From: Acidobacteriota bacterium
GTDB lineage: Bacteria; Acidobacteriota; UBA6911; RPQK01; CBDBID01
Direction of reading: 5' to 3'
Assembly (NCBI GenBank): GCA_965205565.1
Contig: CBDBID010000040.1
Coordinates: forward strand, 111,451-175,450
DNA: 64,000 nucleotides
Part shown: piece by piece, positions 1 through 64,000 of the stretch
How the letters are laid out: every line of letters begins with the position of its first letter
How positions within the stretch are numbered: position 1 is the stretch's first letter
Made by a program: the position numbers and the translations under genes
Notes under the pieces: model-generated
Database searches by the model: none
Told to the model about the DNA's origin: nothing
What the model saw: the letters and a program-made list of their open reading frames with translations, nothing else

Positions 1-306
1 TCAAGGACTACTATCGGCTGCTTCCACCCCCTCAGAGTGATGCTGCCTGGGATGCTGCCCAGTTTTGTGACGGTTCGGAGCGGGGCGTCGTTTTCATGTT
101 CCGCTACGCTGGACTCCAGAATTTGAATTCCATTGTTCTTCGCTCACTCGATGCCGATCGGCGATACCTGTTTGAGGACGAGGGCTCCGGTGAAAGGCGC
201 ATGCTCACCGGTGAAGAAGTCCTGACTGAGGGCCTGAAGGTCCGGCTGGCCCCCAACTCGGCCCGTCTTTTTTCCTACCACTCGGTCTGAGAATTGATGT
301 TTTGAG

Positions 307-854
307 TTGAGGAAGGAATCGGTGATCGCACGCGAGTCAGGGTTGGCAGAGCAAGTTCAAGCCTTCAGATCCCGAATTTCCATTTCAAGCGGCGTTGGTC
401 TCATTGGCTGGTTGACGGCCGCCGGGCTGGCCGGGGGCGCGATTCGTGGATATCAGCTAAGGAGCCAGATCCTGGCCGACGATGAGTGGCATGCCGTTCA
501 CAAACTGCTCGACGACGGTTACTTGTCCATCGCTATCGATTTTGGTTTTTACAACCACTCCATCGGTCTGACGCTCTTCTACCGTCTCATGGCCGACACT
601 TCGGTGTGTCGGAGCTGGTGATGCGATTGCCGTCGCTGGTCTGCGGCCTGGCAACCATTCTGGTGTTGCCTCTGTTTCTACGCCCACAGGTAGGATCGCG
701 CTCGGCCGTCTACCTTAGCTGGTTGTTGGCCATCTCTCCCATTCACATTTTTTACTCTCGTCTGGCGCGTCCCTACAGCCTCACTTTGTTGGGTACGGTG
801 GTGGCCCATGGCCCTGTAGTAGTAAAACTGCTTCTGAAAGGAGGGGATCTGTGA
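307..854 (+). pseudogene. N-terminal fragment of an ArnT/PMT-family (GT39/GT83) membrane glycosyltransferase, split over two frames and truncated
   Basis: The overlapping ORFs 307-621 and 486-854 carry TM-rich N-terminal motifs of this family (RLPSLVCGLATILVL...SPIHIFYSRLARPYSL); only ~140 aa are present before the SDR gene starts. Confidence 0.3.
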
Positions 855-1621
855 AGGGTACGATTTTCGATCTCAGCGGTAAGGTGGCGTTGGTGACGGG
901 AGGGAGCAAAGGTATCGGTAAGGCGATCGCTCACGCCTTTGCCGCAGCGGGAGCCGAGGTCGTCATCTGCAGTCGCCATCAGGATCAGCTGGAGGCTGCT
1001 TTGGACGAAATCGAAGACGACCTGGGCGTGCGGGGGCGCTATTTCGTGGCCGACGTCTCGAGACGGGGGGAGTCGGAAGCTTTGGCTCGCTCAACCCTGG
1101 AGGTGGCCGGCAGAGTGGACATTCTGGTCAACAATGCCGGCAGCAACGTCCCCGAGAGCATCGACCAGGTCAGGGATCAAAACTGGGATCGCATTCTGGA
1201 GCTGAATCTCAACTCTTGCATGGCCCTGACTCGGGCACTCTCTCCCCAGATGAAGGAGCGCCGGTGGGGTCGGGTCATCCACATCTCTTCGATCATGGCT
1301 CTCTCTTCCAACGCGCAGCGCAGCGCTTACAGCGCCACCAAGAGTGCACTCGTCGGGATGGCACGAGCCAGCGCGCTGGATCTGGGTCCGGACAAGATCA
1401 CGGTCAACTGCATAGCTCCGGGTCCCTTCTTGACGGATCTGGCGAAACAGGTTCTCTCCGAGGAGGAACGCACCAGCCTGGCCGCAAGAACGGCCCTCGG
1501 GCGGTGGGGCGATGTCCGGGAGCTGGCGGGGCCGGCTCTGCTGCTGGCCAGCGAGGCGGGCAGCTACATTACAGGTTCGGTTCTGGTGGTCGATGGGGGG
1601 ATTCTCTGCCGGGTCTTCTAA
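851..1621 (+). CDS. SDR-family NAD(P)-dependent oxidoreductase (FabG-like)
   Basis: GTG start; TGGSKGIGKAIA Rossmann motif, NNAG motif, catalytic S...YSATK; 256 aa; TAA stop. Confidence 0.85.
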   Translation: MKGTIFDLSGKVALVTGGSKGIGKAIAHAFAAAGAEVVICSRHQDQLEAALDEIEDDLGVRGRYFVADVSRRGESEALARSTLEVAGRVDILVNNAGSNVPESIDQVRDQNWDRILELNLNSCMALTRALSPQMKERRWGRVIHISSIMALSSNAQRSAYSATKSALVGMARASALDLGPDKITVNCIAPGPFLTDLAKQVLSEEERTSLAARTALGRWGDVRELAGPALLLASEAGSYITGSVLVVDGGILCRVF

Positions 1622-1681
1622 CCCGGCGTGTCACGCTGTCTGGTCGTGTGGAGGCGCCCCAAGAGCGGGTGACCCCACCTC

Positions 1682-1927
1682 CTACCAGACCATGCGCACG
1701 ACCCGGTAGGTGTTCTGCAGGAAGTCCCGGGCTTTTTTCTCGGCCGTCTCCCGATCAGCCGCAGCGAAGCGGTACGGTACCCCGCCTCTACCCAGCAACA
1801 GGCAGGTATCCGACGCCTGCTCGAAGCTGAGGCCCAAATAGCCCACCCAGGTTTTCTCTTCCCGGGTGGTCCGGATCTCGACCCTGACGGCCCCGGCGAT
1901 GTCGGGCATCTGGATGTCGAATTTCAT
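1682..1927 (-). CDS. hypothetical small protein (81 aa)
   Basis: Clean ORF between the SDR gene and the TPR gene; no recognisable motif. Confidence 0.3.
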   Translation of the reverse strand: MKFDIQMPDIAGAVRVEIRTTREEKTWVGYLGLSFEQASDTCLLLGRGGVPYRFAAADRETAEKKARDFLQNTYRVVRMVW

Positions 1928-1937
1928 CGCGGGTGGT

Positions 1938-3137
1938 TCAATCGCCGAGGGAAGGAGCCGATTGGATGATCTCCTCGCGACGCCAGGTCGTGAGCTGGTA
2001 CCGCAGCTGACCGGCGAACGGAAGGTCCGGCTCCAGCCGCAGGAGGTGTCGATATTCGGAAGCCGCCTGGGTAAAGTTGCCCTCCTGGGCGTGGATGGAG
2101 CCCATCAAAAAATGAATCAGTGGGTAACGCCTCGCCTCCCGGCTCTGACTGACCTTCAAAGCCGACTTTTTGGCGGCCCCCAACTTTCCCAGGTAGTAAT
2201 TGGCCACGCCGTGATAGTAGTAAGCTTCCATGGTTTCCGGGTCCAGCTCGAGGATTCGAAGCGTTAATTCATCGACCTCCTCCCAGCGGTTGTCCCGGAA
2301 GTCGAGAGCCGCCGTGGAAAGGCATGGAGGGATGTAAGCCGGATCTGAACTCAAAGCCTTGGAGAAAGCTTCTCGAGCACCCTCCTGGTCTTCTTTGGAA
2401 AGGCGGAGTTGTCCCAGCATCTGCCAGGCTGCGGCGAACTCGGGGTACACCCAGACCGCTTTCTCCAGTTCCTTTATTGCCCTGGGGTAACTGCTGGCCT
2501 TGTTCCGGGCCAACTCTTTTCGAGCCTTCCAGTAGGCCTTGCGCGCTTTCCTAGGTGCGGCCAGGGTGTTCAGGCTGACCATGGTGTCTTGTACATCGGT
2601 CCGACGCGTCAGCAGGATCGTGCCTACATTCGGCGAGTCCCAAGCGGATCGGCTCGCTAGTTGCAGAGTGTCGGACCGAAAACCTCCCAATAGAGCCCTG
2701 ATTTCACAGCCGCTCATATTGACTCGTGTGCCGCTGACCTCGAAGTCGCTCAGAGCGGTGATTCCGAACTGGCTGATGGCCGGCTTTCTGGCACTGGCGT
2801 CCATGACGGCCGATCTCTCGTTCCCCAGCTGAAAGCTGAATCCACCGTCCGCGGACGTATAGGTCTGGGAGCGGATCTCGAAGTTGCAGAGCAGCTCCAC
2901 CTTCACCGGTTCGGGCGGTGGATTGTCGTCTTCCAGTACCACCTTGCCCGACAGCAGCAGTAGCTTTGCAAAGGATTGCCGGTTGCGCCGCCACTCTTCT
3001 TGCTGGCGAGGGTCGGGCCTCGCCCCGGGTGTGGAAGGTTGACGCCGGGAGGGTGTTTGTGGTGCCTGGGCCAGGCCGGATTCGAGAACCAAGGGAAGCC
3101 ACAGAACCCAGAAAAGCCGAAGACCCTTGCTGACCAT
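1938..3137 (-). CDS. secreted TPR-repeat protein
   Basis: N-terminal signal peptide MVSKGLRLFWVLWLPLVLESGLAQA; TPR-like helical repeats toward the C-terminus (AYYYHGVANYYLGKLGAAKK...). Confidence 0.65.
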   Translation of the reverse strand: MVSKGLRLFWVLWLPLVLESGLAQAPQTPSRRQPSTPGARPDPRQQEEWRRNRQSFAKLLLLSGKVVLEDDNPPPEPVKVELLCNFEIRSQTYTSADGGFSFQLGNERSAVMDASARKPAISQFGITALSDFEVSGTRVNMSGCEIRALLGGFRSDTLQLASRSAWDSPNVGTILLTRRTDVQDTMVSLNTLAAPRKARKAYWKARKELARNKASSYPRAIKELEKAVWVYPEFAAAWQMLGQLRLSKEDQEGAREAFSKALSSDPAYIPPCLSTAALDFRDNRWEEVDELTLRILELDPETMEAYYYHGVANYYLGKLGAAKKSALKVSQSREARRYPLIHFLMGSIHAQEGNFTQAASEYRHLLRLEPDLPFAGQLRYQLTTWRREEIIQSAPSLGD

Positions 3138-3366
3138 ACTCGATTCCTACACCTGAGATGACTGTTGAGCCGGATCGTACAACAAAGGCAGCCTGGGGTC
3201 TATGCCTTCGTACCCCATTTCATAAATACGGTCACGTTTGTGGCGAGCGCGACGGTGTTGAGGGAGAGACAAAGCTATCGGCCCGGAGGTCGGCCGCCAG
3301 GATCCCTCAAGGCCAGGAGTGGGTTTGCCCGCCCTCTGGAACCGTGACGCAAACAAGTGGCATAGG

Positions 3367-3396
3367 TTGACTTTTCCCGCACCGGAGGCGTAATTT
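3367..3396 (+). promoter_or_regulatory. candidate sigma70-type promoter (TTGACT-18 nt-TAATTT) upstream of the Tat-signal gene
   Basis: ttgacttttcccgcaccggaggcgtaatttcg lies ~50 nt upstream of the ATG at 3448. Confidence 0.2.
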
Positions 3397-3447
3397 CGAA
3401 GTAGTCGGAAATTCCTTCGGTGCGGCGAATGCGGCGGGAGCAAACTC

Positions 3448-4443
3448 ATGGAAGAAAATCCGAAAAACCTTTGCTGTGACGGTGAAACTAAGCGGGGCCG
3501 GCGGCAGTTTCTGACATCCGTCGGAACCATCTTCCTGGCGGCGGGAATCGATGGGTTGGTGAGTGGCAAGGAGGTTGCGGCGACTCGCGCGGCCTCAGAC
3601 TCGGATGAAACGCTGGTCAAGGCCCTTTTCGATACCCTGACTGCCGAGCAGAGAAAGATTGTGGTCTTACCCTGGAACGACCCCAAGCAGCGTTTTATCA
3701 GTGCCAATTGGAAGGTGACCGGACCCTCTATCGGCAGTGATTTCTACACCAGGGAGCAGCAACATCTCATCGACCGGATCTTCCGGAGCGTCACAAGTCT
3801 GGACGGCTACGAGCGCTTTCTTAGACAGATGGAGGAGGATTACGGCGGATTCGGTTCCTATTCCATGGCCATCTTTGGCCAGCCCGGTACGGGACAGTTT
3901 CAGTGGGAAATGACGGGGCGTCACCTGACCATCCGGGCCGACGGTGACAGCGTTGAAAAGTCGGCTTTTGGAGGTCCCATCGTCTATGGTCACGGCGTCG
4001 GCCATTCGATCCCCGGTTTGCCGGGGAACCTTTTCTACCACCAGTTGAAAAAGGCCAATGAAGTCTTTGGTGCCTTCGATGGAAAACAGCGAAAACGGGC
4101 GCTGCTGGCTCTGGCGCCCGCGGAAGATCAGGTTCCAGTGCAAGGTGAGCGGGGAGCCTTCCCCGGAATTCCCGTGAGGGATCTTTGGCCCGATCAGAAG
4201 ATGCTGGTGGAAGAGACCATGCAGGTGATTCTGGCGCCTTACCGCTCAGAAGACGTTGCCGAGGCTCTCGCACTACTGAAGCAGGGCGGCGGTTTCGAAA
4301 GTCTTCATCTGGCCTTTTACGAAAGCGATGATCTGGGTGAAGACCAGGAGTGGGAGATCTGGCGCCTGGAGGGTCCGACTTTCGTTTGGCATTTTCGAGG
4401 CTCTCCCCATGTCCACACCTATGTCAACATTGCCCGGGTTTGA
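3448..4443 (+). CDS. hypothetical exported protein with a twin-arginine (Tat) signal
   Basis: N-terminus ...RGRRQFLTSVGTIFLAAGIDGL matches the Tat motif RRxFL followed by a hydrophobic stretch; 331 aa. Confidence 0.6.
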   Translation: MEENPKNLCCDGETKRGRRQFLTSVGTIFLAAGIDGLVSGKEVAATRAASDSDETLVKALFDTLTAEQRKIVVLPWNDPKQRFISANWKVTGPSIGSDFYTREQQHLIDRIFRSVTSLDGYERFLRQMEEDYGGFGSYSMAIFGQPGTGQFQWEMTGRHLTIRADGDSVEKSAFGGPIVYGHGVGHSIPGLPGNLFYHQLKKANEVFGAFDGKQRKRALLALAPAEDQVPVQGERGAFPGIPVRDLWPDQKMLVEETMQVILAPYRSEDVAEALALLKQGGGFESLHLAFYESDDLGEDQEWEIWRLEGPTFVWHFRGSPHVHTYVNIARV

Positions 4444-4512
4444 AGGTTGGCCCCGCCCTGCCGGCTCAGCCCAATCCGGCCCCCGAATCCCCGCAAAGGG
4501 GAGGAGAAAGGC

Positions 4513-5079
4513 ATGACCTGGATACGAACCGTTTCCTACGCTCAGGGGGGGGCTCGGCTCAAGAAGGCCATGGATCGGCTACGAGAACTCTACCCTCCAG
4601 AGTACGATCTGCCCGTTCAAGAGGCCGGGCAACGGCAGGAGAGCGTGGTGGCGGTACATAGCTTGATTCCTGATGCTCTCTATCATGCTCTGGCGACTCA
4701 CGGTGTCCTGCTGTCTCCCGAGCTGCCGCTGAGCCGGGCGCAACAGGAGATGATCTCCACGGTGGTCTCGGTTCAGAATCGGTGCTCCTTTTGAATCGAA
4801 TCTCACGCAGAGTTTCTGCGTCAAGTTAGCCTGGACGAACCACTGGTCAAAGCTCTGCAGGAAGATTACCGATCGGCGCCGATTTCCGATCGGGACCGGA
4901 TGATGCTGGATTACGTAGTCCAGCTGACCAAGGATGCCACCCGGATTTCGCGACAGGATCATCACAAATTGGGTCAGGCGGGCTTCGAGGAGCGAGCCAT
5001 CCTGCAGATGACCCTGATTGCCGCTTGGTTCAATTACATCAACCGAGTCGCCGATGCCCTGGGCGTCGGCCGGCCTTAG
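4513..5079 (+). CDS. AhpD/carboxymuconolactone-decarboxylase (CMD) family peroxidase-related protein; candidate selenoprotein with in-frame UGA at 4792-4794
   Basis: GGAGG RBS then ATG at 4513. The reading frame continues unbroken across TGA 4792-4794 to TAG 5077-5079. The motif NRCSF-[TGA]-IESHAEF puts the TGA at the second Cys of the family's CxxC...H redox motif. The C-terminal region ([18 protein letters not shown]) is typical CMD. Confidence 0.6.
4805..4821 (+). promoter_or_regulatory. SECIS-like hairpin (ACGCAGA-GUU-UCUGCGU) starting at the 11th nt after the UGA
   Basis: Perfect 7-bp stem with a 3-nt GUU loop, preceded by a 10-nt spacer after TGA 4792-4794; total 17 nt. Confidence 0.45.
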
Positions 5080-5153
5080 TGCTCCCTACCATAGATACGG
5101 GCATGTTTGCGGAGGGGGTTTGGGAGGTGAGGTCGAGGAGCGAGGAGGAGGCG

Positions 5154-5222
5154 ATGGCGGGGCACCGTAACCAGCCTTGCCCGTGCGGCAGTGGCAAAAA
5201 GTTCAAGAGGTGCTGCGGGTGA
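5154..5222 (+). CDS. micro-ORF encoding a 22-aa SEC-C metal-binding motif peptide (MAGHRNQPCPCGSGKKFKRCCG)
   Basis: GAGGAGG RBS directly upstream of the ATG; the peptide is essentially a complete SEC-C motif (CPCGSGKK[FY]KxCCG); its stop overlaps the queC GTG start (GTGA). Confidence 0.25.
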   Translation: MAGHRNQPCPCGSGKKFKRCCG

Positions 5223-5908
5223 AGCGGGACACGGTCTTGGCCTACAGCGGAGGCCTGGATTCGACGACCCTCTTATATCTGCTGCACTCCCAGGGATGTC
5301 GTCTCCGGGCCTTGGGCGTTCATTACGGGCAGCGGCACCAGAAAGAGTTACGGGCTGCCGAAAGTCTGTGCCGGGAGTTGCAGGTGGAATTTCGCCGGGT
5401 GGATCTGTCGTCGCTGAGCCCGTTGCTGGCTGGTAGTGCCTTGACGAGTGGGGAGGTCGAGGTGCCGGAGGGGCACTATACGGACGAAAGCATGGGGCAG
5501 ACGGTGGTCCCCAACCGCAACATGTTGTTGCTCTCCGTCGCCATCGCCTGGGCGGTCAGCGCCGGGTCCGGCAGCGTGGCCTACGCGGCCCATGCTGGAG
5601 ACCATGCCGTATACTCGGATTGCCGACCGGAGTTCGTGGAAGCCATGGACCAGGCGGCCGCGCTCTGCTCTTACGCGCCGGTCCGTATCTTGCGGCCCTT
5701 CATCCACAAGACCAAAGCCGAAATCGTGGGCCTGGGACATGAACTGGGCGTGCCCTTCGAGCGCACCTGGAGTTGTTACCAGGGGCGGGACCTGCACTGC
5801 GGGCGATGCGGAACCTGCTCGGAACGAGCGGAAGCGTTCCTTCTGGCCGGTGTCCCCGATCCGACAGTGTATCGGTCGTCTCCCCCGATCCTGGGGGAGC
5901 GCCCGTAA
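5219..5908 (+). CDS. queC: 7-cyano-7-deazaguanine synthase QueC
   Basis: GTG start giving VKRDTVLAYSGGLDS (PP-loop SGGxDS); C-terminal zinc-binding CxxC...CGRCGTC. Confidence 0.85.
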   Translation: MKRDTVLAYSGGLDSTTLLYLLHSQGCRLRALGVHYGQRHQKELRAAESLCRELQVEFRRVDLSSLSPLLAGSALTSGEVEVPEGHYTDESMGQTVVPNRNMLLLSVAIAWAVSAGSGSVAYAAHAGDHAVYSDCRPEFVEAMDQAAALCSYAPVRILRPFIHKTKAEIVGLGHELGVPFERTWSCYQGRDLHCGRCGTCSERAEAFLLAGVPDPTVYRSSPPILGERP

Positions 5909-6084
5909 ATCTCCCCGCTGATCGCCAGTTCTCACGGGAGTCGGGGACGGGCAGTCGGATCGGCCAGAATCACAGGTTGACTCTCCACTGTTCCGATCAT
6001 TGCAATAAAGGGGTGGTGCCGCGCAGCCGATTCGAAGGCTTGCGGAGCCAAATCGTAAGGAGAGTGAACAGCTGGATTGGGATT

Positions 6085-7125
6085 ATGGAATGGCTTGTTT
6101 TGCCGGCCGCTGTGGTGGCCCTTTTCGGAGTCCTGGTGCTGGCTGGAGTCCTCTACCAGATGGTGGGAAGCCGGAGGGACCGATCCCGGTATCCGCCCAC
6201 GGGGCGCCTTGTCGAGGTCAGTTCTCACCGGCAGCACATCCACTGCCTAGGACGGGGCAGTCCCGTCGTGGTCTTCGATTCCGCACTGGCTGCTTCAAGC
6301 TTGAGTTGGTGGCAAGTTCAGCCTCAGGTAGCCCGCTTCACGCGAACCCTGAGCTATGACCGGGCAGCTTCGGGTTGGAGCGAGGCCGGGCCTCTTCCGA
6401 GGACCGTCGACCGCCTCGTGCAAGAACTGCGGCTGCTCCTCAAGGCTTCCGGCGAGAACCCTCCCTATGTGCTGGTGGGACATTCCTATGGGGGGCTCAC
6501 CCTGCGCCTGTACGCATCCCGCTATCCAGGCGAGGTGGCAGGAATGATTCTGGTGGACCCAGCTGATCCGAAGGAATGGCTGAATCCGGATGCGGAGCGG
6601 GGAGAAACATTGGAGGTCGGAGCCCGGATGGCTCGCCGAGGAGCCCTTCTGGCTCGTCTCGGTGTTGCCCGACTGATAGGTGACCTGGCGGCCTGCGGAG
6701 CCTTGAGCCGGGCTCGACAAATGGCATCCTGGGCGGGTCTCGGAATCTTGCAGGCACAGGAGACCCGGCTGGTGGCTCCTCTGGCCAAGCTTCCCTTGAA
6801 ATTGCGGTTGGTCGGCCGAACCTTCTGGACACGTCCCGAATTCTTCGAGGCCCTGGCCAGCCAGATTGAACACCTACCCGCCGGCGCTCGGCAGGTCGAT
6901 GCCATCGGTGATCACGGAGATGTGCCCCTGGTCGTGCTGACGGCTGCGGAATCTCCGATGGATAAGCGGCGAGCGCACCAGGCGATGGCCGCTCTTTCTT
7001 CCAGCGGGCGCCACCTGCTTGCCTCGACCCGCAGTCACTGGATCCCCATCGAGGAGCCGCAGTTGGTGATCCGGACTGTCCAGGAAGTGGTGGAGGAGGC
7101 CCGCCGCAAGTCGAGAAGCTCCTGA
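6085..7125 (+). CDS. alpha/beta-fold hydrolase
   Basis: N-terminal TM helix; nucleophile elbow GHSYGG; 346 aa from the ATG at 6085 (the ORF-track start at 5773 is probably upstream read-through). Confidence 0.7.
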   Translation: MEWLVLPAAVVALFGVLVLAGVLYQMVGSRRDRSRYPPTGRLVEVSSHRQHIHCLGRGSPVVVFDSALAASSLSWWQVQPQVARFTRTLSYDRAASGWSEAGPLPRTVDRLVQELRLLLKASGENPPYVLVGHSYGGLTLRLYASRYPGEVAGMILVDPADPKEWLNPDAERGETLEVGARMARRGALLARLGVARLIGDLAACGALSRARQMASWAGLGILQAQETRLVAPLAKLPLKLRLVGRTFWTRPEFFEALASQIEHLPAGARQVDAIGDHGDVPLVVLTAAESPMDKRRAHQAMAALSSSGRHLLASTRSHWIPIEEPQLVIRTVQEVVEEARRKSRSS

Positions 7126-7615
7126 TCCGAGGGAGTCAGCGGGTGGTCCGAAGGGGTTCAGGCAGCGGAGCTGGGAAATTCCTCAGGCTTGCGGAGATCG
7201 CGAAAAATGTCACTTCTGGGCTCAGTTGTTTGGTGTTTTCAGAAGACTCTGCTATTACCGGGTCCAACGTGGAGTCTGAGGGCCGAATCCTTCCGGGCGG
7301 GGGTTTCTCTTTCTTCAGTACCCGAGGACGGGTCGTCGGGAACTTTTTTGCGACTCTACGCCATTTCTGTCATCCTTCCATCATGAACCAGGGGTGTTTT
7401 GTGTTTTGCTGGCTCGGGAGGGTGGTGAGATTTTTCCCATTCGGGTTTGATCTGAATTCTAGTTCCAGCGCGGCGCTGGAAGCCCGCCACCAGGATGCTG
7501 AAGCCATTTGAGTCGTTGGCCGGCCCGGCGAGAGATCAGAGCTTCTCGGTAGGGGTGATTTAGTCGAAACGAGCGAGCGGGATTGATTAACGGCTTGAAA
7601 ATCTTAACTATTTAG

Positions 7616-9254
7616 CCGACATTCCTCATATCAACTTCGGATGTGAGTTCCTCTGACCTCTACATGATGAATGATCAAAACCTATCAGTCCCCCAACCTT
7701 GAATCAACCGTTCCTTCCCCATCCTTCGGCTGAAAAGGGCCTGTGATCACTGGTTTTCAAGATGCTTTTGGCAAAATCTGATAATCGGAGACACCTCTCC
7801 AGTTGCTCGATCAGAAACACTGAACGCTAAGCTGTACTCCATCTCAATCGGTCAATCCGAGACAATAGCTCGGCCCATATCTCCTGGCTTACCGCGACCT
7901 CCGCCATCTGAAATGTGACGATCCGGCTATGCCAAACTACCTTCGCTCCGATCTTGATCAGCTTAGTCAATAGGCTGCGAAGGGACCAGTGTTTGATGCT
8001 TCTAGGGAGGACCAGCCGCCGCAGGAAATTGCCCAGGTTATAGGCCAAAACGAACAGACCCAACCTCACCTGATTCGGGACAAAGCGCTGGCAGGACAGC
8101 CGTGTCCAGTTCAACGCATACTTGCCTTCCTTGATCCACTGCTCGACGGTGCCACGCCCATTGTAAAAGTGAACCACCCCTGGAGCTTGCGCGCTCATAT
8201 TGGTCACGATGAAACCGACTCTCGGAAAGAGTTCGCCGCGATGCCACTCGACCTTGGCAATCACCCGTCGAGGCCGGTCCCAACTGGCGGCTTGATAGCT
8301 GAAATCGGCAAACCAGACGACGGGTTTTCGGGGTGGACGACCCACTGGCCGGGTCAGCAGGTGTTCAATCTTTTCTTGAAGCACCTGGTTGGCGGGAAGC
8401 CGGATGGCATACAAAAAGCCTTTCTTCTCCAGGTATTGATAAATCTCCGGCTTGGCGAAGGCGGCATCCCCCCGAAAGTATTTGCGGACTTTCTTCTTCT
8501 CGTAGCGAGCCACGATTGGTTCCAGTAGCTCCTTCCAGCGATCCGCGCTGTGAACGTTGCCGGGGCGAAGCAAGGCACCTTCGCAATCTCCGAACTGGTT
8601 AAAACAAAACAGGGGATGGTAGCAGGTGCATCCAAAATGGCCGTTGTAGGCAGAGTCTTCTTGCTCGCCATGGACCGGGCTGGCTGAACTGTCCATATCC
8701 AGAATGATTCGTCGATGAGCGGTCTTCTCCAGTGCTCGTTCCACCCATTGGCCATTGACTTCCGAAAGGGCTTTGAGGTTGTCCTTAACAGACAGCATCT
8801 GGGTCTCAAATCGACCCATTGTGTTGGCACTGGCGGCATTCTTCTTGTCGATCTTCTTTCCAGTGATCCTCCGCATAGTCGGATCCACCGATAAACGATG
8901 ACCATCGTTGACATCTTCATAGCCAGCCAGGCGGCTGTATACTGATTGGCGCAGCAACGACGCGAGGTGGTGCTGGATGTTGCGCCCGGTCCGCGAATCG
9001 TCAAAAACTGAGGGTACACTATCGAATAAAGCCAACGCCTCGTCCAGGTCACGATAGGCGAGAAGTCCGGCATCCGATGTGACCTTTGCCCCATGAAATT
9101 CAAGCCTCAGACTGCCATCAATACCAAGCTTCATACCTTCACCCTTTGGGTTAGCCATTTCTTGCCCTCTTTCATAGATTATATCTGCTGTAATTATAAT
9201 GGGTTAGGGTGATATAGGGAGGCACGATGAGTGTCCCATATGGTGAATGGGGAT
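7616..9254 (-). mobile_element. IS1380-family insertion sequence, copy 1 (intact, ~1.64 kb)
   Basis: Terminal IRs GACATTCCTCATATCA (7616 end) and CCCATATGGTGAATGGGGA (9254 end); near-identical copies at 50945-52403 and a decayed one at 39395-40500. Confidence 0.8.
7827..9158 (-). CDS. IS1380-family DDE transposase (443 aa)
   Basis: Family-typical N-terminus ...KVTSDAGLLAYRDLDEALALFD and length; copy at 51040-52191 is identical apart from a C-terminal deletion and 2 aa substitutions. Confidence 0.8.
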   Translation of the reverse strand: MANPKGEGMKLGIDGSLRLEFHGAKVTSDAGLLAYRDLDEALALFDSVPSVFDDSRTGRNIQHHLASLLRQSVYSRLAGYEDVNDGHRLSVDPTMRRITGKKIDKKNAASANTMGRFETQMLSVKDNLKALSEVNGQWVERALEKTAHRRIILDMDSSASPVHGEQEDSAYNGHFGCTCYHPLFCFNQFGDCEGALLRPGNVHSADRWKELLEPIVARYEKKKVRKYFRGDAAFAKPEIYQYLEKKGFLYAIRLPANQVLQEKIEHLLTRPVGRPPRKPVVWFADFSYQAASWDRPRRVIAKVEWHRGELFPRVGFIVTNMSAQAPGVVHFYNGRGTVEQWIKEGKYALNWTRLSCQRFVPNQVRLGLFVLAYNLGNFLRRLVLPRSIKHWSLRSLLTKLIKIGAKVVWHSRIVTFQMAEVAVSQEIWAELLSRIDRLRWSTA

Positions 9255-10186
9255 TAAATGCAGTGGCTTCCCCCAAAGTTCGGCGGCAGATCCGATTTTA
9301 CAGACTTGATGTTGAGCCGGACGAAACTGGCCATCCACAATCTGTAGATTTCCGAGAGGTTCTCAAGAAGATCGGTCGATTGCAGTTCCGACTCGGGGAG
9401 CGGTATTTGGATCTCAGTGGCGGTCAGATATTGTGCGTCTGGCCAGAGAAAGAGCAATTGAAGTCGAAACCACCACGATTGAGGTTAGGCACCGTCAGGC
9501 AGCAAGATTTACCTCAACTTGAGGACCACGGGAGGATATCTCCTCTTCGATTACAAAGCCAACAGGGCATCGTAGAACAGACGCATGTAGTCTTTTTTGA
9601 CGATGGCATTGTCGGAGTTGAGTTCAACTTTCATGGTCCACGGATTAATAGACTGGGGAGGTACTTATATGTTAGATTTCCTCATGATCTCCCCAAAATA
9701 AACTTCGACATAATTCTGAACTAGGATATCGATAAGAAGCTGGAGCATCTCCAGGATATTCATCTGGTACAATTCCGCTCAAGACGTGGTTATACAGACA
9801 GTGTGAGGCGTGCATCAGAGAGTCTTCCATCTGCTTTGCAGCAGATGGAAGATGCCGTGAGTCCTCCTGTAATAGACATTATTATGAGAAACGAACTCCG
9901 ATCCCGCAAGAGTTTAGGGAAGGCAGTCCTCGATTGGGTACGAGAGATAGCGGGAACTCCTAGCTCTCTTGAGGAGCTCGATGTTTTCAAGGTTAAAGGG
10001 ACCGATGATAGGACTGGAAGGGTTGAAAACTTTGATTTCTTAAGTGATCGATTTGTGGCTACGAAAACTGTCCATCTACAACTCGACACCCATAGAGGAA
10101 TAAAATCTGGTGAGATGTACGATGCCATCAGTGAATCTCACGCAGAGTTGAAAGATTCTCTAAATCAAGCGGCCAGTTTGTCATGA
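9255..10186 (+). pseudogene. AT-rich gene remnant: N-terminally truncated by the IS1380 insertion and carrying an internal TAG (9722-9724)
   Basis: A single frame is open from the IS end to 10186 except for one amber codon; ~45-50% GC against ~60% background; no recognisable domain. Confidence 0.4.
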
Positions 10187-10281
10187 GCACTATAATATCC
10201 TTATACCAGCGTCACTTTATGGTCGTAGACCTAATTGGATCAATGCTCTTGGCGGTGCTGATTTGGGTGGAACACAGATAC

Positions 10282-11734
10282 CTAGCAGTCCGTGGTGGAA
10301 GTACGTTTTCTGAGCTCAGGTGGTACCCACCGGTGGAAGCAGCGAAGGGGTCGCTGAGGTGGGTTTTTCGGGCCAAGCAGCCGGAATCAGTCCGAACAGG
10401 CCCTTAAGACGCTTGAACAGCGACAAAATCAGTAGCATTAGGGCGCAAATCCGCCCCTGCAGACCCCGCGGCGTTCCCACACCCAGGCTCTGACGCATCA
10501 GCATCCCCAGATTGAAGGCGCTCACCTGGATCAGCAGTCGCTTCAACACATTCTCATGTCCCCGTACATGCAGCCGTCTCATCCCTCCGCTCCCGTACAG
10601 ATGCGCACAGGGTCGCTCCAGCTGCTCTCCTCGTTGCTGCAGCAGCCGCTGCCCTCGCTCTCCCCGGATGCGCCGCCGATTCGCATACACCGCTTCCTGC
10701 CCCTGCCGGTCTCCTCGCCAGCGTCGCTTCCCTCGCCTCGGTTCGCTCACATAGCTGCGCAGTCCCACCGCATCCAGGTCCACCATCCGCTGCGTGCTGT
10801 GATACCCCTTGTCGGCCACCACCTCTTCGATGCCTCGTCCCTCCGGCAGCGCTTGTTCCACCTTCTCGACCGCTTCCGTCAGGGTCTTCACCATGGTCTG
10901 CGTGTCCCCTTGATCGGCTCCCTGTACCGTCACCGAGACAATCGCTCCGGTCTCCAGATCCACTGCATGCTCCGCCTTGTGCGCCAGGTGCGTCCGCCCG
11001 TCCTTCATTCTGGTAATCCGCGCATCCGCATCATGCGGGTGCTTCCAAACCCGGTTCGATCCTTTGCCCGTGCGCTTGCGGTCCAGTTTGGCCAGATCTT
11101 CCCGTCGCGGCGTCTCAATCCCGGAGGCTTTCGCCAGCTCCATCAAAAACTCTTCATACCCCTGCTCGCTGTCCCGGCGCACGATGCTGCGCAGCGCTGC
11201 ATTCGCTTCCAGCGTAGTGGCATCGATGCCGATCGTCTTGCCCCGCAGCAGGCCGCTCGCCCCGATCCGCTTCAGTACCCAGTCAAAGACTGCTTCGTGG
11301 GTAGCCACATCGATCAGTCGCCGGGTTCGGGAGATCGTGGAGTGATCAGACGGCGACTCGCTCAGTTTCAATCCCAGAAACTCTCGCAGTGCCAGAGAAT
11401 CAGCTGCTCTCCAGGCTATTCCTCGTTCCGATCCGATCCCTTCGAAATACCCCACCAGCAGCAGCCGAAAGTACACTCCCGGAGCCAGGCTCGGTCGCCC
11501 CATCTTGTCTGCATAGAACTTCGCACACAGTCCCTCCACGAAGTCGTCAAAACCGTGTTCGTTGAAAAGGCCATTCAGTCTTTCGTAGAAGGGATGGCCG
11601 GCGGTGCGGGGCAGCTCACTGGTGGCGACCCACAGGTCTTCTTGCTGTCGACGTTTCTTTTTCCCCATTGCCATGGGGTCAGTCTAGTGTCGCTGTGTGA
11701 CCCCTTATCCTCGACTTTCACCACGGGCTGCTAG
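10282..11734 (-). mobile_element. IS5/IS1182-family insertion sequence, copy A (1453 bp)
   Basis: Imperfect 20-bp IRs CTAGCAGTCCGTGGTGGAAG / CTTTCACCACGGGCTGCTAG; second copy at 41235-42686 with >99% identity. Confidence 0.8.
10316..11674 (-). CDS. IS5/IS1182-family transposase (452 aa, DUF772 N-terminal domain + DDE)
   Basis: FYADKMGRPSLAPGVYFRLLLVGYFEGIGSERGIAWRAADSL is the InsH-N/DUF772 signature; ADKGYHS DDE region. Confidence 0.8.
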   Translation of the reverse strand: MAMGKKKRRQQEDLWVATSELPRTAGHPFYERLNGLFNEHGFDDFVEGLCAKFYADKMGRPSLAPGVYFRLLLVGYFEGIGSERGIAWRAADSLALREFLGLKLSESPSDHSTISRTRRLIDVATHEAVFDWVLKRIGASGLLRGKTIGIDATTLEANAALRSIVRRDSEQGYEEFLMELAKASGIETPRREDLAKLDRKRTGKGSNRVWKHPHDADARITRMKDGRTHLAHKAEHAVDLETGAIVSVTVQGADQGDTQTMVKTLTEAVEKVEQALPEGRGIEEVVADKGYHSTQRMVDLDAVGLRSYVSEPRRGKRRWRGDRQGQEAVYANRRRIRGERGQRLLQQRGEQLERPCAHLYGSGGMRRLHVRGHENVLKRLLIQVSAFNLGMLMRQSLGVGTPRGLQGRICALMLLILSLFKRLKGLFGLIPAAWPEKPTSATPSLLPPVGTT

Positions 11735-11853
11735 GACTCATACCCCTCGTTACATCCTTCTCTGATAATCACCAGACTCTCTATGGCACTCTGGCTTCTG
11801 TATGTGGGTCTCTTCTGGGCTTTGTTATCACTTCTGTATCGATAATATTTTCG

Positions 11854-12114
11854 TTGTCTCCTCGGAAATCTTTTCGGATGCTCACTGATTCAGGCCATCA
11901 TCAAACCCTTTTTGCCGTCTACTTTAACTCGGTCTTCTTCCTGGCTTTTGCCACGGTCTGGGCACTGGTGGGGGTTCTTTTTGACACTAGACTTTCACCA
12001 TCTCCGTGGATTACATGCATGATGTTGGGGTTGACTGTGGTAGTGGTATTTCGAATATACCGCTGTATCTGGATCCTTAAGCAGATGGTAGGTATCACAC
12101 TACGATCCTATTAG
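11854..12114 (+). CDS. hypothetical small membrane protein (86 aa, 2 TM)
   Basis: AT-rich ORF lying exactly between the IS1182 end and the IS1595 transposase stop; may be spurious. Confidence 0.2.
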   Translation: MSPRKSFRMLTDSGHHQTLFAVYFNSVFFLAFATVWALVGVLFDTRLSPSPWITCMMLGLTVVVVFRIYRCIWILKQMVGITLRSY

Positions 12115-13062
12115 TCACATACTCCCCACTAAATCCTTATACCGCAAACGTTTCCCGTCCATGCCCTTCGCTACTGAGGCCATCTGGTCAATGGTATCCA
12201 AGGATCGGATGTTGTGCCGACCGGAGAACTCATTGACATACCGCTGCAGGTGCTTCTCGCTCATGCGGTGGTAGGTTCCGTAGTAGCCACGCTTCAGGAG
12301 CGCCCAGAAGCTCTCAATCCCGTTGGTGTGGGCCTGTCCCTTGACAAATTCACGGACGCTGTGACGGACGGAACTATGCTCGAAATCCAGCCAGAGCCGA
12401 TTGTAACCGCTGTGATCGTCCGTGTAGACCGTTGATCCTGGCTTGACTCGCTCCTGGATAAATCCTTCTAGTTCTTCCTGGGTGGTTCCCTGGATGACTG
12501 TGGCACTGACACGGTTGGTTTCACGATCCTTGACGCCAGCGACCGGAATCTTGCCCACGCCCCCACGACCAGCGTGAAGCCTCTTGCTAGGATGCTTGTT
12601 CTTCTCCTTGCCGCCGATGTACGTTTCGTCCACTTCGACCGGGCCGGAAAGGATCTTGTCGCCAAAGTCGAACCCTTCCCGTATGCGCTGCATCATGTGC
12701 CAGGCTGATTTCTGAGTGATGCCGAGTTCCCGGTGGACCTTCATGCTGGAGATGCCTTTGAGGTTGGTGGTCGCCATGTAAAGGACTATGGCCCAGTCCC
12801 GAATGCGGATGTTGCTGGAATGCATGGCCGTACCCTTGCGGACGCTGAAGTACTTCCGGCAATCCTTGCAGCGGTAGGGCATGGTTTTGTGATTGACTCG
12901 TGAGTACCTTTTGGACTCGCAATCAGGGCAGTGGATTCCGTTAGGCCATCTCTGCTCCTCAAACCACTTCTCAGCGGCTTCATCGGTTGGGAAAATGTCG
13001 AATAACTCTGTGATCGTCAGCCCTTTGCGGTCGGACCTTACGGGTGCTTTTGCCTTCTTCAT
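12115..13062 (-). CDS. IS1595-family (ISXO2-like) transposase
   Basis: N-terminal zinc ribbon CPDCES...CKDCRKYFS plus DDE region VEVDETYIGGKEKNKH; Met start at 13062 (MKKAKAP...), 316 aa. Confidence 0.75.
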   Translation of the reverse strand: MKKAKAPVRSDRKGLTITELFDIFPTDEAAEKWFEEQRWPNGIHCPDCESKRYSRVNHKTMPYRCKDCRKYFSVRKGTAMHSSNIRIRDWAIVLYMATTNLKGISSMKVHRELGITQKSAWHMMQRIREGFDFGDKILSGPVEVDETYIGGKEKNKHPSKRLHAGRGGVGKIPVAGVKDRETNRVSATVIQGTTQEELEGFIQERVKPGSTVYTDDHSGYNRLWLDFEHSSVRHSVREFVKGQAHTNGIESFWALLKRGYYGTYHRMSEKHLQRYVNEFSGRHNIRSLDTIDQMASVAKGMDGKRLRYKDLVGSM

Positions 13063-13250
13063 GGAAACTATAGTACCATGATAGTCTGACAGTTTTGGAA
13101 ACTTAGGTATATAATTCCCATTCTTTTTGTCATCGCATCTCCAGGCACTTCGCCAGGCCATGGACCCCTGGGTCAAACATGCCCGAACCCGGGAAGAAAG
13201 GACCGCCGAACTACAGAGACATTTGACGGTACTGCCCAAGGGTTCGGTGA

Positions 13251-14616
13251 AAAAGATCCAGGATGCCTGCCAGACCGGTACCTAGTACACATATTCATAT
13301 CCTGGCTCATGGCGTTCCTTTCAAAGAAGGCGATGAGACCAACTATGGACTGGCTCTGCACGACGATCACGAGCCCACCAAAGCCGACGTCGTCCCCGGA
13401 AATCGATTGGCGACACTGCTGAGACCTCAGATCGAACGACGGGGGGGAGAATTGGCCTGTCCGAGTGTCGTAACCATCGCCAGCTGAGACAGCGGAAACG
13501 TGGGTTCGGTGGTCGGCGCCGGCGCCAGCGTCGCTCATGCCCTACACGAGTCCGGCATCCCTTTGGTGGTGTCTTTCCAGTTTCCACTGTCCTGTTCCGG
13601 TTCGGTTGTTCTCACCCAGTCACTGTACGAAGGTCGTCTGGCGGGATCTGACCCACGCCGGCTGGTGGATAAGACCAGACGGCTTCTGAAGACCCAGGTT
13701 TCGAAAAGCCATGATTGGGCCGGTTTGGTCGCGTACGCGTCGTTGCCCACGGACATTGAGCAGAAGATCGCCGAGGCACGCATTCAAGCGGGCCCATGAC
13801 CGGATGGAAGCGGCCCTAAATCACGCCTACAGGCAGCTAAAGAGCATACCTCAAGATACCGTTAGGGAGTCACCTGCCGAGAATCTGAAGCTTTACCAGG
13901 GGTTACAAGACCGATTGACCGGGGCCCGCCAGCGTTTACTGGAGTTTCTGAACATCGAAACGGATGGTCGACGACGCTCTCAGATTGAACAGAAACTGGG
14001 CAGCACTCGGAAACGTCTGGCTGAAGTACTGTGGAGGACATCCGGGGTCAAGAGCGGGGATGTCTTCGGGGATGCTCTCACTCAAGCGCTCGACAACCTA
14101 GTTAAAGCCAAAAGACATTACGGGGAGGCTTTCCACGAGGACGAATCTCAGATTTGGATTCTGGTTCAGGCGCTTTCTCTGCGAACCGTTCGGGAAGGAG
14201 GCGGGATCGAAGAATTCGATTTGCAAAAATGGCGCATGGCAGAGGCGGTTTCCTTGCATCAGGCCGAGAGCGACGATACTACCACTAGGCGCTGGGCCTA
14301 CGGAAACCTCATCGAGCTGTACCTGATGGTCTCGTTCCATCCGTTGCTAGATGACTTGGATAGTCTGGGGTATGCCTCGATCCTCAATGTATTCTCGGAA
14401 GAACAGGCTCAAGTTCGGGCCAGGGGTTTTTTCGAGATGGCCGGCCAGGATGCCTTTGAAGTCATCGTGACGAAAATGCAGGTACGGCGCTACCTGGGCC
14501 TGTTTCCGTCTCTGGCGGACTTGTTGCCCCAAGGGGATCCCAATGCAGGACGATGGGAACATGTAAAAGCGTCGGCTGAAACGATTGTCCACCTGCTATC
14601 CGGTGAAAGTGAGTAA
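13251..14616 (+). pseudogene. CHAT (caspase-like) domain protein remnant, truncated at the 5' end by the IS1595 element
   Basis: IHILAHGVPF...ELACPSVV matches the CHAT His/Cys dyad context; an in-frame TGA at 13485-13487 and a frameshift near 13750 follow; the upstream frame is closed by stops at 13224 and 13248. Confidence 0.4.
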
Positions 14617-14928
14617 CCGGTTCGTCGTGCAACTCGTCCCAACTCCTTAATGGCTCGGGGTTTTGGGATCAAGCTGGACTACGGCCAGACCCACATGACG
14701 TCTATCTTACCCCTCTTCACCCTTACCTCTTAAGGTCCGGTTCTATCCGGTTCTGTCAATTCCACCTGTCTGAACGAGCCAGATCGCTCTCAAGCCAGAA
14801 GGGGTCTTGAAGAACCCCGGAATGAATCGTTGCGAGGAAGATGGATTTGTAGAAGAGGCAAGAAAAGTCTTAATGTGGGGGAAGAGAGAATCTCAACAGT
14901 CCTGGATCAGTGTTGATGGGAGGGTGGC

Positions 14929-15333
14929 ATGGCAACCATACGTGTGATGGAAGAGAGGGAGGCCGAGGGGCGGGTTCGGGAGATCTTCGAAGAGATCAAG
15001 AAAACCAAAGAGATTGATTTAGTGCCAGCCATCTGGCGGGCGCTGGCGAATCATCCCGGCCATCTGGAAGTGACCTGGAAGAAACTGAAGGGAATCATGC
15101 ACGAGTCCAGTCGACTGGACCTGAAGACCAAGGAGATGCTGGCCCTGGCGGTATCCATTACCAACGGTTGCACCTACTGAATCCATTCCCATACAGTCGC
15201 CGTGAAGCGGCTTGGATTGGATAATAAAGGGTTGGGCGAGCTGATCGCGGTGATCGACCTATTTAATGGTTTGAACCGAGTGGCCGATGGCTACCAGCTG
15301 GAGCCGGACGTGGTACCTGCTCTGGAAGATTGA
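14929..15333 (+). CDS. AhpD/CMD-family protein, paralogue 2; candidate selenoprotein with in-frame UGA at 15178-15180
   Basis: Frame continuous across the TGA to the TGA at 15331-15333; motif ITNGCTY-[TGA]-IHSH parallels NRCSF-[TGA]-IESH of the 4513 gene; C-terminus LGELIAVIDLFNGLNRVADGY is CMD-like. Confidence 0.5.
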
Positions 15334-15420
15334 GAAACTTCCTAAGGGCACCTTTCCAGCCAACCTGCTGGTGGCAAGACTGCCGGGAACGGAATCCGAA
15401 GGAGAACGACGATCGATAAG

Positions 15421-16383
15421 ATGCTTCCATTTTTTCCCCTTCTTCTTTTCACCCTGAACCTGGTGGCTGAGCAACAACCCATGTTTCGGGTGGAAACTCG
15501 GCTCATCCGGGTCCCGGTGACCATTCTGGACCCCACCGGACGGACTCTGAATTCTCTCACTCGGGAGCATTTCCAACTGCTGGACGAGGCGGAGTCTCGT
15601 CCGATCGAAAACTTCGTTCTGGACGCCACGCCGCTGCACATCGTCCTGTTGCTGGACTGCAGCGCCAGCGTCCAGTCAGAAATCGAAGAGATCAAGGACA
15701 CCGCCTATCAATTTTCTACCTCTTTCGGCAGGGAGGACCGATTCGCGCTCATCACCTTCTCAGATGAAGTGCGGGTCGTGCAGCGTTGGACCAATAGCCG
15801 GCGCCGGATCAGAAAGGCCCTGGGCAAACTCAAGGCGGGCTACAGGACTGCCCTATACGATGCCCTCTCGGGATCGGCGGTGGAACTTCTGCGAAGGGTG
15901 GCGGGCAAAAGGGTGATTATCGTCTTGACCGATGGGCTGGATAATGAAAGCCAGGCCAGTTATGAAAAGGTGATCGAGAATTTGATCCGCCAGAATATCT
16001 CTCTCTATATCGTCAGCCGGACGCGGCTGGTCGGTCCCGAGGTAGCCAAGAGCGACCGAGTGGAATTTCTCAACCAGGTGATGAAAAATGTGCTGGGAGA
16101 AGATGGAGATTTCGTCGATGCTTTTTTCAAGCAAAAGGAAGCGGCCCTGATTCAGCTGGCTCAAGCGACTGGGGGGCGCGCTTTTTTCCCGAAAAAGTTG
16201 GAGGAACTGGCAAGCAGCTACCGGCAGCTGGCGCATGAATTGAGGACCCAGTATCTATTAACCTTCCGGCCTCCGGCGGTCTCCAATAAAGCCTTTCGCT
16301 CCATCCGGGTCATCTGCACCGAACCGGTGAAGAAGGTGTACTACCGCGATCACTACTACTGGTCTCCTCCGCACTCCCAATAG
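15421..16383 (+). CDS. VWA-domain protein of the 'VWFA-related Acidobacterial domain' type
   Basis: Signal/TM N-terminus; vWA MIDAS-like region LLLDCSASV...ITFSDEV...LTDGLDNES; 320 aa. Confidence 0.75.
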   Translation: MLPFFPLLLFTLNLVAEQQPMFRVETRLIRVPVTILDPTGRTLNSLTREHFQLLDEAESRPIENFVLDATPLHIVLLLDCSASVQSEIEEIKDTAYQFSTSFGREDRFALITFSDEVRVVQRWTNSRRRIRKALGKLKAGYRTALYDALSGSAVELLRRVAGKRVIIVLTDGLDNESQASYEKVIENLIRQNISLYIVSRTRLVGPEVAKSDRVEFLNQVMKNVLGEDGDFVDAFFKQKEAALIQLAQATGGRAFFPKKLEELASSYRQLAHELRTQYLLTFRPPAVSNKAFRSIRVICTEPVKKVYYRDHYYWSPPHSQ

Positions 16384-16521
16384 GGCCTGGGAGCCCTGAC
16401 GAAAGGGGCGGTCCGCTCGCCCAGACCATTGCACCGGATTGTTCGTACAGGCCACAGTTCAACTCTCCCTTTCGTAATTTTTCCCATCTCAATCGTTGTA
16501 GCGTCGAGGTAGAGGCCTACG

Positions 16522-18909
16522 ATGATTCTTGTGCGTCGCTTCCTGCTTTTCCATCCCAGTCTCGTTTTGGCCGTGATCCTGGTGGCAATCCGGGTCGGAT
16601 GCGGCCAGTCAGAGCCCCCGAAAATGGTGTTGGATCTGGATCGACCGGCAGAAGTGATCGGATGGGTGTGCAGTGGCATCGAGAAGCTGCCGGGACGAAT
16701 CGATCTCGACTTGAAACCAATTTCGGTGTCTCAAGCGGCGGTGAGTGTCCAGTATCCCTACCGAGTGCGACTCTCCATCTACTCCTCAGGGACGCCAGGT
16801 CGGGAATTTTTCGACCCGCCCTTGGAGTATGGAGAGGTGGTGCGTCTTCACACGTTCCTGCGGGAGCCGCCCTGTACGCCCTTCCCGGAACGCTCAACCA
16901 ACGTCAGCTCTGATTTCAAGAGGGAATCCTTCATACCATCCGCTTGAAGTCGCCTCTTCAGATCGAGCGCCTGGGACGCCATCAGGGAACCCCCCTCCTG
17001 AGGCCCATCTTTCAGCACACAGGACAGTCCGAAGAGTTTTGTGAGAAGGCAGTTAGTCCGGATAGATTGAAGTTAATTCTAAGTGTCTTTCTGGGTCGCA
17101 AGAAGGTACTGGAAGAGTCGGACCGGCCGTTGATTAAGCGTCTGGGCATCTTTCACCTTTTTGTGGTATTGGGCTTTCACGTTACCGTCCTGCGTTCTCT
17201 TTTTCATCTGATGTTTCGTCCTCTGGGCCCATGGCGATTGTGGTTGTCCTTGGCAGGAATGTGGATGTACGTGTGCGTGACCGGTGCCGGGGTCTCAACG
17301 GTTCGGGCCGGAATCATGGTCACGGTGTGTACTATCTGCTGGGCCTGGGTGGCTTACGCTATCGGTTCCTGAACATCGTGGGGCTTTCGGCCTGCGTTGT
17401 TCTCCTCTTGTGGCCGAACAGCGTCTTCCATCCTGGTTTCCAGTTCTCTTATCTATCGGTCGGCGCCCTGGGCACCATCGCTTTTCCGAGGCTGCGGTCG
17501 TTCCGAGCGATGATCCACGGATTCACCGCGGCCTTTGCAGACCGGATCTTGGTAGGCCGAACTGGGGAAAATAAAAAACGGCGCAAGGCTCGATAATGGT
17601 TGGAGGAGGTGGCGGAGTTCTGGCCTGTGTCTTTTCGGCGAGGGTTTCCCGTTGTCGCTGCAGTGTTCTACCGGGTCTGGAGCCTGGTGATTTGTACCCT
17701 TTCGATTCAATTCATGACACTCCCTTTGAGTCTCTATTACTCCAACGCGTGGGGCTTTTCTCTGATTGTTTCGAACCTGTTCCTGATTCCCTTTTTTCTG
17801 CTTTTTGTCTTCAGCTGTGCGCTGCTTTTTGGGGTGTTCTGGTTGCCGGGAGGACAGTGGCTGGCGGCCCTGATCGATGCCTTCGGGTTGGGGCTGTCAG
17901 CTGCTAGTCGGCTGCTGGACAGCTGGGGAGGCCCGTCATATTTTCCACAGCCCGAGGCGTGGCAGCTGATCCTGTTCTATTTCCTGCTGGTGGCAATCTA
18001 TTTTCTGCAAAGACGGTGGTTGCGCTGGCTGGCTGTTGCTGCCCCCGCCCTTCTTCTGATGTCCGTCCCGGTCAAGATCCACCCAGCGGGCCGGCTCACG
18101 ATCACCATGTTGGATGTGGGGCAAGGCGAATCTATTCACGTGCGCTATCCGGATGGAAGCGATGCTCTGGTCGATATTGGTGGCCGGCCGCCCCTAGGCG
18201 ACCATTCGAGAGACTTCGTGGGAGAGCGGGTACGAAGGCTGCGCTACGTCCTTTTGACCCATCCGCACGCCGACCACGTGCAGGGTTACGAATTCGTACG
18301 AGGGCGTTTCCGATCGGCCAGCTGTTCTTCCATGAGTACTCTGCTCAGTACGAACCGTCTGCCAGCATGGATTGTTTGCGAGCGGGTGATGGCTTCGTGA
18401 TTGCCGGCGTGGAGCATTCCGTGCTGCATCCGGCGATGACATGTACAGTCCAACCCAGGTCCGATACCAATAATGCCGCGCTGGTGTTCTTGCTGCGGTA
18501 TGGGGGATTCTCGATGCTCTTCACGGGTGACTTGGAGGTCGAGGGCGAGAGAGCACTACTCTCGCGGCTGAAACCGGTTACGGTGTTGAAGTCGCCTCAT
18601 CATGGAAGCAAGTCCAGCAATACAGGAGATCTTCTACGTCGCAGCCACCCGGAAGCGATTCTGATATCGGCGGGCCGGGACAATGTTTTCGATCACCCCT
18701 CTCGTGCCACTCGCTTGCGGTTTCGCCAGCTCCGCATTCCCTTTTTCGTCACCTCGGCATGGGGATCGCTTCGGGTGGAAACCGATGGCGAGCGCTGGCG
18801 GCTTCTTCGCTACAGCCGCGCGGCGGACCGTTTTCTGGAGATTCCGTTGAAAGACGGAGTTTTATGTCAAACGCTTAGCTCCAGCAGGCTAAAGTCGGGC
18901 AGATCATAG
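16522..18909 (+). pseudogene. comEC: ComEC/Rec2 competence channel protein, split over >=4 frames
   Basis: Membrane competence domain (LGIFHLFVVLGFHV...) and metallo-beta-lactamase domain (ITMLDVGQGESIHV...LLTHPHADHVQG ... SPHHGSKSS) are found in the consecutive overlapping ORFs 16522-16947, 16944-17372, 17231-17596, 17600-18400 and 17959-18909; the frameshifts could be sequencing errors. Confidence 0.55.
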
Positions 18910-19586
18910 AGCTGACGGATCTTGCGTTCCAGATAGCTGTTCTGCAGACGAGCATAGCTGGCTTTGGACAGATGCTTGCGATACAGCTTGAGTTCTTTGC
19001 GCACTTCGATCTTAAGTTGGTCAACCTGCTTTGCTGGAAGTTGCTCGCGAAGATCATCAGCCAACCTACGCGCAAGCTGGTTCAAGTCCTGATCCAGCTC
19101 CCGATAATCGCGTTCTGGATGGGCAGCCACTTCCTTTTCCAGGGACTCCAGGCGACGGGCCCCTCGAGTAAATGCATCACCTGTTTGGCGCTCCAGAGTC
19201 TTCCTCAATTCTTGCAGATGATCCAGGACCTGTCGGGGGGCGAAAGGAGCAGCGGGGGTGGATACTGGCGAGGGTGAGGTGGCGCCTACCATGGCCCGCT
19301 GGTACTCCTCAAAAGCTTCCGAGACGGCCGGGTGACAGTAAAAAAGGGTGGTGGGTGATTTGCCGCGCCTCTTTTCCGCTGCTTCAAAACTGCGGTCGAT
19401 TCCACGAAGCGCGATGTGAAGCGGAATGCCCTCGTCCTTCCACAACTCGATCAAGCACCAATCCAGGGGCGAGATCAGAAGGTTTTTGGATCGTTTTTTG
19501 ACAAAATACTCTTCCACTTCCGTGAAATAGTTAAAGTAATTTTTCAATCTTCTGGTCCCCGCCTCGGTCAACCCGCCGCCGAACAC
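18867..19586 (-). CDS. hypothetical protein (239 aa)
   Basis: Clean ORF between comEC and coaX; no confident motif. Confidence 0.4.
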   Translation of the reverse strand: MFGGGLTEAGTRRLKNYFNYFTEVEEYFVKKRSKNLLISPLDWCLIELWKDEGIPLHIALRGIDRSFEAAEKRRGKSPTTLFYCHPAVSEAFEEYQRAMVGATSPSPVSTPAAPFAPRQVLDHLQELRKTLERQTGDAFTRGARRLESLEKEVAAHPERDYRELDQDLNQLARRLADDLREQLPAKQVDQLKIEVRKELKLYRKHLSKASYARLQNSYLERKIRQLYDLPDFSLLELSV

Positions 19587-19589
19587 TTC

Positions 19590-20372
19590 TCAAGAGGTTC
19601 TCAGTCCTCCCGAGCGAGCCCATTCGTCGCAGAGGTACAGCCCTTGGAGAGTCAGATTTTCCTCGACAGAGTTGATCTGGCTGGATTCTTGACCGATCAG
19701 CGCGGCCAGTCCACCGGTTGCCACGACATAGCATTTCCCCATTTCTTTTTTCATGCGGACCAGGATACCGTCGACCAGGCTCACGTATCCGAAATAGATC
19801 CCGGATTGCATGCTAGTCACTGTGGAGTTCCCGATGACGCGGGAGACTCGCTTCACTTCGATGCGCGGCAGTTTGGCGGCTCTGGCAAACAGGGCTTCTG
19901 TAGATATTCCGATGCCAGGGGCGATGATTCCTCCCAGGTATTCGCCCAGCTTGGAGATGGCATCAAACGTAGTAGCCGTGCCGAAGTCGACCACAACGGT
20001 GGGACCTCCAAACGATCGGAAGGCCGCCAAAGCATTGACGATCCGATCCGCACCGACATCGGAGACGGGTTCGTAAAGGATGGGCATTAGATCCTGTTGG
20101 AGAGGATCGACGAAGAAGGGTTGCAGTCCGAAGAATTCGGTAGCAACCCGTGCAAAGCATTCGTTCAAGGGGGGGACGACCGAAGAGATGGTAATGGCCG
20201 TCACCCGCTGGCTTTCCAGGTTGGCCAGAGAAAAGAAACGATCGATCAGGACGGCGTATTCTTCCGAGGTGGTTTGCCTGCGGGTAGCTACGCGCCAGGA
20301 TCTGACCAATCTCTTGCCCTGGAAAACTCCGAGCACGATATTGGTGTTTCCGACGTCGATGACGAAGAGCAT
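19590..20372 (-). CDS. coaX: type III pantothenate kinase
   Basis: MLFVIDVGNTNIVLGVF N-terminus and overall ASKHA/Bvg-accessory-factor family pattern; 260 aa. Confidence 0.85.
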   Translation of the reverse strand: MLFVIDVGNTNIVLGVFQGKRLVRSWRVATRRQTTSEEYAVLIDRFFSLANLESQRVTAITISSVVPPLNECFARVATEFFGLQPFFVDPLQQDLMPILYEPVSDVGADRIVNALAAFRSFGGPTVVVDFGTATTFDAISKLGEYLGGIIAPGIGISTEALFARAAKLPRIEVKRVSRVIGNSTVTSMQSGIYFGYVSLVDGILVRMKKEMGKCYVVATGGLAALIGQESSQINSVEENLTLQGLYLCDEWARSGGLRTS

Positions 20373-20406
20373 GGAAGGTTCTCCGGCGAGCTGGTGGAGG
20401 TTGCCC

Positions 20407-21954
20407 CTAGTGACGGAAATGCCGCCTGCCGGTGAAGACCATGACTAGATCTTTTCCGTCCGCCATTTCTACGATCTCCGGGTCGCGGACGGAGCCTCCT
20501 GGCTGAATGATTGCCTGAATGCCGGCTTGCGCGGCGGCCTCGACACCATCGGTGAAAGGGAAGAAGGCATCACTGGCCATGACCGCACCGGTGACCGGTT
20601 GCTGAGCCTTCTCGGTTGCCAGGCGTACTGAATCCACACGGCTCATCTGTCCGGCTCCGATCCCCACGGTCTGGCCATTGTGGGCGATCACGACGGCGTT
20701 GGACTTGACGTGCCTGCAGATGGTCCAGGCAAATTTTAATTCCGCCAGGATGGTTTCGTCGGGAACCCGGCGAGTCACTATCTTCCAGCTGTCGGATTCT
20801 TCTTGATGACCGTCTCGATCCTGAACCAGGAAGCCCCCAGTCACCTTCTTGAAGTCCAAAGGCTCGGGCAGGTTCCGCGTCGGAGCGATTTCCATGACGC
20901 GCAGATTCTTCTTCCGAGCGAAGATCTCCCGAGCTTCTTCATGATAGCCGGGGGCGATGACCGCTTCCACGAAGAGGGCGGCCATGGCCGTTGCCGTATC
21001 CCGGTCAACGGAACGGTTGAATCCGATCACAGACCCGAAGGCGGAAACCGGATCGCAGGCCAGAGCCTTTTCATAGGCGGCTAAAGGTGTTTCTCCCATG
21101 GCCGCGCCGCAGGGGTTGTTGTGTTTGATGATGGCGCACATGGACGGATGCTCAAAATCACAGCAAACCTGCCAGGCGGCTTCCAGATCCAGGTAGTTGT
21201 TAAAGGACAGCTCCTTGCCCTGCAGCTGCGCTGCCGCTACCAGTCCTCTGGTGGGTAACCGAGAAGCATAGAGTGCCCCCCGCTGGTGAGGGTTCTCCCC
21301 GTAACGAAGCAGCGTCTGGCACTCCAGTTTCAGATGGATTACCGGGGGCAGCTCTTCGGGTTCTCCTGCGGTGTTCTGGAAGTACTCGGAGATGGCTGCG
21401 TCATAGGCGGCGGTGTGCTGAAAAGCCCGGGTGGCGAGACGCTGACGCGTCTTCATCCCGGTCTGCGCGGAGTTGGTTTGCAGTTCCTCGATCAGCCCGT
21501 CATAGTCAGAAGGATCGATCAGCACCGTCACGTGCTGGTGATTCTTGGCGGCGGCGCGGATCAGGGTGGGTCCCCCAATGTCGATCTGTTCAATCGCTTC
21601 GGACGGTTGAATGTCTGGTTTGGCCACCGTCTCTGCGAAAGGGTAGAGATTGACCACCACAAGTCCGATGGGCGGAATCTCCTGATCACGAAGGACCTGG
21701 AGGTCGTCCTCGTGATCCTGACGTGCCAGGATGCCCGCGTGAATACGCGGGTGAAGGGTCTTGACCCGACCTGCCAGTATTTCGGGAAAACCGGTGTGTT
21801 GAGAGACGAGGGTGACGGGAACGCCCGCCTTCTGGAGGGCTCGGGCGGTGCCTCCTGTCGACAGAATCTGGATTCCCAGCCCGGCCAGAGAAGCGGCCAG
21901 TGCTTCAATACCTCTCTTGTCGGACACGCTTAGAAGCGCTAGTTCAATACCCAT
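20407..21954 (-). CDS. purH: bifunctional AICAR transformylase / IMP cyclohydrolase PurH
   Basis: MGIELALLSVSDKRGIEALAASLAGLGIQILSTGGTA (MGS-like domain) followed by the AICARFT domain; 515 aa. Confidence 0.9.
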   Translation of the reverse strand: MGIELALLSVSDKRGIEALAASLAGLGIQILSTGGTARALQKAGVPVTLVSQHTGFPEILAGRVKTLHPRIHAGILARQDHEDDLQVLRDQEIPPIGLVVVNLYPFAETVAKPDIQPSEAIEQIDIGGPTLIRAAAKNHQHVTVLIDPSDYDGLIEELQTNSAQTGMKTRQRLATRAFQHTAAYDAAISEYFQNTAGEPEELPPVIHLKLECQTLLRYGENPHQRGALYASRLPTRGLVAAAQLQGKELSFNNYLDLEAAWQVCCDFEHPSMCAIIKHNNPCGAAMGETPLAAYEKALACDPVSAFGSVIGFNRSVDRDTATAMAALFVEAVIAPGYHEEAREIFARKKNLRVMEIAPTRNLPEPLDFKKVTGGFLVQDRDGHQEESDSWKIVTRRVPDETILAELKFAWTICRHVKSNAVVIAHNGQTVGIGAGQMSRVDSVRLATEKAQQPVTGAVMASDAFFPFTDGVEAAAQAGIQAIIQPGGSVRDPEIVEMADGKDLVMVFTGRRHFRH

Positions 21955-22141
21955 GAGATCTCTCCGCCGAGCAGCAAGAGCTCATACTAGTGTTGACCCC
22001 TGTCAAAGTCCAGGTGACACGTGGCATGTGGTCCGGGGGGAGCAAAGACCGGAAAAAGGGGAAGAAAAAAGTCCGGGCAGTGTCTCAGTTTGATTAATCG
22101 GCCTATTGTGTCTGCCCGGCAGTAAGTGGTAGGCTCTGTCC

Positions 22142-22369
22142 ATGGCAAGAGGACCGAAAGGCGAATGGAGGCCCACAGACCCGTTAGCATGCGCTGTGCA
22201 TTGCGCGAAGTTGGCTACAGGTGAGATTCAAGAGACCCACTCAGATCCCAACCAGGTGGCCACCCGCAACCGCGCCAGCAAGAGCGGCAAGGCCCGCGCC
22301 GCCTCTCTCTCACCGAAGAGGCGTAGCGAAATTGCTAAGGCTGGTGCGAGTGCTCGGTGGGACCGATAG
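22142..22369 (+). CDS. hypothetical small basic protein (75 aa)
   Basis: Lies at the edge of a lower-GC insert and converges on the PIN gene; no motif. Confidence 0.25.
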   Translation: MARGPKGEWRPTDPLACAVHCAKLATGEIQETHSDPNQVATRNRASKSGKARAASLSPKRRSEIAKAGASARWDR

Positions 22370-22370
22370 A

Positions 22371-22889
22371 TCATTTATCGTGCTGCCCCTTGAGAACCAC
22401 ACCGAACAAGGGACCATAAATAGACTCGTCCGGGACAATAATCTCCAGCGTCCTACCGTCACGACACTTAACCTTGCCGTTTAACCCTAACAAATCATTC
22501 CCGTCGTAGGTGTGCATTGCGTCAGAGTTCCAATATAAAGCCGTAGCTAGGTGTATGGCGTCCGGAGCTTTCTTGAGTTCTTCATGTTCTCTAAGAAGCT
22601 TCCGTGCGTTATCGGCTACTATGTGATCTAGGTCCGCCAAGATCACATGCTGCTGCCGAAACATTTCAGATATTTCGGTTTCTTTCGTGTCGGACAGTGG
22701 CTTTGCGTCATTTTGCTCGCACTTCTTCTTGAACACTTCTACTTGACTAAGCACAGACGTAAGTATCTCGCATGATCCATTCTCCGCCCTGGACCATACC
22801 TCACGCAAAGCTATGTACTTCTCTGTCTCCCGATTCAACAGTCCAAGCCATGCACAAGCATCCCAATAATATCTTTTTGTTTCTGGCAA
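22371..22889 (-). CDS. PIN-domain protein (VapC-like nuclease fold)
   Basis: Four acidic residues spaced as in PIN domains (YYWDACAWL..., ...QVEVF..., PDAIHLATALY, TYDGNDLL); start overlaps the stop of the upstream 276-aa gene; ~50% GC. Confidence 0.5.
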   Translation of the reverse strand: MPETKRYYWDACAWLGLLNRETEKYIALREVWSRAENGSCEILTSVLSQVEVFKKKCEQNDAKPLSDTKETEISEMFRQQHVILADLDHIVADNARKLLREHEELKKAPDAIHLATALYWNSDAMHTYDGNDLLGLNGKVKCRDGRTLEIIVPDESIYGPLFGVVLKGQHDK

Positions 22890-22890
22890 T

Positions 22891-23721
22891 CTATTCGCCC
22901 CACAGGTCGGCTAGATGTCGTTGCGGCGATTGGCCCCCAGTGGGGTCAGCTATGTTATCAATATCAACTTCACCAACTGTCACAGGGTGAATCTCGTCCA
23001 CTGTTAGTTGTGCAATCTTTCCGGTGCCTTTTCTCTCGATCGTTCCTGATACGATGCAACGCTGGCCTGTCCAAACTTCTCCCCAGTTGTGTTCCGTGCC
23101 GATCTGTTCTACACGATCATTGGGGATCACACATAAAATCTTCTCTCCCGATATGCGATGCAATAGCTTGAAGGCTGGCTTGCCATAGTGTTTGATCGCT
23201 TCGATTACCTTACCCTCAATAGTGCCTAGATTTTTGATGGGCAAATATTCAGCCGAAAACTCGCTGTGGCTGATAACATCTAAAGCAGCTTCAGCACGAT
23301 CAGTAACGAGTTCCAGCGGAGCTTTGTTATCTAATAAAACCACATCGGTTTGGGAGACTCCATTAACATTTCTCTCAAGCCAGCCTTTAAGCCTATTCCT
23401 AGTGCTTGAAGTAGTCCAATCTGGCAATGCGCGGTCTTCCAATACAGCACTAAGAAGTTCGTAGCATCGTTCCCTTGCTTGACGAGCATCTGACTCGATA
23501 TCCGGCCACTCCTGCGGATTGGCGCTGGCAGCTTCTGCAACCGTTCTAAATGGGCTACTCATGGTTGCACTTACAAGACACCACTTTAATTTCGAGCGCG
23601 CATCGTCAATAGAAGAAGCAACGACTAACTCAATAGAATCGAGAACCTGCTGCATGGCGTCTTGAACAGTCATGACCCCGCCTTCGCGAGCATGGACGAT
23701 AATTGTAATTCTCTCAGCCAT
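22891..23721 (-). CDS. hypothetical protein (276 aa), co-operonic partner of the PIN-domain gene
   Basis: Ends 1 nt before the PIN gene start; low GC; no recognisable domain. Confidence 0.45.
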   Translation of the reverse strand: MAERITIIVHAREGGVMTVQDAMQQVLDSIELVVASSIDDARSKLKWCLVSATMSSPFRTVAEAASANPQEWPDIESDARQARERCYELLSAVLEDRALPDWTTSSTRNRLKGWLERNVNGVSQTDVVLLDNKAPLELVTDRAEAALDVISHSEFSAEYLPIKNLGTIEGKVIEAIKHYGKPAFKLLHRISGEKILCVIPNDRVEQIGTEHNWGEVWTGQRCIVSGTIERKGTGKIAQLTVDEIHPVTVGEVDIDNIADPTGGQSPQRHLADLWGE

Positions 23722-23941
23722 TTTGCCTCATACTTTTACAAACACCTTGCAATTCACCGTCGATTCCGTAACTCTCCTGTCCGGCCCGAGCCGACTCAGG
23801 ATCACTTGCGAATTGCTCTCAACGTCGGACAACCTGGACGTGGTTTTCGTTCTCAACAAAGTTTAGGAAGCCGCGGGAAAATAATAGCACAGAGCTCACC
23901 GACAGGTTGACGGCTATGCTTGCAGATGTTATACTTTAATT

Positions 23942-24814
23942 ATGAACAAGCTCCCGGCAAAGAGGCGGGCCAAGATCATTCGGTTGCTGGTCGAGGGTGC
24001 TTCGCTCCGCTCTATAAGCCGGATCGAGGATGTCTCAATCAACACCGTCTCCAAGCTGTTGGTCGATGCGGGTGAGGCGTGCGTGAACTTCCACAACAAC
24101 CATGTGCAGGGCGTGAAGGCCAAGCGCATCCAAGTAGACGAGATTTGGCAGTTCTGCTACGCGAAGGAGAAGAACGTGGATAAGGCCAAGGCCGCGCCGG
24201 AGGGATCGGGCGACACATGGACCTGGACAGCGATTGACGCCGATTCCAAGCTGATCGTTTCATGGTTGCTGGGAGAGCGCGACAGCCGCTCCGCCTATCA
24301 CTTCATTGCGGACCTGGCCGAGCGGCTCACCGATCGCGTGCAACTCACCTCAGACGGCCTCGGCCTCTACAGGTGGGCCGTGGAGTGGGTGTTCGGATCG
24401 GACGTCGACTACGCCCAGCTGGTGAAGATTTTCGGTGCGCCCGTCGAGGGAGAGAAACGCTACAGCCCCGCCACCTGCAAGGGCACCAAGCGATCCGCCG
24501 TGATGGGCAACCCCCACCCCGACCACGTCTCCACTTCCTATGTCGAGCGGCACAATCTGACCATGCGGATGTCGATGCGCCGGTTCACACGCCTGACAAA
24601 TGCGTTTTCTAAGAAACTGCGGAACCATGCTCTCGCGCTCGCGCTATACTTCGTCTACTACAATTTCTGCCGGATTCACAAGACGCTTCGCATGACACCG
24701 GCTATGGCCGCTGGCCTCACGACCCAACTGCACGATGCAGAATGGATCGTTGGATTGGTAGACGCACGAGCACCTAAGCCAGCGAAGCCCGGACCGAAGG
24801 GGCCTAGAAAATAA
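23942..24814 (+). CDS. IS1-family (single-ORF type) transposase
   Basis: N-terminal HTH (RRAKIIRLLVEGASLRSISRIEDVSINTVSKLL), DDE region DEIWQFC...WTWTAIDADSKLIVSW, C-terminal YNFCRIHKTLRMTPAMAAGL typical of IS1 InsB. Confidence 0.6.
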   Translation: MNKLPAKRRAKIIRLLVEGASLRSISRIEDVSINTVSKLLVDAGEACVNFHNNHVQGVKAKRIQVDEIWQFCYAKEKNVDKAKAAPEGSGDTWTWTAIDADSKLIVSWLLGERDSRSAYHFIADLAERLTDRVQLTSDGLGLYRWAVEWVFGSDVDYAQLVKIFGAPVEGEKRYSPATCKGTKRSAVMGNPHPDHVSTSYVERHNLTMRMSMRRFTRLTNAFSKKLRNHALALALYFVYYNFCRIHKTLRMTPAMAAGLTTQLHDAEWIVGLVDARAPKPAKPGPKGPRK

Positions 24815-25069
24815 TCAAACTGAGACACTACCAAAGTCCGAGCAACCTTGACTTCTCGGGAGTGCGTGTCTATAGTTTAGCGCGCTCGGGGATTCTGGGG
24901 GTGTCGGGGAGGAGTATCCTACCGTTGGAAGCAGAGCAGCGAGGCTCGAACTTCCTTCAATAATATCATAGGTGGTTTTGTTGCCGCTATCCGGCAGCCT
25001 GCGCGGAGGGTCGCCCATAAGGGCGGTGCAGCTTGGGGCAGGAGGGGCAGACCTGCAAGGGGATGTGTG

Positions 25070-25303
25070 ATGAAGAAATCGGGTAAGGTCAAGTGGTTCA
25101 ACAACGCCAAAGGCTATGGATTCATCGAGCATGAAGAAGTGGAGGCCGACATCTTCGTCCACTACTCCGCGATCCAGGGAGAAGGGTATCGCACGCTCAA
25201 GGAAGGCGAGGAAGTCGAGTTTGCATTGAAAAAGGGTCCCAAGGGACCCCAGGCAGAGAATGTAGTACGGCTTTTCTTGGGCGAAGTGGAAGTAGCCGGC
25301 TAG
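25070..25303 (+). CDS. cspA: cold-shock protein (CspA family)
   Basis: [23 protein letters not shown]...[10 protein letters not shown]: RNP1/RNP2 cold-shock domain. Confidence 0.85.
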
Positions 25304-25451
25304 CAGATTCCCCCTCCCAAGTCCACATCCCTTAGACCGCTCTCTTATCGGGAGTGTTGCAAAAGAGCGGCACCGTGGGAGAGAAGCGGAGTCCATCCAC
25401 TGGAAAGCCGCTACGGGGCTGCCTTTCGTTCTCAAAGTCGTCACGGCTATA

Positions 25452-26885
25452 ATGGCCCCTGTGGCGAACCCCACCCAGGCGTTACGCTCTCTCCCCTCCG
25501 TAGACGAGGTCCTGCGGCGCAGTGCCGTCAAGAAACTGCTGCAATCCCACGCCCGAGATCTGGTGGTTCGCATCGTCCAGGAGCGCCTGGAAGAGCTGCG
25601 CACGCTGGTTTTGAGCCAGCATCTGGACGAGGCCGCGCTGGAGTCGCGTCTGGCGAATCTGGACGGGTGCATCAGTGCTTGCTTGAGAAAATATCTTATC
25701 CCGTCGTTGCACAAGGTGGTCAATGCCACAGGTGTGATCGTTCATACCAACTTGGGCCGGGCCCCCATGGCGGCTCCCGCGGCGGCCAGGTTGGAGGAGA
25801 TCGCCAGATCCTACTCGACGCTGGAGTACGATCTGGAGAAGGGTGATCGAGGGCATCGGGACCGTTATTTCGAGCAGCGAATGATGCAAGTTCTGGGATG
25901 TGAGGCCGCCACCGTCTGCAACAACAATGCCGCCGCGGTTTTCCTGCTCGTCAACACCCTGGCCGCCGGCAAAAAGGTGCTGGTGAGTCGAGGTGAGCTG
26001 ATCGAAATCGGAGGGTCTTTCCGCATTCCCGACATCCTTCGAAGTAGTGGTGCTGTCCTGAAAGAAGTGGGGACCACCAACAAGACCAGGACCTCGGATT
26101 ACCGGAACGCCATCGACGAGGACACGGCTCTCATCTTACGGGTTCATCCGAGCAATTACCGAGTCGTAGGATTTACGGCGAGGCCCCGTTTGAAGGAATT
26201 GAGCGAGCTGGCGCGGGAACGGAACCTGTATCTCATCAAGGATGCGGGAAGTGGTTACCTTTTCCCGATTTCCCACTCAGTCTTGGGTCGCGAACCAACC
26301 ATCCAGTCGGTCCTGCAAACGGGGGTTGATGCCGTGTGTTTCAGCGGCGACAAATTACTGGGGGGGCCACAGTCCGGCGTGGTGGTAGGAAAAAGGGATT
26401 TGATTGATCGCCTCCGCGACAACCCTCTGATGAGAGTTTTCCGTGTGGACAAGATGACTTACGCTGCGCTGGACTCGACGCTGCTGGAATATCTCAAGGG
26501 AACGGCGGCGCAAACAATCCCCGTCCTGCGCATGCTATCGCTTTCGGTCGAAGAGCTGGAGCATCGAGCCAGGGGGATACAAGAACAGCTCGATTCGCGC
26601 GTTTTTGAAACTTGTCTGCGAGCGGGGGCCTCGGTAGTGGGCGGTGGAGCCGCCCCGGAAGAATCGATCGACACCAGGCTACTGGCTATCCGCTGGCCAG
26701 CCCATTCAGCCCACGACTTGGAGCAAGCGCTGCGCCACCAGGATCCTCCGATCCTGGCACGTATCGGAAAAGATCAATTGCTGCTGGACTTGCGAACCGT
26801 CTTGCCGGAAGAAGACCCAATCGTGGTAAAGGCCTTCTCGAGACTGGCCAATAGGCGTGAGGATCCCGTTCACACAAGCGGTTGA
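25452..26885 (+). CDS. selA: L-seryl-tRNA(Sec) selenium transferase (selenocysteine synthase) SelA
   Basis: LPSVDEVL N-terminus, VVNATGVIVHTNLGRA, CNNNAAAVFL...SRGELIEIGGSFRIP, PLP-lysine region FSGDKLLGGPQSG; 477 aa. Confidence 0.85.
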   Translation: MAPVANPTQALRSLPSVDEVLRRSAVKKLLQSHARDLVVRIVQERLEELRTLVLSQHLDEAALESRLANLDGCISACLRKYLIPSLHKVVNATGVIVHTNLGRAPMAAPAAARLEEIARSYSTLEYDLEKGDRGHRDRYFEQRMMQVLGCEAATVCNNNAAAVFLLVNTLAAGKKVLVSRGELIEIGGSFRIPDILRSSGAVLKEVGTTNKTRTSDYRNAIDEDTALILRVHPSNYRVVGFTARPRLKELSELARERNLYLIKDAGSGYLFPISHSVLGREPTIQSVLQTGVDAVCFSGDKLLGGPQSGVVVGKRDLIDRLRDNPLMRVFRVDKMTYAALDSTLLEYLKGTAAQTIPVLRMLSLSVEELEHRARGIQEQLDSRVFETCLRAGASVVGGGAAPEESIDTRLLAIRWPAHSAHDLEQALRHQDPPILARIGKDQLLLDLRTVLPEEDPIVVKAFSRLANRREDPVHTSG

Positions 26886-26944
26886 GATTTTTGCCGTGTC
26901 GGGCTATTGCCGCTGTGGGGGTGATCCGCTCATGAATGAGTTTT

Positions 26945-28298
26945 TCAGAGTTGGCGAAGGGCCAGGTTGGCGGCGATCTGCAGGGGATCCCACAGTGTGC
27001 CGTAGGGTGGTGCGTAGGCAAGGTCCAGCTGAGAAAGCTCCCAAACCGTCATTCTGGCCGTCAGGGCGGCAACCAGGGTGTCGATCCGCTTGGCTACGGA
27101 ATCGTTTCCGGCGATCTGACCGCCCAGAATACGCCCGTCTCCTCGATCGAAGATCAATTTGACGTGCATGGGACCGGCGTCCGGATAATAGCGGGCCCGG
27201 TTGCGATCGGTCACGTAAACAGAGCTGGCTGCGAAACCGGCTTTGTAGGCCTGACGCAGGGTCAGACCGGTGCGGGCGACAGCGAGTTGGAAAACCTTTT
27301 CCAAGGAGGTCTCCAGGCTCCCCGCGAAAGATGCTGGTTTGACCGGCCAGATTTTCCCCCACGACGCGCCCCTGCTTGGCGGCTGTGGTACCCAGAGATG
27401 AGAAGATCGGCTGTCCGGACACCTGGGAGACGGTCTGTGCGCAATTGCCGGCCGCATACACACCTCCGGTTCGAGTTTGCCCGCGTTCGTCAACCCAGAT
27501 AGCTCCGCTCATCCCGCAAGGGATTCCAGACCGCTCCGCCAGTGCGGTGTTGGGATCTATCCCGACGTCGATCACCGCGAGGCCCACGGGGCGGACTTCG
27601 GGGCCCACCTCTACAGCCTGGACCGCTCCGTTCAGACCAGCCAGTTTCCTGACTCGTGTTTCCAGGACTAGGTCGATCTGGTTTCGTCTCAGCTCCTCCT
27701 GGATAAGCTCGGCGATCTCCTCGTCCACCTGGTTAAAGACGTGCGGATTGCGCTCGACCAGGAGCACCTCCAAGCCCAGAGTGCGCAGGGCGTGGGCCAT
27801 CATGAGGCCAATGTAGCCCCCACCCACGATCACCGCGCGACGCAGCTTGTTTCGCTTGATGGCATTCCGGATGCGGATACCGTCTTCCAAACGGCTGACG
27901 GTAAACACGTTCTGCAAGCGGAGACCGTCGATGTCGGGTACTCTGGGGACGTAACCGGTGGCGATGACGATTTTCCGGTAAGGGATCTCGAATGACTTTT
28001 CCGAGCGCAGGTCGGTGCAGGCAACCAGGCTGCGGCCCGTGTAAATCTCATCCACGCGGACGTTGGTGCGGGATAGGATGCCGCGCTCGGTCCGGAGACG
28101 CTCCGGTGAAAAGGAGATGAGTCGTTCGTGTTCCCCGACCATCCCGGAAACGTAGTAGGGCAGACCACAGATGCTGTAGGAGATAAAGGGGCTGGCTTCC
28201 AGGAGGGTTATCTCCAGATTGGGATCAAGGCGCTTGGCACGGCTGGCCGCGGTCATCCCGGCTGCATTTCCGCCGATCACCACGATACTTTCGCCCAT
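26945..28298 (-). CDS. FAD-dependent pyridine nucleotide-disulfide oxidoreductase (NADH oxidase / CoA-disulfide reductase family) with an apparent 1-nt frameshift near 27342
   Basis: N-terminus MGESIVVIGGNAAGMTAA...SICGLPYY (redox Cys); the C-terminal dimerisation domain (YYPDAGPMHVKL...GRILGGQIAG) is in the +1 frame (ORF 26945-27493); the switch lies between ENLAG and KPASFAGSL. Confidence 0.6.
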
Positions 28299-28506
28299 GA
28301 CGCACAGATCTTACCAGAGGTCGGATCCAGGGGACTCAGGGGCCGCTTTTCCAACCCGTGAAGCGCGCGAAAAGGTTGAAAACGATCCGGTGCGGCCAGA
28401 TCGAATCGAGCCTTGCCGGATTGTGTGTGCGTCGTGTGGGCAGGACGCGTTGGCACGGCGGGGAAATTCTGCTAAGCTCGGAAACTCTTTTAGGGGTGTA
28501 CAGAAT

Positions 28507-29463
28507 ATGAAAAGGTGGTTATTTCTGAGCCTGCTGGGCTTTATTCTGTTTCCTGTTTTTGGACAGGAGACCCCCATAGGGCCGCGATGGTGGCCTTCGG
28601 AATGGGGTGCCGAGGACGAACGGGGCGCCGTGAACCGTATTACCCCCGAGAAGGTGGCTCAGGCGGCCCGACTGGTCCAGTCTGGCCAGGTCTACTCTCT
28701 GGGCCGCGTCTATGAGTCCGGGATGCCCATGGCCGGGAAACGTCACTACAAATTGACCATCCCCGGATCGCCCTCGTTCCCGCCTGACGGAGAAAATCAA
28801 ATCGTTGGTCACGACGAGAGCGTCAGCGGCGAGATCGGGCAAGTGGGAACCCAGTTGGATGGATTGGGGCATGTGGGTGTCCAACTGTCGGACGACGCCT
28901 ATTTTTACAACGGGATCAAACTGGCCGACATGGCGGACGGCTACGGGCTCAAGAAACTGGGAGTCCAGAACGTAGGTGTCTTTTTTACCCGTGGAGTGTT
29001 GATCGACGTGGCCTCCTCCAAAGGCGTGGATCGGTTGAAGGTGGGCGATAAGATCGGGGTCGCCGACCTGGAGAAAGCCCTCGCAGAGCAGGGTACTCAG
29101 GTGCAACCGGGCGACGTCGTTCTAATCCGGACCGGACACGGCAAGCTGTGGATGAAGGATAACGCGGAGTACAACCGGGGAGCGCCCGGAATTGATCGCG
29201 AATCAGCCCTCTGGTTGATTCAGAAGAAAGTCGCCTTGGTCGGTGCCGACACCTGGCCCATCGAGGTTGCCCCGACAGAGGATCCGGAACGTCCTTGGGA
29301 GATCCACCAGTGGTTTCTTGTGAAAAACGGCATCTACCTGCTGGAAAACCTGGATCTGGAGGCGCTGGCTGGGGACAAGGTTTGGGAGTTCGCCTTCATC
29401 TTCTCACCCCTGCGCTTGCAGGGGGCTACGGGCTCTCCCGGTAACCCGATTGCGGTGAGATAA
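28507..29463 (+). CDS. secreted cyclase-family protein (kynurenine formamidase-like, PF04199)
   Basis: Signal peptide MKRWLFLSLLGFILFPVFG; cyclase-family H/D motifs (QLDGLGHVG..., IRTGHGKLW, GADTWPIE). Confidence 0.65.
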   Translation: MKRWLFLSLLGFILFPVFGQETPIGPRWWPSEWGAEDERGAVNRITPEKVAQAARLVQSGQVYSLGRVYESGMPMAGKRHYKLTIPGSPSFPPDGENQIVGHDESVSGEIGQVGTQLDGLGHVGVQLSDDAYFYNGIKLADMADGYGLKKLGVQNVGVFFTRGVLIDVASSKGVDRLKVGDKIGVADLEKALAEQGTQVQPGDVVLIRTGHGKLWMKDNAEYNRGAPGIDRESALWLIQKKVALVGADTWPIEVAPTEDPERPWEIHQWFLVKNGIYLLENLDLEALAGDKVWEFAFIFSPLRLQGATGSPGNPIAVR

Positions 29464-29836
29464 GCCGGCCCGTTGGCCAAGGCACCAGGGACGGGACACA
29501 TCGATTTTTCTGGAATTGATCCGGACCCTGGACTCGATGGAGTTTGGGGACTACCTGTCGCTCGATTGTGTCCCCGGCAAACCCGATTGGAAGACCCTGC
29601 TCACCCGCTCCATCGCCTTCATGAAGCAGGTCGAGGAAATGGTAGCCTTTCAAAAACAACTGGCTTCGGCGAATTGAGAGTGACCTTCGCCAGCTCGATC
29701 CGGAAGGCAGCTGGAAGAGGGTTCCGGTATGAGGCCCCGGGTGCTGTTCTGAAAACCAGAGGAGTCGTTAAACCACTCGGATTCTGGGATACTTCCGAAT
29801 TCTCGGAAGGGAAATCCCGTCACCTTTTTTCCTATT

Positions 29837-30892
29837 GTGAAACCGAACATGATCAAGAAAAGTCAAGCAGAGCTGCAAAATTTAGCCAGCCACATCCTTG
29901 AAGCAGCCGGCGCTGAGACCGGTCATGCGGAGATGGTAGCCCAGCATTTGGCACTGGCCAATTTGAGCGGTGTGGACACCCATGGCGTGTGGCATCTGTC
30001 CGGATACGTCAAAGGCCTGAAATCCGGGGAGATTCACCCCTCAGCAAAGCCTTCCATCCTGAAGGAAACGCCGACGTCCGCCCTGGTGACCGGGAATTGG
30101 ACTTTCGGACATGTGGCGGCGCACGTCGCTACGGAAGTGGGAATGGATAAGGCCGACTCAGCCGGGATCAGTGTGGTGGGTCTGGTGCAGTCCCATCATA
30201 TTGGTCGGCTCGGACACTTTGCAGAGATGGCAGCCCGACAAGGCTTGATTTCCATGATCTGGGCGGGAGGGCAGGGCAGATTGAAGCCGGCGGCGGTACC
30301 TTACGGTGGGAGTGAACGGCTGCTGCACACCAATCCGATCGCTCTGGGTATGCCGGCTGGCAACGAACCTCCGTTCATAGCAGACTTCGCCACCACCGCG
30401 GCTTCGGGAGTGAAAATCGACAACGCCTACCGGAGGCGGGAGTCGCTGCCGGAAGGTTGGATCGTCGACAGAGAGGGCAATCCAACCACCAATCCGGCTG
30501 ATTTTTTCGACGGTGGTGCTCACCTGCCGTTTGGATCCCACAAGGGTTACTCGATCATGCTGGCGGCGGAGGTCTTGGGAAGGATCTTTACCGGGGCGGA
30601 TGCCTTCTCGGATCCAAACTGGTGCAGCGACATCATGCGCAACCAGGGGGTGAGTTTTTTCTTTGTCCGCACCGACCTGTTTCAAGAACCGCAGCAGTAC
30701 CAGCGTCTGGCCGATGAACTGGGAAACCAGATCCGGACCAATGCTCCGGCTCCCGGTTTTTCTGAGGTCATGGCCCCTGGAGGTCCTGAGGTCCGGGCCC
30801 GAGCGGAGCGAGCTCGGGACGGGATTCCTGTGGCCGAAGATATCTGGAAAGACCTGGTCAAATTGTCCGAAACCCTCAACCTGCAGATCTGA
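29837..30892 (+). CDS. Ldh_2-family (malate/L-lactate/sulfolactate dehydrogenase type 2) oxidoreductase
   Basis: GVDTHGVWHLSGY, SHHIGRLGHFAEMAA and the overall Ldh_2 pattern; 351 aa. Confidence 0.7.
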   Translation: MKPNMIKKSQAELQNLASHILEAAGAETGHAEMVAQHLALANLSGVDTHGVWHLSGYVKGLKSGEIHPSAKPSILKETPTSALVTGNWTFGHVAAHVATEVGMDKADSAGISVVGLVQSHHIGRLGHFAEMAARQGLISMIWAGGQGRLKPAAVPYGGSERLLHTNPIALGMPAGNEPPFIADFATTAASGVKIDNAYRRRESLPEGWIVDREGNPTTNPADFFDGGAHLPFGSHKGYSIMLAAEVLGRIFTGADAFSDPNWCSDIMRNQGVSFFFVRTDLFQEPQQYQRLADELGNQIRTNAPAPGFSEVMAPGGPEVRARAERARDGIPVAEDIWKDLVKLSETLNLQI

Positions 30893-31280
30893 GCGATGTC
30901 CAGAGACGCGCAAAACCCGTCGCGAGCCTTTTTTGGAGAACGGGCCGCCCCTCTGAACGGAAGATTGCACGGCCGTTCAAGGCGGGGTATCGTTCTTGCC
31001 GACGTTTCGTTAGTGGAGATCCTGCTCGGTTTTGGACAGGATCTCTTGGAGTCTCCGCTCCCTTAGAGGGCGTCACGAAAGGCGGATTAGGCGAACTATG
31101 ACGGAGCTACGGTCGTGAGACCGCAGATGTAACCTGTTGATTATGGATTAGTTCCTCTGCAATCTTACCAATTTCAGCTCTGATCTCCGCACCACTTGGA
31201 GGTGCTCAGGAGGCCTTTTTCGACACCCTCTTACGCGAGAGTCACCACAAAGATGGGTTGGCCGACCTTGAAGCGGTGGC

Positions 31281-33077
31281 GTGACGACTACGGGTCGCTC
31301 TATTAGAATCTTCCACCCATTCTTAGCCTGGTCGAGCGGACCGCGCAGAAAGAGGAAATGGCCCTTGCCTCGAGTGTTCCATCTGGCAATCTTCAGTCTT
31401 CTACTCCTACCCCCCGCTTCGGGATTTCCCTTCGCAGGCCAGCAGGAGGAAAAGATTGACTTCGTGGATCTTTCCCTGCCTGTGGCTTCCGACTACCCGG
31501 CCACCTGGCCCACTGGCATGCCCATTTTCCAGATCAATCACTACCTTCGCATCGGTCCTTCAAGTCCCTACAACAGCGACATCCTGGTCATCGACCCAAA
31601 CACCGGAACTCAGCTTGACGTGCCACCCCACTCCATCCCCGAGCCCGGGTCAGGTCTCCCCAATGGGGGACCGTTGGGACTGGCTTACACCGACACGATT
31701 CCGGCCTGGCAGTTCGGTGGTGAAGCCTGTGTAGTCGACGTTCGAGAATTACTGGACCAGAGTGAGCCGGGGCATAGCAGTCTCATTCGAAAGACGCATC
31801 TTCTGGAATGGGAGGCCAAGCACCGTCCCTTTCAATTCGGAGACGTGGTTCTCTTTCACAGTGGCTACAGCGACCGCTACTACAAGCGCTTTCCCGCAGG
31901 ACGCCGCTTCGTCGCAGATCCGGTGGAGGGAAAGGCTCCGGCCTGGCCGGGACCGCATCCGGAGGTGATGGAATATCTGGCCTCCCGCAAGGTGATGACA
32001 CTGGGTACGGACGGCGCGAGCATGGGGCCCTTGCCCGATCTGGCTGAGCCGTCCCATCTGGCGGGTCTGCAACATGGCATGATCTGGACGGAGAGCGCCA
32101 CTCAGCTGGGGCGCCTTCCAGATCGCGGAGCCTTTTACTGCATGCTGTTTCCCAAACATCGCGCCAGCCCCACCAGTGAAGGAAGGGCTTTTGCTATCGT
32201 GGGAGATCCACTGGCTGGCTGGCTCATCGAAAGATTTCGGGAGAAAAAAGTGGTGGATCTCTCAGTGGTCCTGGCTCAAGATTTGCCGGTTTCCTGGCCG
32301 GGACGGGGCGCGGGGCGACACCGTCAGGCCTATCTTCGAATCCCGTTCGGAGAGAATCCGGTGGTTGGAAAGCCTTCCGAAACCCACATGTTGGACAGCC
32401 ACAGTGGCACTCACCTGGTGCCCCCAACCTACGCCTTGCCTCATTATCCCCCCAATACAAAAGTCAAAAACTATGATTCGGTAGTGAACGCCTGGATCAA
32501 GGACCACGAAAGGAAGTACGGCCCCCTTCCCGTCAGTCAGACCACTGCGGACAAGGTCCCGATCCAGCAGACCTCAGGTTGGGCTCGTGTGCTGGATGTC
32601 CGGGAGCTGGTAGGCACGACCCGCCCGGAAAGCTGGCCGGCTTCCCCCCGGGTGACGCCGGATCATCTCCGGGCATTTGAGCAGCGATCCGGAGAGTTGA
32701 AAGTGGGTGAGATCGTCATTTTCTCGAGTGTTTATAGCGATGAGAAGTGCACCCGGCAGATGCCCAAGGGGCAGTCTTGTATGGTGGATCCTCTCAATGG
32801 GAAGAGCGAGGGCTGGCCTTCTGTCAGTGCCGAAGCAATCGTTTATCTGGCGGAGAAGGGAATTCGTTGCGTTGCCACTGACGCGCCCACCTTGGGGGGT
32901 GTTAACCCCCGCCAGGCGTTGATGACCTACTGGGCTCTGGGCAGTCGGGGAATGGTAGCGGTGGAGTATCTGACCAACGTCGGCCAGCTGCCCGAACGCG
33001 GCTATTTTCTATTTGCGGCGGCCAAGGTGTTGGGTGCGCACGGGGCCCCCGGACGGGCTATTGCTGTGCATGATTGA
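31281..33077 (+). CDS. secreted protein with two tandem cyclase-family (PF04199-like) domains
   Basis: Signal-peptide-like VFHLAIFSLLLLPPASG (the true start is possibly the GTG near 31369); HxGTHxD-like motifs in each half (QLDVPPHS..., DSHSGTHLVPP). Confidence 0.55.
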   Translation: MTTTGRSIRIFHPFLAWSSGPRRKRKWPLPRVFHLAIFSLLLLPPASGFPFAGQQEEKIDFVDLSLPVASDYPATWPTGMPIFQINHYLRIGPSSPYNSDILVIDPNTGTQLDVPPHSIPEPGSGLPNGGPLGLAYTDTIPAWQFGGEACVVDVRELLDQSEPGHSSLIRKTHLLEWEAKHRPFQFGDVVLFHSGYSDRYYKRFPAGRRFVADPVEGKAPAWPGPHPEVMEYLASRKVMTLGTDGASMGPLPDLAEPSHLAGLQHGMIWTESATQLGRLPDRGAFYCMLFPKHRASPTSEGRAFAIVGDPLAGWLIERFREKKVVDLSVVLAQDLPVSWPGRGAGRHRQAYLRIPFGENPVVGKPSETHMLDSHSGTHLVPPTYALPHYPPNTKVKNYDSVVNAWIKDHERKYGPLPVSQTTADKVPIQQTSGWARVLDVRELVGTTRPESWPASPRVTPDHLRAFEQRSGELKVGEIVIFSSVYSDEKCTRQMPKGQSCMVDPLNGKSEGWPSVSAEAIVYLAEKGIRCVATDAPTLGGVNPRQALMTYWALGSRGMVAVEYLTNVGQLPERGYFLFAAAKVLGAHGAPGRAIAVHD

Positions 33078-33187
33078 GGGGAACCCTGCCTGCGCGGCGC
33101 GTTAGCTGAGGCCGCTGGTACATTCGAAAGGAAGAGACTGATTTTGGAGGGTAGGCGTCCCCGAGGGAACGGGTCTGCGCCTGCTCC

Positions 33188-33961
33188 TCAATCCAGATCG
33201 GCGATCACCGGCGCGTGGTCGGAGGCGGTCATTCCTTCCTTCTTCTTGCGATAATCCCGGTCGATCTCAATGCGCTCTATACGGTTCGCCAGAGCGCGAG
33301 TCATCAGCAAGAAATCGATGCGCAGACCCTGGTTCTTGTGAAAGGCGCCGGCTCGGTAGTCCCACCAGGAAAAGGCCTGTTTGTTTGGGTGGCGAAGGCG
33401 GTAGGCATCGATCAGCCCCCAATCCAGAAGCCATTTGAACCGGGACCGTTCTGCTTCGGTGTGAAAGATCTGGCCCTGAAAACGATCCTCGTTCCAGGAG
33501 TCCAGGCCGCTGGGGCAGATGTTGAAGTCTCCGCACAGGATGAAGGGATCCGCGGCAGAGCCGTCTTGCTCCAAGTAAGTGGCCAAACCGTCGAGCCAGG
33601 CGAGCTTACGTCCAAACTCTTTGTCATCCACGTGACGGCCGTTCGGGCAGTACACCGACACCACGCTGGTTCCTCCTGCGCTGGCACCGATCAGGCGCGC
33701 CCCCAAATGTTCCTGACCAGGTAGCCCCAGCTGGCTGGGCTTCATAGGCTTTGAACTCAGAATGGCAACTCCATTCCACGTTTTTTGGCCGTGGCTGAGG
33801 GCTGAATACCCTTCGGCCGCGAGATCCTCGTGAGGGAACTTTTCGTCGGCTAGTTTCAGTTCCTGGAGGGCCACGATGTCGGGTCGTCGCGCCCGCAGCC
33901 AATGAATCAGGAAGTCAAAGCGAGCCTGGAGTCCGTTGATGTTCCAAGTGGCAATCCGCAT
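33188..33961 (-). CDS. xth: exodeoxyribonuclease III
   Basis: MRIATWNINGLQARFDFL...IVALQE...SDHAPVIADLD; 258 aa from the Met at 33961 (the ORF-track start at 34222 over-extends). Confidence 0.85.
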   Translation of the reverse strand: MRIATWNINGLQARFDFLIHWLRARRPDIVALQELKLADEKFPHEDLAAEGYSALSHGQKTWNGVAILSSKPMKPSQLGLPGQEHLGARLIGASAGGTSVVSVYCPNGRHVDDKEFGRKLAWLDGLATYLEQDGSAADPFILCGDFNICPSGLDSWNEDRFQGQIFHTEAERSRFKWLLDWGLIDAYRLRHPNKQAFSWWDYRAGAFHKNQGLRIDFLLMTRALANRIERIEIDRDYRKKKEGMTASDHAPVIADLD

Positions 33962-33993
33962 GGGCGTGACCGTGTCGCAGGAGCCGATCCAGG

Positions 33994-35004
33994 CTAGGGG
34001 CTTCTCACCTGATCGCCCACCTGGACGCCACTGCCGGAAATCAAGGTGCCCACTGAAAAGGCCTCTCCCACCTCGGTGATGCGGAGCTGGCCAACGGCTG
34101 CGGTTACTTCTCGTAGCACCTTTCCGCTGGCGGGATCTTTGGTGGTTCGCGTCACCCGGAGAATGTCCAAAACGGAATCCTGTTCGATTCCGTGATCGCT
34201 GCCTACGTTCAAGGTAATCCAAGAGGCATCCACGTCCGCCACCAGATCTCGGATCTCAATCTTGGTGGCCGCTATCCGATCGTTGAGTTTGACCAGTTGT
34301 GAGGAAAGATCTCCGACCGCGGAGGTCACAGCTTCGCCTAGAATGGTTTCACGAAAGTCGCTGCTGCTCATGCTCACGCCGCCAGCTCCGAATCCACCCC
34401 CACCGGCTCCCACGCCGGCCAGAAGTAATCCACTCCTTTCGGACAGTCCGGTTCCCTTGGCGACCGCTAGGATTTCGCCAGTATTGACATCCACCATGCG
34501 GGCGTCCACGGCGACCTTGGCCTGCCCCTTCTGAGTGCCGAACTTGCCGCCGCCGAAGCCACCGAAACGCCCCCCGAGGCCGCCAATGCTGAATCCTTTT
34601 TTCTCGGTTCCAAATTGAGTGATGCTGCCTACAATAATGGCGGTTACTCCCAGAATCTTGCCGATCTGGGCGGCGCTCGTCGGGTTGGCGCGTTCGCTGT
34701 TGGAAAAGTTCTGCTCGGCCAGAACGGCATCGAGCCGCTTGCGTTCGATCACGCTATAGGTTCCGTCCGTGACCAGTTCGGTCACGATCATATCGGAGAT
34801 TCCCTTACCGATGTCCCAGGTGCCCTCCCACCAGCGCTGAACGGTGGCGTAATCGAAATCAAGGATGGCAACTCTCTTTCGCGGCGAAGCAGCACCCAGA
34901 GCCAGGGTACTTGCCACCGCTACCATCAGCCAGGTTGCTACAATTCTTCTCAAAGCATCACCTCCTGAATGTGAAGAGAATCCGAGTCTGAGTGCCATGG
35001 GCAA
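33994..35004 (-). CDS. CsgG-family (curli-type secretion channel-like) lipoprotein
   Basis: RVAILDFDYATVQ...GKGISDMIVTELVTDGTYSVIERKRLDAVLAEQNF is the CsgG signature; Gly-rich linker and extra C-terminal domain. Confidence 0.6.
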   Translation of the reverse strand: MPMALRLGFSSHSGGDALRRIVATWLMVAVASTLALGAASPRKRVAILDFDYATVQRWWEGTWDIGKGISDMIVTELVTDGTYSVIERKRLDAVLAEQNFSNSERANPTSAAQIGKILGVTAIIVGSITQFGTEKKGFSIGGLGGRFGGFGGGKFGTQKGQAKVAVDARMVDVNTGEILAVAKGTGLSERSGLLLAGVGAGGGGFGAGGVSMSSSDFRETILGEAVTSAVGDLSSQLVKLNDRIAATKIEIRDLVADVDASWITLNVGSDHGIEQDSVLDILRVTRTTKDPASGKVLREVTAAVGQLRITEVGEAFSVGTLISGSGVQVGDQVRSP

Positions 35005-35061
35005 CCTCGGAACATCTTCAGTCGTTCCTCGTCTCGTCCGCTGAAGTGCATCCCTAGCCTT

Positions 35062-35636
35062 TCAGCGGATCCATTTTAGTCTTCCGCTTTGGAAGAGTAG
35101 GGAAAAGCTCGAGTATTTCCAAACCTGTTTCGTGCCTACTGGGCTTCTCTCCAGAGGGGTTCCCACCGCCAACGCTACCTCCTCACCGGTCATGCCCTCT
35201 GAAAGCCGCCGGGACTCTGTGAGGTCGGACCAGGCCTCTTCGGGAAAGGTTTCACGGTCCTTCCATTGCTCGACGAAGCGCGCACTAGTGGAAGGCTCTT
35301 TCTGCCAGGCGCGCCAAGCGTAGACTGAGGACACCCATGGGGTCCAGCTGCTCCACCCAAAGAAGGTGCGGCCGCGCTGCCCTGCAAAACGTTTTTCCTT
35401 GAAAGAACGCGATGAACCAAAGAGTCCTACAGGCCCCCCACCGCGGAAGAAGGCGCCCCCGAACAAAGAGAAAGGGGATCCGAGAAATCCGATTCCCAAC
35501 CGGCCTCTTTCCAAGCTTGAATCCAGCGGTTGCCCTTGATGCTAACCCGGCTCTGGGCGGGCAGTAAGGTTCCGGTAAGGAAAAGGAGTGCGATCGCAAG
35601 GATCAGTTTCTGCTTCATGGCAGCGCGCGTGTTCAC
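35062..35636 (-). CDS. small exported protein, BamE/SmpA_OmlA-like C-terminus, split over two frames
   Basis: Signal peptide MKQKLILAIALLFLTGTLLPAQS (frame A, 35427-35636); GMTGEEVALAVGTPLERSPVGTKQVWKY (frame B, 35062-35514). Confidence 0.3.
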
Positions 35637-35926
35637 GTTAACATAGATTCGAAAGCGCCATCAATTGTTCAATTGTCTCAATTGTGGCTCCAAAAAGTGG
35701 GATCCGAGGGGAGTCTCCAACCGCGAACTGCTGAGGAGCCATACGTCTGATAGGCTCTCGCCGAAAAACGCTAGAGGATGAGGGTTAAGATTTGTGGAAT
35801 GACCAGGGCAACGGACGCTTGGGTAGGGTCTCATTTTCTGTGTGCGGCAGAAACAATTTCCGGTCCTGATGGTATCTTACAGCAGGAGGTAATTTGATGA
35901 TAGCGTTATAACTCCGTCGCCTAAAA

Positions 35927-36577
35927 TTGACCCCTCTCTTTGCCTGTTACTTTGGCCTTCTTCCCTTGCTTTTCGCACAAGCGCAGGCAACGGAGAAAAG
36001 AGCTGAGCCAGAGTCTCAGGGCGATCGACCATCACACCCTTATCTGGGAGATCACGGCCGAAGGATGGCTGAATTTGGTGGCCAAGGCCCAAGGCTATTG
36101 TTGAGGGCACTTCGCAGTCAAAAGCTTCAGAAAGAGTTGAGCCTCACCGAGGAACAGCGTACCAAGCTTGAGGATTTTGGTTTCAACGCCGCCAAAACGA
36201 TGATTGAACAACGGGCTGCCATACAGGTTCAACGGTTGAAACTGCATCGCTTGATGGCCAGTGAGAATCCGGACCGAGGTGCGATTGACCAGACTCTGAA
36301 CAAGATCGCCGAGACTCGTGGTTCCTTGTCGCGTTCCCTTGTGAACTCCTTTTTGGATGCTCGAAACGTCCTCGCTGAAGAGCGCGGGACAAACTGCGGC
36401 AGCTTATGCGCAAGAAGATGCGCCAGCGATTTCACCAGCGTGAGCGCAGAAAACATTTTAGGGGCCGCCATCCAGCTCCGCCGCCCGAGCCACCTGGTCA
36501 GTGAAGGTCCAACAAACCCTGCATGTCCCGTTGCAGGCGCATCCCTTGCGAGGCGAGCCATTGGAGTCTGCGCTTGA
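35927..36577 (+). CDS. Spy/CpxP-family periplasmic protein (LTXXQ motif)
   Basis: Signal peptide; LSLTEEQRTKLEDF; the C-terminal ~50 aa look frame-shifted. Confidence 0.45.
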   Translation: MTPLFACYFGLLPLLFAQAQATEKRAEPESQGDRPSHPYLGDHGRRMAEFGGQGPRLLLRALRSQKLQKELSLTEEQRTKLEDFGFNAAKTMIEQRAAIQVQRLKLHRLMASENPDRGAIDQTLNKIAETRGSLSRSLVNSFLDARNVLAEERGTNCGSLCARRCASDFTSVSAENILGAAIQLRRPSHLVSEGPTNPACPVAGASLARRAIGVCA

Positions 36578-36855
36578 GGGCCAAGTGTGCCGGCGTCACG
36601 GTGCCTCACCTTAGGCAAGTCTGGAAGGCGGCGGATCTGAGACCGCACCGGATCAAGACTTTAAAGATCAGTACCGATCCGAACTTCTCCTAGAAGATCA
36701 TCGGCATCGTGGGCCTGTATCAACGCGACCGGTGGGACTCCTAATTTCCCCGCCTTTCATCTTGACTGCTCTCCGTTTGTGGGCCAACCTTTCAAATCTC
36801 TCAACACCGCTGGCGCCTGAGCTGGAGAAACAATCCTGAATCGTGGAAGAGGTAG

Positions 36856-37309
36856 ATGGCCAGAAGCCTGATGCTCATTGCAGCTGCGACCTTTATCATC
36901 GCTCCGCCGTCCCCGACACCCAAGGCCGGGGAGGAAACTTTGGCTGAGAGCAAGAAGGTGGAACGAATTGCAATTACGGAACTCAAGAAGAAGCTTGACG
37001 GTGGCGTAAAAATTCCTCTTGATTGATGTCCGAGAGGATTGGGAATTGGAAGAACATGGGGCGATCCCGGGTGCCCTTCACATCCCCGTGGGCGAGCTCG
37101 ACGACCGGATGAAGGATATTCCCAAGGGTGTCGGCATCGTCTTCTACTGAATGGGTGGAGGGCGCGCGTCGCGCGCCGCCGAGAAGTTCATCAAGGCCGG
37201 CTACAATACTGGTCAGTTTTGTGGCCTTCGCGACTGGAAGAAAGACGGTCAGGAAGTCGTCGAGAAAGTGGATCGGCCGCCAGCAGGACCGATCCAGCCA
37301 GAAAGATAG
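36856..37309 (+). CDS. single-domain rhodanese (sulfurtransferase) with TGA at the active-site Cys position (candidate selenoprotein) and a +1 frameshift in an A5 run
   Basis: ATG 36856 with signal-like N-terminus. The frame switches at AAAAA 37008-37012 (A5 -> A4 restores DGGVKFLLIDVREDWELEEHGAIPGALHIPVGEL). IVFY-[TGA 37148-37150]-MGGGRASRAAEKFIKAGY places the TGA exactly where the rhodanese catalytic Cys (CRSGxR loop) sits. Stop is TAG 37307-37309. Confidence 0.55.
37161..37177 (+). promoter_or_regulatory. SECIS-like hairpin (GGCGCGC-GUC-GCGCGCC) starting at the 11th nt after the UGA
   Basis: 7-bp stem, 3-nt GUC loop, 10-nt spacer after TGA 37148-37150; identical architecture to the hairpin at 4805-4821. 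Confidence 0.45.
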
Positions 37310-37321
37310 CTAACCCTCAAT

Positions 37322-38071
37322 TCATGGCTCATCTGTGTCTGGGTGCCGGAGAGATGACCGACCTGTGCTTTGGCAGGTCGCTGCTGCCTCCAACAACTCC
37401 CTCAGCTTCCTGAGTGCCGCTTCCTGTCTGCCCTGAATGGTCGACGCGGGAATTCCCGTTTCCCTTGAAACTTCTGCTCGTTTCCGCTCACTGACGTCGA
37501 ATTCAATGGCCTGCTGCTGGTAGCTAGGAAGAGACTTCACGGTTGGCAGCATGCTGAGATCGTAGAGTTCAAGCCGCTCTCGGCGCTCCAGAACGGCATG
37601 CGGGGATTCGTCTAAGGCGCCTATCAGCTCTCCGTCGCTTTCTAGCCGGGCTGTGCCACTTTCAGGTAGCCGGCGATGACCATGACGAGTACGCCCAGCA
37701 TGATGGTGATGCGCAACCAAAGTTTCGCGTTTTGCCGGATACGCTCGAACGCTGCGGCTCTTCCGGTAAGTGCGGATCTCAAGGAAAAAGATGCCAAACG
37801 CGAGAAGGATTTTGATTCCCATAAGTGTGTTGTATAGCGTGTCTCCGCGATGCTCGGGAAGCGAAACGACAAGGTAATTGTAGAATCCGCTGGCGAGAAA
37901 CAGCACGATACCGATCATGACAACGACCTTCCATCGGCCCATGATGTGCCCTCGCAGGGCCTGCTGTTCCTCCTCCGGCAGCTGCGTTGCGGCGGGCATC
38001 AGCACAAAGCGCATGAAGATGCTTCCCCCCAGGACAACAATCGCGGTGGCAACGTGAACGACACGGGACAC
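37322..38071 (-). CDS. 4-TM membrane protein fused in frame to a sigma-70 region-4-like HTH (possible fusion artefact of an ECF sigma gene)
   Basis: The N-terminal 130 aa are hydrophobic helices; the C-terminus LPSYQQQAIEFDVSERKRAEVSRETGIPASTIQGRQEAALRKLRELL is a typical sigma region 4. Confidence 0.3.
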   Translation of the reverse strand: MSRVVHVATAIVVLGGSIFMRFVLMPAATQLPEEEQQALRGHIMGRWKVVVMIGIVLFLASGFYNYLVVSLPEHRGDTLYNTLMGIKILLAFGIFFLEIRTYRKSRSVRAYPAKRETLVAHHHHAGRTRHGHRRLPESGTARLESDGELIGALDESPHAVLERRERLELYDLSMLPTVKSLPSYQQQAIEFDVSERKRAEVSRETGIPASTIQGRQEAALRKLRELLEAAATCQSTGRSSLRHPDTDEP

Positions 38072-38203
38072 AATGTCCAGAGCTTCCGTCCGATTTCTCC
38101 TTGCAGCGGCAAGCTCATCTTGTGAGAAATCGCCGAGAGCTACAATATCGGCTCATCTGCCGAGGAGTGGCGGGAAGAGAAGTCCGCCTTTCCAATCCAA
38201 AGG

Positions 38204-38900
38204 GTGAGCAAGGAAGCGACGGAAAATATTCGGCTCGTTCCAGACGACGATGACGAAATCTTGGCTCCTGGGGGTGTCTACCCGCCACTCCTATCGAACA
38301 AGTCGATGACGGTGGATGCCGTCTGCGTTAGCGTCAGGCGGTTTCCTTTCTGGAACCGCGATTGCATCGTACGACACCTTCCGAATCTTCGCACCTGATG
38401 AGTACGCTGGAGTAAAAGTGCCCCTTTACGCACTCTGGAAGAAGAAGTGGGAAAGACGGGGACTACCGCCATCTTCCAAAATCGGCAAGCTGGTGGTGAT
38501 CGTAGCATCGACGGTGCGCTGATTTCACAGACCCAGACGATTTCGTGTTTTGCCGAGCTGACGGCAGCCCACTGGACACTGATTTGCTTCGCCGAACGGG
38601 GATCTACCCGGCACTGGAAAAGGCGGGAATCCCCTTCAAGAAACGCGCGAGCGGGTGTCATGCCTTTCGGCACCTCGTGGCCAGCATTATTCACGAGGCT
38701 AGGGGGAGTCTGAAGCTGGCCCAAAGTCAGTTGGGTCATTTCTACGACTAGCGACATCTACACGCAAGTGGTACGACCGAGAGCTGGAGAAGTTTTCTTC
38801 CGCTCTGGATCGAGCACTGGGTCAGGGTAATGACGTTGTAGAAATATTGATACGACGAAGAAATTGGTACCAGCTCGGTGCAGTAAATATCAACTCAAGA
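38204..38900 (+). pseudogene. tyrosine recombinase (phage-type integrase) remnant, multiply frameshifted
   Basis: Catalytic C-terminal motifs HAFRHLVAS...LAQSQLGH then, in other frames, TTSDIYTQV / WYDRELEKF. Confidence 0.45.
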
Positions 38901-38926
38901 TCCATGGAATCCAAGGGTTAAGCGTT

Positions 38927-38960
38927 AGCGCCCGACAGGATTTGAACCTGCGACCTTTGG
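38927..38960 (-). other. 3' fragment of a tRNA gene (variable loop-T arm-acceptor 3' strand), probable integrase attachment-site remnant
   Basis: Minus-strand AGGTCGCAGGTTCAAATCCTGTCGGGCGCT has a perfect T arm and acceptor 3' strand but no matching 5' acceptor strand or anticodon arm; directly downstream of the integrase remnant. Confidence 0.4.
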
Positions 38961-39394
38961 TTGCGTAGTCAAACGGGAGGGCCGCGACGGCCCTCCCATA
39001 TTTCACTGCACACTAAGCGGATGCAGTGTACTTGCAGAAACACTAGCCAATCCTCCCAGTCAGCCTGAGTCAGCTGGAATAAGCCTGAGTCATGTCCTGA
39101 CTGGCACATTTCTTAGCCCATTTCTAGGCCCCCGCCCCCCCCGCTTGGGGCTGCCTTTCCACCAGCTTATATACGTTTTGGCACACAGGCGTCAGTGACC
39201 AATTTCGAGCAGTGGAGGTCAGTGCTGTTCCTGTCTACAATGCGGATCAATCACCCGCGTGCGGTCTGCTAACGAGAGCGAGGGGTGACCATCTTCTGGA
39301 AGGAACAGGCTCGGAGAAAGAGCATGAAAGAGAAAAGCAGCCGCCTGATAGTCATCTTCACTGCGTTGATTCGGGTCACTCTGATGGTAGTAGA

Positions 39395-40500
39395 GTTGAA
39401 TCCGCATTCACCATATGTAGCCCGACATCTGCTTCCTTGTAATCTATATAACTATCTATAAGTAAAGAAGATATGGAGAATAAATGGAGCAAGAAATGGC
39501 CGACCCCAAGGGTCAGCGTTTGAAGCTTGGTTTTAATAGTAGTTTAAAGCTGGAATTTGATGCGAACTAAGGTCACTTCGCATGCCGGGCTCCTCGCCTA
39601 TCGGAGCCTGGATAAATCCTTAGGTCTATTTGATCGTGTACCTTCCGTTGTTCAGGATCTGCGGACCGGGCGTAACGTCCAGCACGACCTTCCGGCCATG
39701 CTACGCCCCGGTAACGTGCACAGTTCGCGGATGGCTGGAAGGAGCTGCTGGAACCGATCGTCAAACTTGTTCCGAGTCGAAAACCGTCCTGGCAAATACT
39801 TTCGCGGGGATGCCGCTTTCGCCAAGCCGGAGATCTGATGAATGCCTGGAGGAGAAGGGCTTCTTGTATGCCATCCGGCTTCCGGCCAATGAGGTGCTTC
39901 AGGCAAAGATTGAAACCCTGCTAACCCGGCTCGTGGCTTGCCCACCCAGAAAGCCCATCGTCTGGTTTGCCGATTTCACCTATCCAGCCGCCAGTTGGGG
40001 CCGGCAATCTGTCGGGTCATTGCCAAGGTGGAGTGGCATCGCGGGGTCCGCTTTACGAGAGTCGGTTAAATCGTGACCCATCTGAACGCACAAGCCTCCG
40101 GGTTGGTTCACTTTTACAATAGACGTGTCACGGCTTCGAGCAGCGGATCAAGAATAGGCAAGTCTTCCCTGAATCTGGTCCAGAACTGTCCTGCCATGCG
40201 CCCTGTCCCGAATCATGTCAGGTTGGCCCTGTTTGTCTTGGCCTCTCGGATTGACCGCTTGAGATGGAGTACGGCTTAAGCGTCGAGTGTTTCCGACCAA
40301 CGCAGGTGGAGAAGTGTCTCCGCTTATCGGATTTTGCCAAGATGACCTGGAGAATCGAGGGATCAGAGGCCTTTTTCAGCCGACCCATGAGGGCAAACAC
40401 TTGCTCCTTCTGGTCGGAGCTGGCTGATAGGTTTTGATTTCCACCACGGTTGAGACCCGAAGAAGGTTCAGTCACAGGCTGATATGAGGAATGTCGGTTG
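39395..40500 (+). mobile_element. IS1380-family element, decayed copy 3 (frameshifts and internal deletions)
   Basis: 5' IR-like GAATCCGCATTCACCATATG; transposase fragments MADPKGQRLKLG..., KVTSHAGLLAYRSLDKSLGLFD, FLYAIRLPANEVLQAKIE, ...VLASRIDRLRWSTA; 3' tail identical in type to copies 1 and 2 (ends ...GATATGAGGAATGTCGGTT). Confidence 0.65.
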
Positions 40501-41059
40501 ATAGCAGTCATGCCATTTGGTTTTGCTTCTCCCCAGCTACTAGTCTCTTTCTCGTTCAATTTTTCGCACAGCTGTGCTGACGTCATCGCCTTTGGATTGT
40601 CAGCTTCCTCAACGGCTTGTTTCAGATCACGGAGATGCAACGTCCCCAAATCTTCAGCGTTTCGATACCACCCAGGGCTTCTGCGGCATTCAGTGCCATG
40701 TCCTCGCACCCTGCAAGCTTGGCTATGGTGAACGCAGTGCCCCAGTTATCACAGGGCCTATCAGGCAACCACTCCGGTCGTGAAGCATCGCGTTGGGCAG
40801 TCTCAAATGCTTCCTTGAGATCATCGGTCCAACGCTTGATTTTCTGAGCTAATACAGCACCCGCTTTTACGTACACATTTGAATTACAAGGTTCTATCTT
40901 CTCGGCCTTGGGCTTCTTTTGAAGTTCGATAACCAGAGAGCAGTCCATGAGCGTGGCAGCGAGTGGTTTGATTGAAGCTATAGCGCGTGAGACCGTACGC
41001 ATCATATGTTTTAATCTAGTCGTTATCCTTACGGCTGATCCGGCGAACTTTTTGGTCAT
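40501..41059 (-). pseudogene. hypothetical gene truncated by the IS1380 copy-3 tail and carrying one frameshift
   Basis: Two overlapping minus-strand ORFs (40622-41059 and 40218-40709); the second runs into the IS tail sequence. Confidence 0.3.
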
Positions 41060-41234
41060 TGATATATCGCCGCATTTATAAGCCTAACCATTTCTTGATT
41101 GCCATATCTTCCAGAAAGTTGCTCGCCTTCATCGATAAGAAAAGTCGGATGGCTTTGTTCATTGAGCCTAAATAAGACAGCAGTTGTAATTCCTGCGCTC
41201 ATCTATTCAAATCAGGTCTTGTACAAACTAGCTC

Positions 41235-42686
41235 TAGCAGTCCGTGGTGGAAGTACGTTTTCTGAGCTCAGGTGGTACCCACCGGTGGAAGCAGCGAAGG
41301 GGTCGCTGAGGTGGGTTTTTCGGGCCAAGCAGCCGGAATCAGTCCGAACAGGACCTTAAGACGCTTGAACAGCGACAAAATCAGTAGCATTAGGGCGCAA
41401 ATCCGCCCCTGCAGACCCCGCGGCGTTCCCACACCCAGGCTCTGACGCATCAGCATCCCCAGATTGAAGGCGCTCACCTGGATCAGCAGTCGCTTCAACA
41501 CATTCTCATGTCCCCGTACATGCAGCCGTCTCATCCCTCCGCTCCCGTACAGATGCGCACAGGGTCGCTCCAGCTGCTCTCCTCGTTGCTGCAGCAGCCG
41601 CTGCCCTCGCTCTCCCCGGATGCGCCGCCGATTCGCATACACCGCTTCCTGCCCCTGCCGGTCTCCTCGCCAGCGTCGCTTCCCTCGCCTCGGTTCGCTC
41701 ACATAGCTGCGCAGTCCCACCGCATCCAGGTCCACCATCCGCTGCGTGCTGTGATACCCCTTGTCGGCCACCACCTCTTCGATGCCTCGTCCCTCCGGCA
41801 GCGCTTGTTCCACCTTCTCGACCGCTTCCGTCAGGGTCTTCACCATGGTCTGCGTGTCCCCTTGATCGGCTCCCTGTACCGTCACCGAGACAATCGCTCC
41901 GGTCTCCAGATCCACTGCATGCTCCGCCTTGTGCGCCAGGTGCGTCCGCCCGTCCTTCATTCTGGTAATCCGCGCATCCGCATCATGCGGGTGCTTCCAA
42001 ACCCGGTTCGATCCTTTGCCCGTGCGCTTGCGGTCCAGTTTGGCCAGATCTTCCCGTCGCGGCGTCTCAATCCCGGAGGCTTTCGCCAGCTCCATCAAAA
42101 ACTCTTCATACCCCTGCTCGCTGTCCCCGCGCACGATGCTGCGCAGCGCTGCATTCGCTTCCAGCGTAGTGGCATCGATGCCGATCGTCTTGCCCCGCAG
42201 CAGGCCGCTCGCCCCGATCCGCTTCAGTACCCAGTCAAAGACTGCTTCGTGGGTAGCCACATCGATCAGTCGTCGGGTTCGGGAGATCGTGGAGTGATCA
42301 GACGGCGACTCGCTCACTTTCAATCCCAGAAACTCTCGCAGTCCCAGAGAATCAGCTGCTCTCCAGGCAATTCCTCGTTCCGATCCGATCCCTTCGAAAT
42401 ACCCCACCAGCAGCAGCCGAAAGTACACTCCCGGAGCCAGGCTCGGTCGCCCCATCTTGTCTGCATAGAACTTCGCACACAGTCCCTCCACGAAGTCGTC
42501 AAAGCCGTGTTCGTTGAAAAGGCCATTCAGTCTTTCGTAGAAGGGATGGCCGGCGGTGTGGGGCAGCTCACTGGTGGCGACCCACAGGTCTTCTTGCTGT
42601 CGACGTTTCTTTTTCCCCATTGCCATGGGGTCAGTCTAGTGTCGCTGTGTGACCCCTTATCCTCGACTTTCACCACGGGCTGCTAG
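41235..42686 (-). mobile_element. IS5/IS1182-family insertion sequence, copy B (1452 bp)
   Basis: Same IRs as copy A; 4 aa differences in the transposase; same orientation as copy A (direct repeats ~29.5 kb apart). Confidence 0.8.
41268..42626 (-). CDS. IS5/IS1182-family transposase (452 aa)
   Basis: Near-identical to 10316-11674. Confidence 0.8.
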   Translation of the reverse strand: MAMGKKKRRQQEDLWVATSELPHTAGHPFYERLNGLFNEHGFDDFVEGLCAKFYADKMGRPSLAPGVYFRLLLVGYFEGIGSERGIAWRAADSLGLREFLGLKVSESPSDHSTISRTRRLIDVATHEAVFDWVLKRIGASGLLRGKTIGIDATTLEANAALRSIVRGDSEQGYEEFLMELAKASGIETPRREDLAKLDRKRTGKGSNRVWKHPHDADARITRMKDGRTHLAHKAEHAVDLETGAIVSVTVQGADQGDTQTMVKTLTEAVEKVEQALPEGRGIEEVVADKGYHSTQRMVDLDAVGLRSYVSEPRRGKRRWRGDRQGQEAVYANRRRIRGERGQRLLQQRGEQLERPCAHLYGSGGMRRLHVRGHENVLKRLLIQVSAFNLGMLMRQSLGVGTPRGLQGRICALMLLILSLFKRLKVLFGLIPAAWPEKPTSATPSLLPPVGTT

Positions 42687-43073
42687 GAGAGTAAGAAGGT
42701 TTGACTTTCCACACCCCGAGGTAGGACTAATAACGGTATCTCTGTCGTCGTCAGCCTTCTTGATTGGGGACAAATCTATCAATTTCTTCCCGGAACCAAG
42801 TAACCACTACCCAAAGAGCCACCAGTGTCGAGCCGGTAACTGTTCCATATACATATACGAGCCAAACCATTCACTGATGTTCTTTCAAAACGAGAGGAGC
42901 CTTCGACAGGATTCGGATAGGGGGTAACAGGGGGGACTGCGTCATCGTGCTTAAGGGCTTTGCGCTTCAGGCATGCTTAATAGCTGGCGTCCACCAGTCG
43001 AGCAGGCGCATCCACGCCACCCTCTTTTAGAGCGTCTATTGCTCCGAGAACGCAGTATCTCGCGACCTAAATT

Positions 43074-43099
43074 GGGTAACTACTTACTTGACATACCAA
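43074..43099. repeat. left terminal inverted repeat of the IS1595-family unit
   Basis: GGGTAACTACTTACTTGACATACCAA; reverse complement present at 46829-46854. Confidence 0.7.
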
Positions 43100-43125
43100 A
43101 ATAACCCTGCTATTATTGTCTCATC

Positions 43126-44079
43126 ATGAGGTATCCAAAGTCATTAGTTGAGGCTGTCCGGTTCTTTTCAGACTTTGAGCGTTGCCGCCAATACATGGTG
43201 AAACTTCGCTGGCCCGACGGCAAGGTGACTTGCCCACGGTGCGGCGGGGATCGAGTCAAGTGGCTGGCAAAGGCTCGGGTATGGAAGTGCTACGCAAAGC
43301 ACAAGCAGCCCACCTTCACGCTCAAGACGGGAACGATCTTCGAGGAATCTCCTATCGGTCTGGACAAGTGGACTACGGCAATCTGGCTGGTCGCAAATTG
43401 CAAAAACGGGATTTCTTCTCTTGAGATGGCCCGCCATCTGGGAGTGACCCAGAAGACGGCATGGTTCATGAATCACCGCATCCGCAAGGCCATGCAGGAC
43501 GGGTCGTTCGTCAAGCTGGGCGGAGAGATCGAAGTCGATGAGACATTCATCGGTGGAAAGGCTCGCAATATGCACGTCTCCGCAAGGAAGCGCCGGATCA
43601 CTGGCACTGGCGGGAAGGACAAAACCGCCGTGCTGGGAATGCTGGAACGAAACGGAAGGGTCCGAACTTCCGTGATAGAGGATCGTAAGAGGCGGACCAT
43701 CCATCCCCAGGTCCGTGACCAGGTGGAGGCCGGTTCCGCACTCTATTCCGATGAGTTACTTTCATACGAAGGGCTGGCATCCGATTACGCCCACCAGGTC
43801 ATCAATCACGCAGTCGAATACGTCAGGGGTGAGGTTCATACCAATGGCATGGAGAACTACTGGTCGCTGCTCAAGCGCGGCCTCAATGGAACCTATGTCT
43901 CGGTCGAGCCGTTTCACCTGTTCCGTTACCTAGCAGAGCAAGCCTTCCGGTTCAACAACCGCGAGGCTGAGGGTGGAGACTTCGAGCGTTTCTCGATTGC
44001 GATGGCACAGGCAGTTGGTCGCAGGCTTACTTATGACGAACTGTCGGGGAGGGCACCTAGTCAAGCGACGGTTAACTAA
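43126..44079 (+). CDS. IS1595-family transposase (317 aa)
   Basis: Zinc ribbon CPRCGGDRVKWLAKARVWKC and DDE region EVDETFIGGKARNMH; diverged from the 12115-13062 copy. Confidence 0.75.
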   Translation: MRYPKSLVEAVRFFSDFERCRQYMVKLRWPDGKVTCPRCGGDRVKWLAKARVWKCYAKHKQPTFTLKTGTIFEESPIGLDKWTTAIWLVANCKNGISSLEMARHLGVTQKTAWFMNHRIRKAMQDGSFVKLGGEIEVDETFIGGKARNMHVSARKRRITGTGGKDKTAVLGMLERNGRVRTSVIEDRKRRTIHPQVRDQVEAGSALYSDELLSYEGLASDYAHQVINHAVEYVRGEVHTNGMENYWSLLKRGLNGTYVSVEPFHLFRYLAEQAFRFNNREAEGGDFERFSIAMAQAVGRRLTYDELSGRAPSQATVN

Positions 44080-44338
44080 GAAGGAGTCCGAGAGGCAGGG
44101 TCGCGGGAAGCGCCGCGACCGCTAAAGATTGATTTCATCACTGTTTGGAATCTTCTGAACGCCTCCGGCCCTTCGATCATGTTCAGCTCACTTGCCGATT
44201 TCTTGGCCTTCTGCTGAGAAGATGAGCGACTGGTACTCGCCTTAGCTTCTCTTTGCCGTGGTGGTCTTCCCAAGCGATCCTCCTCTCGAAGCAACTTTCC
44301 CCAAGAAAAGTGCATCTTACACTTTTTCAGGGAGGTTT

Positions 44339-45154
44339 TCAATCATGGGTACCGCTTTCGCAACCAAAGACCTTGGAATCAAACTCGCCAATGATCTCGG
44401 AGACACGTGTCCAGGTTTTCCAGAGAAGTTGTACAAGGTTCCATCTAACCCCGGAGACAAGGTGGAACTTCTCAAACCCTACCGAGAAGCAAGGATATGC
44501 CTTTATCTCCTCGTCCGCTCGGCCAACGGGGAACGTTCCAAAAATCACCTCATCTTCTTTCAGCAACGCGTTCCCGTCCACGTGGAACAGCGGTGTGCTC
44601 TTGTTCCCTGTGTGTGCGGCCAATGTGCCGAACACAATAAGCGTTGTGGGGATGATTCTATGCTTGTCGGTGTTGTGGAGTTCTCTGAGAACCCAGAGCA
44701 TATCATCGTGCGGGGCACGGGGGATTCGTTCGTAAGGCTGTTCCCTCTCTATGAGAGATGCTTGGAGCGGGGATACACCTTCTATCATTCCGCCCGATCT
44801 GGATCTATACCCGCTCCTGGTTTTGAAGATGGGAAACTGGAGTCTTCCCTCTTTCTGGAGATCAAGACTGGGTTCGTTCAAAAGCACGATCTGATGAACG
44901 AGATGGTCAAGACTAGATCGCAAGTGGTACAGGGCCTCCCCGGCCAACAAGACGATATTGATATCGAGCTTGAAGCTGGGGTTTCTGACTGCGGTAAGCG
45001 TTACGGCGGGACTCCCTTTCTCCGATTTTTCATCGACTCGGATGGTGTATGGTTCACGCTTTGTAAGCTGGTCAAGGTGCCCATTCAGGTCGTTGATTAT
45101 GGTTTTGGCCCGTTCAATTTTGAGGCGGATTCCTTCTAGCGGATCAATCATCAC
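44339..45154 (-). CDS. hypothetical passenger protein (271 aa), co-operonic with the methyltransferase-HNH gene
   Basis: Its start overlaps the MTase stop (ATGA, 45151-45154); contains RELHNTDKHR (possible HEPN-like Rx4-6H); is fully overlapped by an antisense 293-aa ORF. Confidence 0.4.
   Translation of the reverse strand: MMIDPLEGIRLKIERAKTIINDLNGHLDQLTKREPYTIRVDEKSEKGSPAVTLTAVRNPSFKLDINIVLLAGEALYHLRSSLDHLVHQIVLLNEPSLDLQKEGRLQFPIFKTRSGYRSRSGGMIEGVSPLQASLIEREQPYERIPRAPHDDMLWVLRELHNTDKHRIIPTTLIVFGTLAAHTGNKSTPLFHVDGNALLKEDEVIFGTFPVGRADEEIKAYPCFSVGFEKFHLVSGVRWNLVQLLWKTWTRVSEIIGEFDSKVFGCESGTHD
44345..45139 (+). CDS. alternative antisense ORF (264 aa from the ATG at 44345) overlapping the 271-aa gene
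   Basis: GGGAGG RBS 8 nt upstream of the ATG; a stop-free stretch of ~290 codons in ~50% GC DNA is unexpected by chance. Confidence 0.25.
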   Translation: MGTAFATKDLGIKLANDLGDTCPGFPEKLYKVPSNPGDKVELLKPYREARICLYLLVRSANGERSKNHLIFFQQRVPVHVEQRCALVPCVCGQCAEHNKRCGDDSMLVGVVEFSENPEHIIVRGTGDSFVRLFPLYERCLERGYTFYHSARSGSIPAPGFEDGKLESSLFLEIKTGFVQKHDLMNEMVKTRSQVVQGLPGQQDDIDIELEAGVSDCGKRYGGTPFLRFFIDSDGVWFTLCKLVKVPIQVVDYGFGPFNFEADSF

Positions 45155-46801
45155 TCAAAAAGGCTCGGATTCATCTCGTGTTCCCGCCGGATCTTCCGCA
45201 TGATCGGGTTCTCTCTTTCTGAATCCGCCATGTAGCCCAGCTTCTTGTTCTGCCTTCTCAGTCCGATCAGCGTTAGCGTGTTGCTCTTGAGCCGGTTGCA
45301 CGGGCTGCAGAGCAGAATCCGGTTTGACAGTTCGTTCGAGCCGCCGTCCGAGCGCGGCTGCCGGTGGTCCAGTTCCAGGTAACGGGGATCGTCAAACTTC
45401 CGGTCGCACCCCTGGCACTTGGGGCCGTGCTCGATGATGAGCTGGTGAAACATCGCCGTCCGGCTGAGGGTGGATTCTCTCGGCTCGTGCTTGGAGTATT
45501 TCACCTTGAGGAATGGGGCCGCAATCTGTCCGTCATCGGTGCGCTTTGGGGTCCGCTTACGATAGTAAATCTTATCGAACGCAAGCTTGTCCCTAGCGTG
45601 TCCCTTCACCTCAAAATACTCTTCCCTGAATCTGTCCAGAACTACCTCATGCGCCCTGTCCCAAATGTCAATGCCTACCCATTGGCGATCAGCCAACTCA
45701 GCCGCAACGCAGGTAGTCGCACAGCCACAGAAGGGGTCAAGCACCATGCTTCCCTTCTTGGAGCTGGCTTGGTTGATTCGGTTGTAAAGGGTTAGTGGCT
45801 TCTGTGTTGCGTAGCCGGTGCTTTCATCTTTCCCGGCAGGTGCAATGTCGGTCCACAGATTGGGAACGGCTTGTTGCGGAATGCCTTGCAAATAGCGTTT
45901 GAGTCTCGGCTTTCCGTTGCGTGTCCAGTGTATTAACCCTACCTTGTCTAGTGCGTGGCACTTGCCGAGTTGGTCAAGTTTGCTGTAGCCGCTTCCCAAC
46001 AAGTCTTTTTCCCAATCTGGCAGTTTCGATATTTGCGGTGGCGCCCATGCTCTCCCGGCTGGCGGCGGCATGTCATTGAACGCCCTATAAGCCTCTTCGC
46101 TGCCCGCCTTGCCGCCGCTTAAATCAGTTGTTGTAAATCGTCCGCGCTCATCTTTTTGGGTGTAAAGAGCATCAATCTGATCTTCTGTCATGGGCGTATA
46201 GTCTCCCCTGAAAACGAACTTGCCGCTTTTCGGGTAGAACAGGATGCAATCCGTGATCGCTTCGTACTTGCGAATGGACAGCGGGTGTGCGTTGGTGCGT
46301 CTCCAAACAATCTCATTCTTGAAGCTCTTCCACCCGAATATCGCATCCATAGATCGCCTTGAGGTAGTGGCTGGCCGTGGGGTCGCAGTGGAGGTACAGC
46401 GAACCGGTAGGCTTTAACACGCGGTGCATTTCCAAGAGCCGCACGGCCATGAAACACAGAAAGGCTCCCATGTCTGACCCAACTTCCTCCCTGGACCGTT
46501 TCAGGTTCTTCTTGGTCTGTCTCATGTAGATCGCGTTAGCCGCGTCAATCACTTCCCAGACAGGAGGGAAATCGTCTTTGATCTTGTCCACCCAGTCTTG
46601 ATGCACGTCCCGATCCCAGGACCAGCGGTCCTGAAATCGTGCACCCTGTGCTAGGCTGTCGGGCGTGGCGTGAAAGTCTCGACCCTTGTTGAACGGTGGA
46701 TCGGTGGCGATGAGGTCCACGGTCCCGCTGTTCATGGCACGAAGGAACAACAGGTTATCGCCGTGGAATAGAGTGCGGTTTTTCCAGTTGGCTGTAGGCA
46801 T
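45151..46801 (-). CDS. N4/N6 DNA methyltransferase (PF01555 type) fused to a C-terminal HNH endonuclease domain; frameshift in the 46313-46350 overlap
   Basis: N-terminal part (46313-46801): DLIATDPPFN (motif IV). C-terminal part (45151-46350): DPFCGCATT (motif I) then ELDHRQPRSDGGSNELSNRILLCSPCNRLKS (HNH). The two ORFs overlap by 38 nt in different frames. Confidence 0.6.
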
Positions 46802-46828
46802 CCCAGAAGGGATGCTAGACTAGGTATG

Positions 46829-46854
46829 TTGGTATGTCAAGTAAGTAGTTACCC
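46829..46854. repeat. right terminal inverted repeat of the IS1595-family unit
   Basis: TTGGTATGTCAAGTAAGTAGTTACCC is the reverse complement of 43074-43099. Confidence 0.7.
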
Positions 46855-46930
46855 TAAATTGTCTAGACTTTCTGCTTCCTTTTTCACATCAAGCAAATAG
46901 GCTTCTACTTTATCGATGTCCAAGGTTTTC

Positions 46931-47764
46931 TTATCCAAAGTGGTGTTTCTTCTTCTCGTTAAGGAAAGCACCAATTTCCCCAGGTTGGTAAGGGACAACA
47001 GCGCCTATTGTCCCGGGGGCGTAACGAGAAAGACTGGCAGAGATTGTTTCGATTTCATGATCTTGAATTGGCGGATCAACATGGTATTTCTTGATTATGA
47101 GAAGACATTCGAAGATTGCCTCTCGACACAGACCTACCCTTCGAAGCGTTCCTCCGATACTAGTAAGTGTTGCGTTTCTCTTGCCCTTGGAGATCATCCC
47201 TTTCTCTCCGCTTATTACTTGTCTAGCGGGTGCTTCCAACAAAAGCGGGAGCAGGAAACCACGCAGAGGAGCTAATCGGACTTTATTAGCCCATTGATAT
47301 TTATTTCCATTAACATGAACTGAAGGCGGAACCACGACGTAGCCACCCTCACCACGGACGTCTATCCGCTCTCGGAATCCTGTCTTGTTGCGGATCAATT
47401 GGCCTTCGGGATACTCGAAAAACAGCTGTGATCCTCTTCCAGTTTTCTGTTCCAGGGTTTCGGGAAACCTACCCAGCTCGTTTTGTAATTCGTAGAAAGC
47501 TTCTTGTCGATCAATATCTAGAACCACTAAACCTGAAGCCTCTCCTGTAGGCATTCCGATGTTCGCTTTAGGCCATTGCTCCAACCAATCTTTTATGACT
47601 GATGCGTCACAAGTGGCGTCTTTTAACCCTCGGCTTGTCAGCGGGTGCTTTCCTGGACTTGAGCACTTCGCCTTTCCACAGGAACAGGCTCTGTCCTCAG
47701 GCCAGTAGAGAGGAAGAATTAGCTTTCCCTTCTTGGCGTATTTAAGTGCTTCCTTGAATGTCAT
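46931..47764 (-). CDS. bifunctional DNA primase/polymerase (Prim-Pol) N-terminal domain protein
   Basis: LPLYWPEDRACSCGKAKCSSPGKHPL...ANIGMPTGEASGLVVLDIDR matches the PF09250 pattern; typical of plasmids, phages and integrative elements. Confidence 0.55.
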   Translation of the reverse strand: MTFKEALKYAKKGKLILPLYWPEDRACSCGKAKCSSPGKHPLTSRGLKDATCDASVIKDWLEQWPKANIGMPTGEASGLVVLDIDRQEAFYELQNELGRFPETLEQKTGRGSQLFFEYPEGQLIRNKTGFRERIDVRGEGGYVVVPPSVHVNGNKYQWANKVRLAPLRGFLLPLLLEAPARQVISGEKGMISKGKRNATLTSIGGTLRRVGLCREAIFECLLIIKKYHVDPPIQDHEIETISASLSRYAPGTIGAVVPYQPGEIGAFLNEKKKHHFG

Positions 47765-48108
47765 TTCTTCGCTAGAGGCTTTAATAGAGATCCTGGGTTG
47801 AGCGACTTTAGCTTTGCTGGTGTTGTTTCCAGCGCTGTAGAGAACTTCTCTATTTCTTTGTTTTCGGCTTTGATATGTCCGTTTTCAATCAATGAATTTT
47901 TTAAGAGGGGATGCCAGTCTTTTCAGCCAAGTCCCACTGCGTCAGGCCAGCCCAGTGTCGAGCGACTTTTAATGATTTCATGCCTCCCATTACATCCAAT
48001 ATAGGGGTTAACAGCAAACTAATTTGTTAGTAATTATAAGAAAATAACGGATATCCGGAACTATCCGGCCCTAAGTCCGGCCCTGCTGGTTAAAATCGAT
48101 GGGAAGGG

Positions 48109-48609
48109 TTACGAGGAGGTAGATTCACCACGTTTCGCAAGAAGCTTTAGGAGGGACTCTGATTTAATTGAACCAGTAGGGAGTTTCTCTAGTTTTCCCT
48201 GTTTCTCAAGCTTACGGATCCACCTAGTTCCAACGCGGAGGCGCTCAGCAGCCATCACCTGAGTAACCTTGAAATCCACTTGAAGACTCTGATCTATCTC
48301 CCGCATGCGATCATTGTTTACGGATTTGTATCGACCTAGCTCATTTGGCAGTTCTTGTTTTATGGCTACCGACAGTGCTCGAGCGTTCTCGTCAGTACGT
48401 ACTCCTTCTTCTCTAAGATTTCGGTCTGTGTCACTCAGTAGTTTGTCGAAGCAGTATTGTGCACTGAATCTATCAATAGGTATTTTTTCCATGAAGATAT
48501 GCCCGCCAGTCACTTTCAAAGTGGTCCACATTCCAAACTGTACTGATCTCTTTAAACCACTTGTCGAAGGTGTAGTTGAGCATAGCTGGGTTGCTTGATA
48601 GCTCTTCAT
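48109..48609 (-). CDS. hypothetical protein with C-terminal HTH (excisionase/MerR-like)
   Basis: VTQVMAAERLRVGTRWIRKLEKQGKLEKLP resembles a DNA-binding HTH; AT-rich. Confidence 0.35.
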   Translation of the reverse strand: MKSYQATQLCSTTPSTSGLKRSVQFGMWTTLKVTGGHIFMEKIPIDRFSAQYCFDKLLSDTDRNLREEGVRTDENARALSVAIKQELPNELGRYKSVNNDRMREIDQSLQVDFKVTQVMAAERLRVGTRWIRKLEKQGKLEKLPTGSIKSESLLKLLAKRGESTSS

Positions 48610-48861
48610 AAGTAATGGGGAATCCAGGGGGTCTATTATCTGCTTTTATACTGAACCCATACACCACCGCCACTCTCGTGATATTACGCACTAACCAATG
48701 AAAATCTGGCTTGTTAGGACGATCATCTACCATTTGCTATCCCCTGCCGCACAAGGGTTAGCCCCACAGCCAGTGCAGCGATCTAACCGGAGAGGATAGA
48801 TCTGACTATGGGGCCTTCAGAACACCTAATTAGACTGCCTGTTACTTAAATTCTATCGCTT

Positions 48862-49542
48862 CTATTTATTTGTCCCTCCCTCCTTTTGATCCGGGTTGAT
48901 CCAGGTTCTGAGAATCTGGCCGGAAGAAAAGACCGGACACTTCTTCTTCAGGTATTGAAGTCCAAGGGCATGATTTTCCTCACTTCGAGAGGCTACCGCG
49001 TCTTCGACAATCACCGGGTAATAACCGTGCTGGATCATGTCCACGGCTGTCTTGAGCACGCACCCGTCCGTCTCGCAATCCATCAATAGCAAACTTTTAA
49101 GGCCACGGCTTTTCAGCATATTATCCAGAGAAGTATTGTAGATGGCGCTGGCTCGGCTTTTCTAAATCACCATATCCTCAGCTCTGGGAGCAAGCTCGTC
49201 GACGGTTTGGGCTTCCCAGCTACCCTCCACCACATCGGAGATCCACTCCTGAGCCGAGTGCAGGAGCAGGTTAGGCCCGTCCACCAGCGTCAGGCCACCA
49301 CGATTCCTGTGAACGAACTCAGCGTAGCTTATGAGCAGTCCCAACCGGCGGCCCGCTCCCAAAATCCTGGCGATAGTGGAGATGATCCTCTGGATTCCCG
49401 AAATGTCGGTCCGATGCCTAGCATAGCCTCCCCGCTGGTCTGCAATTTCGTTCTGCATATCGATCACCAGGATGGCGCTGGAGTCAGGATTAACCAGTTC
49501 TTCCAGACTGTTCAAGACCTCTACTGCGTGGATTGTGATCAT
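48862..49542 (-). pseudogene. isochorismatase-family hydrolase interrupted by a single in-frame TAG (49162-49164)
   Basis: SAILVIDMQNEIADQRGGY (N-terminal part) and LLLMDCETDGCVLKTAVDMIQHGYYPVIVEDAVAS (C-terminal part with catalytic Cys) lie in the same frame separated only by an amber codon. Confidence 0.55.
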
Positions 49543-49679
49543 AGGATTTCTCCGTTTGAGTAATGAGTAAATACTCGGCGGCCAACTCCGCAATGTGAAA
49601 TGAGAGACCAGAGGAGAAAGCAAGACACAATTCGGAAAAGACAAAGTTGAGGGCTAGTAGAGGAAGCAATTTATCCCCG

Positions 49680-50168
49680 TTAATAATTCTTTCCCTTCGG
49701 CTTCCACTCACGTGATAGCCGTTGTGCCTCAGAAATCTGTTCCTGAGTCATATTCTTTTCTAGTTCGTTGAGCACCTTGAGGGTCCGTTCTCTGGCGTTG
49801 TCTTCAGTGAAGTTGGAGACACCTAAATTGTGCCACATGTATGCAAGTAAGTAATCTCTGGGGACTCCTCCGCCTTTGGCGTACATCACCCCTAGGTTAT
49901 ATTGAGCGTGGGCAATACCTTGATCAGCAGCCTGGTACCACTTAGTACCTTGATCAGCAGCCTTGCGGTACCACTTAACGGCTTCCTTGTAGTCTTTGGG
50001 GACTCCTTGGCCGTCGTGGTACATTGCCCCTACTACAAATTGGGCCAGGGCGTCACCTTGTTGAGCAAGGCGGAGTTGGTACTCGAAGAATTCACTTTGG
50101 GCATAACCGCCTGCCCCAAGAATCACCAGTGTCAGAAAGAAAAAGGGCAGCTTGCGTAGAGTGGCCAT
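49680..50168 (-). CDS. Sel1-repeat (SLR/TPR-like) secreted protein
   Basis: Signal peptide; repeats with A..G...A...LG.MY..G.GV..DY.EA..WY.KAA.QG; internal 23-bp tandem duplication at 49931-49975. Confidence 0.6.
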   Translation of the reverse strand: MATLRKLPFFFLTLVILGAGGYAQSEFFEYQLRLAQQGDALAQFVVGAMYHDGQGVPKDYKEAVKWYRKAADQGTKWYQAADQGIAHAQYNLGVMYAKGGGVPRDYLLAYMWHNLGVSNFTEDNARERTLKVLNELEKNMTQEQISEAQRLSREWKPKGKNY

Positions 50169-50323
50169 GAGCTAACCTCAAGCACACATTGGGTATTTAC
50201 AGTTGAAAATAATCCTAGCAGCCAGCAGTGTGAAGGTCAAACCGGGCTAAAGAAGGCTAACCAAAGGGCATTTAGCAAGCGGGACAAATTTGGGAAAGGA
50301 AAAGTTGAAGAAGGATAAATATA

Positions 50324-50806
50324 TTAATTAACCTTCTTAGATTCTACTTCAACAATCATCGTATCAACATTGGGGTCAAAGCTTTCAGCAATCGATCTTG
50401 CTCGTTCGCTCGGAGGGAGAAGAAAAATAGGCATTTCTCGCTTAGCGTCGGATTTCTTTTCTAACAAACCATTGATCTTGGCGAGCAGTTCGTAGTTCGC
50501 ACGGAGCTCCTTCCCAGCACTCAAACAAATCCTCAGATCACCGTTCTCCCGTGCCTTCCTAAGAATCTCTTGGAATACATCCTCTAGAGCAACGATCTTC
50601 CCTAGTAACCTGTCCGCATGAGTTAGCTCTCCAGCCTTCTCTGCTTTCGCTACAGTCTTTGCTAAGTGTTGGTTCTTGTGACGCTGTAGGGCAGATGTAG
50701 ACAAACGATTCCGTGCCGCTATCTCCCGCAAAGGTTCTCCATTGACCAAGGAAAGCTCGATGGATTCTTTGTTTTCGTGGATACAAACACTACATTTCTG
50801 AGCCAT
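50324..50806 (-). CDS. hypothetical zinc-ribbon/HTH protein (phage small-terminase- or regulator-like)
   Basis: N-terminal CSVC...LSTSALQRHKNQH; no confident family. Confidence 0.3.
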   Translation of the reverse strand: MAQKCSVCIHENKESIELSLVNGEPLREIAARNRLSTSALQRHKNQHLAKTVAKAEKAGELTHADRLLGKIVALEDVFQEILRKARENGDLRICLSAGKELRANYELLAKINGLLEKKSDAKREMPIFLLPPSERARSIAESFDPNVDTMIVEVESKKVN

Positions 50807-50944
50807 ATTTGTTAGGGAATTATAGTGCCACGGAACGACATGTTACGGATGCGTGTCAAATATGGTTGTTTACCGAGAAAACAATACTGCTCCAATAAAA
50901 AACGGGGTCAAGGTATAGAGGAGAGATCCTGAAAGGGCATATAA

Positions 50945-52403
50945 TCCCCATTCACCATATGGGACACTCATCGTGCCTCCCTATATCACCCTAACCCATT
51001 ATAATTACAGCAGATATAATCTATGAAAGAGGGCAAGAAATGGCTAACCCAAAGGGTGAAGGTATGAAGCTTGGTATTGATGGCAGTCTGAGGCTTGAAT
51101 TTCATGGGGCAAAGGTCACATCGGATGCCGGACTTCTCGCCTATCGTGACCTGGACGAGGCGTTGGCTTTATTCGATAGTGTACCCTCAGTTTTTGACGA
51201 TTCGCGGACCGGGCGCAACATCCAGCACCACCTCGCGTCGTTGCTGCGCCAATCAGTATACAGCCGCCTGGCTGGCTATGAAGATGTCAACGATGGTCAT
51301 CGTTTATCGGTGGATCCGACTATGCGGAGGATCACTGGAAAGAAGATCGACAAGAAGAATGCCGCCAGTGCCAACACAATGGGTCGATTTGAGACCCAGA
51401 TGCTGTCTGTTAAGGACAACCTCAAAGCCCTTTCGGAAGTCAATGGCCAATGGGTGGAACGAGCACTGGAGAAGACCGCTCATCGACGAATCATTCTGGA
51501 TATGGACAGTTCAGCCAGCCCGGTCCATGGCGAGCAAGAAGACTCTGCCTACAACGGCCATTTTGGATGCACCTGCTACCATCCCCTGTTTTGTTTTAAC
51601 CAGTTCGGAGATTGCGAAGGTGCAATGCTTCGCCCCGGCAACGTTCACAGCGCGGATCGCTGGAAGGAGCTACTGGAACCAATCGTGGCTCGCTACGAGA
51701 AGAAGAAAGTCCGCAAATACTTTCGGGGGGATGCCGCCTTCGCCAAGCCGGAGATTTATCAATACCTGGAGAAGAAAGGCTTTTTGTATGCCATCCGGCT
51801 TCCCGCCAACCAGGTGCTTCAAGAAAAGATTGAACACCTGCTGACCCGGCCAGTGGGTCGTCCACCCCGAAAACCCGTCGTCTGGTTTGCCGATTTCAGC
51901 TATCAAGCCGCCAGTTGGGACCGGCCTCGACGGGTGATTGCCAAGGTCGAGTGGCATCGCGGCGAACTCTTTCCGAGAGTCGGTTTCATCGTGACCAATA
52001 TGAGCGCGCAAGCTCCAGGGGTGGTTCACTTTTACAATGGGCGTGGCACCGTCGAGCAGTGGATCAAGGAAGGCAAGTATGCGTTGAACTGGACACGACT
52101 CTCCTGCCAGCGCTTTGTCCCGAATCAGGTGAGGTTGGGTCTGTTCGTTTTGGCCTCTCGGATTGACCGCTTGAGATGGAGTACGGCTTAAGCGTCGAGT
52201 GTTTCTGACCAAGTGGGTGGAGAAGTGTCTCCGCTTATCGGATTTTGCCGAGATGACCTGGATAATCGAGGGATCAGAGGCCTTTTTCAGCCGACCCATG
52301 AGGGCAAACACTTGCTCCCTGGTCGGAGGGCTGATAGGTTTTGATTTCCACCACGGTGAGACCCGAAGAAGGTTAATCACAGGCTGATATGAGGAATGTC
52401 GGT
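50945..52403 (+). mobile_element. IS1380-family insertion sequence, copy 2 (internal ~180-bp deletion at the transposase 3' end)
   Basis: Same termini as copy 1 (TCCCCATTCACCATATGGG ... GATATGAGGAATGTCGGTT); the transposase lacks the 60 residues LAYNLGNF...AELLS present in copy 1. Confidence 0.8.
51040..52191 (+). CDS. IS1380-family transposase, C-terminally deleted variant (383 aa)
   Basis: Identical to the 7827-9158 product apart from a 60-aa deletion and 2 aa substitutions. Confidence 0.75.
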   Translation: MANPKGEGMKLGIDGSLRLEFHGAKVTSDAGLLAYRDLDEALALFDSVPSVFDDSRTGRNIQHHLASLLRQSVYSRLAGYEDVNDGHRLSVDPTMRRITGKKIDKKNAASANTMGRFETQMLSVKDNLKALSEVNGQWVERALEKTAHRRIILDMDSSASPVHGEQEDSAYNGHFGCTCYHPLFCFNQFGDCEGAMLRPGNVHSADRWKELLEPIVARYEKKKVRKYFRGDAAFAKPEIYQYLEKKGFLYAIRLPANQVLQEKIEHLLTRPVGRPPRKPVVWFADFSYQAASWDRPRRVIAKVEWHRGELFPRVGFIVTNMSAQAPGVVHFYNGRGTVEQWIKEGKYALNWTRLSCQRFVPNQVRLGLFVLASRIDRLRWSTA

Positions 52404-52820
52404 TTGAAGCAACGGTTCTTATCGACCGCCTGCGAGCAGAACCCTTGGGGTGAGCACGTGGCTCTCCAGCGAATGCAGGCCCACTGGGGTGTGCACTCCA
52501 GCAGCTCGAACTCATCGTAGCCGGGTGTGTTGCCCAGATAGCTCAGCACGGCTTCTACATCGTCGTCACTGGGGTTGTGGATGGCTGCCACCTCTTCGAT
52601 CATCGACCGCTCCAGCTCAAAACCGCCTGGCGACACCCCGGAACACCTTTGGGATTGCTCAGATCATCGTCCACCAGGTCACGGCCCAGTTCGGTTCAAT
52701 GTTCTTCATGCGGGACTTTGTCTTCGTGAACTCCATTTACCGGGGAAAAGACTATATAGTCTTTTTTGTAGGGGTTTGGACTGATTAGAAACGGAACAAC
52801 GGGTAAATTAAACTCCCGTT

Positions 52821-53150
52821 CTATTCCCGTTCTTTTCGGGACCAGCGGTCCTCGTTGAGGGCTTTGATGACGGCTTCCTTCAGAAAGGTGTCATCCTGCA
52901 CTTCAACCCAGGTACAGCTGAACAGACTTTTTCGCCTGCGCCTTACGATTGGAGAGGGAATCAACTCGAAGTCGAGGTTACGGAGTAGATCGTAGAATAT
53001 CTCGGTGTCGTAGAAATCCCTCTTCTTTTTGATGTGTTTTCTGACTATCCTCTTTCGGATCCTAATTTCCTTAACCGGTTTCCTCCCGGCCTTGCGAGGG
53101 ACGTCCCGCTTGAGGCCCCTTAATAGCTTTCTGATTTCCCTCTCACTCAT
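52821..53150 (-). CDS. hypothetical highly basic small protein (109 aa)
   Basis: Lys/Arg-rich N-terminus; AT-rich; start overlaps the stop of the upstream 172-aa ORF (ATGA). Confidence 0.3.
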   Translation of the reverse strand: MSEREIRKLLRGLKRDVPRKAGRKPVKEIRIRKRIVRKHIKKKRDFYDTEIFYDLLRNLDFELIPSPIVRRRRKSLFSCTWVEVQDDTFLKEAVIKALNEDRWSRKERE

Positions 53151-53665
53151 GTTGTGGAGATACTGGGCTTCGTCCTCGAAAAAGGGATATCAGCAGCCCT
53201 CATCTCAGTGTGATGGACCATTCGCTCAAGGCTTCGATGAAGAGTTGTCTTAACCTGCTCAAAGACCCACGAAAAGAACTCTATCCCGGGAGTTCCTGGG
53301 CCGGACCAAGCCTTTCGATACGCCTCAATTTCCGCCTTCAGCCGCTTCTCTGTCGATCGTCTCCAGCCCTTGACATCAATCGAGTTATCTTTGACCCATC
53401 CCTCAGACTCCTCTTCAAACTGAAATTGCTCCCTTGCTTCGTCAAGCAAATCGCTGAGATGGCCTATGTCGAGCTTTTGGAGAAAGAAGGAATCTTGCTG
53501 GGCAGTCGAGTTTGATTGAAGGATCGCGTAGATGAGATCTGGGTCGGGGGAGGAAAAACTGAAAGAAGATGGTACTTCAGAATCGATGCTTTCGAGCGGA
53601 TCTTTGCTCGGGCCCTTAGACTTGTGCTTAGCCACTTCGACCCCTCCTGCAAGGGCCGGCCCCAC
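53147..53665 (-). CDS. hypothetical protein (172 aa)
   Basis: AT-rich ORF co-oriented with 52821-53150; no motif. Confidence 0.3.
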   Translation of the reverse strand: MGPALAGGVEVAKHKSKGPSKDPLESIDSEVPSSFSFSSPDPDLIYAILQSNSTAQQDSFFLQKLDIGHLSDLLDEAREQFQFEEESEGWVKDNSIDVKGWRRSTEKRLKAEIEAYRKAWSGPGTPGIEFFSWVFEQVKTTLHRSLERMVHHTEMRAADIPFSRTKPSISTT

Positions 53666-53729
53666 AGCCAGCCAGAGGATCCAACTTATGAAGCTGGCTC
53701 TGGCTGTGAGACCAAGTCTTTCGCTATAG

Positions 53730-53885
53730 AACCAACATTCCTCATATCAGCCGGTGATGAACCTTCTTCGGGTCTCACCGTGGTGAATAATCAAAACCTA
53801 TCAGCTCTCCGACCAGGGAGCAAGTGTTTCCCCTCATGGGTCGGCTGGAAAAGGCCTCTGATCCCTCGATTATCCAGCACCTCCG
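53730..53885 (-). repeat. solo fragment of the IS1380-family 3' non-coding tail
   Basis: AACCAACATTCCTCATATCAGCC...GGCAAACACTTGC matches 7616-7830, 40290-40500 and 52195-52403. Confidence 0.6.
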
Positions 53886-54070
53886 CTCGCGAGAGTGGAG
53901 AGCTTCTATCTACCCGGCCTTCCCGAGGATAGACGCGACAGCCGGGGTTGCTCTTTAAGGGGCTACTGAAGCCGGGCAAAAAATGCACCCTATGCGCACC
54001 CTGGACCAATTGGGCTCGACGGGAGCAGATCAGGAGATTCCCCTAAAGTATTGAAAATATTAAAGAAAGA

Positions 54071-54147
<77 letters not shown>

Positions 54148-54205
54148 ACTCTTGGCGAGTTGACCGGCCAAAGCTCAGCCGGCTTGGCAGCGCTTATTGT
54201 ACTGA

Positions 54206-56110
54206 CTAGCTGGTCAATGCGTCCAGCAATTCCTGATTGACCGTGATTCGATCCTGGTTGCGCAGCTGTTCGATGACGTTCTGGATGTAGGACTGGAAAA
54301 AGGCGTCTCGCTTCTGCTGCCCCAGCTCTTCACCCAACTTGGCCTTCTCCGCCTCCAGCTTCCGCTCATCCAGCTGGCTTTTCTGCACCACCTGGAAGAC
54401 CACGTACTTCCTGGCCACCTGTACCGGCGGGCTGATCTCGCCGATGTCCATGGTGAAGGCCCGGTCGTGCACCAGAGGAGAGAACTTCAAAGTGTCATCA
54501 ATGGTGGCACCCTTCTTGAAAAATCCAGTGGTGGTCAGGGGCAAACCTTCCTCTTTGCTCAATTCTTCAAACCGGTCTTCCTGGCGCGCTTTCCGGGAGA
54601 ATTGGAAGGCCTTTTCCCGGGCCAGCTCGTGCCCTTTTCCGGAGCGATAATCCTCGCGTATCCGATCGAGCACATCTTCAAACCGGGCCATCTCCAAGGG
54701 CCGGATATCGAGCAGTTCAGCCACCAGGTAGGTGCCGGTTGCCGAGTACGGGTCAGTCGTCTGGCCCTTGGTGAGATTGAAGACTCGTTGATTGAAGTCG
54801 CTGCGAACGTACAGACCAGGAATGGGATCGGCCAAGCCGAAATAATCCGACTCCCGAACGGCCAGGTCATGGCTTTGGGCTGCCTCCTCCAAGGAGGTGC
54901 CGCTCTTGAGCTGGCGGGAGATCTGGTTGGCCACCTCTTTGGCCTGCTGGGAAGCCAGCTCCTGACGCAGCTGAAATTCTGCAATGGGCCGACGCTGGTT
55001 GGCATCGAGATGGGGCGCCTCGACCACCTGGATGATGTGGAAACCGAACGGGGACCGGACCAGATCGCTGATCTGACCCGGCTGCAGCGAGAAGGCCACC
55101 TCCTCGAATTCGGGAACCATCTTTCCACGCCCGAAAAATCCCAGATCACCTCCGGCTTGGGAGCTGGCCGTGTCCTCCGAGTACTGGCGTGCCAGCTGGC
55201 CGAAGTCCTTTCCTGAGCGAGCTTCTTTCAGGATGCGACGGGCCTTCTTCTCCAACACGGCTTCCTGGGCTTCATCTGGCACCCGGACGAGGATGTGGCG
55301 GGCCCGCACCTGAAGTGTGTCGGTGACGTCGGCCAGACGACTCTGAATCTGATCTTCGGTCACTTCGACCCGTTCGGGATCGATGGGGACACGCACGAAC
55401 TTGATCTTGCGCTGTTCCAGTTTTCGGTAGGCCTCCCGTCTCTCCTCGAAGAACTCCCGTAATTCCTCCTGGCCGATCCGGTCCGGCACCATGTTTTCCG
55501 TGTCGATGGAGATATAGCGCACTTTCACCTGCTGGTTGCGATTGGCAAACTCCTGTAGCACCTCGTCCGGGGTGATGAGGATGCCGTCGGTGAGAACACT
55601 CATCAGTTTGCGCCTCAGCAGCTCACGGCGAGTATTCGCTTCGAATTCCTGGACGGTCAGGTGGTTGGCCTGCAGGATGCGCTCGTATTGAGTCACTCCG
55701 ACGAACTGGCCGTTGTTCTGAAAGACGGGATAGGTGCTGATGTGGCGGGCGATCTCTTGAGGTGTGGTTTGGATGTTCAACTTCTGGGCCTCGGCCAGGA
55801 TGGCGTACTCGCCGATCAGCTGACTGATGGTTCTCTGCCCGATCCCCAGCTGCTTGACGATTTCCGGGTCCTGCTGGTCCAGCTTATAGGTCTGGCGGTA
55901 GACCTCGTACAGGCGGGCGTAGGAGCGGTGAAATTCCGCCACGGTAATCGGATTGCCATCCACCATGGCCACCTGATTGCTCTCCAGCCCCTGTCCGATT
56001 CCGGTCGGGGTGTCTACGAACAAGAGGAGCATTCCGGCACCCAGGGTCAGGATCACCAACCAGAGAATCCACTTAAGACCTTGGTGCTTTTTTCGAAAGA
56101 GTGCTAGCAT
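54206..56110 (-). CDS. ppiD: periplasmic chaperone / peptidyl-prolyl isomerase PpiD
   Basis: N-terminal TM anchor, SurA-like domain, parvulin PPIase domain (ARHILVRV...GGDLGFFGRGKMVPEFEEVAFSL...FGFHIIQV); 634 aa. Confidence 0.75.
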   Translation of the reverse strand: MLALFRKKHQGLKWILWLVILTLGAGMLLLFVDTPTGIGQGLESNQVAMVDGNPITVAEFHRSYARLYEVYRQTYKLDQQDPEIVKQLGIGQRTISQLIGEYAILAEAQKLNIQTTPQEIARHISTYPVFQNNGQFVGVTQYERILQANHLTVQEFEANTRRELLRRKLMSVLTDGILITPDEVLQEFANRNQQVKVRYISIDTENMVPDRIGQEELREFFEERREAYRKLEQRKIKFVRVPIDPERVEVTEDQIQSRLADVTDTLQVRARHILVRVPDEAQEAVLEKKARRILKEARSGKDFGQLARQYSEDTASSQAGGDLGFFGRGKMVPEFEEVAFSLQPGQISDLVRSPFGFHIIQVVEAPHLDANQRRPIAEFQLRQELASQQAKEVANQISRQLKSGTSLEEAAQSHDLAVRESDYFGLADPIPGLYVRSDFNQRVFNLTKGQTTDPYSATGTYLVAELLDIRPLEMARFEDVLDRIREDYRSGKGHELAREKAFQFSRKARQEDRFEELSKEEGLPLTTTGFFKKGATIDDTLKFSPLVHDRAFTMDIGEISPPVQVARKYVVFQVVQKSQLDERKLEAEKAKLGEELGQQKRDAFFQSYIQNVIEQLRNQDRITVNQELLDALTS

Positions 56111-56284
56111 TTACAGCTCTTTTCCGTATATCATTCGGAGTCCGTTTGAACCTCGGAACGAACATTATAGCATGGGGTCTGAGACCTCACGGTTCCGTGT
56201 CCGTAGCGAAGTCCTTGAGGTAGCGAGGGGAAACCGGTCATCCATGCCCAGCAGGATGCCCAGAAGAAGAGTTTGGGTCAATAG

Positions 56285-57310
<1,026 letters not shown>

Positions 57311-57320
57311 GTAAACCTCC

Positions 57321-58130
57321 ATGATCAAGACCGAGCAGCCCCGCCCCCTAGCTTCGTTGGCAACTCTGGCGGTGGTGCATTTGCTGCTACTGTCGCTACA
57401 GCTGCGTACCCCGGAGGGCCAGGTGATCTTGCGTTCCTGGACTCTTTCCGTCTTCATTCCTGTGAGTATGGCCGTTCATCTGCTGGCCGAGCAAACCGAA
57501 ACCGCCGTGCAGAAGTATTTGTTGCTCAGCGGCGCTCAGCAGGAAAATCAGCTCCTCCGGATGGAGAATCGACAGCTCAAAGTGCGATTGGTCCAACTGC
57601 ATGCCGTCGAGGAGTTGGTGTCGCGAAGCGCCGATTATCAGTTACTGAGAAGGCAGTACTTGTTTGACACCGTGGTGGCAGGAGTGGTGTGGAAAGGCTC
57701 TCTCGGCCAGGCTGAACGGATTCTGATCAATGCCGGAATGCGTCACGGAGTGGGCAAGGATGCTGCTGTCTTGGCGCCCGAAGGGATTGTGGGGCGGGTG
57801 CGGACCAGCTCGGCTCTGGGAGCCGAAGTGGAACTGATCACGAGCCCGGGCGCGGCCGCTGGCGCCGTGCAAAGAGGGTCTCGTTTGCAGGGAATCATTC
57901 AGGGGAACGGGTCGGCTTTGCTCGAGTGGAACTTCATTCCCAATTACGAAAGGGTCCCCGTGGGAGAGATCGCCTTCACCTCGGGAACAGACCAGATCTA
58001 CCCGAAAGGGTTGCCGATCGGACGAATCGTACTCTCGGAAAAGGGACCCAGCGTTTATCGCAGGATCCTGGTGAAACCTTTCGTGGATTCGGGTCGCCTC
58101 GAAGAGGTGATTGTGGCCTTGGAAAGGTGA
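57321..58130 (+). CDS. mreC: rod shape-determining protein MreC
   Basis: N-terminal TM, coiled-coil, C-terminal beta domains; gene order after mreB. Confidence 0.75.
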   Translation: MIKTEQPRPLASLATLAVVHLLLLSLQLRTPEGQVILRSWTLSVFIPVSMAVHLLAEQTETAVQKYLLLSGAQQENQLLRMENRQLKVRLVQLHAVEELVSRSADYQLLRRQYLFDTVVAGVVWKGSLGQAERILINAGMRHGVGKDAAVLAPEGIVGRVRTSSALGAEVELITSPGAAAGAVQRGSRLQGIIQGNGSALLEWNFIPNYERVPVGEIAFTSGTDQIYPKGLPIGRIVLSEKGPSVYRRILVKPFVDSGRLEEVIVALER

Positions 58131-58716
58131 AGCCGCTGCGGACATAGGGGGAAGCGAGGCAGAGCATTGTTGTCGGGAGCAATCCAGCAAAGGAAGGGGA
58201 GGGAATGGATTGAATCGGACGATACGGGGTGCCGAGTTACTACTGCTGGCAGCCGCTACCATCGCTTACGACCTGATCATCTCCCAGTTCCTGACAGGGG
58301 CCGGGTATCTGGACCTGTCGCTGGTCTTTACCCTCTACATTGGATCCTACTCACCGCCCGTCAAAACTGCGATTTGCGGTACCGCCTTGGGTTTGCTTCA
58401 GGACGCACTCCCCTCGGGTCTATACCTGGGTCTGCACGGCTTCACCAAGACCGTCCTTGGATTCGGGGCCGCCAAGCTGAGCCGTTGGATCGTTTGGGAT
58501 CGCATTGCCATCTGCTCCCTGGTCGTAGGCCTCCTCAGCTTGCTGGACCGTTTGATCGCCCAGCTTTTGCTGAAGCTGGGAGACCAACCCTTTTATCGAG
58601 GATTCTGGTCCGACTGGATGGTGGGAGGGATCGTCACGGGGCTGGCCGGAAGTCTGCTGTTCCGGTTGCTGGATCGAATCCGGACTCGGCCCAAATGGTG
58701 GCGAGAGGAAAACTAG
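58111..58716 (+). CDS. mreD: rod shape-determining protein MreD (true start probably an internal TTG/ATG)
   Basis: Polytopic membrane protein following mreC; overlaps the mreC end. Confidence 0.55.
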   Translation: MWPWKGEAAADIGGSEAEHCCREQSSKGRGGNGLNRTIRGAELLLLAAATIAYDLIISQFLTGAGYLDLSLVFTLYIGSYSPPVKTAICGTALGLLQDALPSGLYLGLHGFTKTVLGFGAAKLSRWIVWDRIAICSLVVGLLSLLDRLIAQLLLKLGDQPFYRGFWSDWMVGGIVTGLAGSLLFRLLDRIRTRPKWWREEN

Positions 58717-58749
58717 CCGCCGGCACCAGAGCTGGCACCCGGTAGAGCC

Positions 58750-60585
58750 ATGCCGATTTTCCAGGATAATCGTCCGGTTCTGAATCGTTTGAAGTGGGTC
58801 CGGATGATCCTCATCCTGCTTTTCGCCTTGCTGGTAGGTCGACTCTGGCAGCTGGGGATTCTCCAGCACGACCGCTACCGGGCCCTGGCGGAGCGCAATC
58901 ATGTGCGCACTATCCCTCTACTGTCGCCGCGGGGTTTGATCTACGATCTCGACGGCCGGGTGCTGGTGGACAACGTCTACGGCTGGAACCTGGTCCTGTT
59001 CAAGGACGAGATGCAGGATCTGGATGCGACGCTGCAGTTTCTGGAACGGGGGCTGCAAGTGGATCCGCAACGGCTACGAGAACGGCTGGAACAGGTCCGC
59101 AACTACGCCCTGTACCAGCCGGTGGTGATTAAAGAAAACCTCTCCATCGAGCAGATCTCCTATTTTCTCTCCCACCAGTCCGAATACCCGGAATTGAAGA
59201 TCTTCCGACAGCCAAGGCGCATTTACCGGTACGCCAAGACAGCGGCCCATGCGCTGGGCTACGTTGGAGAAATTTCTCCGGAGGGATTGGCTCTTCCCCA
59301 GTTCCGGGACAACAAGCCGGGCGACATCGTGGGGAAATACGGTCTGGAACGACAGTACAATCGCCGCCTTTCTGGGAAGGACGGATACCGTCGGGTGCTG
59401 GTCAACAGCTTCGGAAAAACGCTTTATGAACTTGACCGAACGGATCCGGTGGAAGGGAAAGAGCTACACCTCACCCTCGACCTGGACCTGCAAATGATCG
59501 CCGAGGAAGAGCTGGCCGATAGTCCCGGCGCCATCTTCGCCTTCAACCCCACCCAGGGCGAAGTGCTGGCGATGGCCAGCAATCCTGCCTTTGACCCCAA
59601 CAGTTTTGCCACCCACGTCAGCCAGCGGGAGTGGGAAGTCCTGGTCAATCATCCAGATCACCCCTTTCAAAATCGAGTCATCCAGAGCAGTTTCTCTCCG
59701 GGTTCCATCTTCAAGGTGTTTGTGGGTCTGGCTGGGCTGGAAAACGGCATCGTCGACCGCCACACCACAGTGGTCTGCAGCGGGTCGGCCATCCTCTATG
59801 GACACGAGTTCCGTTGCTGGAAAAAAGAAGGCCACGGCGAAATCTCTCTGCAAAGAGCGATCCAGGTTTCCTGCAATGTTTATTTCTATCTGCTGGGTCA
59901 GAAGCTGGGGATCGAACACATCTCTCGATTCAGTCGTAAACTGGGACTGGGCGTGCGCACGGGCATCGAACTGGCCGGAGAGGCGAAAGGTCTGATCCCG
60001 TCCGTGGAATGGAAGCGCCAGACCACGGGAAGACCCTGGTATCCAGGGGAGACCATCTCGGTGGCGATCGGGCAGGGGCCCCTCAATATCACCCCCATCC
60101 AATTGGCTCGCGCCGTAGGGGTCATTGCCACGGGACAAACGCCCCAGCTGCACCTGCTAAAAGATCAACGGCAATCCCAACCGCGTCTCAGGCCGGCCGA
60201 GGAATTTTATTCCGAGAATCTGACGCTGGTGCGAGAGGCGATGTGGAAGGTGGTGAAATGGGGCACCGGCCGGGCCGCCCAGGTGCGCGGGTTCGAGGTT
60301 TGCGGGAAGACCGGCACCGCTCAAATCATCAGCCGGGCCACCCAATCGAGACTTTCGGCAGAGGGCGAAAGGCGATTCCGACCCAACGCCTGGTTCGTCG
60401 GTTTCGCCCCGCACGACGCTGCCGAGATCGTGGTGGCGGTGATCGTGCAGCGGGGAGGTTCCGGCGGGAGTGTAGCGGCTCCCATCGCCGGCCGAATCTT
60501 TCAGGAATACTACAAGAAATACAAAGTCCGGGCTTCTCCCATGCTGGAAGCGACCTGGAAAGTAGACCCCTCTAAATCCTCCTAA
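58750..60585 (+). CDS. mrdA: penicillin-binding protein 2 (peptidoglycan D,D-transpeptidase MrdA)
   Basis: TM anchor, dimerisation domain, transpeptidase motifs SxxK (FSPGSIFK) and SxN (SCNVYFY); 611 aa. Confidence 0.85.
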   Translation: MPIFQDNRPVLNRLKWVRMILILLFALLVGRLWQLGILQHDRYRALAERNHVRTIPLLSPRGLIYDLDGRVLVDNVYGWNLVLFKDEMQDLDATLQFLERGLQVDPQRLRERLEQVRNYALYQPVVIKENLSIEQISYFLSHQSEYPELKIFRQPRRIYRYAKTAAHALGYVGEISPEGLALPQFRDNKPGDIVGKYGLERQYNRRLSGKDGYRRVLVNSFGKTLYELDRTDPVEGKELHLTLDLDLQMIAEEELADSPGAIFAFNPTQGEVLAMASNPAFDPNSFATHVSQREWEVLVNHPDHPFQNRVIQSSFSPGSIFKVFVGLAGLENGIVDRHTTVVCSGSAILYGHEFRCWKKEGHGEISLQRAIQVSCNVYFYLLGQKLGIEHISRFSRKLGLGVRTGIELAGEAKGLIPSVEWKRQTTGRPWYPGETISVAIGQGPLNITPIQLARAVGVIATGQTPQLHLLKDQRQSQPRLRPAEEFYSENLTLVREAMWKVVKWGTGRAAQVRGFEVCGKTGTAQIISRATQSRLSAEGERRFRPNAWFVGFAPHDAAEIVVAVIVQRGGSGGSVAAPIAGRIFQEYYKKYKVRASPMLEATWKVDPSKSS

Positions 60586-60595
60586 GGGACCGCCA

Positions 60596-61684
60596 GTGAC
60601 CGTCCAAAACCAACTGCGTCACTTCGATTTTCCCGCTTTCGCGACGGCGCTGGCGCTCTCGGGATTCGGTCTGTTGGGGATCTACAGCTCGGGCATCCAG
60701 GGTGCCTCTGGCGATCTGTTCCTCCGACAATCGGCCTGGATCCTGATCAGCGTTCTGATCTGTTTCCTCTTCCTGTCCCTGGATTACCATCTGTTCGTTA
60801 CTCACGCCTTCCTGCTCTACGGGGCCTGCCTCGTCTTACTGACGGTGACGCTTTTTTTCGGGACAGAGGTTCACGGGAGCAAGAGTTGGATCAAGCTGGG
60901 ACCAGCCGGGTTCCAGCCATCGGAGCTGGGCAAGATCGTGCTGGTCCTGGCCATTGCGCGTTACCTGGAGGAGTTCTCAGGAGCGCATCTGAGGATCGGA
61001 AACCTATTGGTTTTGACCGCCTTGACCGCGATCCCCGCCGGCCTGGTCATCGCCCAGGGGGACCTGGGCACCGCCCTGATGTATTTCCCGATCCTCATGG
61101 GGATGGCTCTGGTGGCCGGGATGAGGGCCCGCTCCTTGCTGGCCATCCTGTTGATGATCGTGATTCTGGCGCCGCTTGGATGGGTGTTCCTGGCGGATTA
61201 TCAGAAACAGAGAATCCGGGTCACCTTGGATCCCAGTCTAGACCCACAGGGAGTGGGCTATCAGACCCGGCAAGCCGAAATCGCCATCGGATCGGGAGGG
61301 CTGGCCGGGAACGGTTTCGGACGGGGACTGCAGAGTCAGTTAGGCTTCGTACCGGAAATCCAAACCGATTTCGTCTTCGCTCTGGTAGGCGAAGAGTTGG
61401 GCTTCCTGGGCGCGGCCTTCGTACTGCTGCTGTATCTACTGCTTTCGCTCCGGCTGATTTCGATCGCCGAGGGCGCCCGCGATCGGTCGGGAATCCTGGT
61501 CGCCACGGCGGTCTCCATCATGTTGTTCTCCCATGTGGTGATCAACGTCGGAATGGTGGTCGGTCTGCTGCCTCCCATCGGAATACCGCTGGTCTTGCTC
61601 AGCTATGGTGGATCTTCCACGCTGACCACTTTTGCCGCGATTGGGATCGTCTTGGGCATCCACAAGCGGCGGTTCGTCTACTGA
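60596..61684 (+). CDS. rodA: peptidoglycan glycosyltransferase RodA (FtsW/RodA/SpoVE family)
   Basis: 10-TM SEDS protein; conserved GSGGLAGNGFGRG and C-terminal ...LLSYGGSS; 362 aa. Confidence 0.85.
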   Translation: MTVQNQLRHFDFPAFATALALSGFGLLGIYSSGIQGASGDLFLRQSAWILISVLICFLFLSLDYHLFVTHAFLLYGACLVLLTVTLFFGTEVHGSKSWIKLGPAGFQPSELGKIVLVLAIARYLEEFSGAHLRIGNLLVLTALTAIPAGLVIAQGDLGTALMYFPILMGMALVAGMRARSLLAILLMIVILAPLGWVFLADYQKQRIRVTLDPSLDPQGVGYQTRQAEIAIGSGGLAGNGFGRGLQSQLGFVPEIQTDFVFALVGEELGFLGAAFVLLLYLLLSLRLISIAEGARDRSGILVATAVSIMLFSHVVINVGMVVGLLPPIGIPLVLLSYGGSSTLTTFAAIGIVLGIHKRRFVY

Positions 61685-61764
61685 ATCCCGTGGGATGTCT
61701 CCCGCTGCGCTGAGTCGGATTCTCCCCTCTGACTGAGACCCGCTGGTGTCAGATTGGACAGCTT

Positions 61765-62053
61765 GTGGTAGATCCATTTACGGAGAGGAGTGAATTGAGC
61801 GAATTTCGATTGGGGGAGATCCCCCCCCTCCCCGAAGGGCTATCGAGCCGGCAATCGGGAGGGGTCGGAGGAGACGAGGGAGCAAGTCCTGGAGGACATC
61901 CTGGAGTCTTTCGCCCCCGACCAGTTCGAATGGAGAGTTTCCAGACGCTCCCCAAGGAGAGCGATTCCCAAACACGTCAAGATCACTCTGCTCACCGCAG
62001 TTGGGGTGCTCGGCATCTGTGTCATGCAGGTGATTCATGGCAAGAGGAGTTGA
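61765..62053 (+). CDS. hypothetical small protein with C-terminal TM helix; apparent frameshift at a C8 homopolymer (61811-61818)
   Basis: MVDPFTERSELSEFRLGEIPP in one frame continues as ...EQVLEDILESFAPDQFEWRVS...ITLLTAVGVLGICVMQVIHGKRS in another frame after the CCCCCCCC run. Confidence 0.25.
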
Positions 62054-62117
62054 GGTGTCCAGCCCCGCCACCGACAGCAGTCAGAGAATGGTGCGTCCTG
62101 GAGCGCTGCCCACAAGA

Positions 62118-63011
62118 ATGTCTGGGCGGTTGGGGTCGGAAAAGGGGGAACCGGCAAGACCTTTGTGGCGTCCAGTCTGGGCCTGCACCTGGCGCGCGAA
62201 AACATCGATGTGGTGATGGTCGACGCCAACCTCGGCGCTCCCAATGCACACACCTTCCTGGGCGTACAGCATCCCCGGATGACGCTGGCGGATTTCATAT
62301 ACAAGAAGGTGCCCAACCTCAGCGATGTCCTGACCGACACACCCTATCCCCGATTGCAACTGGTGGCTGGCTCGAACCGGCGTCTCTATATGGCCAATCT
62401 AGCCTACTTCCAGAACCAGAGGCTGCTGCGCCATATCAAATCTCTCGATCAAACTCACACCATCGTGGACACTGGGGCCGGGACCTACTTCAACTGCATC
62501 GATTTCTTCCCGATCTCCGATCTGGCGATCCTGGTCGTCAATCCCAATCCTGCTTCCATCGAAAACGCCTACCAATTCCTGCGCTCGGTAACTCTTCGCA
62601 TTCTGAAGTTCAGCATTCGGCGCAATGGAATGTCGGATCTCGTCAAGGAGGCCACCGAAGGCGCCAACGGGATTCCGGAATCCATTAATAGTCTCCTGGA
62701 ACTCGTGAAACGGTGCGACCAACACCAAGCCGAAGTCTTGCTTGGCTCTCTGGAGCAGTTTCAGCCCTGCCTGATCATCAACAAGGTGCGGGGGGCGAAA
62801 CGATGCCTTGTTGGAACGGTCCATGGCGCAAGTCGTGGAACGGCACTTGGCGGTCCGCCTCCATTACGTGGGAATGGTGCCCTACGACCTAGACATCGAA
62901 GACTGCATGAAGAGCTTCACTCCCTATGTCCACCCTGTTGCCTCAAGTAGAAAAGTGCCCAAAAGAGGATTCGTTGCCTCAACTAAAAAGTACCTCAAGT
63001 GTGACCCGTAG
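62118..63011 (+). CDS. MinD/ParA-family P-loop ATPase (two apparent homopolymer frameshifts)
   Basis: Deviant Walker A AVGVGKGGTGKTF...VVMVDANLGAPN; adding one G in the G-run near 62126 gives MSGAVGVGKGG... from the ATG at 62118; dropping one G from the GGGGGG run near 62788 joins NKVRG to RNDALLERSMAQVVERHLAVRLHYVGMVPYD. Confidence 0.55.
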
Positions 63012-64000
63012 TGGTAAGGGCGGTGGACGGTGCCGGACCGCTTTGCTTTTTCGCCGTCAGGTCCAACAGTTTTTCCTGCAACCGAACGATCTCCCGGTGC
63101 AGCTGAGCTGGGTTCAGTTGTCGGTATTGCGCTCTCAGTTGTCGCTTCCAGCTGGCCGAAATTCTCCACTGACTCCAGAACGCGTTGATAGGGAGTCCTT
63201 GCGGGCGAGTAGCGTTTGGCCACCCGGCTGCCTCGGCGCACCTTCTCTTGCAGCTTCTGCGAGGGCAAGAAGAAGTTCACGTACAGGCGAAGCTGCTCGT
63301 ACAGCTGGTTGAGCAACTCGACTTCGGCCGGCGTGTCGTAGCGAGCGTAACCCACATAACGCCGTAGATGGTTGTTGATGAACTCCGATCCGTTGTCCTA
63401 GTCCAGGCCTAACAAGGGAAAGGGCAGACGCTGGCGCACCTGCTGGATGGCCTCAAAGACCCAGACCTGCGCTTTGTTTTTCACCGCCGCCAGTTCGGTC
63501 CAGCCCGTCGACACATCCGTCAGATCTAACGTCTGAGCATAGTCGCCTCGCGCTCGACCTCCCTCGTGGGCCACCAGGCCCACCTCCACACCCCTGCCAA
63601 ACCACACCCTCCGGCCGGAATGGCGCAACAGCCGCGCGGCATAGCGGCGCTGGTAGCCCGTCGCCTCCACAAACCCGTCGAAGATCGCTCCTTTGTCCTT
63701 CTTCCTCCCCCTCTGGTACTCCTTGGCAAACGCCTTTACCAAGACCCGTCACTCCGACATCGTTAGCCTCTTGCTTGGACCCCTTTTCATGGGGCCTCTT
63801 CCTATCCCATTTCGGACACTTTTTTATATGAGGCAAAGATCCCCTTTCTGGCACTTTGATAGTGAGGCAATGCGCGGCCTTGCATCCCCATTCGAAAACC
63901 AGTTACGCTTTGCGGGTCATTCTGGACCGACTGGTGGCACATCACAAGCCGCCAGCAACGGGTAGAGATTCGTGAACTTGGAGAAGCTGACTTTATATGA
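62924..64000 (-). pseudogene. rve-type (integrase core, DDE) transposase of an unidentified IS, interrupted by an in-frame TAG (63398-63400); runs off the window edge
   Basis: LLGLD-[TAG]-DNGSEFINNHLRRYVGYARYDTPAEVE... with TPYQRVL in the C-terminal tail; the TAG falls in the conserved xDNGSEF catalytic segment. Confidence 0.45.

Follow-up and report, generated by a model that had tools for sequence, protein, structure and literature searches.

Organization of the locus

The window, that is the whole 64,000-nucleotide stretch of DNA analysed here, has at positions 4513 to 5079 a reading frame that is interrupted by a single in-frame TGA (4792 to 4794) between its ATG and a TAG at 5077 to 5079 and that, when translated through the TGA, specifies a protein of 188 residues (Table 1). 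The ATG, at 4513 to 4515, is preceded by a Shine-Dalgarno-like sequence and the N-termini of homologues, which read MTWI(K/R)T, back it as the start codon. Translation around the TGA reads NRCSF-stop-IESHAEF, which places the TGA at the second Cys of a CxxC...H motif, and a short hairpin follows within the coding sequence. The initial annotation had proposed a selenoprotein here on the basis of a frame starting at ATG 4513, crossing one TGA at 4792 to 4794 and staying open to TAG 5077, with AhpD/CMD-like sequence on both sides of a TGA that takes the place of the second Cys of CxxC...H, and with selA 20 kb away in the same window. The coordinates of the frame agree with ours, selA is present at 25452 to 26885, and the two statements on the protein are borne out by the profile searches and alignments described below.

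Table 1. Positions in the window of the AhpD-like gene, of the elements recognized within and upstream of it, and of selA
Feature	Positions	Strand	Remarks
Predicted AhpD-like selenoprotein CDS, 188 residues	4513..5079	+	Translation through UGA; TIGR01926 / COG2128; complete
Shine-Dalgarno-like GGAGGAG	4500..4506	+	6 nt 5′ of the start codon; read from the sequence
Glu79 codon, proton-relay glutamate	4747..4749	+	12 residues N-terminal of the first Cys; invariant in the homologue alignment
Cys91 codon TGC, first residue of CxxU	4783..4785	+	Cys in 119/120 homologues
UGA, predicted Sec94 codon, second-Cys position of CxxC	4792..4794	+	TGA in 160/160 closest loci fetched
UGA-to-hairpin spacer, 10 nt	4795..4804	+	Synonymous sites vary freely among relatives
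His98 codon, conserved His at Sec/Cys +4	4804..4806	+	His in 119/120 homologues; equivalent to Mtb AhpD His137
Putative SECIS hairpin, 7-bp stem 4805-4811/4815-4821, loop GUU 4812-4814	4805..4821	+	From the fold; within codons His98-Arg103
selA, L-seryl-tRNA(Sec) selenium transferase	25452..26885	+	Pfam SelA 458.6 bits, plus Se-cys_synth_N

Protein family and active site

Profile searches of the 188-residue protein were run with Cys substituted for the TGA-encoded stop. The protein scores 111.3 bits against NCBIfam TIGR01926 (peroxidase-related enzyme), for which the curated cut-off is 81.8, and 31.9 bits against Pfam CMD, for which the cut-off is 23, consistent with an AhpD/CMD-like identity on both sides of the TGA. 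The best sequence matches in the PDB, 2pfx (E = 1e-20) and 3c1l (3e-19), both align across the UGA site, and this alignment and the translation agree in assigning the TGA to the position of the second Cys. The active-site pattern of the AhpD-like family is present in the window protein as Glu79, Cys91, the predicted Sec94 and His98, with the 12-residue gap between Glu and Cys. Two residues depart from the family: residue 93, immediately before the predicted Sec, is Phe where the family has Tyr, and residue 104 is Gln where the family has Arg.

Homologues and the codon at the UGA column

The best 120 database matches to the protein are 57 to 67% identical to it, with 99% query coverage and lengths of ~188 aa, and its identity to any other sequence found is at most 67%. 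Similarity among the homologues runs past the TGA to the C-terminus. A family ending at the TGA, an outcome that the initial annotation had set against its own reading, is therefore not what the homologues present. At the UGA column itself, Cys is found in 47 of these best 120 database homologues and 'W' in 70. DNA was fetched for 160 loci, namely the top 80 in species-representative genomes and the top 80 on metagenome contigs, and all 160 have TGA at the Sec94 codon in a frame that is otherwise open and conserved. The genome loci are mostly from Acidobacteriota (Pyrinomonadaceae, Blastocatellia, Terriglobia, Vicinamibacterales, Thermoanaerobaculia), together with six from Gemmatimonadota and one each labelled Planctomycetales, Verrucomicrobiia and Cytophagia; these 80 do not include the genome from which the window itself comes. 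The initial annotation had looked to the homologues for Cys or Sec aligned with the TGA, and both are represented, as Cys in the 47 proteins and as TGA in the fetched loci; with Cys in the more distant homologues and TGA in the closest loci, the family has the form of a classic Sec/Cys pair.

The 'W' entries are nearly all on contigs of ~1 kb and have the same type of downstream motif as the fetched TGA loci. Given that the 160 other loci of this type all have TGA, these entries are most likely TGA codons that a gene caller translated under a non-standard code. In one homologue, the TGA is replaced by TTA and the hairpin is retained, and this looks like a recent loss.

A hairpin downstream of the UGA codon

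The sequence ACGCAGA-GUU-UCUGCGU forms a perfect 7-bp stem that, folded alone, has an energy of -8.2 kcal/mol, and the hairpin is contained in the MFE structure of the surrounding region. The perfect 17-nt stem-loop that had been reported after a 10-nt spacer is thus present, with 7 bp and a 3-nt loop. The published bSECIS model has a loop of 3 to 9 nt on a stem of 4 to 16 bp, a G as first or second base of the loop, with G or U as the usual next base, a distance of 16 to 37 nt from the UGA to the loop, and an MFE at or below -7.5 kcal/mol (PMC13188914). The initial annotation had suggested that a bacterial SECIS model be applied to this region, and the window element lies within all of the published limits, with its GUU loop, 7 bp, 17-nt spacing and -8.2 kcal/mol. 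The model is, however, permissive: of 84 arbitrary sites in the window, namely all those at which an in-frame TGA joins ORF halves each 40 codons or longer, 26 also have a hairpin within its limits. Relative to dinucleotide shuffles, the fold energy of the 61-nt region is not significant (z-score +0.47). With this z-score and a background of 26 in 84, the case for a selenoprotein must rest on comparison with relatives.

Searches with Rfam, of the whole window at gathering thresholds and of positions 4700 to 4900 at E values up to 10, found no SECIS family, a result that is uninformative rather than negative; the returns were a tRNA-Ala and, with E >2, three miRNA/snoRNA matches that are spurious.

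Synonymous codon use within the hairpin

Third codon positions were compared in 156 unique sequences, and synonymous codon use was evaluated across the whole gene in a codon alignment of 161 sequences that has 113 conserved codons. Numbered from the T of the TGA, the third positions within the hairpin (+14, +17, +20, +23, +26 and +29) are nearly fixed, and at the third positions that flank it (+8, +11, +32, +35, +38 and +41) all four bases are used (n=156 in both cases). Codons 98 to 103, namely His CAC, Ala GCA, Glu GAG, Phe TTT, Leu CTG and Arg CGT, have synonymous entropies of 0.00 to 0.23 bit, lower than those of all the other conserved codons (113 in total), which start at 0.45 and have a median of 1.53. 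The codons GCA, GAG, TTT, CTG and CGT are fixed in 155 to 161 of the 161 sequences, and the hairpin is built of codons that the family otherwise avoids, GCA being its rarest Ala codon and TTT and CGT being minor elsewhere. In Glu100, the third-position G does not vary; as the base that opens the apical loop, it is the guanosine demanded by the bSECIS model.

One and the same 17-mer is found in 143 of the 156 unique relatives, and at least 6 bp are kept in every variant. Disappearance of the TGA or the hairpin from close relatives, which the initial annotation had also counted against its reading, is therefore not observed: both persist, the TGA in 160 of 160 loci and the identical 17-mer in 143 of 156. 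Among the 156 sequences there are no compensatory base-pair changes. The stem shows no changes other than A-U to G-U, C-G to U-G and two of A-U to A·C, at the closing and terminal pairs. As the stem is nearly invariant there is no covariation to be read, and the RNA structure is inferred from the suppression of synonymous change.

A control is available from the DNA of Cys-type homologues, although it is small (five unique sequences, L161, L162, L163, L165 and L166). All five encode HAEFLR (HVEFLR in L163), as the Sec-type sequences do, and they do so with codons that vary (GCC/GCG/GTC, TTC/TTT, CTC/CTG and CGC/CGG/CGT/AGG); the 7-bp hairpin is absent from all five. Judged from this codon use, the hairpin is under selection at the RNA level in the Sec-type relatives, unlike the five Cys-type relatives, and the contrast in synonymous codons between the two types is clear enough to serve as a textbook example of selection for a SECIS within a coding sequence.

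These comparisons bear on the possibility that the hairpin is a by-product of the HAEFLR peptide, with any read-through of the UGA resulting from near-cognate suppression or from insertion of Cys. Conservation of HAEFLRR in the Cys-type homologues also, the absence of compensatory base-pair changes, the unexceptional fold energy (z = +0.47) and the ease with which arbitrary TGAs satisfy the loose SECIS model (26/84) are all in keeping with such an origin. A peptide-level constraint would not, however, account for the choice of codons, since the same amino acids are specified by varied codons elsewhere in the gene and in the Cys-type homologues; nor would it fix the third position of Glu100 as G, the apical-loop base required by the bSECIS model; and the homologue with TTA in place of the TGA has kept the hairpin, as would fit a recent loss. 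We therefore consider a by-product very improbable and retain selection for a SECIS function as the explanation of the codon pattern.

UGA as a stop codon and selA in the window

The ordinary function of TGA in this genome is as a stop codon. TGA is the commonest stop in the window and ends 14 of the 28 genes that have Pfam support, from which it follows that UGA is a normal stop and that the code is not reassigned. This normal use of TGA, together with the public gene calls for the exact sequence and for two near-identical assemblies, which give products of 93 aa and 58 aa, would accommodate a true stop at 4792, and the locus would then be a pseudogene or two small genes, a 93-residue product followed by an independent downstream ORF. 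The relatives argue otherwise. TGA is kept in 160 of 160 relatives at 61 to 67% protein identity, the frame is open and residues are conserved to the C-terminus, including residues 95 to 130, which lie outside both called products, and full-length Cys homologues and solved structures span the site. A nonsense mutation accompanied by a selected hairpin would not be expected to persist across phyla, and we regard the chance that the TGA simply terminates a gene here as very slight. A change of the code in which UGA specifies Trp or Gly (code 4 or 25) has the 'W' entries (70 of the best 120 database homologues) to recommend it but is hardly credible, as the codon is TGA and not TGG in every fetched locus of the same type (160 loci, other than the 70 W entries), as the near-confinement of those entries to ~1 kb contigs fits a gene caller choosing a model with TGA as Trp, as the 28 window genes with Pfam support include 14 that end in TGA and none that was seen with in-frame TGAs, and as Trp at a catalytic Cys position is chemically senseless where Cys homologues exist.

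A gene of the Sec pathway is located in the window. selA lies 20.7 kb downstream of the UGA, and the named relatives of its product are SelA proteins of Acidobacteriota MAGs (52 to 57% identity), from which a deep lineage of Acidobacteriota may tentatively be suggested as the source. This selA is a marker of the Sec-decoding trait in the organism. Within the 64-kb window, a tRNA-Sec was not found with ARAGORN and Rfam, and selB and selD were not found in Pfam scans of 40 ORFs (at least 200 aa).

Other in-frame TGA codons in the window

A second ORF of the CMD family, at 14929 to 15333 on the + strand, also has an in-frame TGA, at 15178 to 15180, within the motif NGCTY-U-IHSH. Read across the TGA, it scores 55.7 bits with Pfam CMD and 47.7 bits with TIGR00778 (cut-off 27.8). 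A stem-loop of ~40 nt directly follows the UGA and has a G-U-containing apical loop ~20 nt downstream. Among its best 120 homologues, 82 have Cys at the TGA column and the other 38 are called as products of 82 or 83 aa that end there. On these features, the ORF very probably encodes a second selenoprotein, and it resembles the group designated 'CMD-like / AhpD-like 2'. One further candidate for an in-frame TGA, at 63135 to 63854 on the - strand, has no Pfam match and was dropped.

Proposed decoding and function

We consider it highly probable that positions 4513 to 5079 constitute one AhpD-like gene (TIGR01926/COG2128) in which the UGA at 4792 to 4794 is decoded as Sec. The candidate selenoprotein of the initial annotation is thereby supported, by conservation of the TGA, by the Cys homologues, by conservation of the hairpin at synonymous sites and by selA. 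In the decoding that we infer, the hairpin at 4805 to 4821, with a loop G-U that begins 17 nt after the UGA, would be bound by SelB-GTP-Sec-tRNA(Sec), and binding of this complex while the ribosome stands at the UGA would result in insertion of Sec instead of termination by RF2. The Sec-tRNA(Sec) would be made by the SelA encoded in the same window. The product would then have the active site Glu79...Cys91-Ser-Phe-Sec94...His98, corresponding to the AhpD proton relay with Sec in place of the second Cys, and in catalysis the protein presumably alternates between selenenylsulfide and selenol/thiol states, with a peroxiredoxin partner or peroxides being reduced.

The near-identity of the element across its hosts is itself a feature of the family. 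The identical SECIS, ACGCAGAGUUUCUGCGU, is present in 143 of the 156 relatives and in at least four phyla, and the proteins encoded with this near-invariant 17-nt element have diverged to about 60 to 67% identity. Such conservation exceeds what recognition by SelB in general should require, given that the E. coli element can vary at most positions of its stem. It is conceivable but improbable that repeated HGT of the gene together with its SECIS, or a second constraint specific to this family, is responsible. The window gene is in an IS-rich region that also has selA and the second CMD-family Sec gene candidate, and the hint of a mobile 'selenium island' that this arrangement gives is one that we consider doubtful.

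The main value of the analysis is in a corrected annotation, in which the two called fragments are rejoined and the residue at the Sec position in many database homologues is recognized as most likely a spurious Trp. The presence of an AhpD-like selenoprotein would also mark an uncultured, soil-type and probably acidobacterial lineage as a user of Sec and add to the inventory of its redox defence.

Comparison with known systems

The two closest structures, 2pfx and 3c1l ("uncharacterized peroxidase-related protein", Mlr4105), have the motif N-x-C-x-Y-C-x-x-H, which aligns with NRCSF-U-IESH of the window protein. Both have Cys where the window protein would have Sec, and the function of both is uncharacterised. 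Proton relays have been described for Mtb AhpD (Glu118, Cys130, His132, Cys133 and His137) and for P. aeruginosa PA0269 (Glu36, Cys48, Tyr50, Cys51 and His55) (PMC3141380). The window protein has this pattern in common with them, with a Glu 12 residues before the first Cys, an aromatic residue or His two residues after it, then the second Cys or Sec, and a His four residues beyond the second Cys. In both comparison proteins the residue at the predicted Sec94 is the second Cys. At the intervening relay position, the window protein has Phe93, from which no proton donation is possible, unlike the His of AhpD and the Tyr of PA0269. Mtb AhpD is also distant in sequence from the window protein, which scores 21 bits with TIGR00777 against a cut-off of 192, and no ahpC adjoins the window gene.

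For the hairpin, the reference is the minimal SECIS of E. coli fdhF, an upper stem-loop of 17 nt at a distance of 11 nt from the UGA, in which U17 is bulged and the loop has G23/U24 (Liu et al. 1998, summarised in PMC8659212). The two elements have in common a 17-nt stem-loop located inside the coding sequence soon after the UGA and a loop that starts G-U. The spacer is 10 nt in the window and 11 nt in fdhF, the loop G is 2 nt nearer the UGA, the window stem has a perfect 7 bp closed by a triloop where fdhF has a bulged U, and RNAalifold finds no conserved lower stem in the window family. A stem-loop of the fdhF type in the strict sense, with exactly 11 nt from the UGA and a bulged U17, is thus not what the window has. 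The initial annotation had described the arrangement as matching bacterial SECIS geometry exactly; the 17-nt stem-loop and the G/U of its loop stand, and 'exactly' does not, given the spacer of 10 rather than 11 nt and the lack of a bulged U. By analogy, the window hairpin, though not identical to the fdhF element, would act in the same way, presumably through the same SelB-dependent mechanism.

The closest counterpart of the gene as a whole is the family of AhpD-like selenoproteins, which the initial annotation had rightly called an established bacterial family. In their study of the Sargasso Sea, Zhang, Fomenko and Gladyshev (2005) described the AhpD-like protein (COG2128, CxxU) as a selenoprotein family not previously known; it then comprised 27 sequences, and its SECIS was illustrated (PMC1088965). 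Among prokaryotic selenoprotein families in the GOS data, 'AhpD-like 1' ranked fourth in abundance, with 299 members that have Sec and 902 that have Cys (Zhang and Gladyshev 2008, PMC2398784), and an AhpD-like protein with TIGR01926 and CxxU has an entry in a 2026 review (PMC13188914). The window gene is therefore a genuine but ordinary selenoprotein gene, of a family, motif and SECIS catalogued since 2005. It belongs to the same HMM family as AhpD-like 1 and has, like it, a CxxU motif with Sec predicted in place of the second Cys, widespread Cys homologues, and a small putative SECIS with an apical-loop G just 3′ of the UGA. There is no categorical difference between that family and the copy in the window, which is set apart by Phe93, by Gln104 and by an identity of at most 67%.

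A second candidate selenoprotein gene

The window encodes a further member of the CMD/AhpD superfamily whose ORF is interrupted by an in-frame TGA (Table). The TGA occupies the position of the second Cys of the CxxC motif (NGCTY-U-IHSH), the Pfam CMD match (55.7 bits) spans it, and a stem-loop with G-U in its apical loop lies 3′ of the UGA. Among the 120 best homologues, compared as protein sequences, 82 have Cys at the TGA column and the remaining 38 are truncated called products of 82-83 aa that terminate precisely there. Judged from these sequence features, this ORF is probably a further selenoprotein gene.

Public records of the Sec codon

The AhpD-like selenoprotein gene (4513-5079) has been split by public gene calls into 93-aa and 58-aa products (4513-4794 and about 4903-5079), and an identical split is present in two near-identical assemblies (L168 and L169, both 2001-2282 and 2391-2567), leaving residues 95-130 without annotation in all three sequences. 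In 70 of its 120 best protein-database homologues (among P0001-P0116), Trp is given at the Sec position. As all 160 of the fetched loci of the same type (L001-L160) have TGA at this codon, these entries most likely come from short contigs on which a code with TGA=Trp was applied to the codon, an artefact that could misguide active-site inference from alignments. One homologue, P0057, is encoded at a locus (L170) with TTA (Leu) at 1281-1283 instead of the TGA, and the 17-nt SECIS downstream is fully intact (ATC GAA TCT CAC GCA GAG TTT CTG CGT). Recent inactivation through a G-to-T change would account for the TTA, as would a sequencing error.

Gene neighbourhoods and mobile elements

In two loci encoding Cys-type homologues, the next downstream gene encodes an EF-hand plus T4_deiodinase/AhpC-TSA/Redoxin protein. 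Because deiodinase-like proteins themselves form a known bacterial selenoprotein family, a redox partnership between the Cys-type homologue and this neighbour is possible.

IS elements are concentrated at 7827-13239 and 41234-52191. The arrangement of the DNA methylase-HNH fusion and Prim-Pol ORFs (45151-47764, minus strand) points to integration of a mobile or phage-like element between the IS copies. An oxidoreductase gene lies directly downstream of, and convergent with, selA, the selenium transferase gene. A selAB operon is the common arrangement, whereas here selB does not adjoin selA.

Table. Locations of features in the window, unless another locus is named
Feature	Location	Strand	Remarks
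CMD/AhpD-superfamily ORF	14929-15333	+	in-frame TGA at 15178-15180
EF-hand plus T4_deiodinase/AhpC-TSA/Redoxin gene	L163 1713-2567		second case in context of P0056
Pyridine-nucleotide-disulfide oxidoreductase gene	26904-28298	-	Pyr_redox_2, 192 bits
DUF772/DDE transposase element	copies begin at 10282 and 41234		direct orientation, 100% identical
DDE_Tnp_1_4 element	8042-9261 and 50937-52156		inverted orientation, 100% identical
IS1595-type transposase	12115-13239	-	
IS1595-type transposase	43126-44079	+	
IS1-like ORF	23942-24814		a short way upstream of selA
DNA methylase-HNH fusion ORF	45151-46350	-	adjoins Prim-Pol ORF
Prim-Pol ORF	46931-47764	-	

The residue preceding Sec

The residue directly before Sec is Tyr in 160 of 161 Sec-type sequences but Phe93 (TTT, 4789-4791) in the AhpD-like protein of the window. 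Position 93 is equivalent to the His/Tyr proton-relay residue of M. tuberculosis AhpD and P. aeruginosa PA0269 (PMC3141380).

Follow-up and report, generated by a model that had tools for sequence, protein, structure and literature searches.

In the window, that is the whole stretch of 64,000 nucleotides analysed here, the gene at 14929-15333 on the forward strand is in all likelihood a functional selenocysteine (Sec)-encoding gene of the AhpD/CMD family, with a probability of roughly 0.92. Translation confirmed the frame read in the preliminary description, which stays open from ATG 14929 across TGA 15178-15180 to TGA 15331-15333 and comprises 134 codons. The lone internal stop of this frame is the TGA at codon 84, preceded by ...LALAVSITNGCTY and followed by IHSHTVAVKRLGL..., so that the motif in translation reads ...SITNGCTY before the stop and IHSH... 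after it. The features of the gene are the following.

14929-15333, forward strand: predicted AhpD-core/CMD-family selenoprotein coding sequence, complete, 134 residues, stop TGA 15331-15333.
14919-14923, forward strand: GGAGG, putative Shine-Dalgarno-like sequence read from the sequence, 5 nt before ATG 14929.
15133-15135, forward strand: codon GAG of E69, which completes the AhpD-type relay in the phmmer alignment with M. tuberculosis AhpD.
15169-15192, forward strand: redox motif C81-T-Y-U84-I-H-S-H88, from TGC 15169-15171 to CAT 15190-15192.
15178-15180, forward strand: in-frame UGA, predicted Sec at residue 84, based on the exchange of TGA and Cys codons among related loci.

The mechanical list of open reading frames shows this gene as two separate frames, 14929-15180 (83 aa) and 15202-15333 (43 aa), and public gene callers give the 83-residue fragment only. 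The public calls also contain a 56-residue ORF at 15287-15457 (forward strand), in another frame and overlapping the true 3' end of the gene, which looks like an artefact of ending the gene at the UGA. No promoter or terminator was found when 14600-15500 was scanned.

Family searches of the 14929 protein were done with Cys put in for the internal stop. Pfam CMD (PF02627) matched residues 53-120 (E = 5e-15, 55.7 bits for a cut-off of 23), a match that runs across the UGA and bears out the CMD-like C-terminal half noted earlier, and NCBIfam TIGR00778 (ahpD_dom) was passed with 47.7 bits for a cut-off of 27.8. The best solved relative is PDB 2OUW (E = 7e-24, residues 1-127). It is also the best PDB match of the AlphaFold model of P0001, the closest Cys homologue (68% identical), with a TM score of 0.91 and an rmsd of 1.2 A, values which apply to this homologue and not to the 14929 protein itself; the model (pLDDT 96.6) is all-helical with six helices and places the CxxC at a helix N-terminus. 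Together, the Pfam, NCBIfam, 2OUW and homologue model matches uphold the AhpD/CMD-family membership proposed in the preliminary description. On the other hand, the protein fell below the cut-offs of the NCBIfam '(seleno)protein' models NF041238 (31.8 vs 175) and NF041047 (22 vs 110), as well as NF053654 (16.2 vs 310), which is likewise a '(seleno)protein' model, and below that of TIGR01926 (60.6 vs 81.8). Judged by sequence, the gene is thus placed in a subfamily, 2OUW-like, different from that of the NCBIfam selenoprotein models and TIGR01926.

The AhpD proton relay consists of five residues, E118, C130, H132, C133 and H137 (PMC3141380). In the phmmer alignment, residues 69-116 of the 14929 protein were matched with residues 118-165 of M. 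tuberculosis AhpD (MtAhpD), pairing E69 with E118, C81 with C130, Y83 with H132, U84 with C133 and H88 with H137. The E-x11-C-x-x-C-x-x-x-H relay is therefore present in the 14929 protein, with U84 replacing Cys, and K68, E69, C81 and Y83 are invariant in the homologue alignment. The attacking nucleophile of MtAhpD is C133, as Koshkin et al. reportedly found in 2003, and Sec at the equivalent position is therefore chemically sensible.

Among the homologues recovered by protein search, the full-length ones have 131-134 aa, are 60-68% identical and carry ...NGCxYCINSH..., while in about 50 others, of 82-83 residues, the match takes in exactly 62% of the query and the sequence stops after ...NGCxY. 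The Sec column is occupied by an invariant Cys in 38 full-length homologues. At the DNA level, 80 related loci were obtained by a scan that used a single genome for each species, and in these the codon aligned with TGA 15178-15180 is TGA in 32 and TGC or TGT in 48. According to their MAG labels, the TGA loci belong to Acidobacteriota (L001, 80% identical), Desulfobacterales and other 'delta proteobacteria', and Bacillota/Syntrophomonadaceae, and further ones to Gemmataceae and other Planctomycetota, Methylomirabilota and Binatia, one of them being the Olavius Delta 1 symbiont. The conservation of the UGA in related genomes, which the preliminary description had proposed to check, thus extends over several phyla.

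The structure downstream of the UGA was examined by folding and by comparison of the UGA and Cys forms, with the following elements in the window.

15195-15212, forward strand: predicted bacterial SECIS core hairpin, stem 15196-15200 with 15207-15211 plus the pair A15195-U15212.
15181-15222, forward strand: lower helices of the minimum-energy fold, AUCCA 15181-15185 with UGGAU 15218-15222 and UCC 15187-15189 with GGA 15214-15216.

The minimum-energy fold of 15175-15225 (-16.3 kcal/mol, z = -2.6 relative to shuffles) consists of a 6-bp apical stem, 15195-15200 with 15207-15212, and the two lower helices. The core stem GUCGC/GCGGC, with one U-G pair, starts 15 nt after the UGA and closes a 6-nt loop, CGUGAA, at 15201-15206. 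Conservation among the 33 UGA forms is confined to the 5-bp core, at positions 19-23 and 30-34 counted from the U of the UGA; their consensus is GCCGC-CGUG(A/C)A-GCGGC, and the consensus fold finds this stem alone. The core is fully paired in all 33 UGA forms and in none of the 48 Cys forms (Fisher p = 2e-23, uncorrected for phylogeny). Accordingly, the RNA structure anticipated downstream of the UGA in the preliminary description is present, conserved and strictly tied to the UGA forms.

The same linkage is seen at the level of codons. Third-codon positions 21, 24, 27, 30 and 33 have an entropy of 0-0.2 bit in UGA forms as against 1.2-1.7 bit in Cys forms, while the flanking third positions 18, 36 and 39 are as variable in the former as in the latter. 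In UGA forms an Arg codon, CGG, makes the 3' arm of the core, where most Cys forms have Lys (AAG or AAA). Local folding is also more stable in UGA forms, averaging -9.8 kcal/mol as against -4.5 kcal/mol in Cys forms. On a rough neighbour-joining tree, UGA and Cys forms are interleaved, and the linkage between hairpin and UGA would therefore reflect several switches and not one inherited event. No compensatory (double) base changes were found in the core stem of the 33 UGA forms, which varies only by three one-sided substitutions, U15197 of the window among them, each preserving a G-U pair. Therefore, the structure is backed by sequence conservation and by its linkage to the UGA, not by covariation.

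Rfam gave no SECIS or meaningful RNA family, either in the whole window at the gathering threshold or in 15100-15300 under permissive settings. The published bacterial SECIS consensus describes a loop of 3-9 nt, an upper stem of 4-16 bp, 16-37 nt from UGA to loop, a G at loop position 1 or 2 with G or U after it, and an energy of at most -7.5 kcal/mol (PMC13188914). The hairpin at 15195-15212 has a loop of 6 nt starting C-G-U, a stem of 6 bp, a spacing of 20 nt and an energy of -7.6 kcal/mol for the core or -15.3 kcal/mol when extended. Hence it lies within the published constraints, and its earlier qualification as less canonical is not warranted.

Some Cys forms carry hairpins of their own in this region. 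L011 has a shifted-register hairpin (3244-3293), L045 (3247-3296) keeps 4 of the 5 pairs, and L008, L013 and L015 have a different G+C stem at the SECIS position. In all, 4 of the 5 core pairs are kept in two Cys forms, and the Cys forms that keep a hairpin are placed beside or within Sec clades on the tree. The hairpins left in some Cys forms may be relics of a recent replacement of Sec by Cys.

As regards the stem register, the repeated GCC GCC permits three registers, which are not fully separated by the data. The stem initially drawn, GCCG/CGGC with a UGAAG loop, has an energy of -5.9 kcal/mol, compared with -7.6 (window) and -9.5 kcal/mol (consensus) for the preferred register. It does not account for the invariance of position 21, and L019 breaks it while leaving the preferred register intact. 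Given its weaker energy and the break in L019, the initial stem is probably off by three bases.

The enclosing helix of AAUCCA and UGGAUU described together with that stem does form in the window fold, where it corresponds to 15181-15185 paired with 15218-15222, but it is not conserved in relatives. Across the family, pairing is kept in only 73% of the cells of the lower helices, with several columns unpaired in the majority of sequences; in a covariation test, the full three-helix structure performed no better than shuffles and showed no compensatory pairs. Consequently, the outer helices were rejected as a family feature, only the 5-bp core being conserved. The outer helix is lineage-specific, and the lower helices at 15181-15222 are probably not required for function.

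A second gene of the window has the same arrangement.

4513-5079, forward strand: predicted TIGR01926-type AhpD-like selenoprotein, with UGA 4792-4794.
4805-4821, forward strand: hairpin ACGCAGA-GUU-UCUGCGU, after UGA 4792-4794.

The 4513-5079 product passes NCBIfam TIGR01926, 'peroxidase-related enzyme', with 111.3 bits for a cut-off of 81.8, and its motif reads ...NRCSF before the stop and IESH... after it. BLASTP aligned it with the 14929 protein at 30% identity over 70 residues and put both UGAs in one column, as expected from the preliminary description, in which the two paralogues had the UGA at the same position of the CxxU motif. In the database, the nearest homologues of the 4513 gene (P0121-P0128) show W at the Sec column and more distant ones have Cys there. 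The DNA of L083 (346-918) has TGA at the W column; therefore, the W in the database is an artefact of the gene caller, and the UGA is conserved in L083 and L084. In entries of this kind, a selenoprotein is disguised as a seemingly complete protein with Trp. L083 and L084 likewise have exactly the hairpin sequence of 4805-4821, whereas beyond it, further 3', the sequences diverge. With the UGA and the hairpin of the first paralogue conserved in these relatives, the argument that two paralogues with the same internal stop speak against chance nonsense mutations holds. In a scan of the whole window for CxxU and UxxC motifs, which is noisy in G+C-rich DNA, only 4792 and 15178 stood out. A short ORF at 5025-5222 (forward strand), just upstream of and overlapping a 243-residue ORF at 5177-5908, ends in CPCGSGKKFKRCCG, an ending that we take to resemble the SEC-C metal-binding motif.

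Of the components needed for Sec incorporation, one is encoded in the window.

25452-26885, forward strand: selA, L-seryl-tRNA(Sec) selenium transferase (Pfam SelA, E = 1.9e-137; Se-cys_synth_N).

Located 10 kb downstream from the 14929 gene, selA has named homologues that are all SelA of Acidobacteriota, so that an uncultured acidobacterium is the probable source of the window. A pyridine-nucleotide-disulphide oxidoreductase at 26904-28298 (reverse strand) adjoins selA. Contigs of 711,427 and 73,671 bases are recorded both for P0058 and P0059, which are 83-residue relatives of the 14929 protein, and for the close SelA relatives P0243 and P0244; the truncated AhpD-like gene and selA are thus probably on one contig in these relatives, the match being one of contig size. 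No selB, selD or tRNA-Sec was found within the 64-kb window, in which ARAGORN finds one tRNA-Ala only, and they are assumed to be encoded elsewhere in the genome.

That the window shows no selB, selD or tRNA-Sec would also fit a UGA that is decoded otherwise, either under a reassigned code (Trp or Gly) or by SECIS-independent read-through inserting Trp or Cys, and the W stored at the Sec column of some first-paralogue homologues points in the same direction. However, the latter entries are a caller artefact, the underlying DNA having TGA. Moreover, TGA is the stop of 9 of the 18 Pfam-supported genes of the window, including the 14929 gene and selA, and is the commonest ordinary stop; the genetic code is therefore standard. 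Outside the TGA forms the column is always Cys, which is the signature of Sec/Cys exchange, and a dedicated hairpin and selA are present. Another decoding of this UGA is consequently very unlikely.

Even less probable is that the gene is a pseudogene, in which a nonsense mutation in a Cys-type AhpD-like gene would leave an 83-residue fragment or no product at all. In its favour are the public annotation of the 83-residue fragment alone, the IS-rich surroundings and the fragmented look of a nearby ComEC-like gene. Yet the same TGA is present in 32 other genomes of several phyla, and the frame after it is open in all 32 loci, over 49-50 codons in 29 of them and over 56, 56 and 75 codons in L072, L077 and L049 respectively, lengths that are within the range of the Cys forms. 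In comparison with L001, the 48 codons after the UGA comprise 17 identical, 23 synonymous and 8 non-synonymous ones, a large synonymous excess by which the frame 3' of the TGA is judged to be under purifying selection. In addition, the hairpin is conserved at synonymous sites in TGA forms only, and a change from TGC or TGT to TGA at one catalytic codon in two paralogues is unlike decay. The preliminary description held that the UGA at the catalytic CxxC position is not a chance nonsense mutation, a view sustained by the 32 TGA loci, the 48 Cys loci and the intact downstream frames; it would have read the absence of a conserved RNA structure, together with decay in relatives, as the mark of a decaying copy, and what was found instead is a hairpin that is kept and frames that are intact. 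The synteny comparison with L001, an Acidobacteriota MAG and the closest named relative, found the gene common to both but not its flanks.

Lastly, a false TGA introduced into a Cys codon by sequencing or assembly error can practically be set aside, since, even though the related contigs are low-coverage long-read metagenome assemblies (2x, 6x), at least five contigs, derived from four samples, carry an identical 83-residue product (the index lists seven such contigs), the independent assemblies L081 and L082 keep the TGA at 99.0-99.5% identity to the window, and relatives at 73-87% identity stop there too. The database entry in question, of 83 residues and identical to the window product, has been recorded on several metagenome contigs, the largest of 4.57 Mb. 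The conserved TGA, the open frame, the synonymous excess and the repeated assemblies therefore exclude, for practical purposes, both a pseudogene and a sequencing error, and leave a functional Sec-encoding gene as the preferred reading.

With respect to genomic context, the 14929 gene is bordered by genes for an IS1595 transposase and a VWA-domain protein, by an unassigned ORF of 301 residues and by a ComEC-like region in fragments. When the ORFs lying up to 3 kb to either side of the gene in 81 loci were compared all against all by BLAST, no conserved neighbours emerged beyond lineage-level synteny, and the larger neighbour clusters were rejected as partner families, being shadow ORFs that overlap the 14929-type gene itself. 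The window is unusually rich in IS elements (7827-9158, 10316-11674, 12115-13239, 41268-42626, 43126-44079 and 51040-52191, and also 1938-3137 and 45151-46350), which include two IS1595-type and two DDE_Tnp_1_4 transposases and two pairs of ORFs of the same length (452 aa and 399 aa). L081 and L082 differ from the window in IS content just upstream of the 14929 gene. The ComEC-like region at 16522-18909 (forward strand) has DUF4131, Competence and Lactamase_B pieces spread over at least four ORFs, also in related contigs, and one strain variant has an IS inserted in it; this region may be a decaying gene or the result of frameshifts in long-read assemblies.

In the decoding proposed for the 14929 gene, UGA 15178-15180 would be read as Sec, residue 84, and not as a stop, the hairpin at 15195-15212 acting as a SECIS that would bring SelB-GTP and Sec-tRNA(Sec) to the ribosome, while SelA, encoded at a distance of 10 kb, would supply the Sec-tRNA. 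In the resulting protein, C81-x-x-U84 would serve as the redox centre, placed at a helix N-terminus, and would be arranged with the flanking E69, Y83 and H88 in a manner that matches the proton relay of MtAhpD. The protein would most likely be a selenol/thiol oxidoreductase which, through a catalytic cycle via a C81-U84 selenenylsulfide, might reduce an oxidised partner of the peroxiredoxin type or hydroperoxides directly. A role in peroxide defence is likely for such an enzyme, the substrate and the redox partner suggested here being putative.

At least 32 orthologues of the 14929 gene, and the gene itself, are stored publicly as 82-83-residue fragments, and the true 3' end of the truncated orthologues is sometimes overlaid by a spurious small ORF. 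Because of this truncated annotation, counts of redox selenoproteins are too low in Acidobacteriota, Planctomycetota, Desulfobacterota and other phyla. The Sec/Cys alignment is moreover a natural experiment in which the hairpin and the Arg CGG come and go with the UGA, and it could be used in order to train or benchmark SECIS predictors. Knowledge of Sec decoding and of AhpD-like proteins is left unchanged by this gene.

Regarding known systems, 2OUW, the 'alkylhydroperoxidase AhpD core' of Rhodospirillum rubrum, belongs to the same length class as the 14929 protein and has the same E...CxxCxxxH, but it has Cys-Ser-Tyr-Cys and no Sec, and it is a structural-genomics entry without a published function. 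MtAhpD (PDB 1KNC / 1GU9) shares the catalytic hairpin with the 14929 protein, the alignment being of about 48 residues (E = 0.004). It differs in having 177 residues and a duplicated helical core, compared with 134 residues here, and its partners, AhpC and the lipoamide-bearing DlaT/Lpd, are not among the genes encoded beside the 14929 gene.

The SECIS of the E. coli fdhF type is likewise a hairpin within the coding sequence, directly 3' of the UGA and with a small apical loop containing G-U. In the fdhF SECIS the spacer is about 11 nt, whereas that of the 14929 hairpin is 15 nt, with no bulged U evident and a stem of only 5-6 bp.

Selenoproteins of the AhpD/CMD superfamily with a CxxU motif have been described from several sources. 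The Sargasso Sea data gave 27 'AhpD-like' and 4 'CMD domain-containing' CxxU sequences (Zhang, Fomenko and Gladyshev 2005, PMC1088965), GOS gave 'AhpD-like 1' and 'AhpD-like 2' (PMC2398784), others were reported from Olavius symbionts (PMC1976440), and a 2026 review tabulates them, the TIGR01926 family being its 'AhpD-like protein, CxxU' (PMC13188914). In the accessible part of these sources, the Sargasso 'AhpD-like' sequences (PMC1088965) are of the longer TIGR01926 type, like the first paralogue and unlike the 14929 protein, while the 'CMD domain-containing' sequence ..NQCAYuTSHN.. (192 aa) and the GOS 'AhpD-like 2' sequence ..NECFYUTSAH.. differ in length and sequence from the 2OUW-like group of 131-134 residues. 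Among the published Sargasso (PMC1088965) and GOS (PMC2398784) selenoprotein sequences compared, as far as these sources were available, the 2OUW-like subfamily is absent. The published sequences being of other subfamilies and no NCBIfam selenoprotein model being matched, it is therefore possible, though on balance doubtful, that the 131-134-residue 2OUW-like group is a Sec-using subfamily not yet catalogued, present in at least six phyla. Its UGA forms have the SECIS core GCCGCCGUG(A/C)AGCGGC almost base for base across phyla, and this core is lost in the Cys forms. In other respects, the 14929 gene agrees with the published CxxU AhpD/CMD selenoproteins, which like it have the PF02627 domain, Sec in place of the second Cys, Sec/Cys pairs and a SECIS after the UGA. 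It is an ordinary selenoprotein gene of the sort described from 2005 to 2008, its mechanism and gene type being well known.

What the first reader, a model, noticed from the sequence alone, without database searches (positions are those of the whole stretch)
22371..23721. Low-GC two-gene module: 276-aa unknown protein followed by a PIN-domain nuclease, next to an IS1-family element
The module is ~50% GC in a ~62% GC neighbourhood, inserted between purH and cspA together with an IS1-family transposase (23942-24814).

The downstream gene has the four acidic residues of a PIN/VapC nuclease at canonical spacing. The upstream partner is much larger than classical VapB antitoxins and has no recognisable domain.

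Gene overlap indicates translational coupling. The arrangement is that of a toxin-antitoxin or phage-defence pair of an unusual type.
Basis: partly seen in the sequence, partly recalled or inferred. Interest (0 to 1): 0.6.

Follow-up and report, generated by a model that had tools for sequence, protein, structure and literature searches.

The report
PIN nuclease pair carried by IS
The two flagged genes are the cargo of a 2.76-kb jumping gene (an IS1-family insertion sequence) that landed between purH and cspA; the cargo is a widespread, always-paired, uncharacterised "OB-fold protein + PIN nuclease" module that repeatedly rides on insertion sequences and most likely acts as a toxin-antidote or defence pair.

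Summary
A 276-aa gene (22891-23721, -) is followed by a PIN-domain gene (22371-22889, -). The pair has 47.7% GC against 57-58.5% in the flanks.

The pair is inside the IS1-family element, not beside it. 21-nt inverted repeats (22076-22096 / 24812-24832) and an 8-bp target duplication (AAAGTCCG) bound one 2,757-bp unit. Three sister genomes show the empty site. A second copy elsewhere has its own duplication.

The 276-aa protein is not an orphan. It belongs to a family of about 305 clusters, all about 280 aa, with no Pfam or PADLOC match. In all 27 loci that extend far enough downstream, a PIN homologue follows it directly.

In 13 of 25 genome loci the pair sits directly after an IS1595-family transposase. 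In at least four of these, repeats and duplications enclose all three genes.

AlphaFold (pLDDT 88.6) predicts a C-terminal OB fold. Sister IS1-family elements carry MazF-like, Fic/Doc or peptidase cargo in the same slot.

The best reading is a VapBC-like toxin-antidote or abortive-defence module with a new, large OB-fold partner, carried by transporter insertion sequences. The mobile-element part is shown. The toxin-antidote function is inferred.

The parts
22068..22075 (.). Left copy of the 8-bp target-site duplication, AAAGTCCG.
   Evidence: The sequence was read directly. The same 8-mer follows the right repeat. The sister genomes L034, L035 and L036 carry a single copy at the uninterrupted site.
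22076..22096 (+). Left terminal inverted repeat (IRL), GGCAGTGTCTCAGTTTGATTA.
   Evidence: It matches 24812-24832 at 20 of 21 positions as an inverted repeat. The same repeat bounds the L001 copy, related plasmid elements and at least 120 metagenome stretches.
22142..22369 (+). 75-aa small ORF. It is a backbone gene of this IS1-family group, not part of the cargo.
   Evidence: It is 41-44% identical to small ORFs at the same position next to IRL in L032 and L033. It was found in 26 of 120 metagenome stretches that carry the repeat. Its GC is 61.4%, like the transposase. Its function is unknown.
22371..22889 (-). PIN-domain nuclease gene, 172 aa with a TTG start. This is the presumed toxin or effector.
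   Evidence: Pfam PIN at E 2.3e-9. D10, E51, D110 and D129 are conserved across 34 homologues. There are 129 homologues, some named VapC-family toxin by their sources. dN/dS is 0.37-0.46 among the three close copies.
22891..23721 (-). 276-aa partner gene ('A'). It has an N-terminal alpha/beta region (about residues 1-157), a C-terminal OB fold (about 160-250) and a conserved C-terminal helix (266-274). This is the presumed antidote or regulator.
23722..23941 (.). Divergent intergenic region between the partner gene and the transposase gene. It holds a promoter-like site for the transposase at 23907-23935 (+).
   Evidence: The consensus scan found TTGACG, a 17-nt spacer, then TATACT. The number of such sites in the region is no higher than in shuffled sequence. 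Positions 23722-23874 are absent from the L001 copy.
23942..24814 (+). IS1-family transposase, a single ORF of 290 aa.
   Evidence: PF03400 at 29.2 bits against a cut-off of 24.1. NCBIfam transpos_IS1 at E 1.2e-15, below its curated cut-off. Plasmid relatives at 58-61% identity are annotated 'IS1 family transposase'.
24812..24832 (-). Right terminal inverted repeat (IRR).
24833..24840 (.). Right copy of the 8-bp target-site duplication, AAAGTCCG.

Best explanation
Positions 22076-24832 are one 2,757-bp IS1-family 'transporter' insertion sequence. It transposed as a unit into the purH-cspA intergenic region.

Its backbone is IRL, a small ORF, a cargo slot, a single-ORF transposase and IRR. The cargo slot holds the flagged two-gene operon.

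The operon is a member of a widespread, obligately paired module. A protein of about 280 aa comes first. It has an alpha/beta N-terminal region, an OB-fold nucleic-acid-binding domain and a conserved C-terminal helix. A PIN nuclease of about 170 aa with an intact D-E-D-D active site follows, tightly coupled.

I propose that the pair works like a VapBC-type toxin-antidote module. The PIN protein is an RNase that would arrest growth. The upstream protein binds and holds it inactive. The payoff is either stabilisation of the mobile element and its host replicon (addiction) or an abortive response to infection.

What is shown:
- the element boundaries, the transposition event and the empty site;
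- strict pairing of the two genes;
- the recurrence of the pair as IS cargo;
- the PIN catalytic residues.

What is predicted: the OB fold, from a confident AlphaFold model.

What is inferred:
- that the PIN protein is toxic;
- that the partner neutralises it;
- the biological payoff.
For: Mobile element:
- 21-nt terminal inverted repeats matching at 20 of 21 positions.
- An exact 8-bp duplication, AAAGTCCG, at both ends.
- Three sister genomes with 98-99% identical flanks have the uninterrupted site with one AAAGTCCG.
- L001 holds the same element at an unrelated site with its own 8-bp duplication, CGTTTTTG, and all four ORFs intact.
- No internal repeat copy lies near the transposase start.
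- The same repeat bounds elements from 89-bp MITE-like units to 3.9-kb elements, many with perfect 8-bp duplications.

Pairing of the two genes:
- In 27 of 27 testable loci the partner gene is followed directly by a PIN homologue, at 1-nt spacing or a 4-20-nt overlap.
- Pairwise identities of the two proteins co-vary (r = 0.89; 0 of 2000 permutations reach this value).
- The three PIN-first look-ups all found the partner upstream.

Recurrent IS cargo:
- 13 of 25 genome loci have an IS1595-family transposase directly upstream on the same strand.
- Inverted repeats with 8-bp duplications enclose transposase, partner and PIN in L018, L022, L023 and L025. Inverted repeats also enclose them in L005, L013, L020 and L029.
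- RefSeq annotates the Methylobacterium oryzae pMOC1 copy as IS1595 transposase, hypothetical protein, VapC-family toxin.

Toxin-like reading:
- The PIN tetrad is conserved.
- Gene order and coupling are as in type II toxin-antitoxin systems.
- Sister IS1-family elements carry other toxin or conflict domains in the cargo position. These are PemK/MazF-like, Fic/Doc, XRE plus M78 peptidase, and SDH-type protease.
- Toxin-antitoxin pairs, including PIN toxins, are known passengers of Tn3-family transposons (PMC7157771).

Selection and origin:
- Both cargo genes show dN/dS below 1, at 0.37-0.73.
- Cargo GC is 47.7% against 59.2% for the transposase. Cargo dS is 0.07-0.10 against 0.42 for the transposase between the window and L001. 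The cargo is therefore a separately acquired or exchanged cassette.
Against: - No toxicity, binding or neutralisation has been tested.
- The partner is a 276-aa, well-folded, multi-domain protein. It has none of the DNA-binding modules of classical VapB antitoxins (AbrB, RHH, Phd/YefM, HTH).
- Its most conserved residues sit in the N-terminal region: D21, Q25, D28, W47, the T-N-S-P motif at 54-57, and R117-N118-x-N120-G121. This pattern suggests a specific binding or catalytic site rather than a simple plug.
- An OB fold could equally make it an RNA/DNA-targeting subunit of the nuclease.
- The PIN family is very distant from solved VapC structures. The best PDB profile hit has E 0.26. No NCBIfam VapC model matches.
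- No PADLOC model matches either protein family.
- No relative was found in viral contigs.
- In IS1595 elements the pair is apparently co-transcribed with the transposase. This would also fit a role in transposition.
Confidence: 0.6

Rival explanations
1. The pair is a two-subunit nuclease or abortive-infection defence system, not a classical toxin-antitoxin pair. In this reading the OB-fold protein is the nucleic-acid-sensing or targeting subunit. It would bind phage single-stranded DNA, RNA or a tRNA and so gate or direct the PIN nuclease. Insertion sequences would simply spread the system.
For: - The OB fold resembles SSB, RPA, PriB and the anticodon-binding domains of class IIb aminoacyl-tRNA synthetases.
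- The partner is large, with a highly conserved polar N-terminal region.
- Copies not linked to an IS lie near defence-like genes. By my reading of the ORF translations, these are a TIR-like protein (L015) and a large P-loop protein (L016).
- Sister elements carry other conflict-system cargo.
- The best full-length structural matches are uncharacterised phage proteins.
Against: - No PADLOC model matches any of 59 partner or 34 PIN family members at a meaningful E-value.
- No phage challenge data exist.
- OB-fold similarity is generic, at 10-20% identity.
- The neighbour identifications come from my reading of N-terminal sequences, not from a family search.
Confidence: 0.25
2. The pair is an accessory transposition module. 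The OB-fold protein would bind single-stranded or flap intermediates, and the PIN (FEN-like) nuclease would process them to help IS1595 or IS1 elements move.
For: In IS1595-family elements the order is transposase, partner, PIN on one strand with gaps of 9-83 nt, which suggests one transcript. PIN-like folds include flap endonucleases (my own knowledge).
Against: - Most IS1595 and IS1 elements lack the pair. None of the 24 of 120 metagenome stretches of this IS1 group that encode the transposase carries it.
- The pair occurs with two different transposase families and in opposite orientation.
- 12 of 25 genome loci have no adjacent transposase.
- The domain matches Pfam PIN (PF01850, the VapC type), not a FEN-type family.
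Confidence: 0.08
3. The pair is a decaying or non-functional passenger, or an unrelated island that merely lies beside an insertion sequence.
For: dN/dS of the partner is fairly high between close copies (0.49-0.73). Some related loci carry truncated copies (L008, L028).
Against: - Both ORFs are intact in all three close copies.
- The catalytic residues are conserved.
- The family keeps its full length across 305 clusters.
- The repeats and duplication enclose the pair, and the empty site lacks it.
Confidence: 0.04

Closest known systems
VapBC type II toxin-antitoxin systems (PIN toxin with an upstream antitoxin)
   Same: The downstream gene is a PF01850 PIN domain with the D-E-D-D tetrad. The partner is encoded directly upstream and tightly coupled. 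The two genes are strictly co-inherited. The pair is found on mobile DNA. RefSeq names a homologue of the PIN gene 'VapC family toxin'.
   Different: The partner is 276 aa, against about 70-90 aa for VapB. It has no AbrB, RHH, Phd or HTH domain and instead a predicted OB fold plus a conserved N-terminal domain. The PIN protein is about 170 aa with a conserved C-terminal extension and is barely detectable against solved VapC structures. Toxicity and neutralisation are untested.
Toxin-antitoxin passenger genes of Tn3-family transposons (Lima-Mendez et al. 2020, PMC7157771)
   Same: A toxin-antidote-like pair, including PIN toxins, sits inside a transposable element next to the transposition genes. 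It has been acquired several times independently and exchanged by recombination (here).
   Different: The carriers here are small insertion sequences of 2.5-3.3 kb from the IS1 and IS1595 families, not Tn3-family transposons with resolvases. The antidote family here is not among the six antitoxin families listed in that paper.
Transporter insertion sequences of the IS1595 and IS1 families (Siguier, Gagnevin and Chandler 2009, Res Microbiol 160:232, as cited in PMC3129680)
   Same: These are insertion sequences with terminal inverted repeats and 8-bp duplications that carry passenger genes unrelated to transposition (here).
   Different: I could not read the 2009 paper. I therefore cannot say whether this particular cargo, the partner plus PIN pair, was described there. 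The window element appears to be a new member. This cargo is rare in the IS1-family group: it occurs in none of the 24 of 120 metagenome stretches of this IS group that encode the transposase.
OB-fold nucleic-acid-binding domains (SSB, RPA, PriB; anticodon-binding domain of Asn/Asp/Lys-tRNA synthetases; ExoVII large subunit)
   Different: Sequence identity is only 10-20%. No Pfam OB family matches. Nucleic-acid binding is not shown. The domain is fused to an N-terminal region that gave no clear structural match.

Membership tests
IS1 family insertion sequence (single-ORF type) carrying passengers | A DDE transposase with the IS1-type catalytic domain. | tested here: met
   PF03400 DDE_Tnp_IS1 at 29.2 bits against a cut-off of 24.1. 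Relatives at 58-61% identity are annotated 'IS1 family transposase'. NCBIfam transpos_IS1 scores 58 bits, below its cut-off of 100, so this is a divergent member.
IS1 family insertion sequence (single-ORF type) carrying passengers | Terminal inverted repeats at both ends. | tested here: met
   21-nt arms at 22076-22096 and 24812-24832, matching at 20 of 21 positions. The same arms occur in L001, L032, L033 and at least 120 metagenome stretches.
IS1 family insertion sequence (single-ORF type) carrying passengers | A direct target duplication of 8-9 bp and a demonstrable empty site. | tested here: met
   AAAGTCCG flanks both ends. A single copy is present at the uninterrupted site in L034, L035 and L036. 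Other members have perfect 8-bp duplications.
IS1 family insertion sequence (single-ORF type) carrying passengers | The classical IS1 layout: insA and insB joined by a programmed frameshift in an element of about 770 bp. | tested here: not met
   The transposase is a single 290-aa ORF in a 2,757-bp element. This fits the single-ORF branch of the family (my own knowledge of the ISfinder classification), not IS1 proper.
VapBC type II toxin-antitoxin system | The toxin has a PIN domain with four conserved acidic residues. | tested here: met
   Pfam PIN at E 2.3e-9. D10, E51, D110 and D129 are conserved.
VapBC type II toxin-antitoxin system | The antitoxin is a small protein with an N-terminal DNA-binding domain (AbrB, RHH/MetJ, Phd/YefM or HTH). 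| tested here: not met
   The partner is 276 aa. None of these domains is found in any of 59 family members. The predicted fold is an alpha/beta region plus an OB fold.
VapBC type II toxin-antitoxin system | A bicistronic, translationally coupled operon with the antitoxin first, and strict co-occurrence. | tested here: met
   There is a 1-nt spacer in this window and a 4-20-nt overlap in 24 related loci. Co-occurrence holds in 27 of 27 loci.
VapBC type II toxin-antitoxin system | The toxin arrests growth, the antitoxin neutralises it by direct binding, and the antitoxin autoregulates the operon. | not testable with these tools
   This needs expression, pull-down and EMSA experiments.
Catalogued anti-phage defence systems (PADLOC-DB 2.0) | A match to a defence-system protein model. 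| tested here: not met
   The window proteins have no hit. Across 34 PIN and 59 partner family members there is only one marginal hit each, at E 0.0055 and 0.0076.
OB-fold nucleic-acid-binding superfamily (C-terminal domain of the 276-aa protein) | A five-stranded closed beta-barrel with a helix between strands 3 and 4. | tested here: met
OB-fold nucleic-acid-binding superfamily (C-terminal domain of the 276-aa protein) | Binds single-stranded DNA or RNA. | not testable with these tools
   This needs EMSA or a similar assay.

The most novel reading that the evidence does not exclude
The OB-fold partner plus PIN pair is a previously unrecognised conflict system that has specialised in riding small insertion sequences. 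It is found with two transposase families, IS1595 and IS1. The large partner would be a sensor or targeting subunit rather than a passive antitoxin. Its OB domain would read a nucleic-acid signal, such as phage single-stranded DNA, a tRNA or a transposition intermediate. Its conserved N-terminal domain would gate the PIN nuclease. This would give insertion sequences their own addiction or defence function.
Probability: 0.25. Interest if true: 0.75.

Novelty: new variant of a known kind. Interest (0 to 1): 0.5.

Why it matters
Insertion sequences are usually thought of as a transposase and nothing else. Here a defined two-gene module recurs inside small insertion sequences of two families across Alphaproteobacteria, cyanobacteria and uncultured lineages. 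Sister elements carry other toxin-type cargo in the same slot (MazF-like, Fic/Doc, peptidase).

If the pair is a toxin-antidote or defence module, three things follow:
- A new large OB-fold partner family is added to the PIN/VapC world.
- The idea that toxin-antitoxin pairs are integral to transposons is extended from Tn3 to the smallest mobile elements.
- About 300 'hypothetical protein' clusters that currently lack any Pfam family gain a functional handle.

The finding is also directly testable with simple toxicity and rescue assays.

Tried and rejected
- AlphaFold on the 3-sequence alignment gave pLDDT 35.5 and was unusable. It was repeated with a 59-sequence alignment.
- The word-indexed protein search found only 2 relatives and made the 276-aa protein look like an orphan. 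The exhaustive HMMER search showed this was a sensitivity artefact.
The 6-sequence alignment worked.
- The afdb50 fold library was unavailable.
- Profile searches of the PDB by sequence gave nothing meaningful for the partner and only E 0.26 for the PIN family.
- Rfam found no RNA family in 21800-25200.
- The promoter and terminator scan was not enriched over shuffled sequence.
- I looked for an internal repeat copy near the transposase start, which would make the IS a separate 1-kb unit beside an island. None exists within 5 mismatches.
- I considered that the RES-Xre toxin-antitoxin pair next to the Acidiphilium relative was cargo. It lies outside the right repeat.
- I tested whether the 293-aa ORF in the window's second transporter IS is a distant relative of the partner. 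It is not (hhalign probability 0.1).
- The small ORFs downstream of PIN in IS1595 elements have no counterpart in the window.
- No relative of the partner was found in IMG/VR viral contigs.

Full report
WHAT IS AT THE COORDINATES

Two ORFs lie head to tail on the minus strand. One encodes 276 aa (22891-23721). The other encodes 172 aa (22371-22889, TTG start). The second matches Pfam PIN PF01850 (E 2.3e-9, above the gathering score). In an alignment of 34 homologues, D10, E51, D110 and D129 are invariant or nearly so. This is the canonical PIN acidic tetrad.

The 276-aa protein has no hit in Pfam, NCBIfam, PADLOC or PHROGs. The ORF at 23942-24814 (+) is a divergent single-ORF IS1-family transposase. 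It matches PF03400 above its cut-off. Plasmid relatives at 58-61% identity are annotated 'IS1 family transposase'.

The pair is AT-rich. Its GC is 47.7%, against 57-58.5% in the flanks and 55.8% for the window. That is about 2.2 SD below the mean of same-size windows. In this window the genes do not overlap. The junction reads TAG, one A, then TTG.

THE PAIR IS INSIDE THE INSERTION SEQUENCE

- A 21-nt inverted repeat sits at 22076-22096 and 24812-24832, matching at 20 of 21 positions.
- It is flanked on both sides by the same 8-mer, AAAGTCCG.
- No further copy of the repeat exists near the transposase start. The unit is therefore 2,757 bp.
- Its order is IRL, a 75-aa ORF (+), PIN (-), the 276-aa gene (-), the transposase (+), IRR.

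Three sister genomes (L034, L035, L036) have flanks 98-99% identical to the window. They carry cspA next to purH with a single AAAGTCCG and no insert. This is the empty site.

A 224-kb metagenome contig (L001) carries the same element at an unrelated site. It has the same repeats, its own 8-bp duplication (CGTTTTTG) and all four ORFs intact.

The repeat motif GGTAGTGTCTCAGTTTGA occurs in at least 120 metagenome stretches. Where both ends are present, it bounds units from 89-bp MITE-like copies through 1.3-1.5 kb up to 3.9 kb. About ten of these have perfect 8-bp duplications.

The 75-aa ORF is 41-44% identical to small ORFs at the same position in related elements on Acidiphilium and Hoeflea plasmids. 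It recurs in 26 of the 120 stretches. It is therefore backbone, and the cargo slot lies between it and the transposase.

THE CARGO IS A SEPARATELY ACQUIRED CASSETTE

- Its GC is 47.7%, against 59.2% for the transposase and 61.4% for the small ORF.
- Between the window and L001, synonymous divergence is 0.07-0.10 for the cargo and 0.42 for the transposase.
- Homology among the window, L001 and a third short contig (L002) begins at the start codon of the 276-aa gene.
- None of the 24 of 120 metagenome stretches that encode this transposase carries the pair.

THE 276-AA PROTEIN IS NOT AN ORPHAN

The word-indexed search found two relatives. An exhaustive HMMER search of 1.84 billion representatives found 305 clusters at E <= 1e-3 and 197 at E <= 1e-10. 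Nearly all are 270-290 aa and match over their full length. All sources call them 'hypothetical protein', with no Pfam domain.

THE PAIR IS OBLIGATE AND RIDES INSERTION SEQUENCES

I examined 30 loci: 25 from one genome per species, plus metagenome contigs and a plasmid. The partner gene is followed directly by a PIN homologue in all 27 loci that extend far enough. The two genes usually overlap by 4-20 nt.

Pairwise identities of the two proteins co-vary (r = 0.89; 0 of 2000 permutations reach this). The three look-ups that started from PIN homologues also found the partner upstream.

In 13 of the 25 genome loci an IS1595-family transposase lies directly upstream on the same strand. Terminal inverted repeats with 8-bp duplications enclose transposase, partner and PIN in L018, L022, L023 and L025. 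Inverted repeats also enclose them in L005, L013, L020 and L029.

RefSeq annotates the Methylobacterium oryzae pMOC1 copy as IS1595 family transposase, hypothetical protein, type II toxin-antitoxin system VapC family toxin, hypothetical protein.

The closest non-identical relatives of the window's pair are IS1595-borne (L003, L004: 41-42% identity for the partner, 59-60% for PIN). So the same cassette has been taken up by two transposase families. Here it sits in the opposite orientation to the transposase.

STRUCTURE OF THE PARTNER

Residues 1-157 form an alpha/beta region that gave no clear PDB match. This region carries the most conserved residues of the family: D21, Q25, D28, W47, T-N-S-P at 54-57, and R117-N118-x-N120-G121. 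A conserved helix at 266-274 ends the protein.

The best full-length structural matches are uncharacterised phage proteins with modest TM-scores of 0.34-0.44. I treat this only as a lead.

MECHANISM

The best-supported reading is a VapBC-like toxin-antidote module carried as IS cargo. In its favour:
- a PIN active site kept intact;
- the antidote-first, coupled gene order;
- strict co-inheritance;
- repeated capture by mobile elements.

Sister elements of the same IS1-family group also carry other toxin or conflict-type cargo in the same slot. These are PemK/MazF-like plus a P63C-domain protein, Fic/Doc, XRE plus M78 peptidase, and an SDH-type protease. There is also precedent. Toxin-antitoxin pairs, including PIN toxins, are passengers of Tn3-family transposons and have been proposed to stabilise the transposon itself (PMC7157771).

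Against a simple VapB-like antitoxin:
- the partner's size and fold;
- its lack of any classical antitoxin DNA-binding domain;
- its conserved polar N-terminal site.

An OB fold next to a PIN nuclease could equally be a targeting or sensing subunit. I therefore keep a defence or two-subunit-nuclease rival at about 0.25. A transposition-accessory role is less likely, because most members of both IS families lack the pair and 12 of 25 genome loci have no adjacent transposase.

No toxicity, binding or defence test was possible here. No PADLOC model matches either family.

COMPARISON AND NOVELTY

Transporter insertion sequences in the IS1595 and IS1 families are a known concept (Siguier et al. 2009, cited in PMC3129680). 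PIN toxins are well known. The following appear to be undescribed in what I could search:
- the partner family itself, which has no Pfam family and is annotated as hypothetical everywhere;
- its OB-fold architecture;
- its obligate pairing with a divergent 170-aa PIN subfamily;
- the recurrence of this cassette as cargo of small insertion sequences from two families.

I rate it a new variant of a known kind, of moderate interest. It is well defined, widespread and directly testable.

Noticed in passing
window 43074-46854: A second transporter insertion sequence, of the IS1595 family. It has 30-nt inverted repeats (97% complementary) and an 8-bp duplication, CTAAATTG. It carries the transposase (43126-44079, +), an unknown 293-aa ORF (44258-45139, +) that is not related to the 276-aa family, and a DNA methylase plus HNH nuclease (45151-46801, -), possibly split into two ORFs.
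   Followed up: partly
window 10316-11674 (-) and 41268-42626 (-): Two ORFs of the same length (452 aa) that look like copies of one transposase. The first was scanned and has DUF772 and DDE_Tnp_1 domains; the second was not scanned. Each lies about 0.5 kb from an IS1595-family transposase. The window is very rich in insertion sequences.
   Followed up: no
window 7827-9158 (-), 12115-13239 (-), 46931-47764 (-): A DDE_Tnp_1_4 transposase, a further IS1595-family transposase with no inverted repeats found around it, and a Prim-Pol protein just outside the second transporter IS.
   Followed up: no
window 22142-22369 (+): A 75-aa ORF ending in ...RRSEIAKAGASARW. It is a conserved backbone gene of this IS1-family group: 41-44% identical to ORFs at the same position in L032 and L033, and present in 26 of 120 metagenome stretches. 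Its function is unknown. The same C-terminal motif appears at the N-terminus of a 342-aa P63C-domain cargo protein in L053.
   Followed up: partly
window 23722-23874: A 153-nt stretch directly upstream of the 276-aa gene is present here but absent from the otherwise 95% identical L001 copy. Homology among the three close copies starts at the gene's start codon, which suggests a cassette junction there.
   Followed up: partly
L032:1267-3900, L033:555-4778, L053:2988-6151, L132:44-3134, L109:4818-8267: Sister IS1-family transporter elements with the same terminal repeat carry different cargo. These are an SDH-type ClpP-like protease, XRE plus M78 (IrrE-like) peptidase, PemK/MazF-like toxin plus a P63C protein, and a Fic/Doc protein. 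Several have perfect 8-bp duplications. The same repeat also bounds 89-bp MITE-like units (L100, L147).
   Followed up: partly
L003:4506-4661, L004:4548-4694, L005:4503-4640, L011:6344-6460, L023:6429-6539: In IS1595-borne copies a conserved 45-51-aa ORF follows the PIN gene on the same strand, with the pattern ...KFKQAARE.ETDD....F...L.K..K.KP.... It may be a third component of the module. It is absent from the window's copy.
   Followed up: no
L014-L017: Nearly identical copies of the pair occur in metagenome-assembled genomes assigned to Cyanobium, Prochlorococcaceae, Cyanobacteriota and Nanopelagicales (Actinomycetota). They have no IS1595 transposase. By my reading of the ORF translations, they lie next to an integrase-like or IS630-like gene. 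This suggests very recent horizontal spread or a binning mix-up.
   Followed up: no

Follow-up and report, generated by a model that had tools for sequence, protein, structure and literature searches.

The bacterial machinery for selenocysteine (Sec) comprises selA, selB, selC and selD in E. coli, where selA and selB form an operon. True SelA is discriminated from the SelA-like DgaE enzymes by its N-terminal tRNA(Sec)-binding domain. A bulged U17 and a loop of the sequence GGUC characterize the SECIS element of E. coli, and the minimal element of E. coli fdhF is reportedly 17 nt long and located 11 nt after the UGA. For SelA, a structure of the Aquifex aeolicus enzyme is available (PDB 3W1H). 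A general bacterial SECIS model describes a loop of 3-9 nt in which one of the first two nucleotides is a G, mostly with G or U as its 3' neighbour, a stem of 4-16 bp, a UGA-to-loop distance of 16-37 nt and a minimum free energy (MFE) of -7.5 kcal/mol or lower (PMC13188914). Among the families decoded in this way, AhpD-like (TIGR01926) and CMD-domain (PF02627) selenoproteins with a CxxU motif first became known through the Sargasso Sea metagenome (PMC1088965) and are among those listed in PMC13188914, and rhodanese-related sulfurtransferase selenoproteins of the UxxG form are known as well (PMC1088965; table in PMC13188914).

Here, a stretch of 64,000 nucleotides from an uncultured Acidobacteriota-like bacterium (hereafter the window) was analyzed, which carries a selA gene and three genes with an in-frame UGA. 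We are confident that this organism uses the standard bacterial Sec pathway and that the three genes are recoded. All three are new members of known selenoprotein families, so that the finding is real and ordinary: it extends the Sec users by an acidobacterial lineage that has been poorly sampled and leaves the current understanding of Sec decoding unchanged.

SelA and its genomic neighbourhood

The selA gene (25452..26885, + strand) encodes an L-seryl-tRNA(Sec) selenium transferase of 477 aa, which had initially been recognized from its motifs. All of these could be located (HTNLGRA at 25743-25763, CNNNAAA at 25917-25937 and SGDKLLGGPQ, which contains the PLP lysine, at 26343-26372), and the profile searches agreed with the assignment. 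The protein scored 549.9 bits against NCBIfam TIGR00474 (cutoff 267.9), with profile positions 1-453 of 455 covered, and matched Pfam PF12390 (Se-cys_synth_N) and PF03841. It was aligned to A. aeolicus SelA (PDB 3W1H) with E=2e-104, and the residues of SGDKLLGGPQ, TNLGRAP and NNNA are identical in this alignment. The N-terminal tRNA(Sec)-binding domain (PF12390) is present, while the DgaE models gave just 49-58 bits, well under their cutoffs. SelA is therefore genuine and full-length. Like the E. coli and A. aeolicus enzymes, it belongs to the equivalog family and has the tRNA domain, the motif with the PLP lysine, and a core and a C-terminal domain. Comparison with an orthologue of 79% identity yielded a dN/dS of 0.18, indicating purifying selection; the best match obtained by a pattern-based scan of GTDB species-representative genomes was 47% identical.

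In contrast to the selAB operon of E. coli, selA is unlinked to selB here and lies in a ComEC-CoaX-PurH-Csp-SelA neighbourhood. The initial annotation was right that the linkage is absent, but the absence is unremarkable: selB was found close to selA in just 16 of the 43 selA loci with 5 kb or more of flanking sequence to either side and was absent nearby in the other 27, and the clade itself keeps selA unlinked. All close relatives (SelA identity 79, 74, 60 and 58%) show the same unlinked synteny, with the purH-selA neighbourhood without selB kept down to 58% SelA identity and ComEC and CoaX also present where the contig extends far enough. Where selB does accompany selA in a GTDB locus, the SelA protein is at most 46% identical. 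A stable separation of selA from selB is thus possible, as shown here. Just upstream of selA, a gene for a cold-shock-domain protein (25067..25303, + strand) was detected that matches the CspE and CspD models, both under their cutoff. A csp gene also precedes selA in L088-L090 and L173, as well as in six loci from GTDB, of which four are titled Acidobacteriota or its classes; csp is part of the conserved selA neighbourhood.

On the other side, selA is followed on the opposite strand by a flavoprotein disulfide oxidoreductase, as initially described. This convergent gene (26945..28298, - strand) encodes a CoA-disulfide-reductase-like protein, which aligned over its full length with TIGR03385 at 399 bits, under the cutoff of 578.8, and has the Cys form of the active site (SICGLPY). 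An extra C at 27323, found in the window only and presumably an assembly error, splits the gene; the latter is intact (450 aa) in L001, L085, L089 and L090. A functional link between selA and the flavoprotein was rejected, since the pairing is confined to close relatives and thus reflects shared synteny rather than a general association. IS elements are abundant in the region, and ComEC is, like the flavoprotein gene, split.

The statement that the window contains no selB, selC or selD was confirmed. ARAGORN and Rfam, applied to the whole window, gave a tRNA-Ala (54072-54147) as the only tRNA gene and no tRNA-Sec, and no match to the Rfam SECIS or tRNA-Sec families was obtained in the window at E-values up to 5; as a control, ARAGORN found tRNA-SeC in 13 of 40 selA loci. 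With tblastn, nothing resembling SelB or SelD was detected in the window or in the further loci of the organism that were analyzed, which include approximately 10 kb beyond each window end, taken from sister-strain contigs, whereas the SelB probes matched 34 control loci and the SelD probes 19. ARAGORN and Rfam likewise gave no tRNA-Sec in these flanks. Use of the IS5 transposase as a look-up for other sites of the genome returned no record.

In-frame UGA codons and the genes that carry them

A codon-usage scan of the window revealed exactly three credible in-frame UGA sites, which span 32.4 kb and lie in the contexts NRCSF-U-IESH (TGA 4792), NGCTY-U-IHSH (TGA 15178) and IVFY-U-MGGGRAS (TGA 37148). 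In all three proteins, two AhpD/CMD-like and one rhodanese, the UGA occupies the position of a catalytic Cys. The initial proposal of three UGA-recoded genes within 33 kb holds for number and distance, but one of the three, the rhodanese gene, has a frameshift in this strain. Further TGA candidates at 146 (- strand), 15678 (-), 19592 (-), 20629 (+), 53513 (+) and 55214 (+) from the same scan were rejected, variously because two neighbouring genes (CoaX and the one after it) share a frame, because a confident gene occupies the opposite strand, or because the catalytic-Cys context and a motif hairpin are missing.

Some database translations of close homologues (P0125, P0249, P0251, P0253) have W at the site, as might be expected if UGA encoded a standard amino acid, through a code reassigned to Trp or Gly or through general read-through. 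However, the DNA has TGA at this position and its translation does not reproduce the stored protein, so that W fits gene calling under another code. TGA furthermore serves as the stop codon of 14 of the 30 confident window genes, selA included, which argues against a genome-wide reassignment, and the in-frame TGAs are confined to the sites of catalytic Cys residues and followed in each case by a positioned hairpin, in an organism that has a genuine SelA. The probability of a standard amino acid at these codons is consequently regarded as negligible.

The first AhpD-like gene (4513..5079, + strand, 188 codons, UGA at 4792-4794) encodes the motif E-x11-C-S-F-U-I-E-S-H, with the predicted Sec at the site of the second Cys in CxxC. 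The protein matches PF02627 and TIGR01926 (111.3 bits, cutoff 81.8), and the coding score carries on in frame past the UGA. Its homologues are either Cys forms with CxYC at the site or, in the closest ones, have TGA. The second gene (14929..15333, + strand, 134 codons, UGA at 15178-15180) encodes E-x11-C-T-Y-U-I-H-S-H (E-MLALAVSITNG-CTYU-IHS-H), again with CxYC in homologues, and matches PF02627 (55.7 bits, cutoff 23) and TIGR00778 (47.7 bits, cutoff 27.8); with TIGR01926 it reached 60.6 bits, under the cutoff. Its orthologue in L088/L089, the relative with 79% SelA identity, retains the in-frame TGA. A circular contig of 4.57 Mb (ERZ25766727:ctg362381_16x_c) has exact copies of the fragments of both AhpD-like genes and encodes a SelA that falls into the same cluster at 90% identity. 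Both proteins thus resemble the known AhpD/CMD selenoproteins in the CxxU motif with Sec at the second Cys, in the family models matched and in the coexistence of Sec and Cys homologues. They differ in that gene 2 is short (134 aa), its matches being limited to the models of the AhpD core domain and of CMD, and in that neither protein reaches the cutoff of the named NCBIfam selenoprotein models NF041238 and NF041047.

The third gene (36856..37309, + strand, UGA at 37148-37150) encodes a rhodanese-type protein and is interrupted. When repaired, the sequence scored 50 bits against PF00581 and consists of a single rhodanese domain with the active-site loop U-M-G-G-G-R-A, the UGA being located at the catalytic Cys, and with an N-terminal hydrophobic segment that by eye resembles a signal peptide. 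Single domain and Sec for the catalytic Cys in U-x-x-G-x-R are as in the known UxxG rhodanese selenoproteins, from which the protein differs by the signal-peptide-like N-terminus (as judged by eye) and by the frameshift of the window copy. It reached just 36 bits against NF041203 (cutoff 115), which assigns it to another subfamily. In homologues, the UGA site is occupied by Cys (VFYC) or the protein ends exactly at ..VFY; at the DNA level, the codon is TGA in 25 metagenome loci and TGC or TGT in 55. Among the Sec-form homologues with a named organism, nearly all are labelled Acidobacteria or Acidobacteriota.

The interruption is caused by a single inserted T at 37007, upstream of the UGA, by which the first 56 codons (36856-37026) are separated from the remainder (37010-37309) in the +1 frame, so that the gene has no continuous open frame. 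The insertion is common to the window, L085, L086 and L087, which are four independent assemblies, and is presumably real, while the copy in the sister strain L091 is intact. The rhodanese copy of this strain is probably inactive and the insertion recent. Alternatively, the gene might be kept alive if ribosomes slipped by +1 at the sequence A-AAA-A (37008-37012), a run that arose beside the inserted T; the slip would restore ...GGVK-FLLIDVRE... approximately 45 codons before the Sec-UGA. Fixation of the insertion in the four assemblies and the intact downstream frame, UGA and SECIS would agree with such a slip, and two recoding events would then be needed in one short gene. We regard this reading as highly improbable.

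SECIS hairpins downstream of the UGA codons

Each UGA is followed by a hairpin, the stability of which was computed as the MFE over 40 nt from the UGA. A spacer of 10 nt separates the UGA of the first AhpD-like gene from its hairpin (4805..4821, + strand; ACGCAGA GUU UCUGCGU), in which a 7-bp stem carries a GUU loop (-8.8 kcal/mol). That of the rhodanese gene (37161..37177, + strand; GGCGCGC GUC GCGCGCC) likewise begins after 10 nt and has a 7-bp stem with a GUC loop (-17.1 kcal/mol). In the second AhpD-like gene, the hairpin (15195..15212, + strand; AGUCGC CGUGAA GCGGCU; -10.4 kcal/mol) starts 14 nt after the UGA; one of the 6 bp of its stem is a G.U pair, and GU occupies positions 2-3 of its 6-nt loop. 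In the order of their positions (4792, 15178, 37148), the three hairpins thus have stems of 7, 6 and 7 bp, loops GUU, CGUGAA and GUC, and UGA-to-loop distances of 17, 20 and 17 nt, and all of them fit the general bacterial model (PMC13188914). Their stability is not exceptional by itself, with fold z-scores of -1.2 to -1.45 relative to shuffled sequences.

The coordinates bear out the initial observation that two of the three elements share one 17-nt design, TGA-N10 followed by a 7-bp stem and a GUN loop. On both strands of the window, this strict motif occurred at those two sites only and in 0 of 200 shuffled windows. The relaxed version with a G[GU]N loop gave no false positives in approximately 280 kb, both strands included. 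It had further been suggested to enumerate the selenoproteome by scanning for the motif. A scan of the window and of 217 kb of additional sequence from the organism and its relatives yielded no further sites; for enumeration the motif alone is unsuitable, since it misses other SECIS shapes. Three in-frame matches to the same design at other selA loci were all apparently non-coding and were rejected.

Conservation of the hairpins was analyzed in homologues. All 17 nt of the AhpD-1 element are identical in L174, L175 and L176 (two distinct sequences, proteins 65-67% identical), which derive from unrelated metagenomes. In the AhpD-2 element, the stem in L089 has two changes (A to G and U to C), and pairing is kept by both. 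For the rhodanese, 25 Sec-form sequences were aligned (23 public metagenome loci, the window and L091), 21 of which have the same hairpin with a GUC, GGA or GGC loop. In this alignment 91.4% of the cells are paired and two sequences have a compensatory G-C to A-U exchange, although the covariation is thin, as the stem positions are mostly invariant and only this one type of compensatory pair, in two sequences, was found. In the Cys form L115, the peptide encoded is the same and the hairpin is absent.

The initial annotation had interpreted the 7-bp, GUN-loop design starting at +11 as a lineage-specific SECIS consensus, which would be imposed by the organism's own SelB. Two unrelated genes of one genome do share the geometry, and the named Sec-form homologues of the rhodanese are, as described above, almost entirely acidobacterial. 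Against this, the third SECIS of the same genome differs (14-nt spacer, 6-bp stem, 6-nt loop), inheritance of each hairpin follows its gene family through many metagenomes, the loops vary (GUC, GGA, GGC), and the design lies within the general bacterial model (PMC13188914) and resembles the minimal E. coli fdhF element. A lineage-specific consensus is thus unlikely. Because homologues from unrelated metagenomes have these hairpins as well and the general model accommodates all three, the structures predicted at the three UGAs are standard bacterial SECIS elements and not lineage-specific; such hairpins travel across lineages with their gene families. Like the consensus model and the minimal fdhF element, they have a stem of 6-7 bp and a small apical loop that opens with GU or GG. 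Two of them also agree with fdhF in their length of 17 nt and in starting about 11 nt after the UGA, and the loop lies 17-20 nt past the UGA. In contrast to the E. coli fdhF SECIS, these two elements have a 3-nt loop, a perfect stem without the bulged U and a spacer of 10 instead of 11 nt.

Selenocysteine decoding or a relic selA

According to the established pathway, SelA would convert Ser-tRNA(Sec) to Sec-tRNA(Sec) with selenium donated by selenophosphate. The genes for SelB, tRNA(Sec) and SelD would lie elsewhere in the genome of roughly 4.6 Mb, and SelB may bind the hairpin that starts 10-14 nt past certain in-frame UGAs and deliver Sec-tRNA(Sec). In the thiol peroxidase-related AhpD/CMD pair, Sec would thereby take the place of the second Cys of E-x11-CxxC-x3-H, and in the rhodanese-type sulfurtransferase with its signal-peptide-like N-terminus that of the catalytic Cys.

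Alternatively, selA might be a relic, the UGAs true stops and the three genes truncated or decaying. The absence of selB, selC and selD from the window and the fetched flanks, the frameshift of the rhodanese in this strain and the split ComEC and flavoprotein genes in an IS-rich region would be compatible with such a decay. It is contradicted by the strong purifying selection that acts in frame on the codons after the UGA. Compared with the orthologue of the relative with 79% SelA identity, the 49 codons past the UGA of the second AhpD-like gene show 21.5 synonymous and 8.5 non-synonymous differences (dN/dS 0.083, with 0.22 upstream of the UGA), and the rhodanese copies of two strains gave a dN/dS of 0.135 after the UGA. 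SelA itself is under selection as stated above, UGA and hairpin are retained across lineages 30-45% apart in protein sequence, and the UGAs are placed precisely on the catalytic Cys codon in three of three genes. A relic selA is hence very unlikely. Selection beyond the UGA and conservation of the hairpins across lineages lend good, though indirect, support to the initial view that UGA is decoded as Sec, and the organism very probably does so. In public gene calls, the selenoprotein genes are cut off at the UGA or the UGA is rendered as Trp.

SelA and the search for further selenocysteine genes

The open reading frame at 25452..26885 (plus strand, 477 aa) was securely identified as SelA. It scored 549.9 bits against the NCBIfam equivalog model TIGR00474 (selA, cutoff 267.9) and covered nearly the whole profile, and models of the SelA-like DgaE gave just 49-58 bits. 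PF12390 (N-terminal SelA domain) and PF03841 are listed in the public gene call of an identical protein. In an alignment with Aquifex aeolicus SelA (PDB 3W1H; E=2e-104) the segments TNLGRAP, NNNA and SGDKLLGGPQ were kept, the last of which holds the PLP lysine. The three motifs from which the initial annotation had called selA unambiguous were located at 25743-25763, 25917-25937 and 26343-26372, and the call stands. The next relatives in a large protein collection were 79, 74 and 60% identical, followed by many at 51-59%, of which every organism-named one is labelled Acidobacteria/Acidobacteriota. Among GTDB species representatives, a pattern-based scan found as closest a SelA of 47% identity in a Blastocatellia genome.

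As previously stated, selB, selC and selD were not found in the window. The only tRNA detected there, by ARAGORN and by Rfam (gathering threshold, and E up to 5), was tRNA-Ala at 54072-54147; in a positive control on 40 loci with selA in other genomes, ARAGORN recovered tRNA-SeC in 13. SelB and SelD sequences, serving as tblastn probes only, matched 34 (SelB) and 19 (SelD) of 80 control loci, and gave no match in the window or in those loci of the organism that were compared, ~10 kb past each window end included. Likewise, no EF-Tu-type GTPase (PF00009 GTP_EFTU), SelB-wing or AIRS domain occurs in the Pfam lists of the organism's fetched loci. The absence of the usual selA-selB linkage is ordinary: among 43 selA loci whose flanks extend 5 kb or more in both directions, selB was found within the flank in 16 and was lacking in 27. 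The order ComEC, unknown gene, CoaX, PurH, (Csp), SelA was kept in the 79, 60 and 58% relatives and, on the short contig of the 74% relative, from the gene beside CoaX onward; selB was found in none of the fetched flanks of these four relatives. Having selA unlinked is thus a lasting trait of this clade and does not point to decay.

In-frame UGA codons and their decoding

In-frame TGA codons were searched with a codon-usage score trained on the long ORFs of the window; a hit needed 25 or more open codons, and a score above zero in frame, on either side of the TGA. Three credible sites were obtained, all on the plus strand: in an AhpD-like gene (AhpD-1, 4513-5079; TGA 4792, ...NRCSF-U-IESH...), in an AhpD/CMD-like gene (AhpD-2, 14929-15333; TGA 15178, ...NGCTY-U-IHSH...) and in a rhodanese gene (36856-37309; TGA 37148, ...GIVFY-U-MGGGRAS...). 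They cover 32.4 kb, in agreement with the three recoded candidates within 33 kb noted before. Six further hits were dropped, being same-frame neighbour genes, antisense to confident genes, or without catalytic-Cys context and matching hairpin. When family searches were run with Cys in place of UGA, AhpD-1 matched TIGR01926 ("peroxidase-related enzyme", 111.3 bits, cutoff 81.8) and also PF02627, AhpD-2 matched PF02627 (CMD, 55.7 bits) and TIGR00778 (AhpD core-domain model, 47.7 bits), and the rhodanese matched PF00581 (Rhodanese, 50 bits). The UGA corresponds to the second Cys of the E-x11-CxxC-x3-H signature in both AhpD-like proteins and to the catalytic Cys position of the active-site loop in the rhodanese. 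The same motifs, AhpD-like CxxU, CMD CxxU and rhodanese UxxG, are already listed among prokaryotic selenoprotein families (PMC1088965; PMC13188914), and the three genes are additional members of these known families from a poorly sampled lineage. A DUF3500 gene (3448-4443) on the same strand ends 70 nt upstream of AhpD-1, with which it may form one operon.

The proposal that the organism decodes UGA as Sec is very likely correct. The AhpD-2 orthologue of the relative at 79% SelA identity (loci L088/L089) lies in the same neighbourhood and carries an in-frame TGA at the identical codon. Over the 49 codons past the UGA the two copies differ by 21.5 synonymous and 8.5 non-synonymous changes, corresponding to a dN/dS of 0.083 (0.22 upstream of the UGA), and SelA of the same relative gave 0.18; the post-UGA sequence is therefore translated in frame and selA is under selection. 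Past the rhodanese UGA, a dN/dS of 0.135 was obtained between the window copy and the intact copy of a sister strain (L091). Purifying selection at all of these places argues strongly against selA being a relic and the UGAs real stops. A code in which UGA is reassigned throughout is opposed just as strongly by the 14 of 30 confident window genes, selA included, that terminate in TGA, so that UGA is a normal stop outside the recoded sites.

In the closest database homologues of AhpD-1 (65-67% identity) a W occupies the Sec position, where the DNA (loci L174, L175, L176) reads TGA; more distant homologues have CxYC at this site. Most full-length rhodanese homologues in the protein collection have Cys at the UGA position, and the same collection holds dozens of 93-104-aa products ending exactly at ...VFY, nearly all of those with an organism name being labelled Acidobacteria/Acidobacteriota. 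At 80 loci of a public metagenome-contig collection the rhodanese codon was TGA in 25 and TGC or TGT in 55. Public gene calls thus read the Sec-UGA of close homologues as W (proteins P0125, P0249, P0251, P0253; loci L174-L176) or end the product there, as in the rhodanese fragments, so that annotations of these selenoproteins are wrong on a large scale.

Hairpins downstream of the UGA codons

Each UGA is followed by a hairpin on the plus strand: ACGCAGA-GUU-UCUGCGU at 4805-4821 (AhpD-1) and GGCGCGC-GUC-GCGCGCC at 37161-37177 (rhodanese), both 10 nt past the TGA, and AGUCGC-CGUGAA-GCGGCU at 15195-15212 (AhpD-2), 14 nt past it. The minimal E. coli fdhF SECIS described by Liu et al. in 1998 is reportedly a 17-nt element ~11 nt past the UGA. 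That two of the three sites share one exact design was confirmed: when both strands of the 64-kb window were scanned for TGA-N10 followed by a 7-bp Watson-Crick stem with a GTN loop, this strict pattern occurred at the AhpD-1 and rhodanese sites only, and it occurred in 0 of 200 shuffled windows. A relaxed pattern, in which the stem may contain G.U pairs and the loop may be G[GU]N, was run on another 217 kb of this organism and its relatives, where matches were confined to the same two gene families. The minus strand at 37190 also reads TGA-N10, 7-bp stem and GAC loop, because the rhodanese hairpin is almost palindromic; this is a mirror effect and no second site. Fold z-scores of -1.2 to -1.45 indicate that stability by itself is not unusual, and the signal lies in position and conservation, not energy.

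In an alignment of 25 Sec-form rhodanese sequences, the window and L091 among them, the 7-bp, 3-nt hairpin was present at constant offset in 21, with GUC, GGA or GGC loops and with a compensatory change from G-C to A-U in two sequences; the other four form a distinct FF-U-NGG subgroup with a different hairpin. A Cys-form locus (L115) encodes the identical peptide GGGGRASRAA without the hairpin. In the alignment 91.4% of cells were paired, a value reached by 3 of 500 shuffles (slid registers, 14-69%), and its covariation score was equalled by none of 500. The 17-nt AhpD-1 hairpin was base-for-base the same in L174, L175 and L176, whose proteins are 65-67% identical to that of the window, and the AhpD-2 stem of the 79% relative has two substitutions (A to G, U to C) that both keep pairing. 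Judged from these alignments, each hairpin is a predicted SECIS that travels with its own gene family. The suggestion of a lineage-specific SECIS consensus did not hold, since the hairpins are kept within gene families, the geometry at AhpD-2 differs from that of the other two in the same genome, and all three satisfy the general bacterial model (PMC13188914). That model asks for a 3-9 nt loop on a 4-16 bp stem, with the loop 16-37 nt past the UGA, a G within its first two positions (the next base mostly being G or U) and MFE <= -7.5 kcal/mol.

Gene defects, strain differences and mobile elements

On the opposite strand, convergent with selA, lies the flavoprotein gene reported earlier (26945-28298, minus strand), whose product is CoA-disulfide-reductase-like (TIGR03385, 399 bits, below cutoff). 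Its active site, SICGLPY, has Cys where Sec-containing members of the family carry the motif UGxP (PMC13188914), and its pairing with selA was seen in close relatives only. In the window alone, an extra C at 27323, within a C-run, divides it into two ORFs. A contig 99.99% identical to the window (L001/L085) has the undivided 450-aa gene, as do relatives; in a 5x assembly of a relative it is split too. The extra C is probably a long-read assembly error. The rhodanese gene is broken 47 codons before its UGA, where a T has been inserted at 37007 (GGCG[T]AAAAATTCC), at a point spanned in all homologues by G-x-K-F-L-L-I-D-V-R-E. This T recurs in four assemblies made from different samples, and two of these have other differences from the window within the gene; it is missing from the sister-strain copy (L091:10001-10460). 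As it does not change a homopolymer length, the insertion is probably genuine and reflects a recent mutation that inactivates the gene. The frame would be restored by a +1 slip on A-AAA-A, but there is no other sign of programmed frameshifting. IS elements lie beside the rhodanese gene in all versions. ComEC (DUF4131, Competence and Lactamase_B domains; 16522-18400, plus strand) is a single 804-aa gene in the relatives L088/L089; the window and L001 have it in three separate ORFs.

Several long-read metagenome assemblies in ENA contain contigs that match the window at 99.99-100% identity. The sister strain, 99.6% identical in the end segments of the window, is represented by a 4.57-Mb circular contig (ERZ25766727:ctg362381_16x_c), on which both AhpD fragments occur as exact copies and the SelA belongs to the same 90%-identity cluster. 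Collinearity with sister-strain contigs ends at 7530 and is back at 52403; the strains therefore differ in how the 45 kb around selA is arranged, apparently through IS-mediated rearrangement. Two IS pairs were observed, an inverted DDE_Tnp_1_4 pair (8042-9261 / 50937-52156, 99.6% identical) and a direct IS5-like pair (10282-11736 / 41234-42688, 99.45% identical). An insertion between purH and csp/selA (~22000-24900), missing in the relatives L088-L090, L172 and L173, contains two unannotatable genes (22371-22889, 22891-23721; GC ~0.50) and an IS1-like transposase gene (23942-24814). A low-GC segment (0.48-0.50) at ~45100-52200 with N6/N4 methyltransferase-HNH, Prim-Pol and transposase genes may be a mobile element that integrated next to the tRNA-Ala gene.
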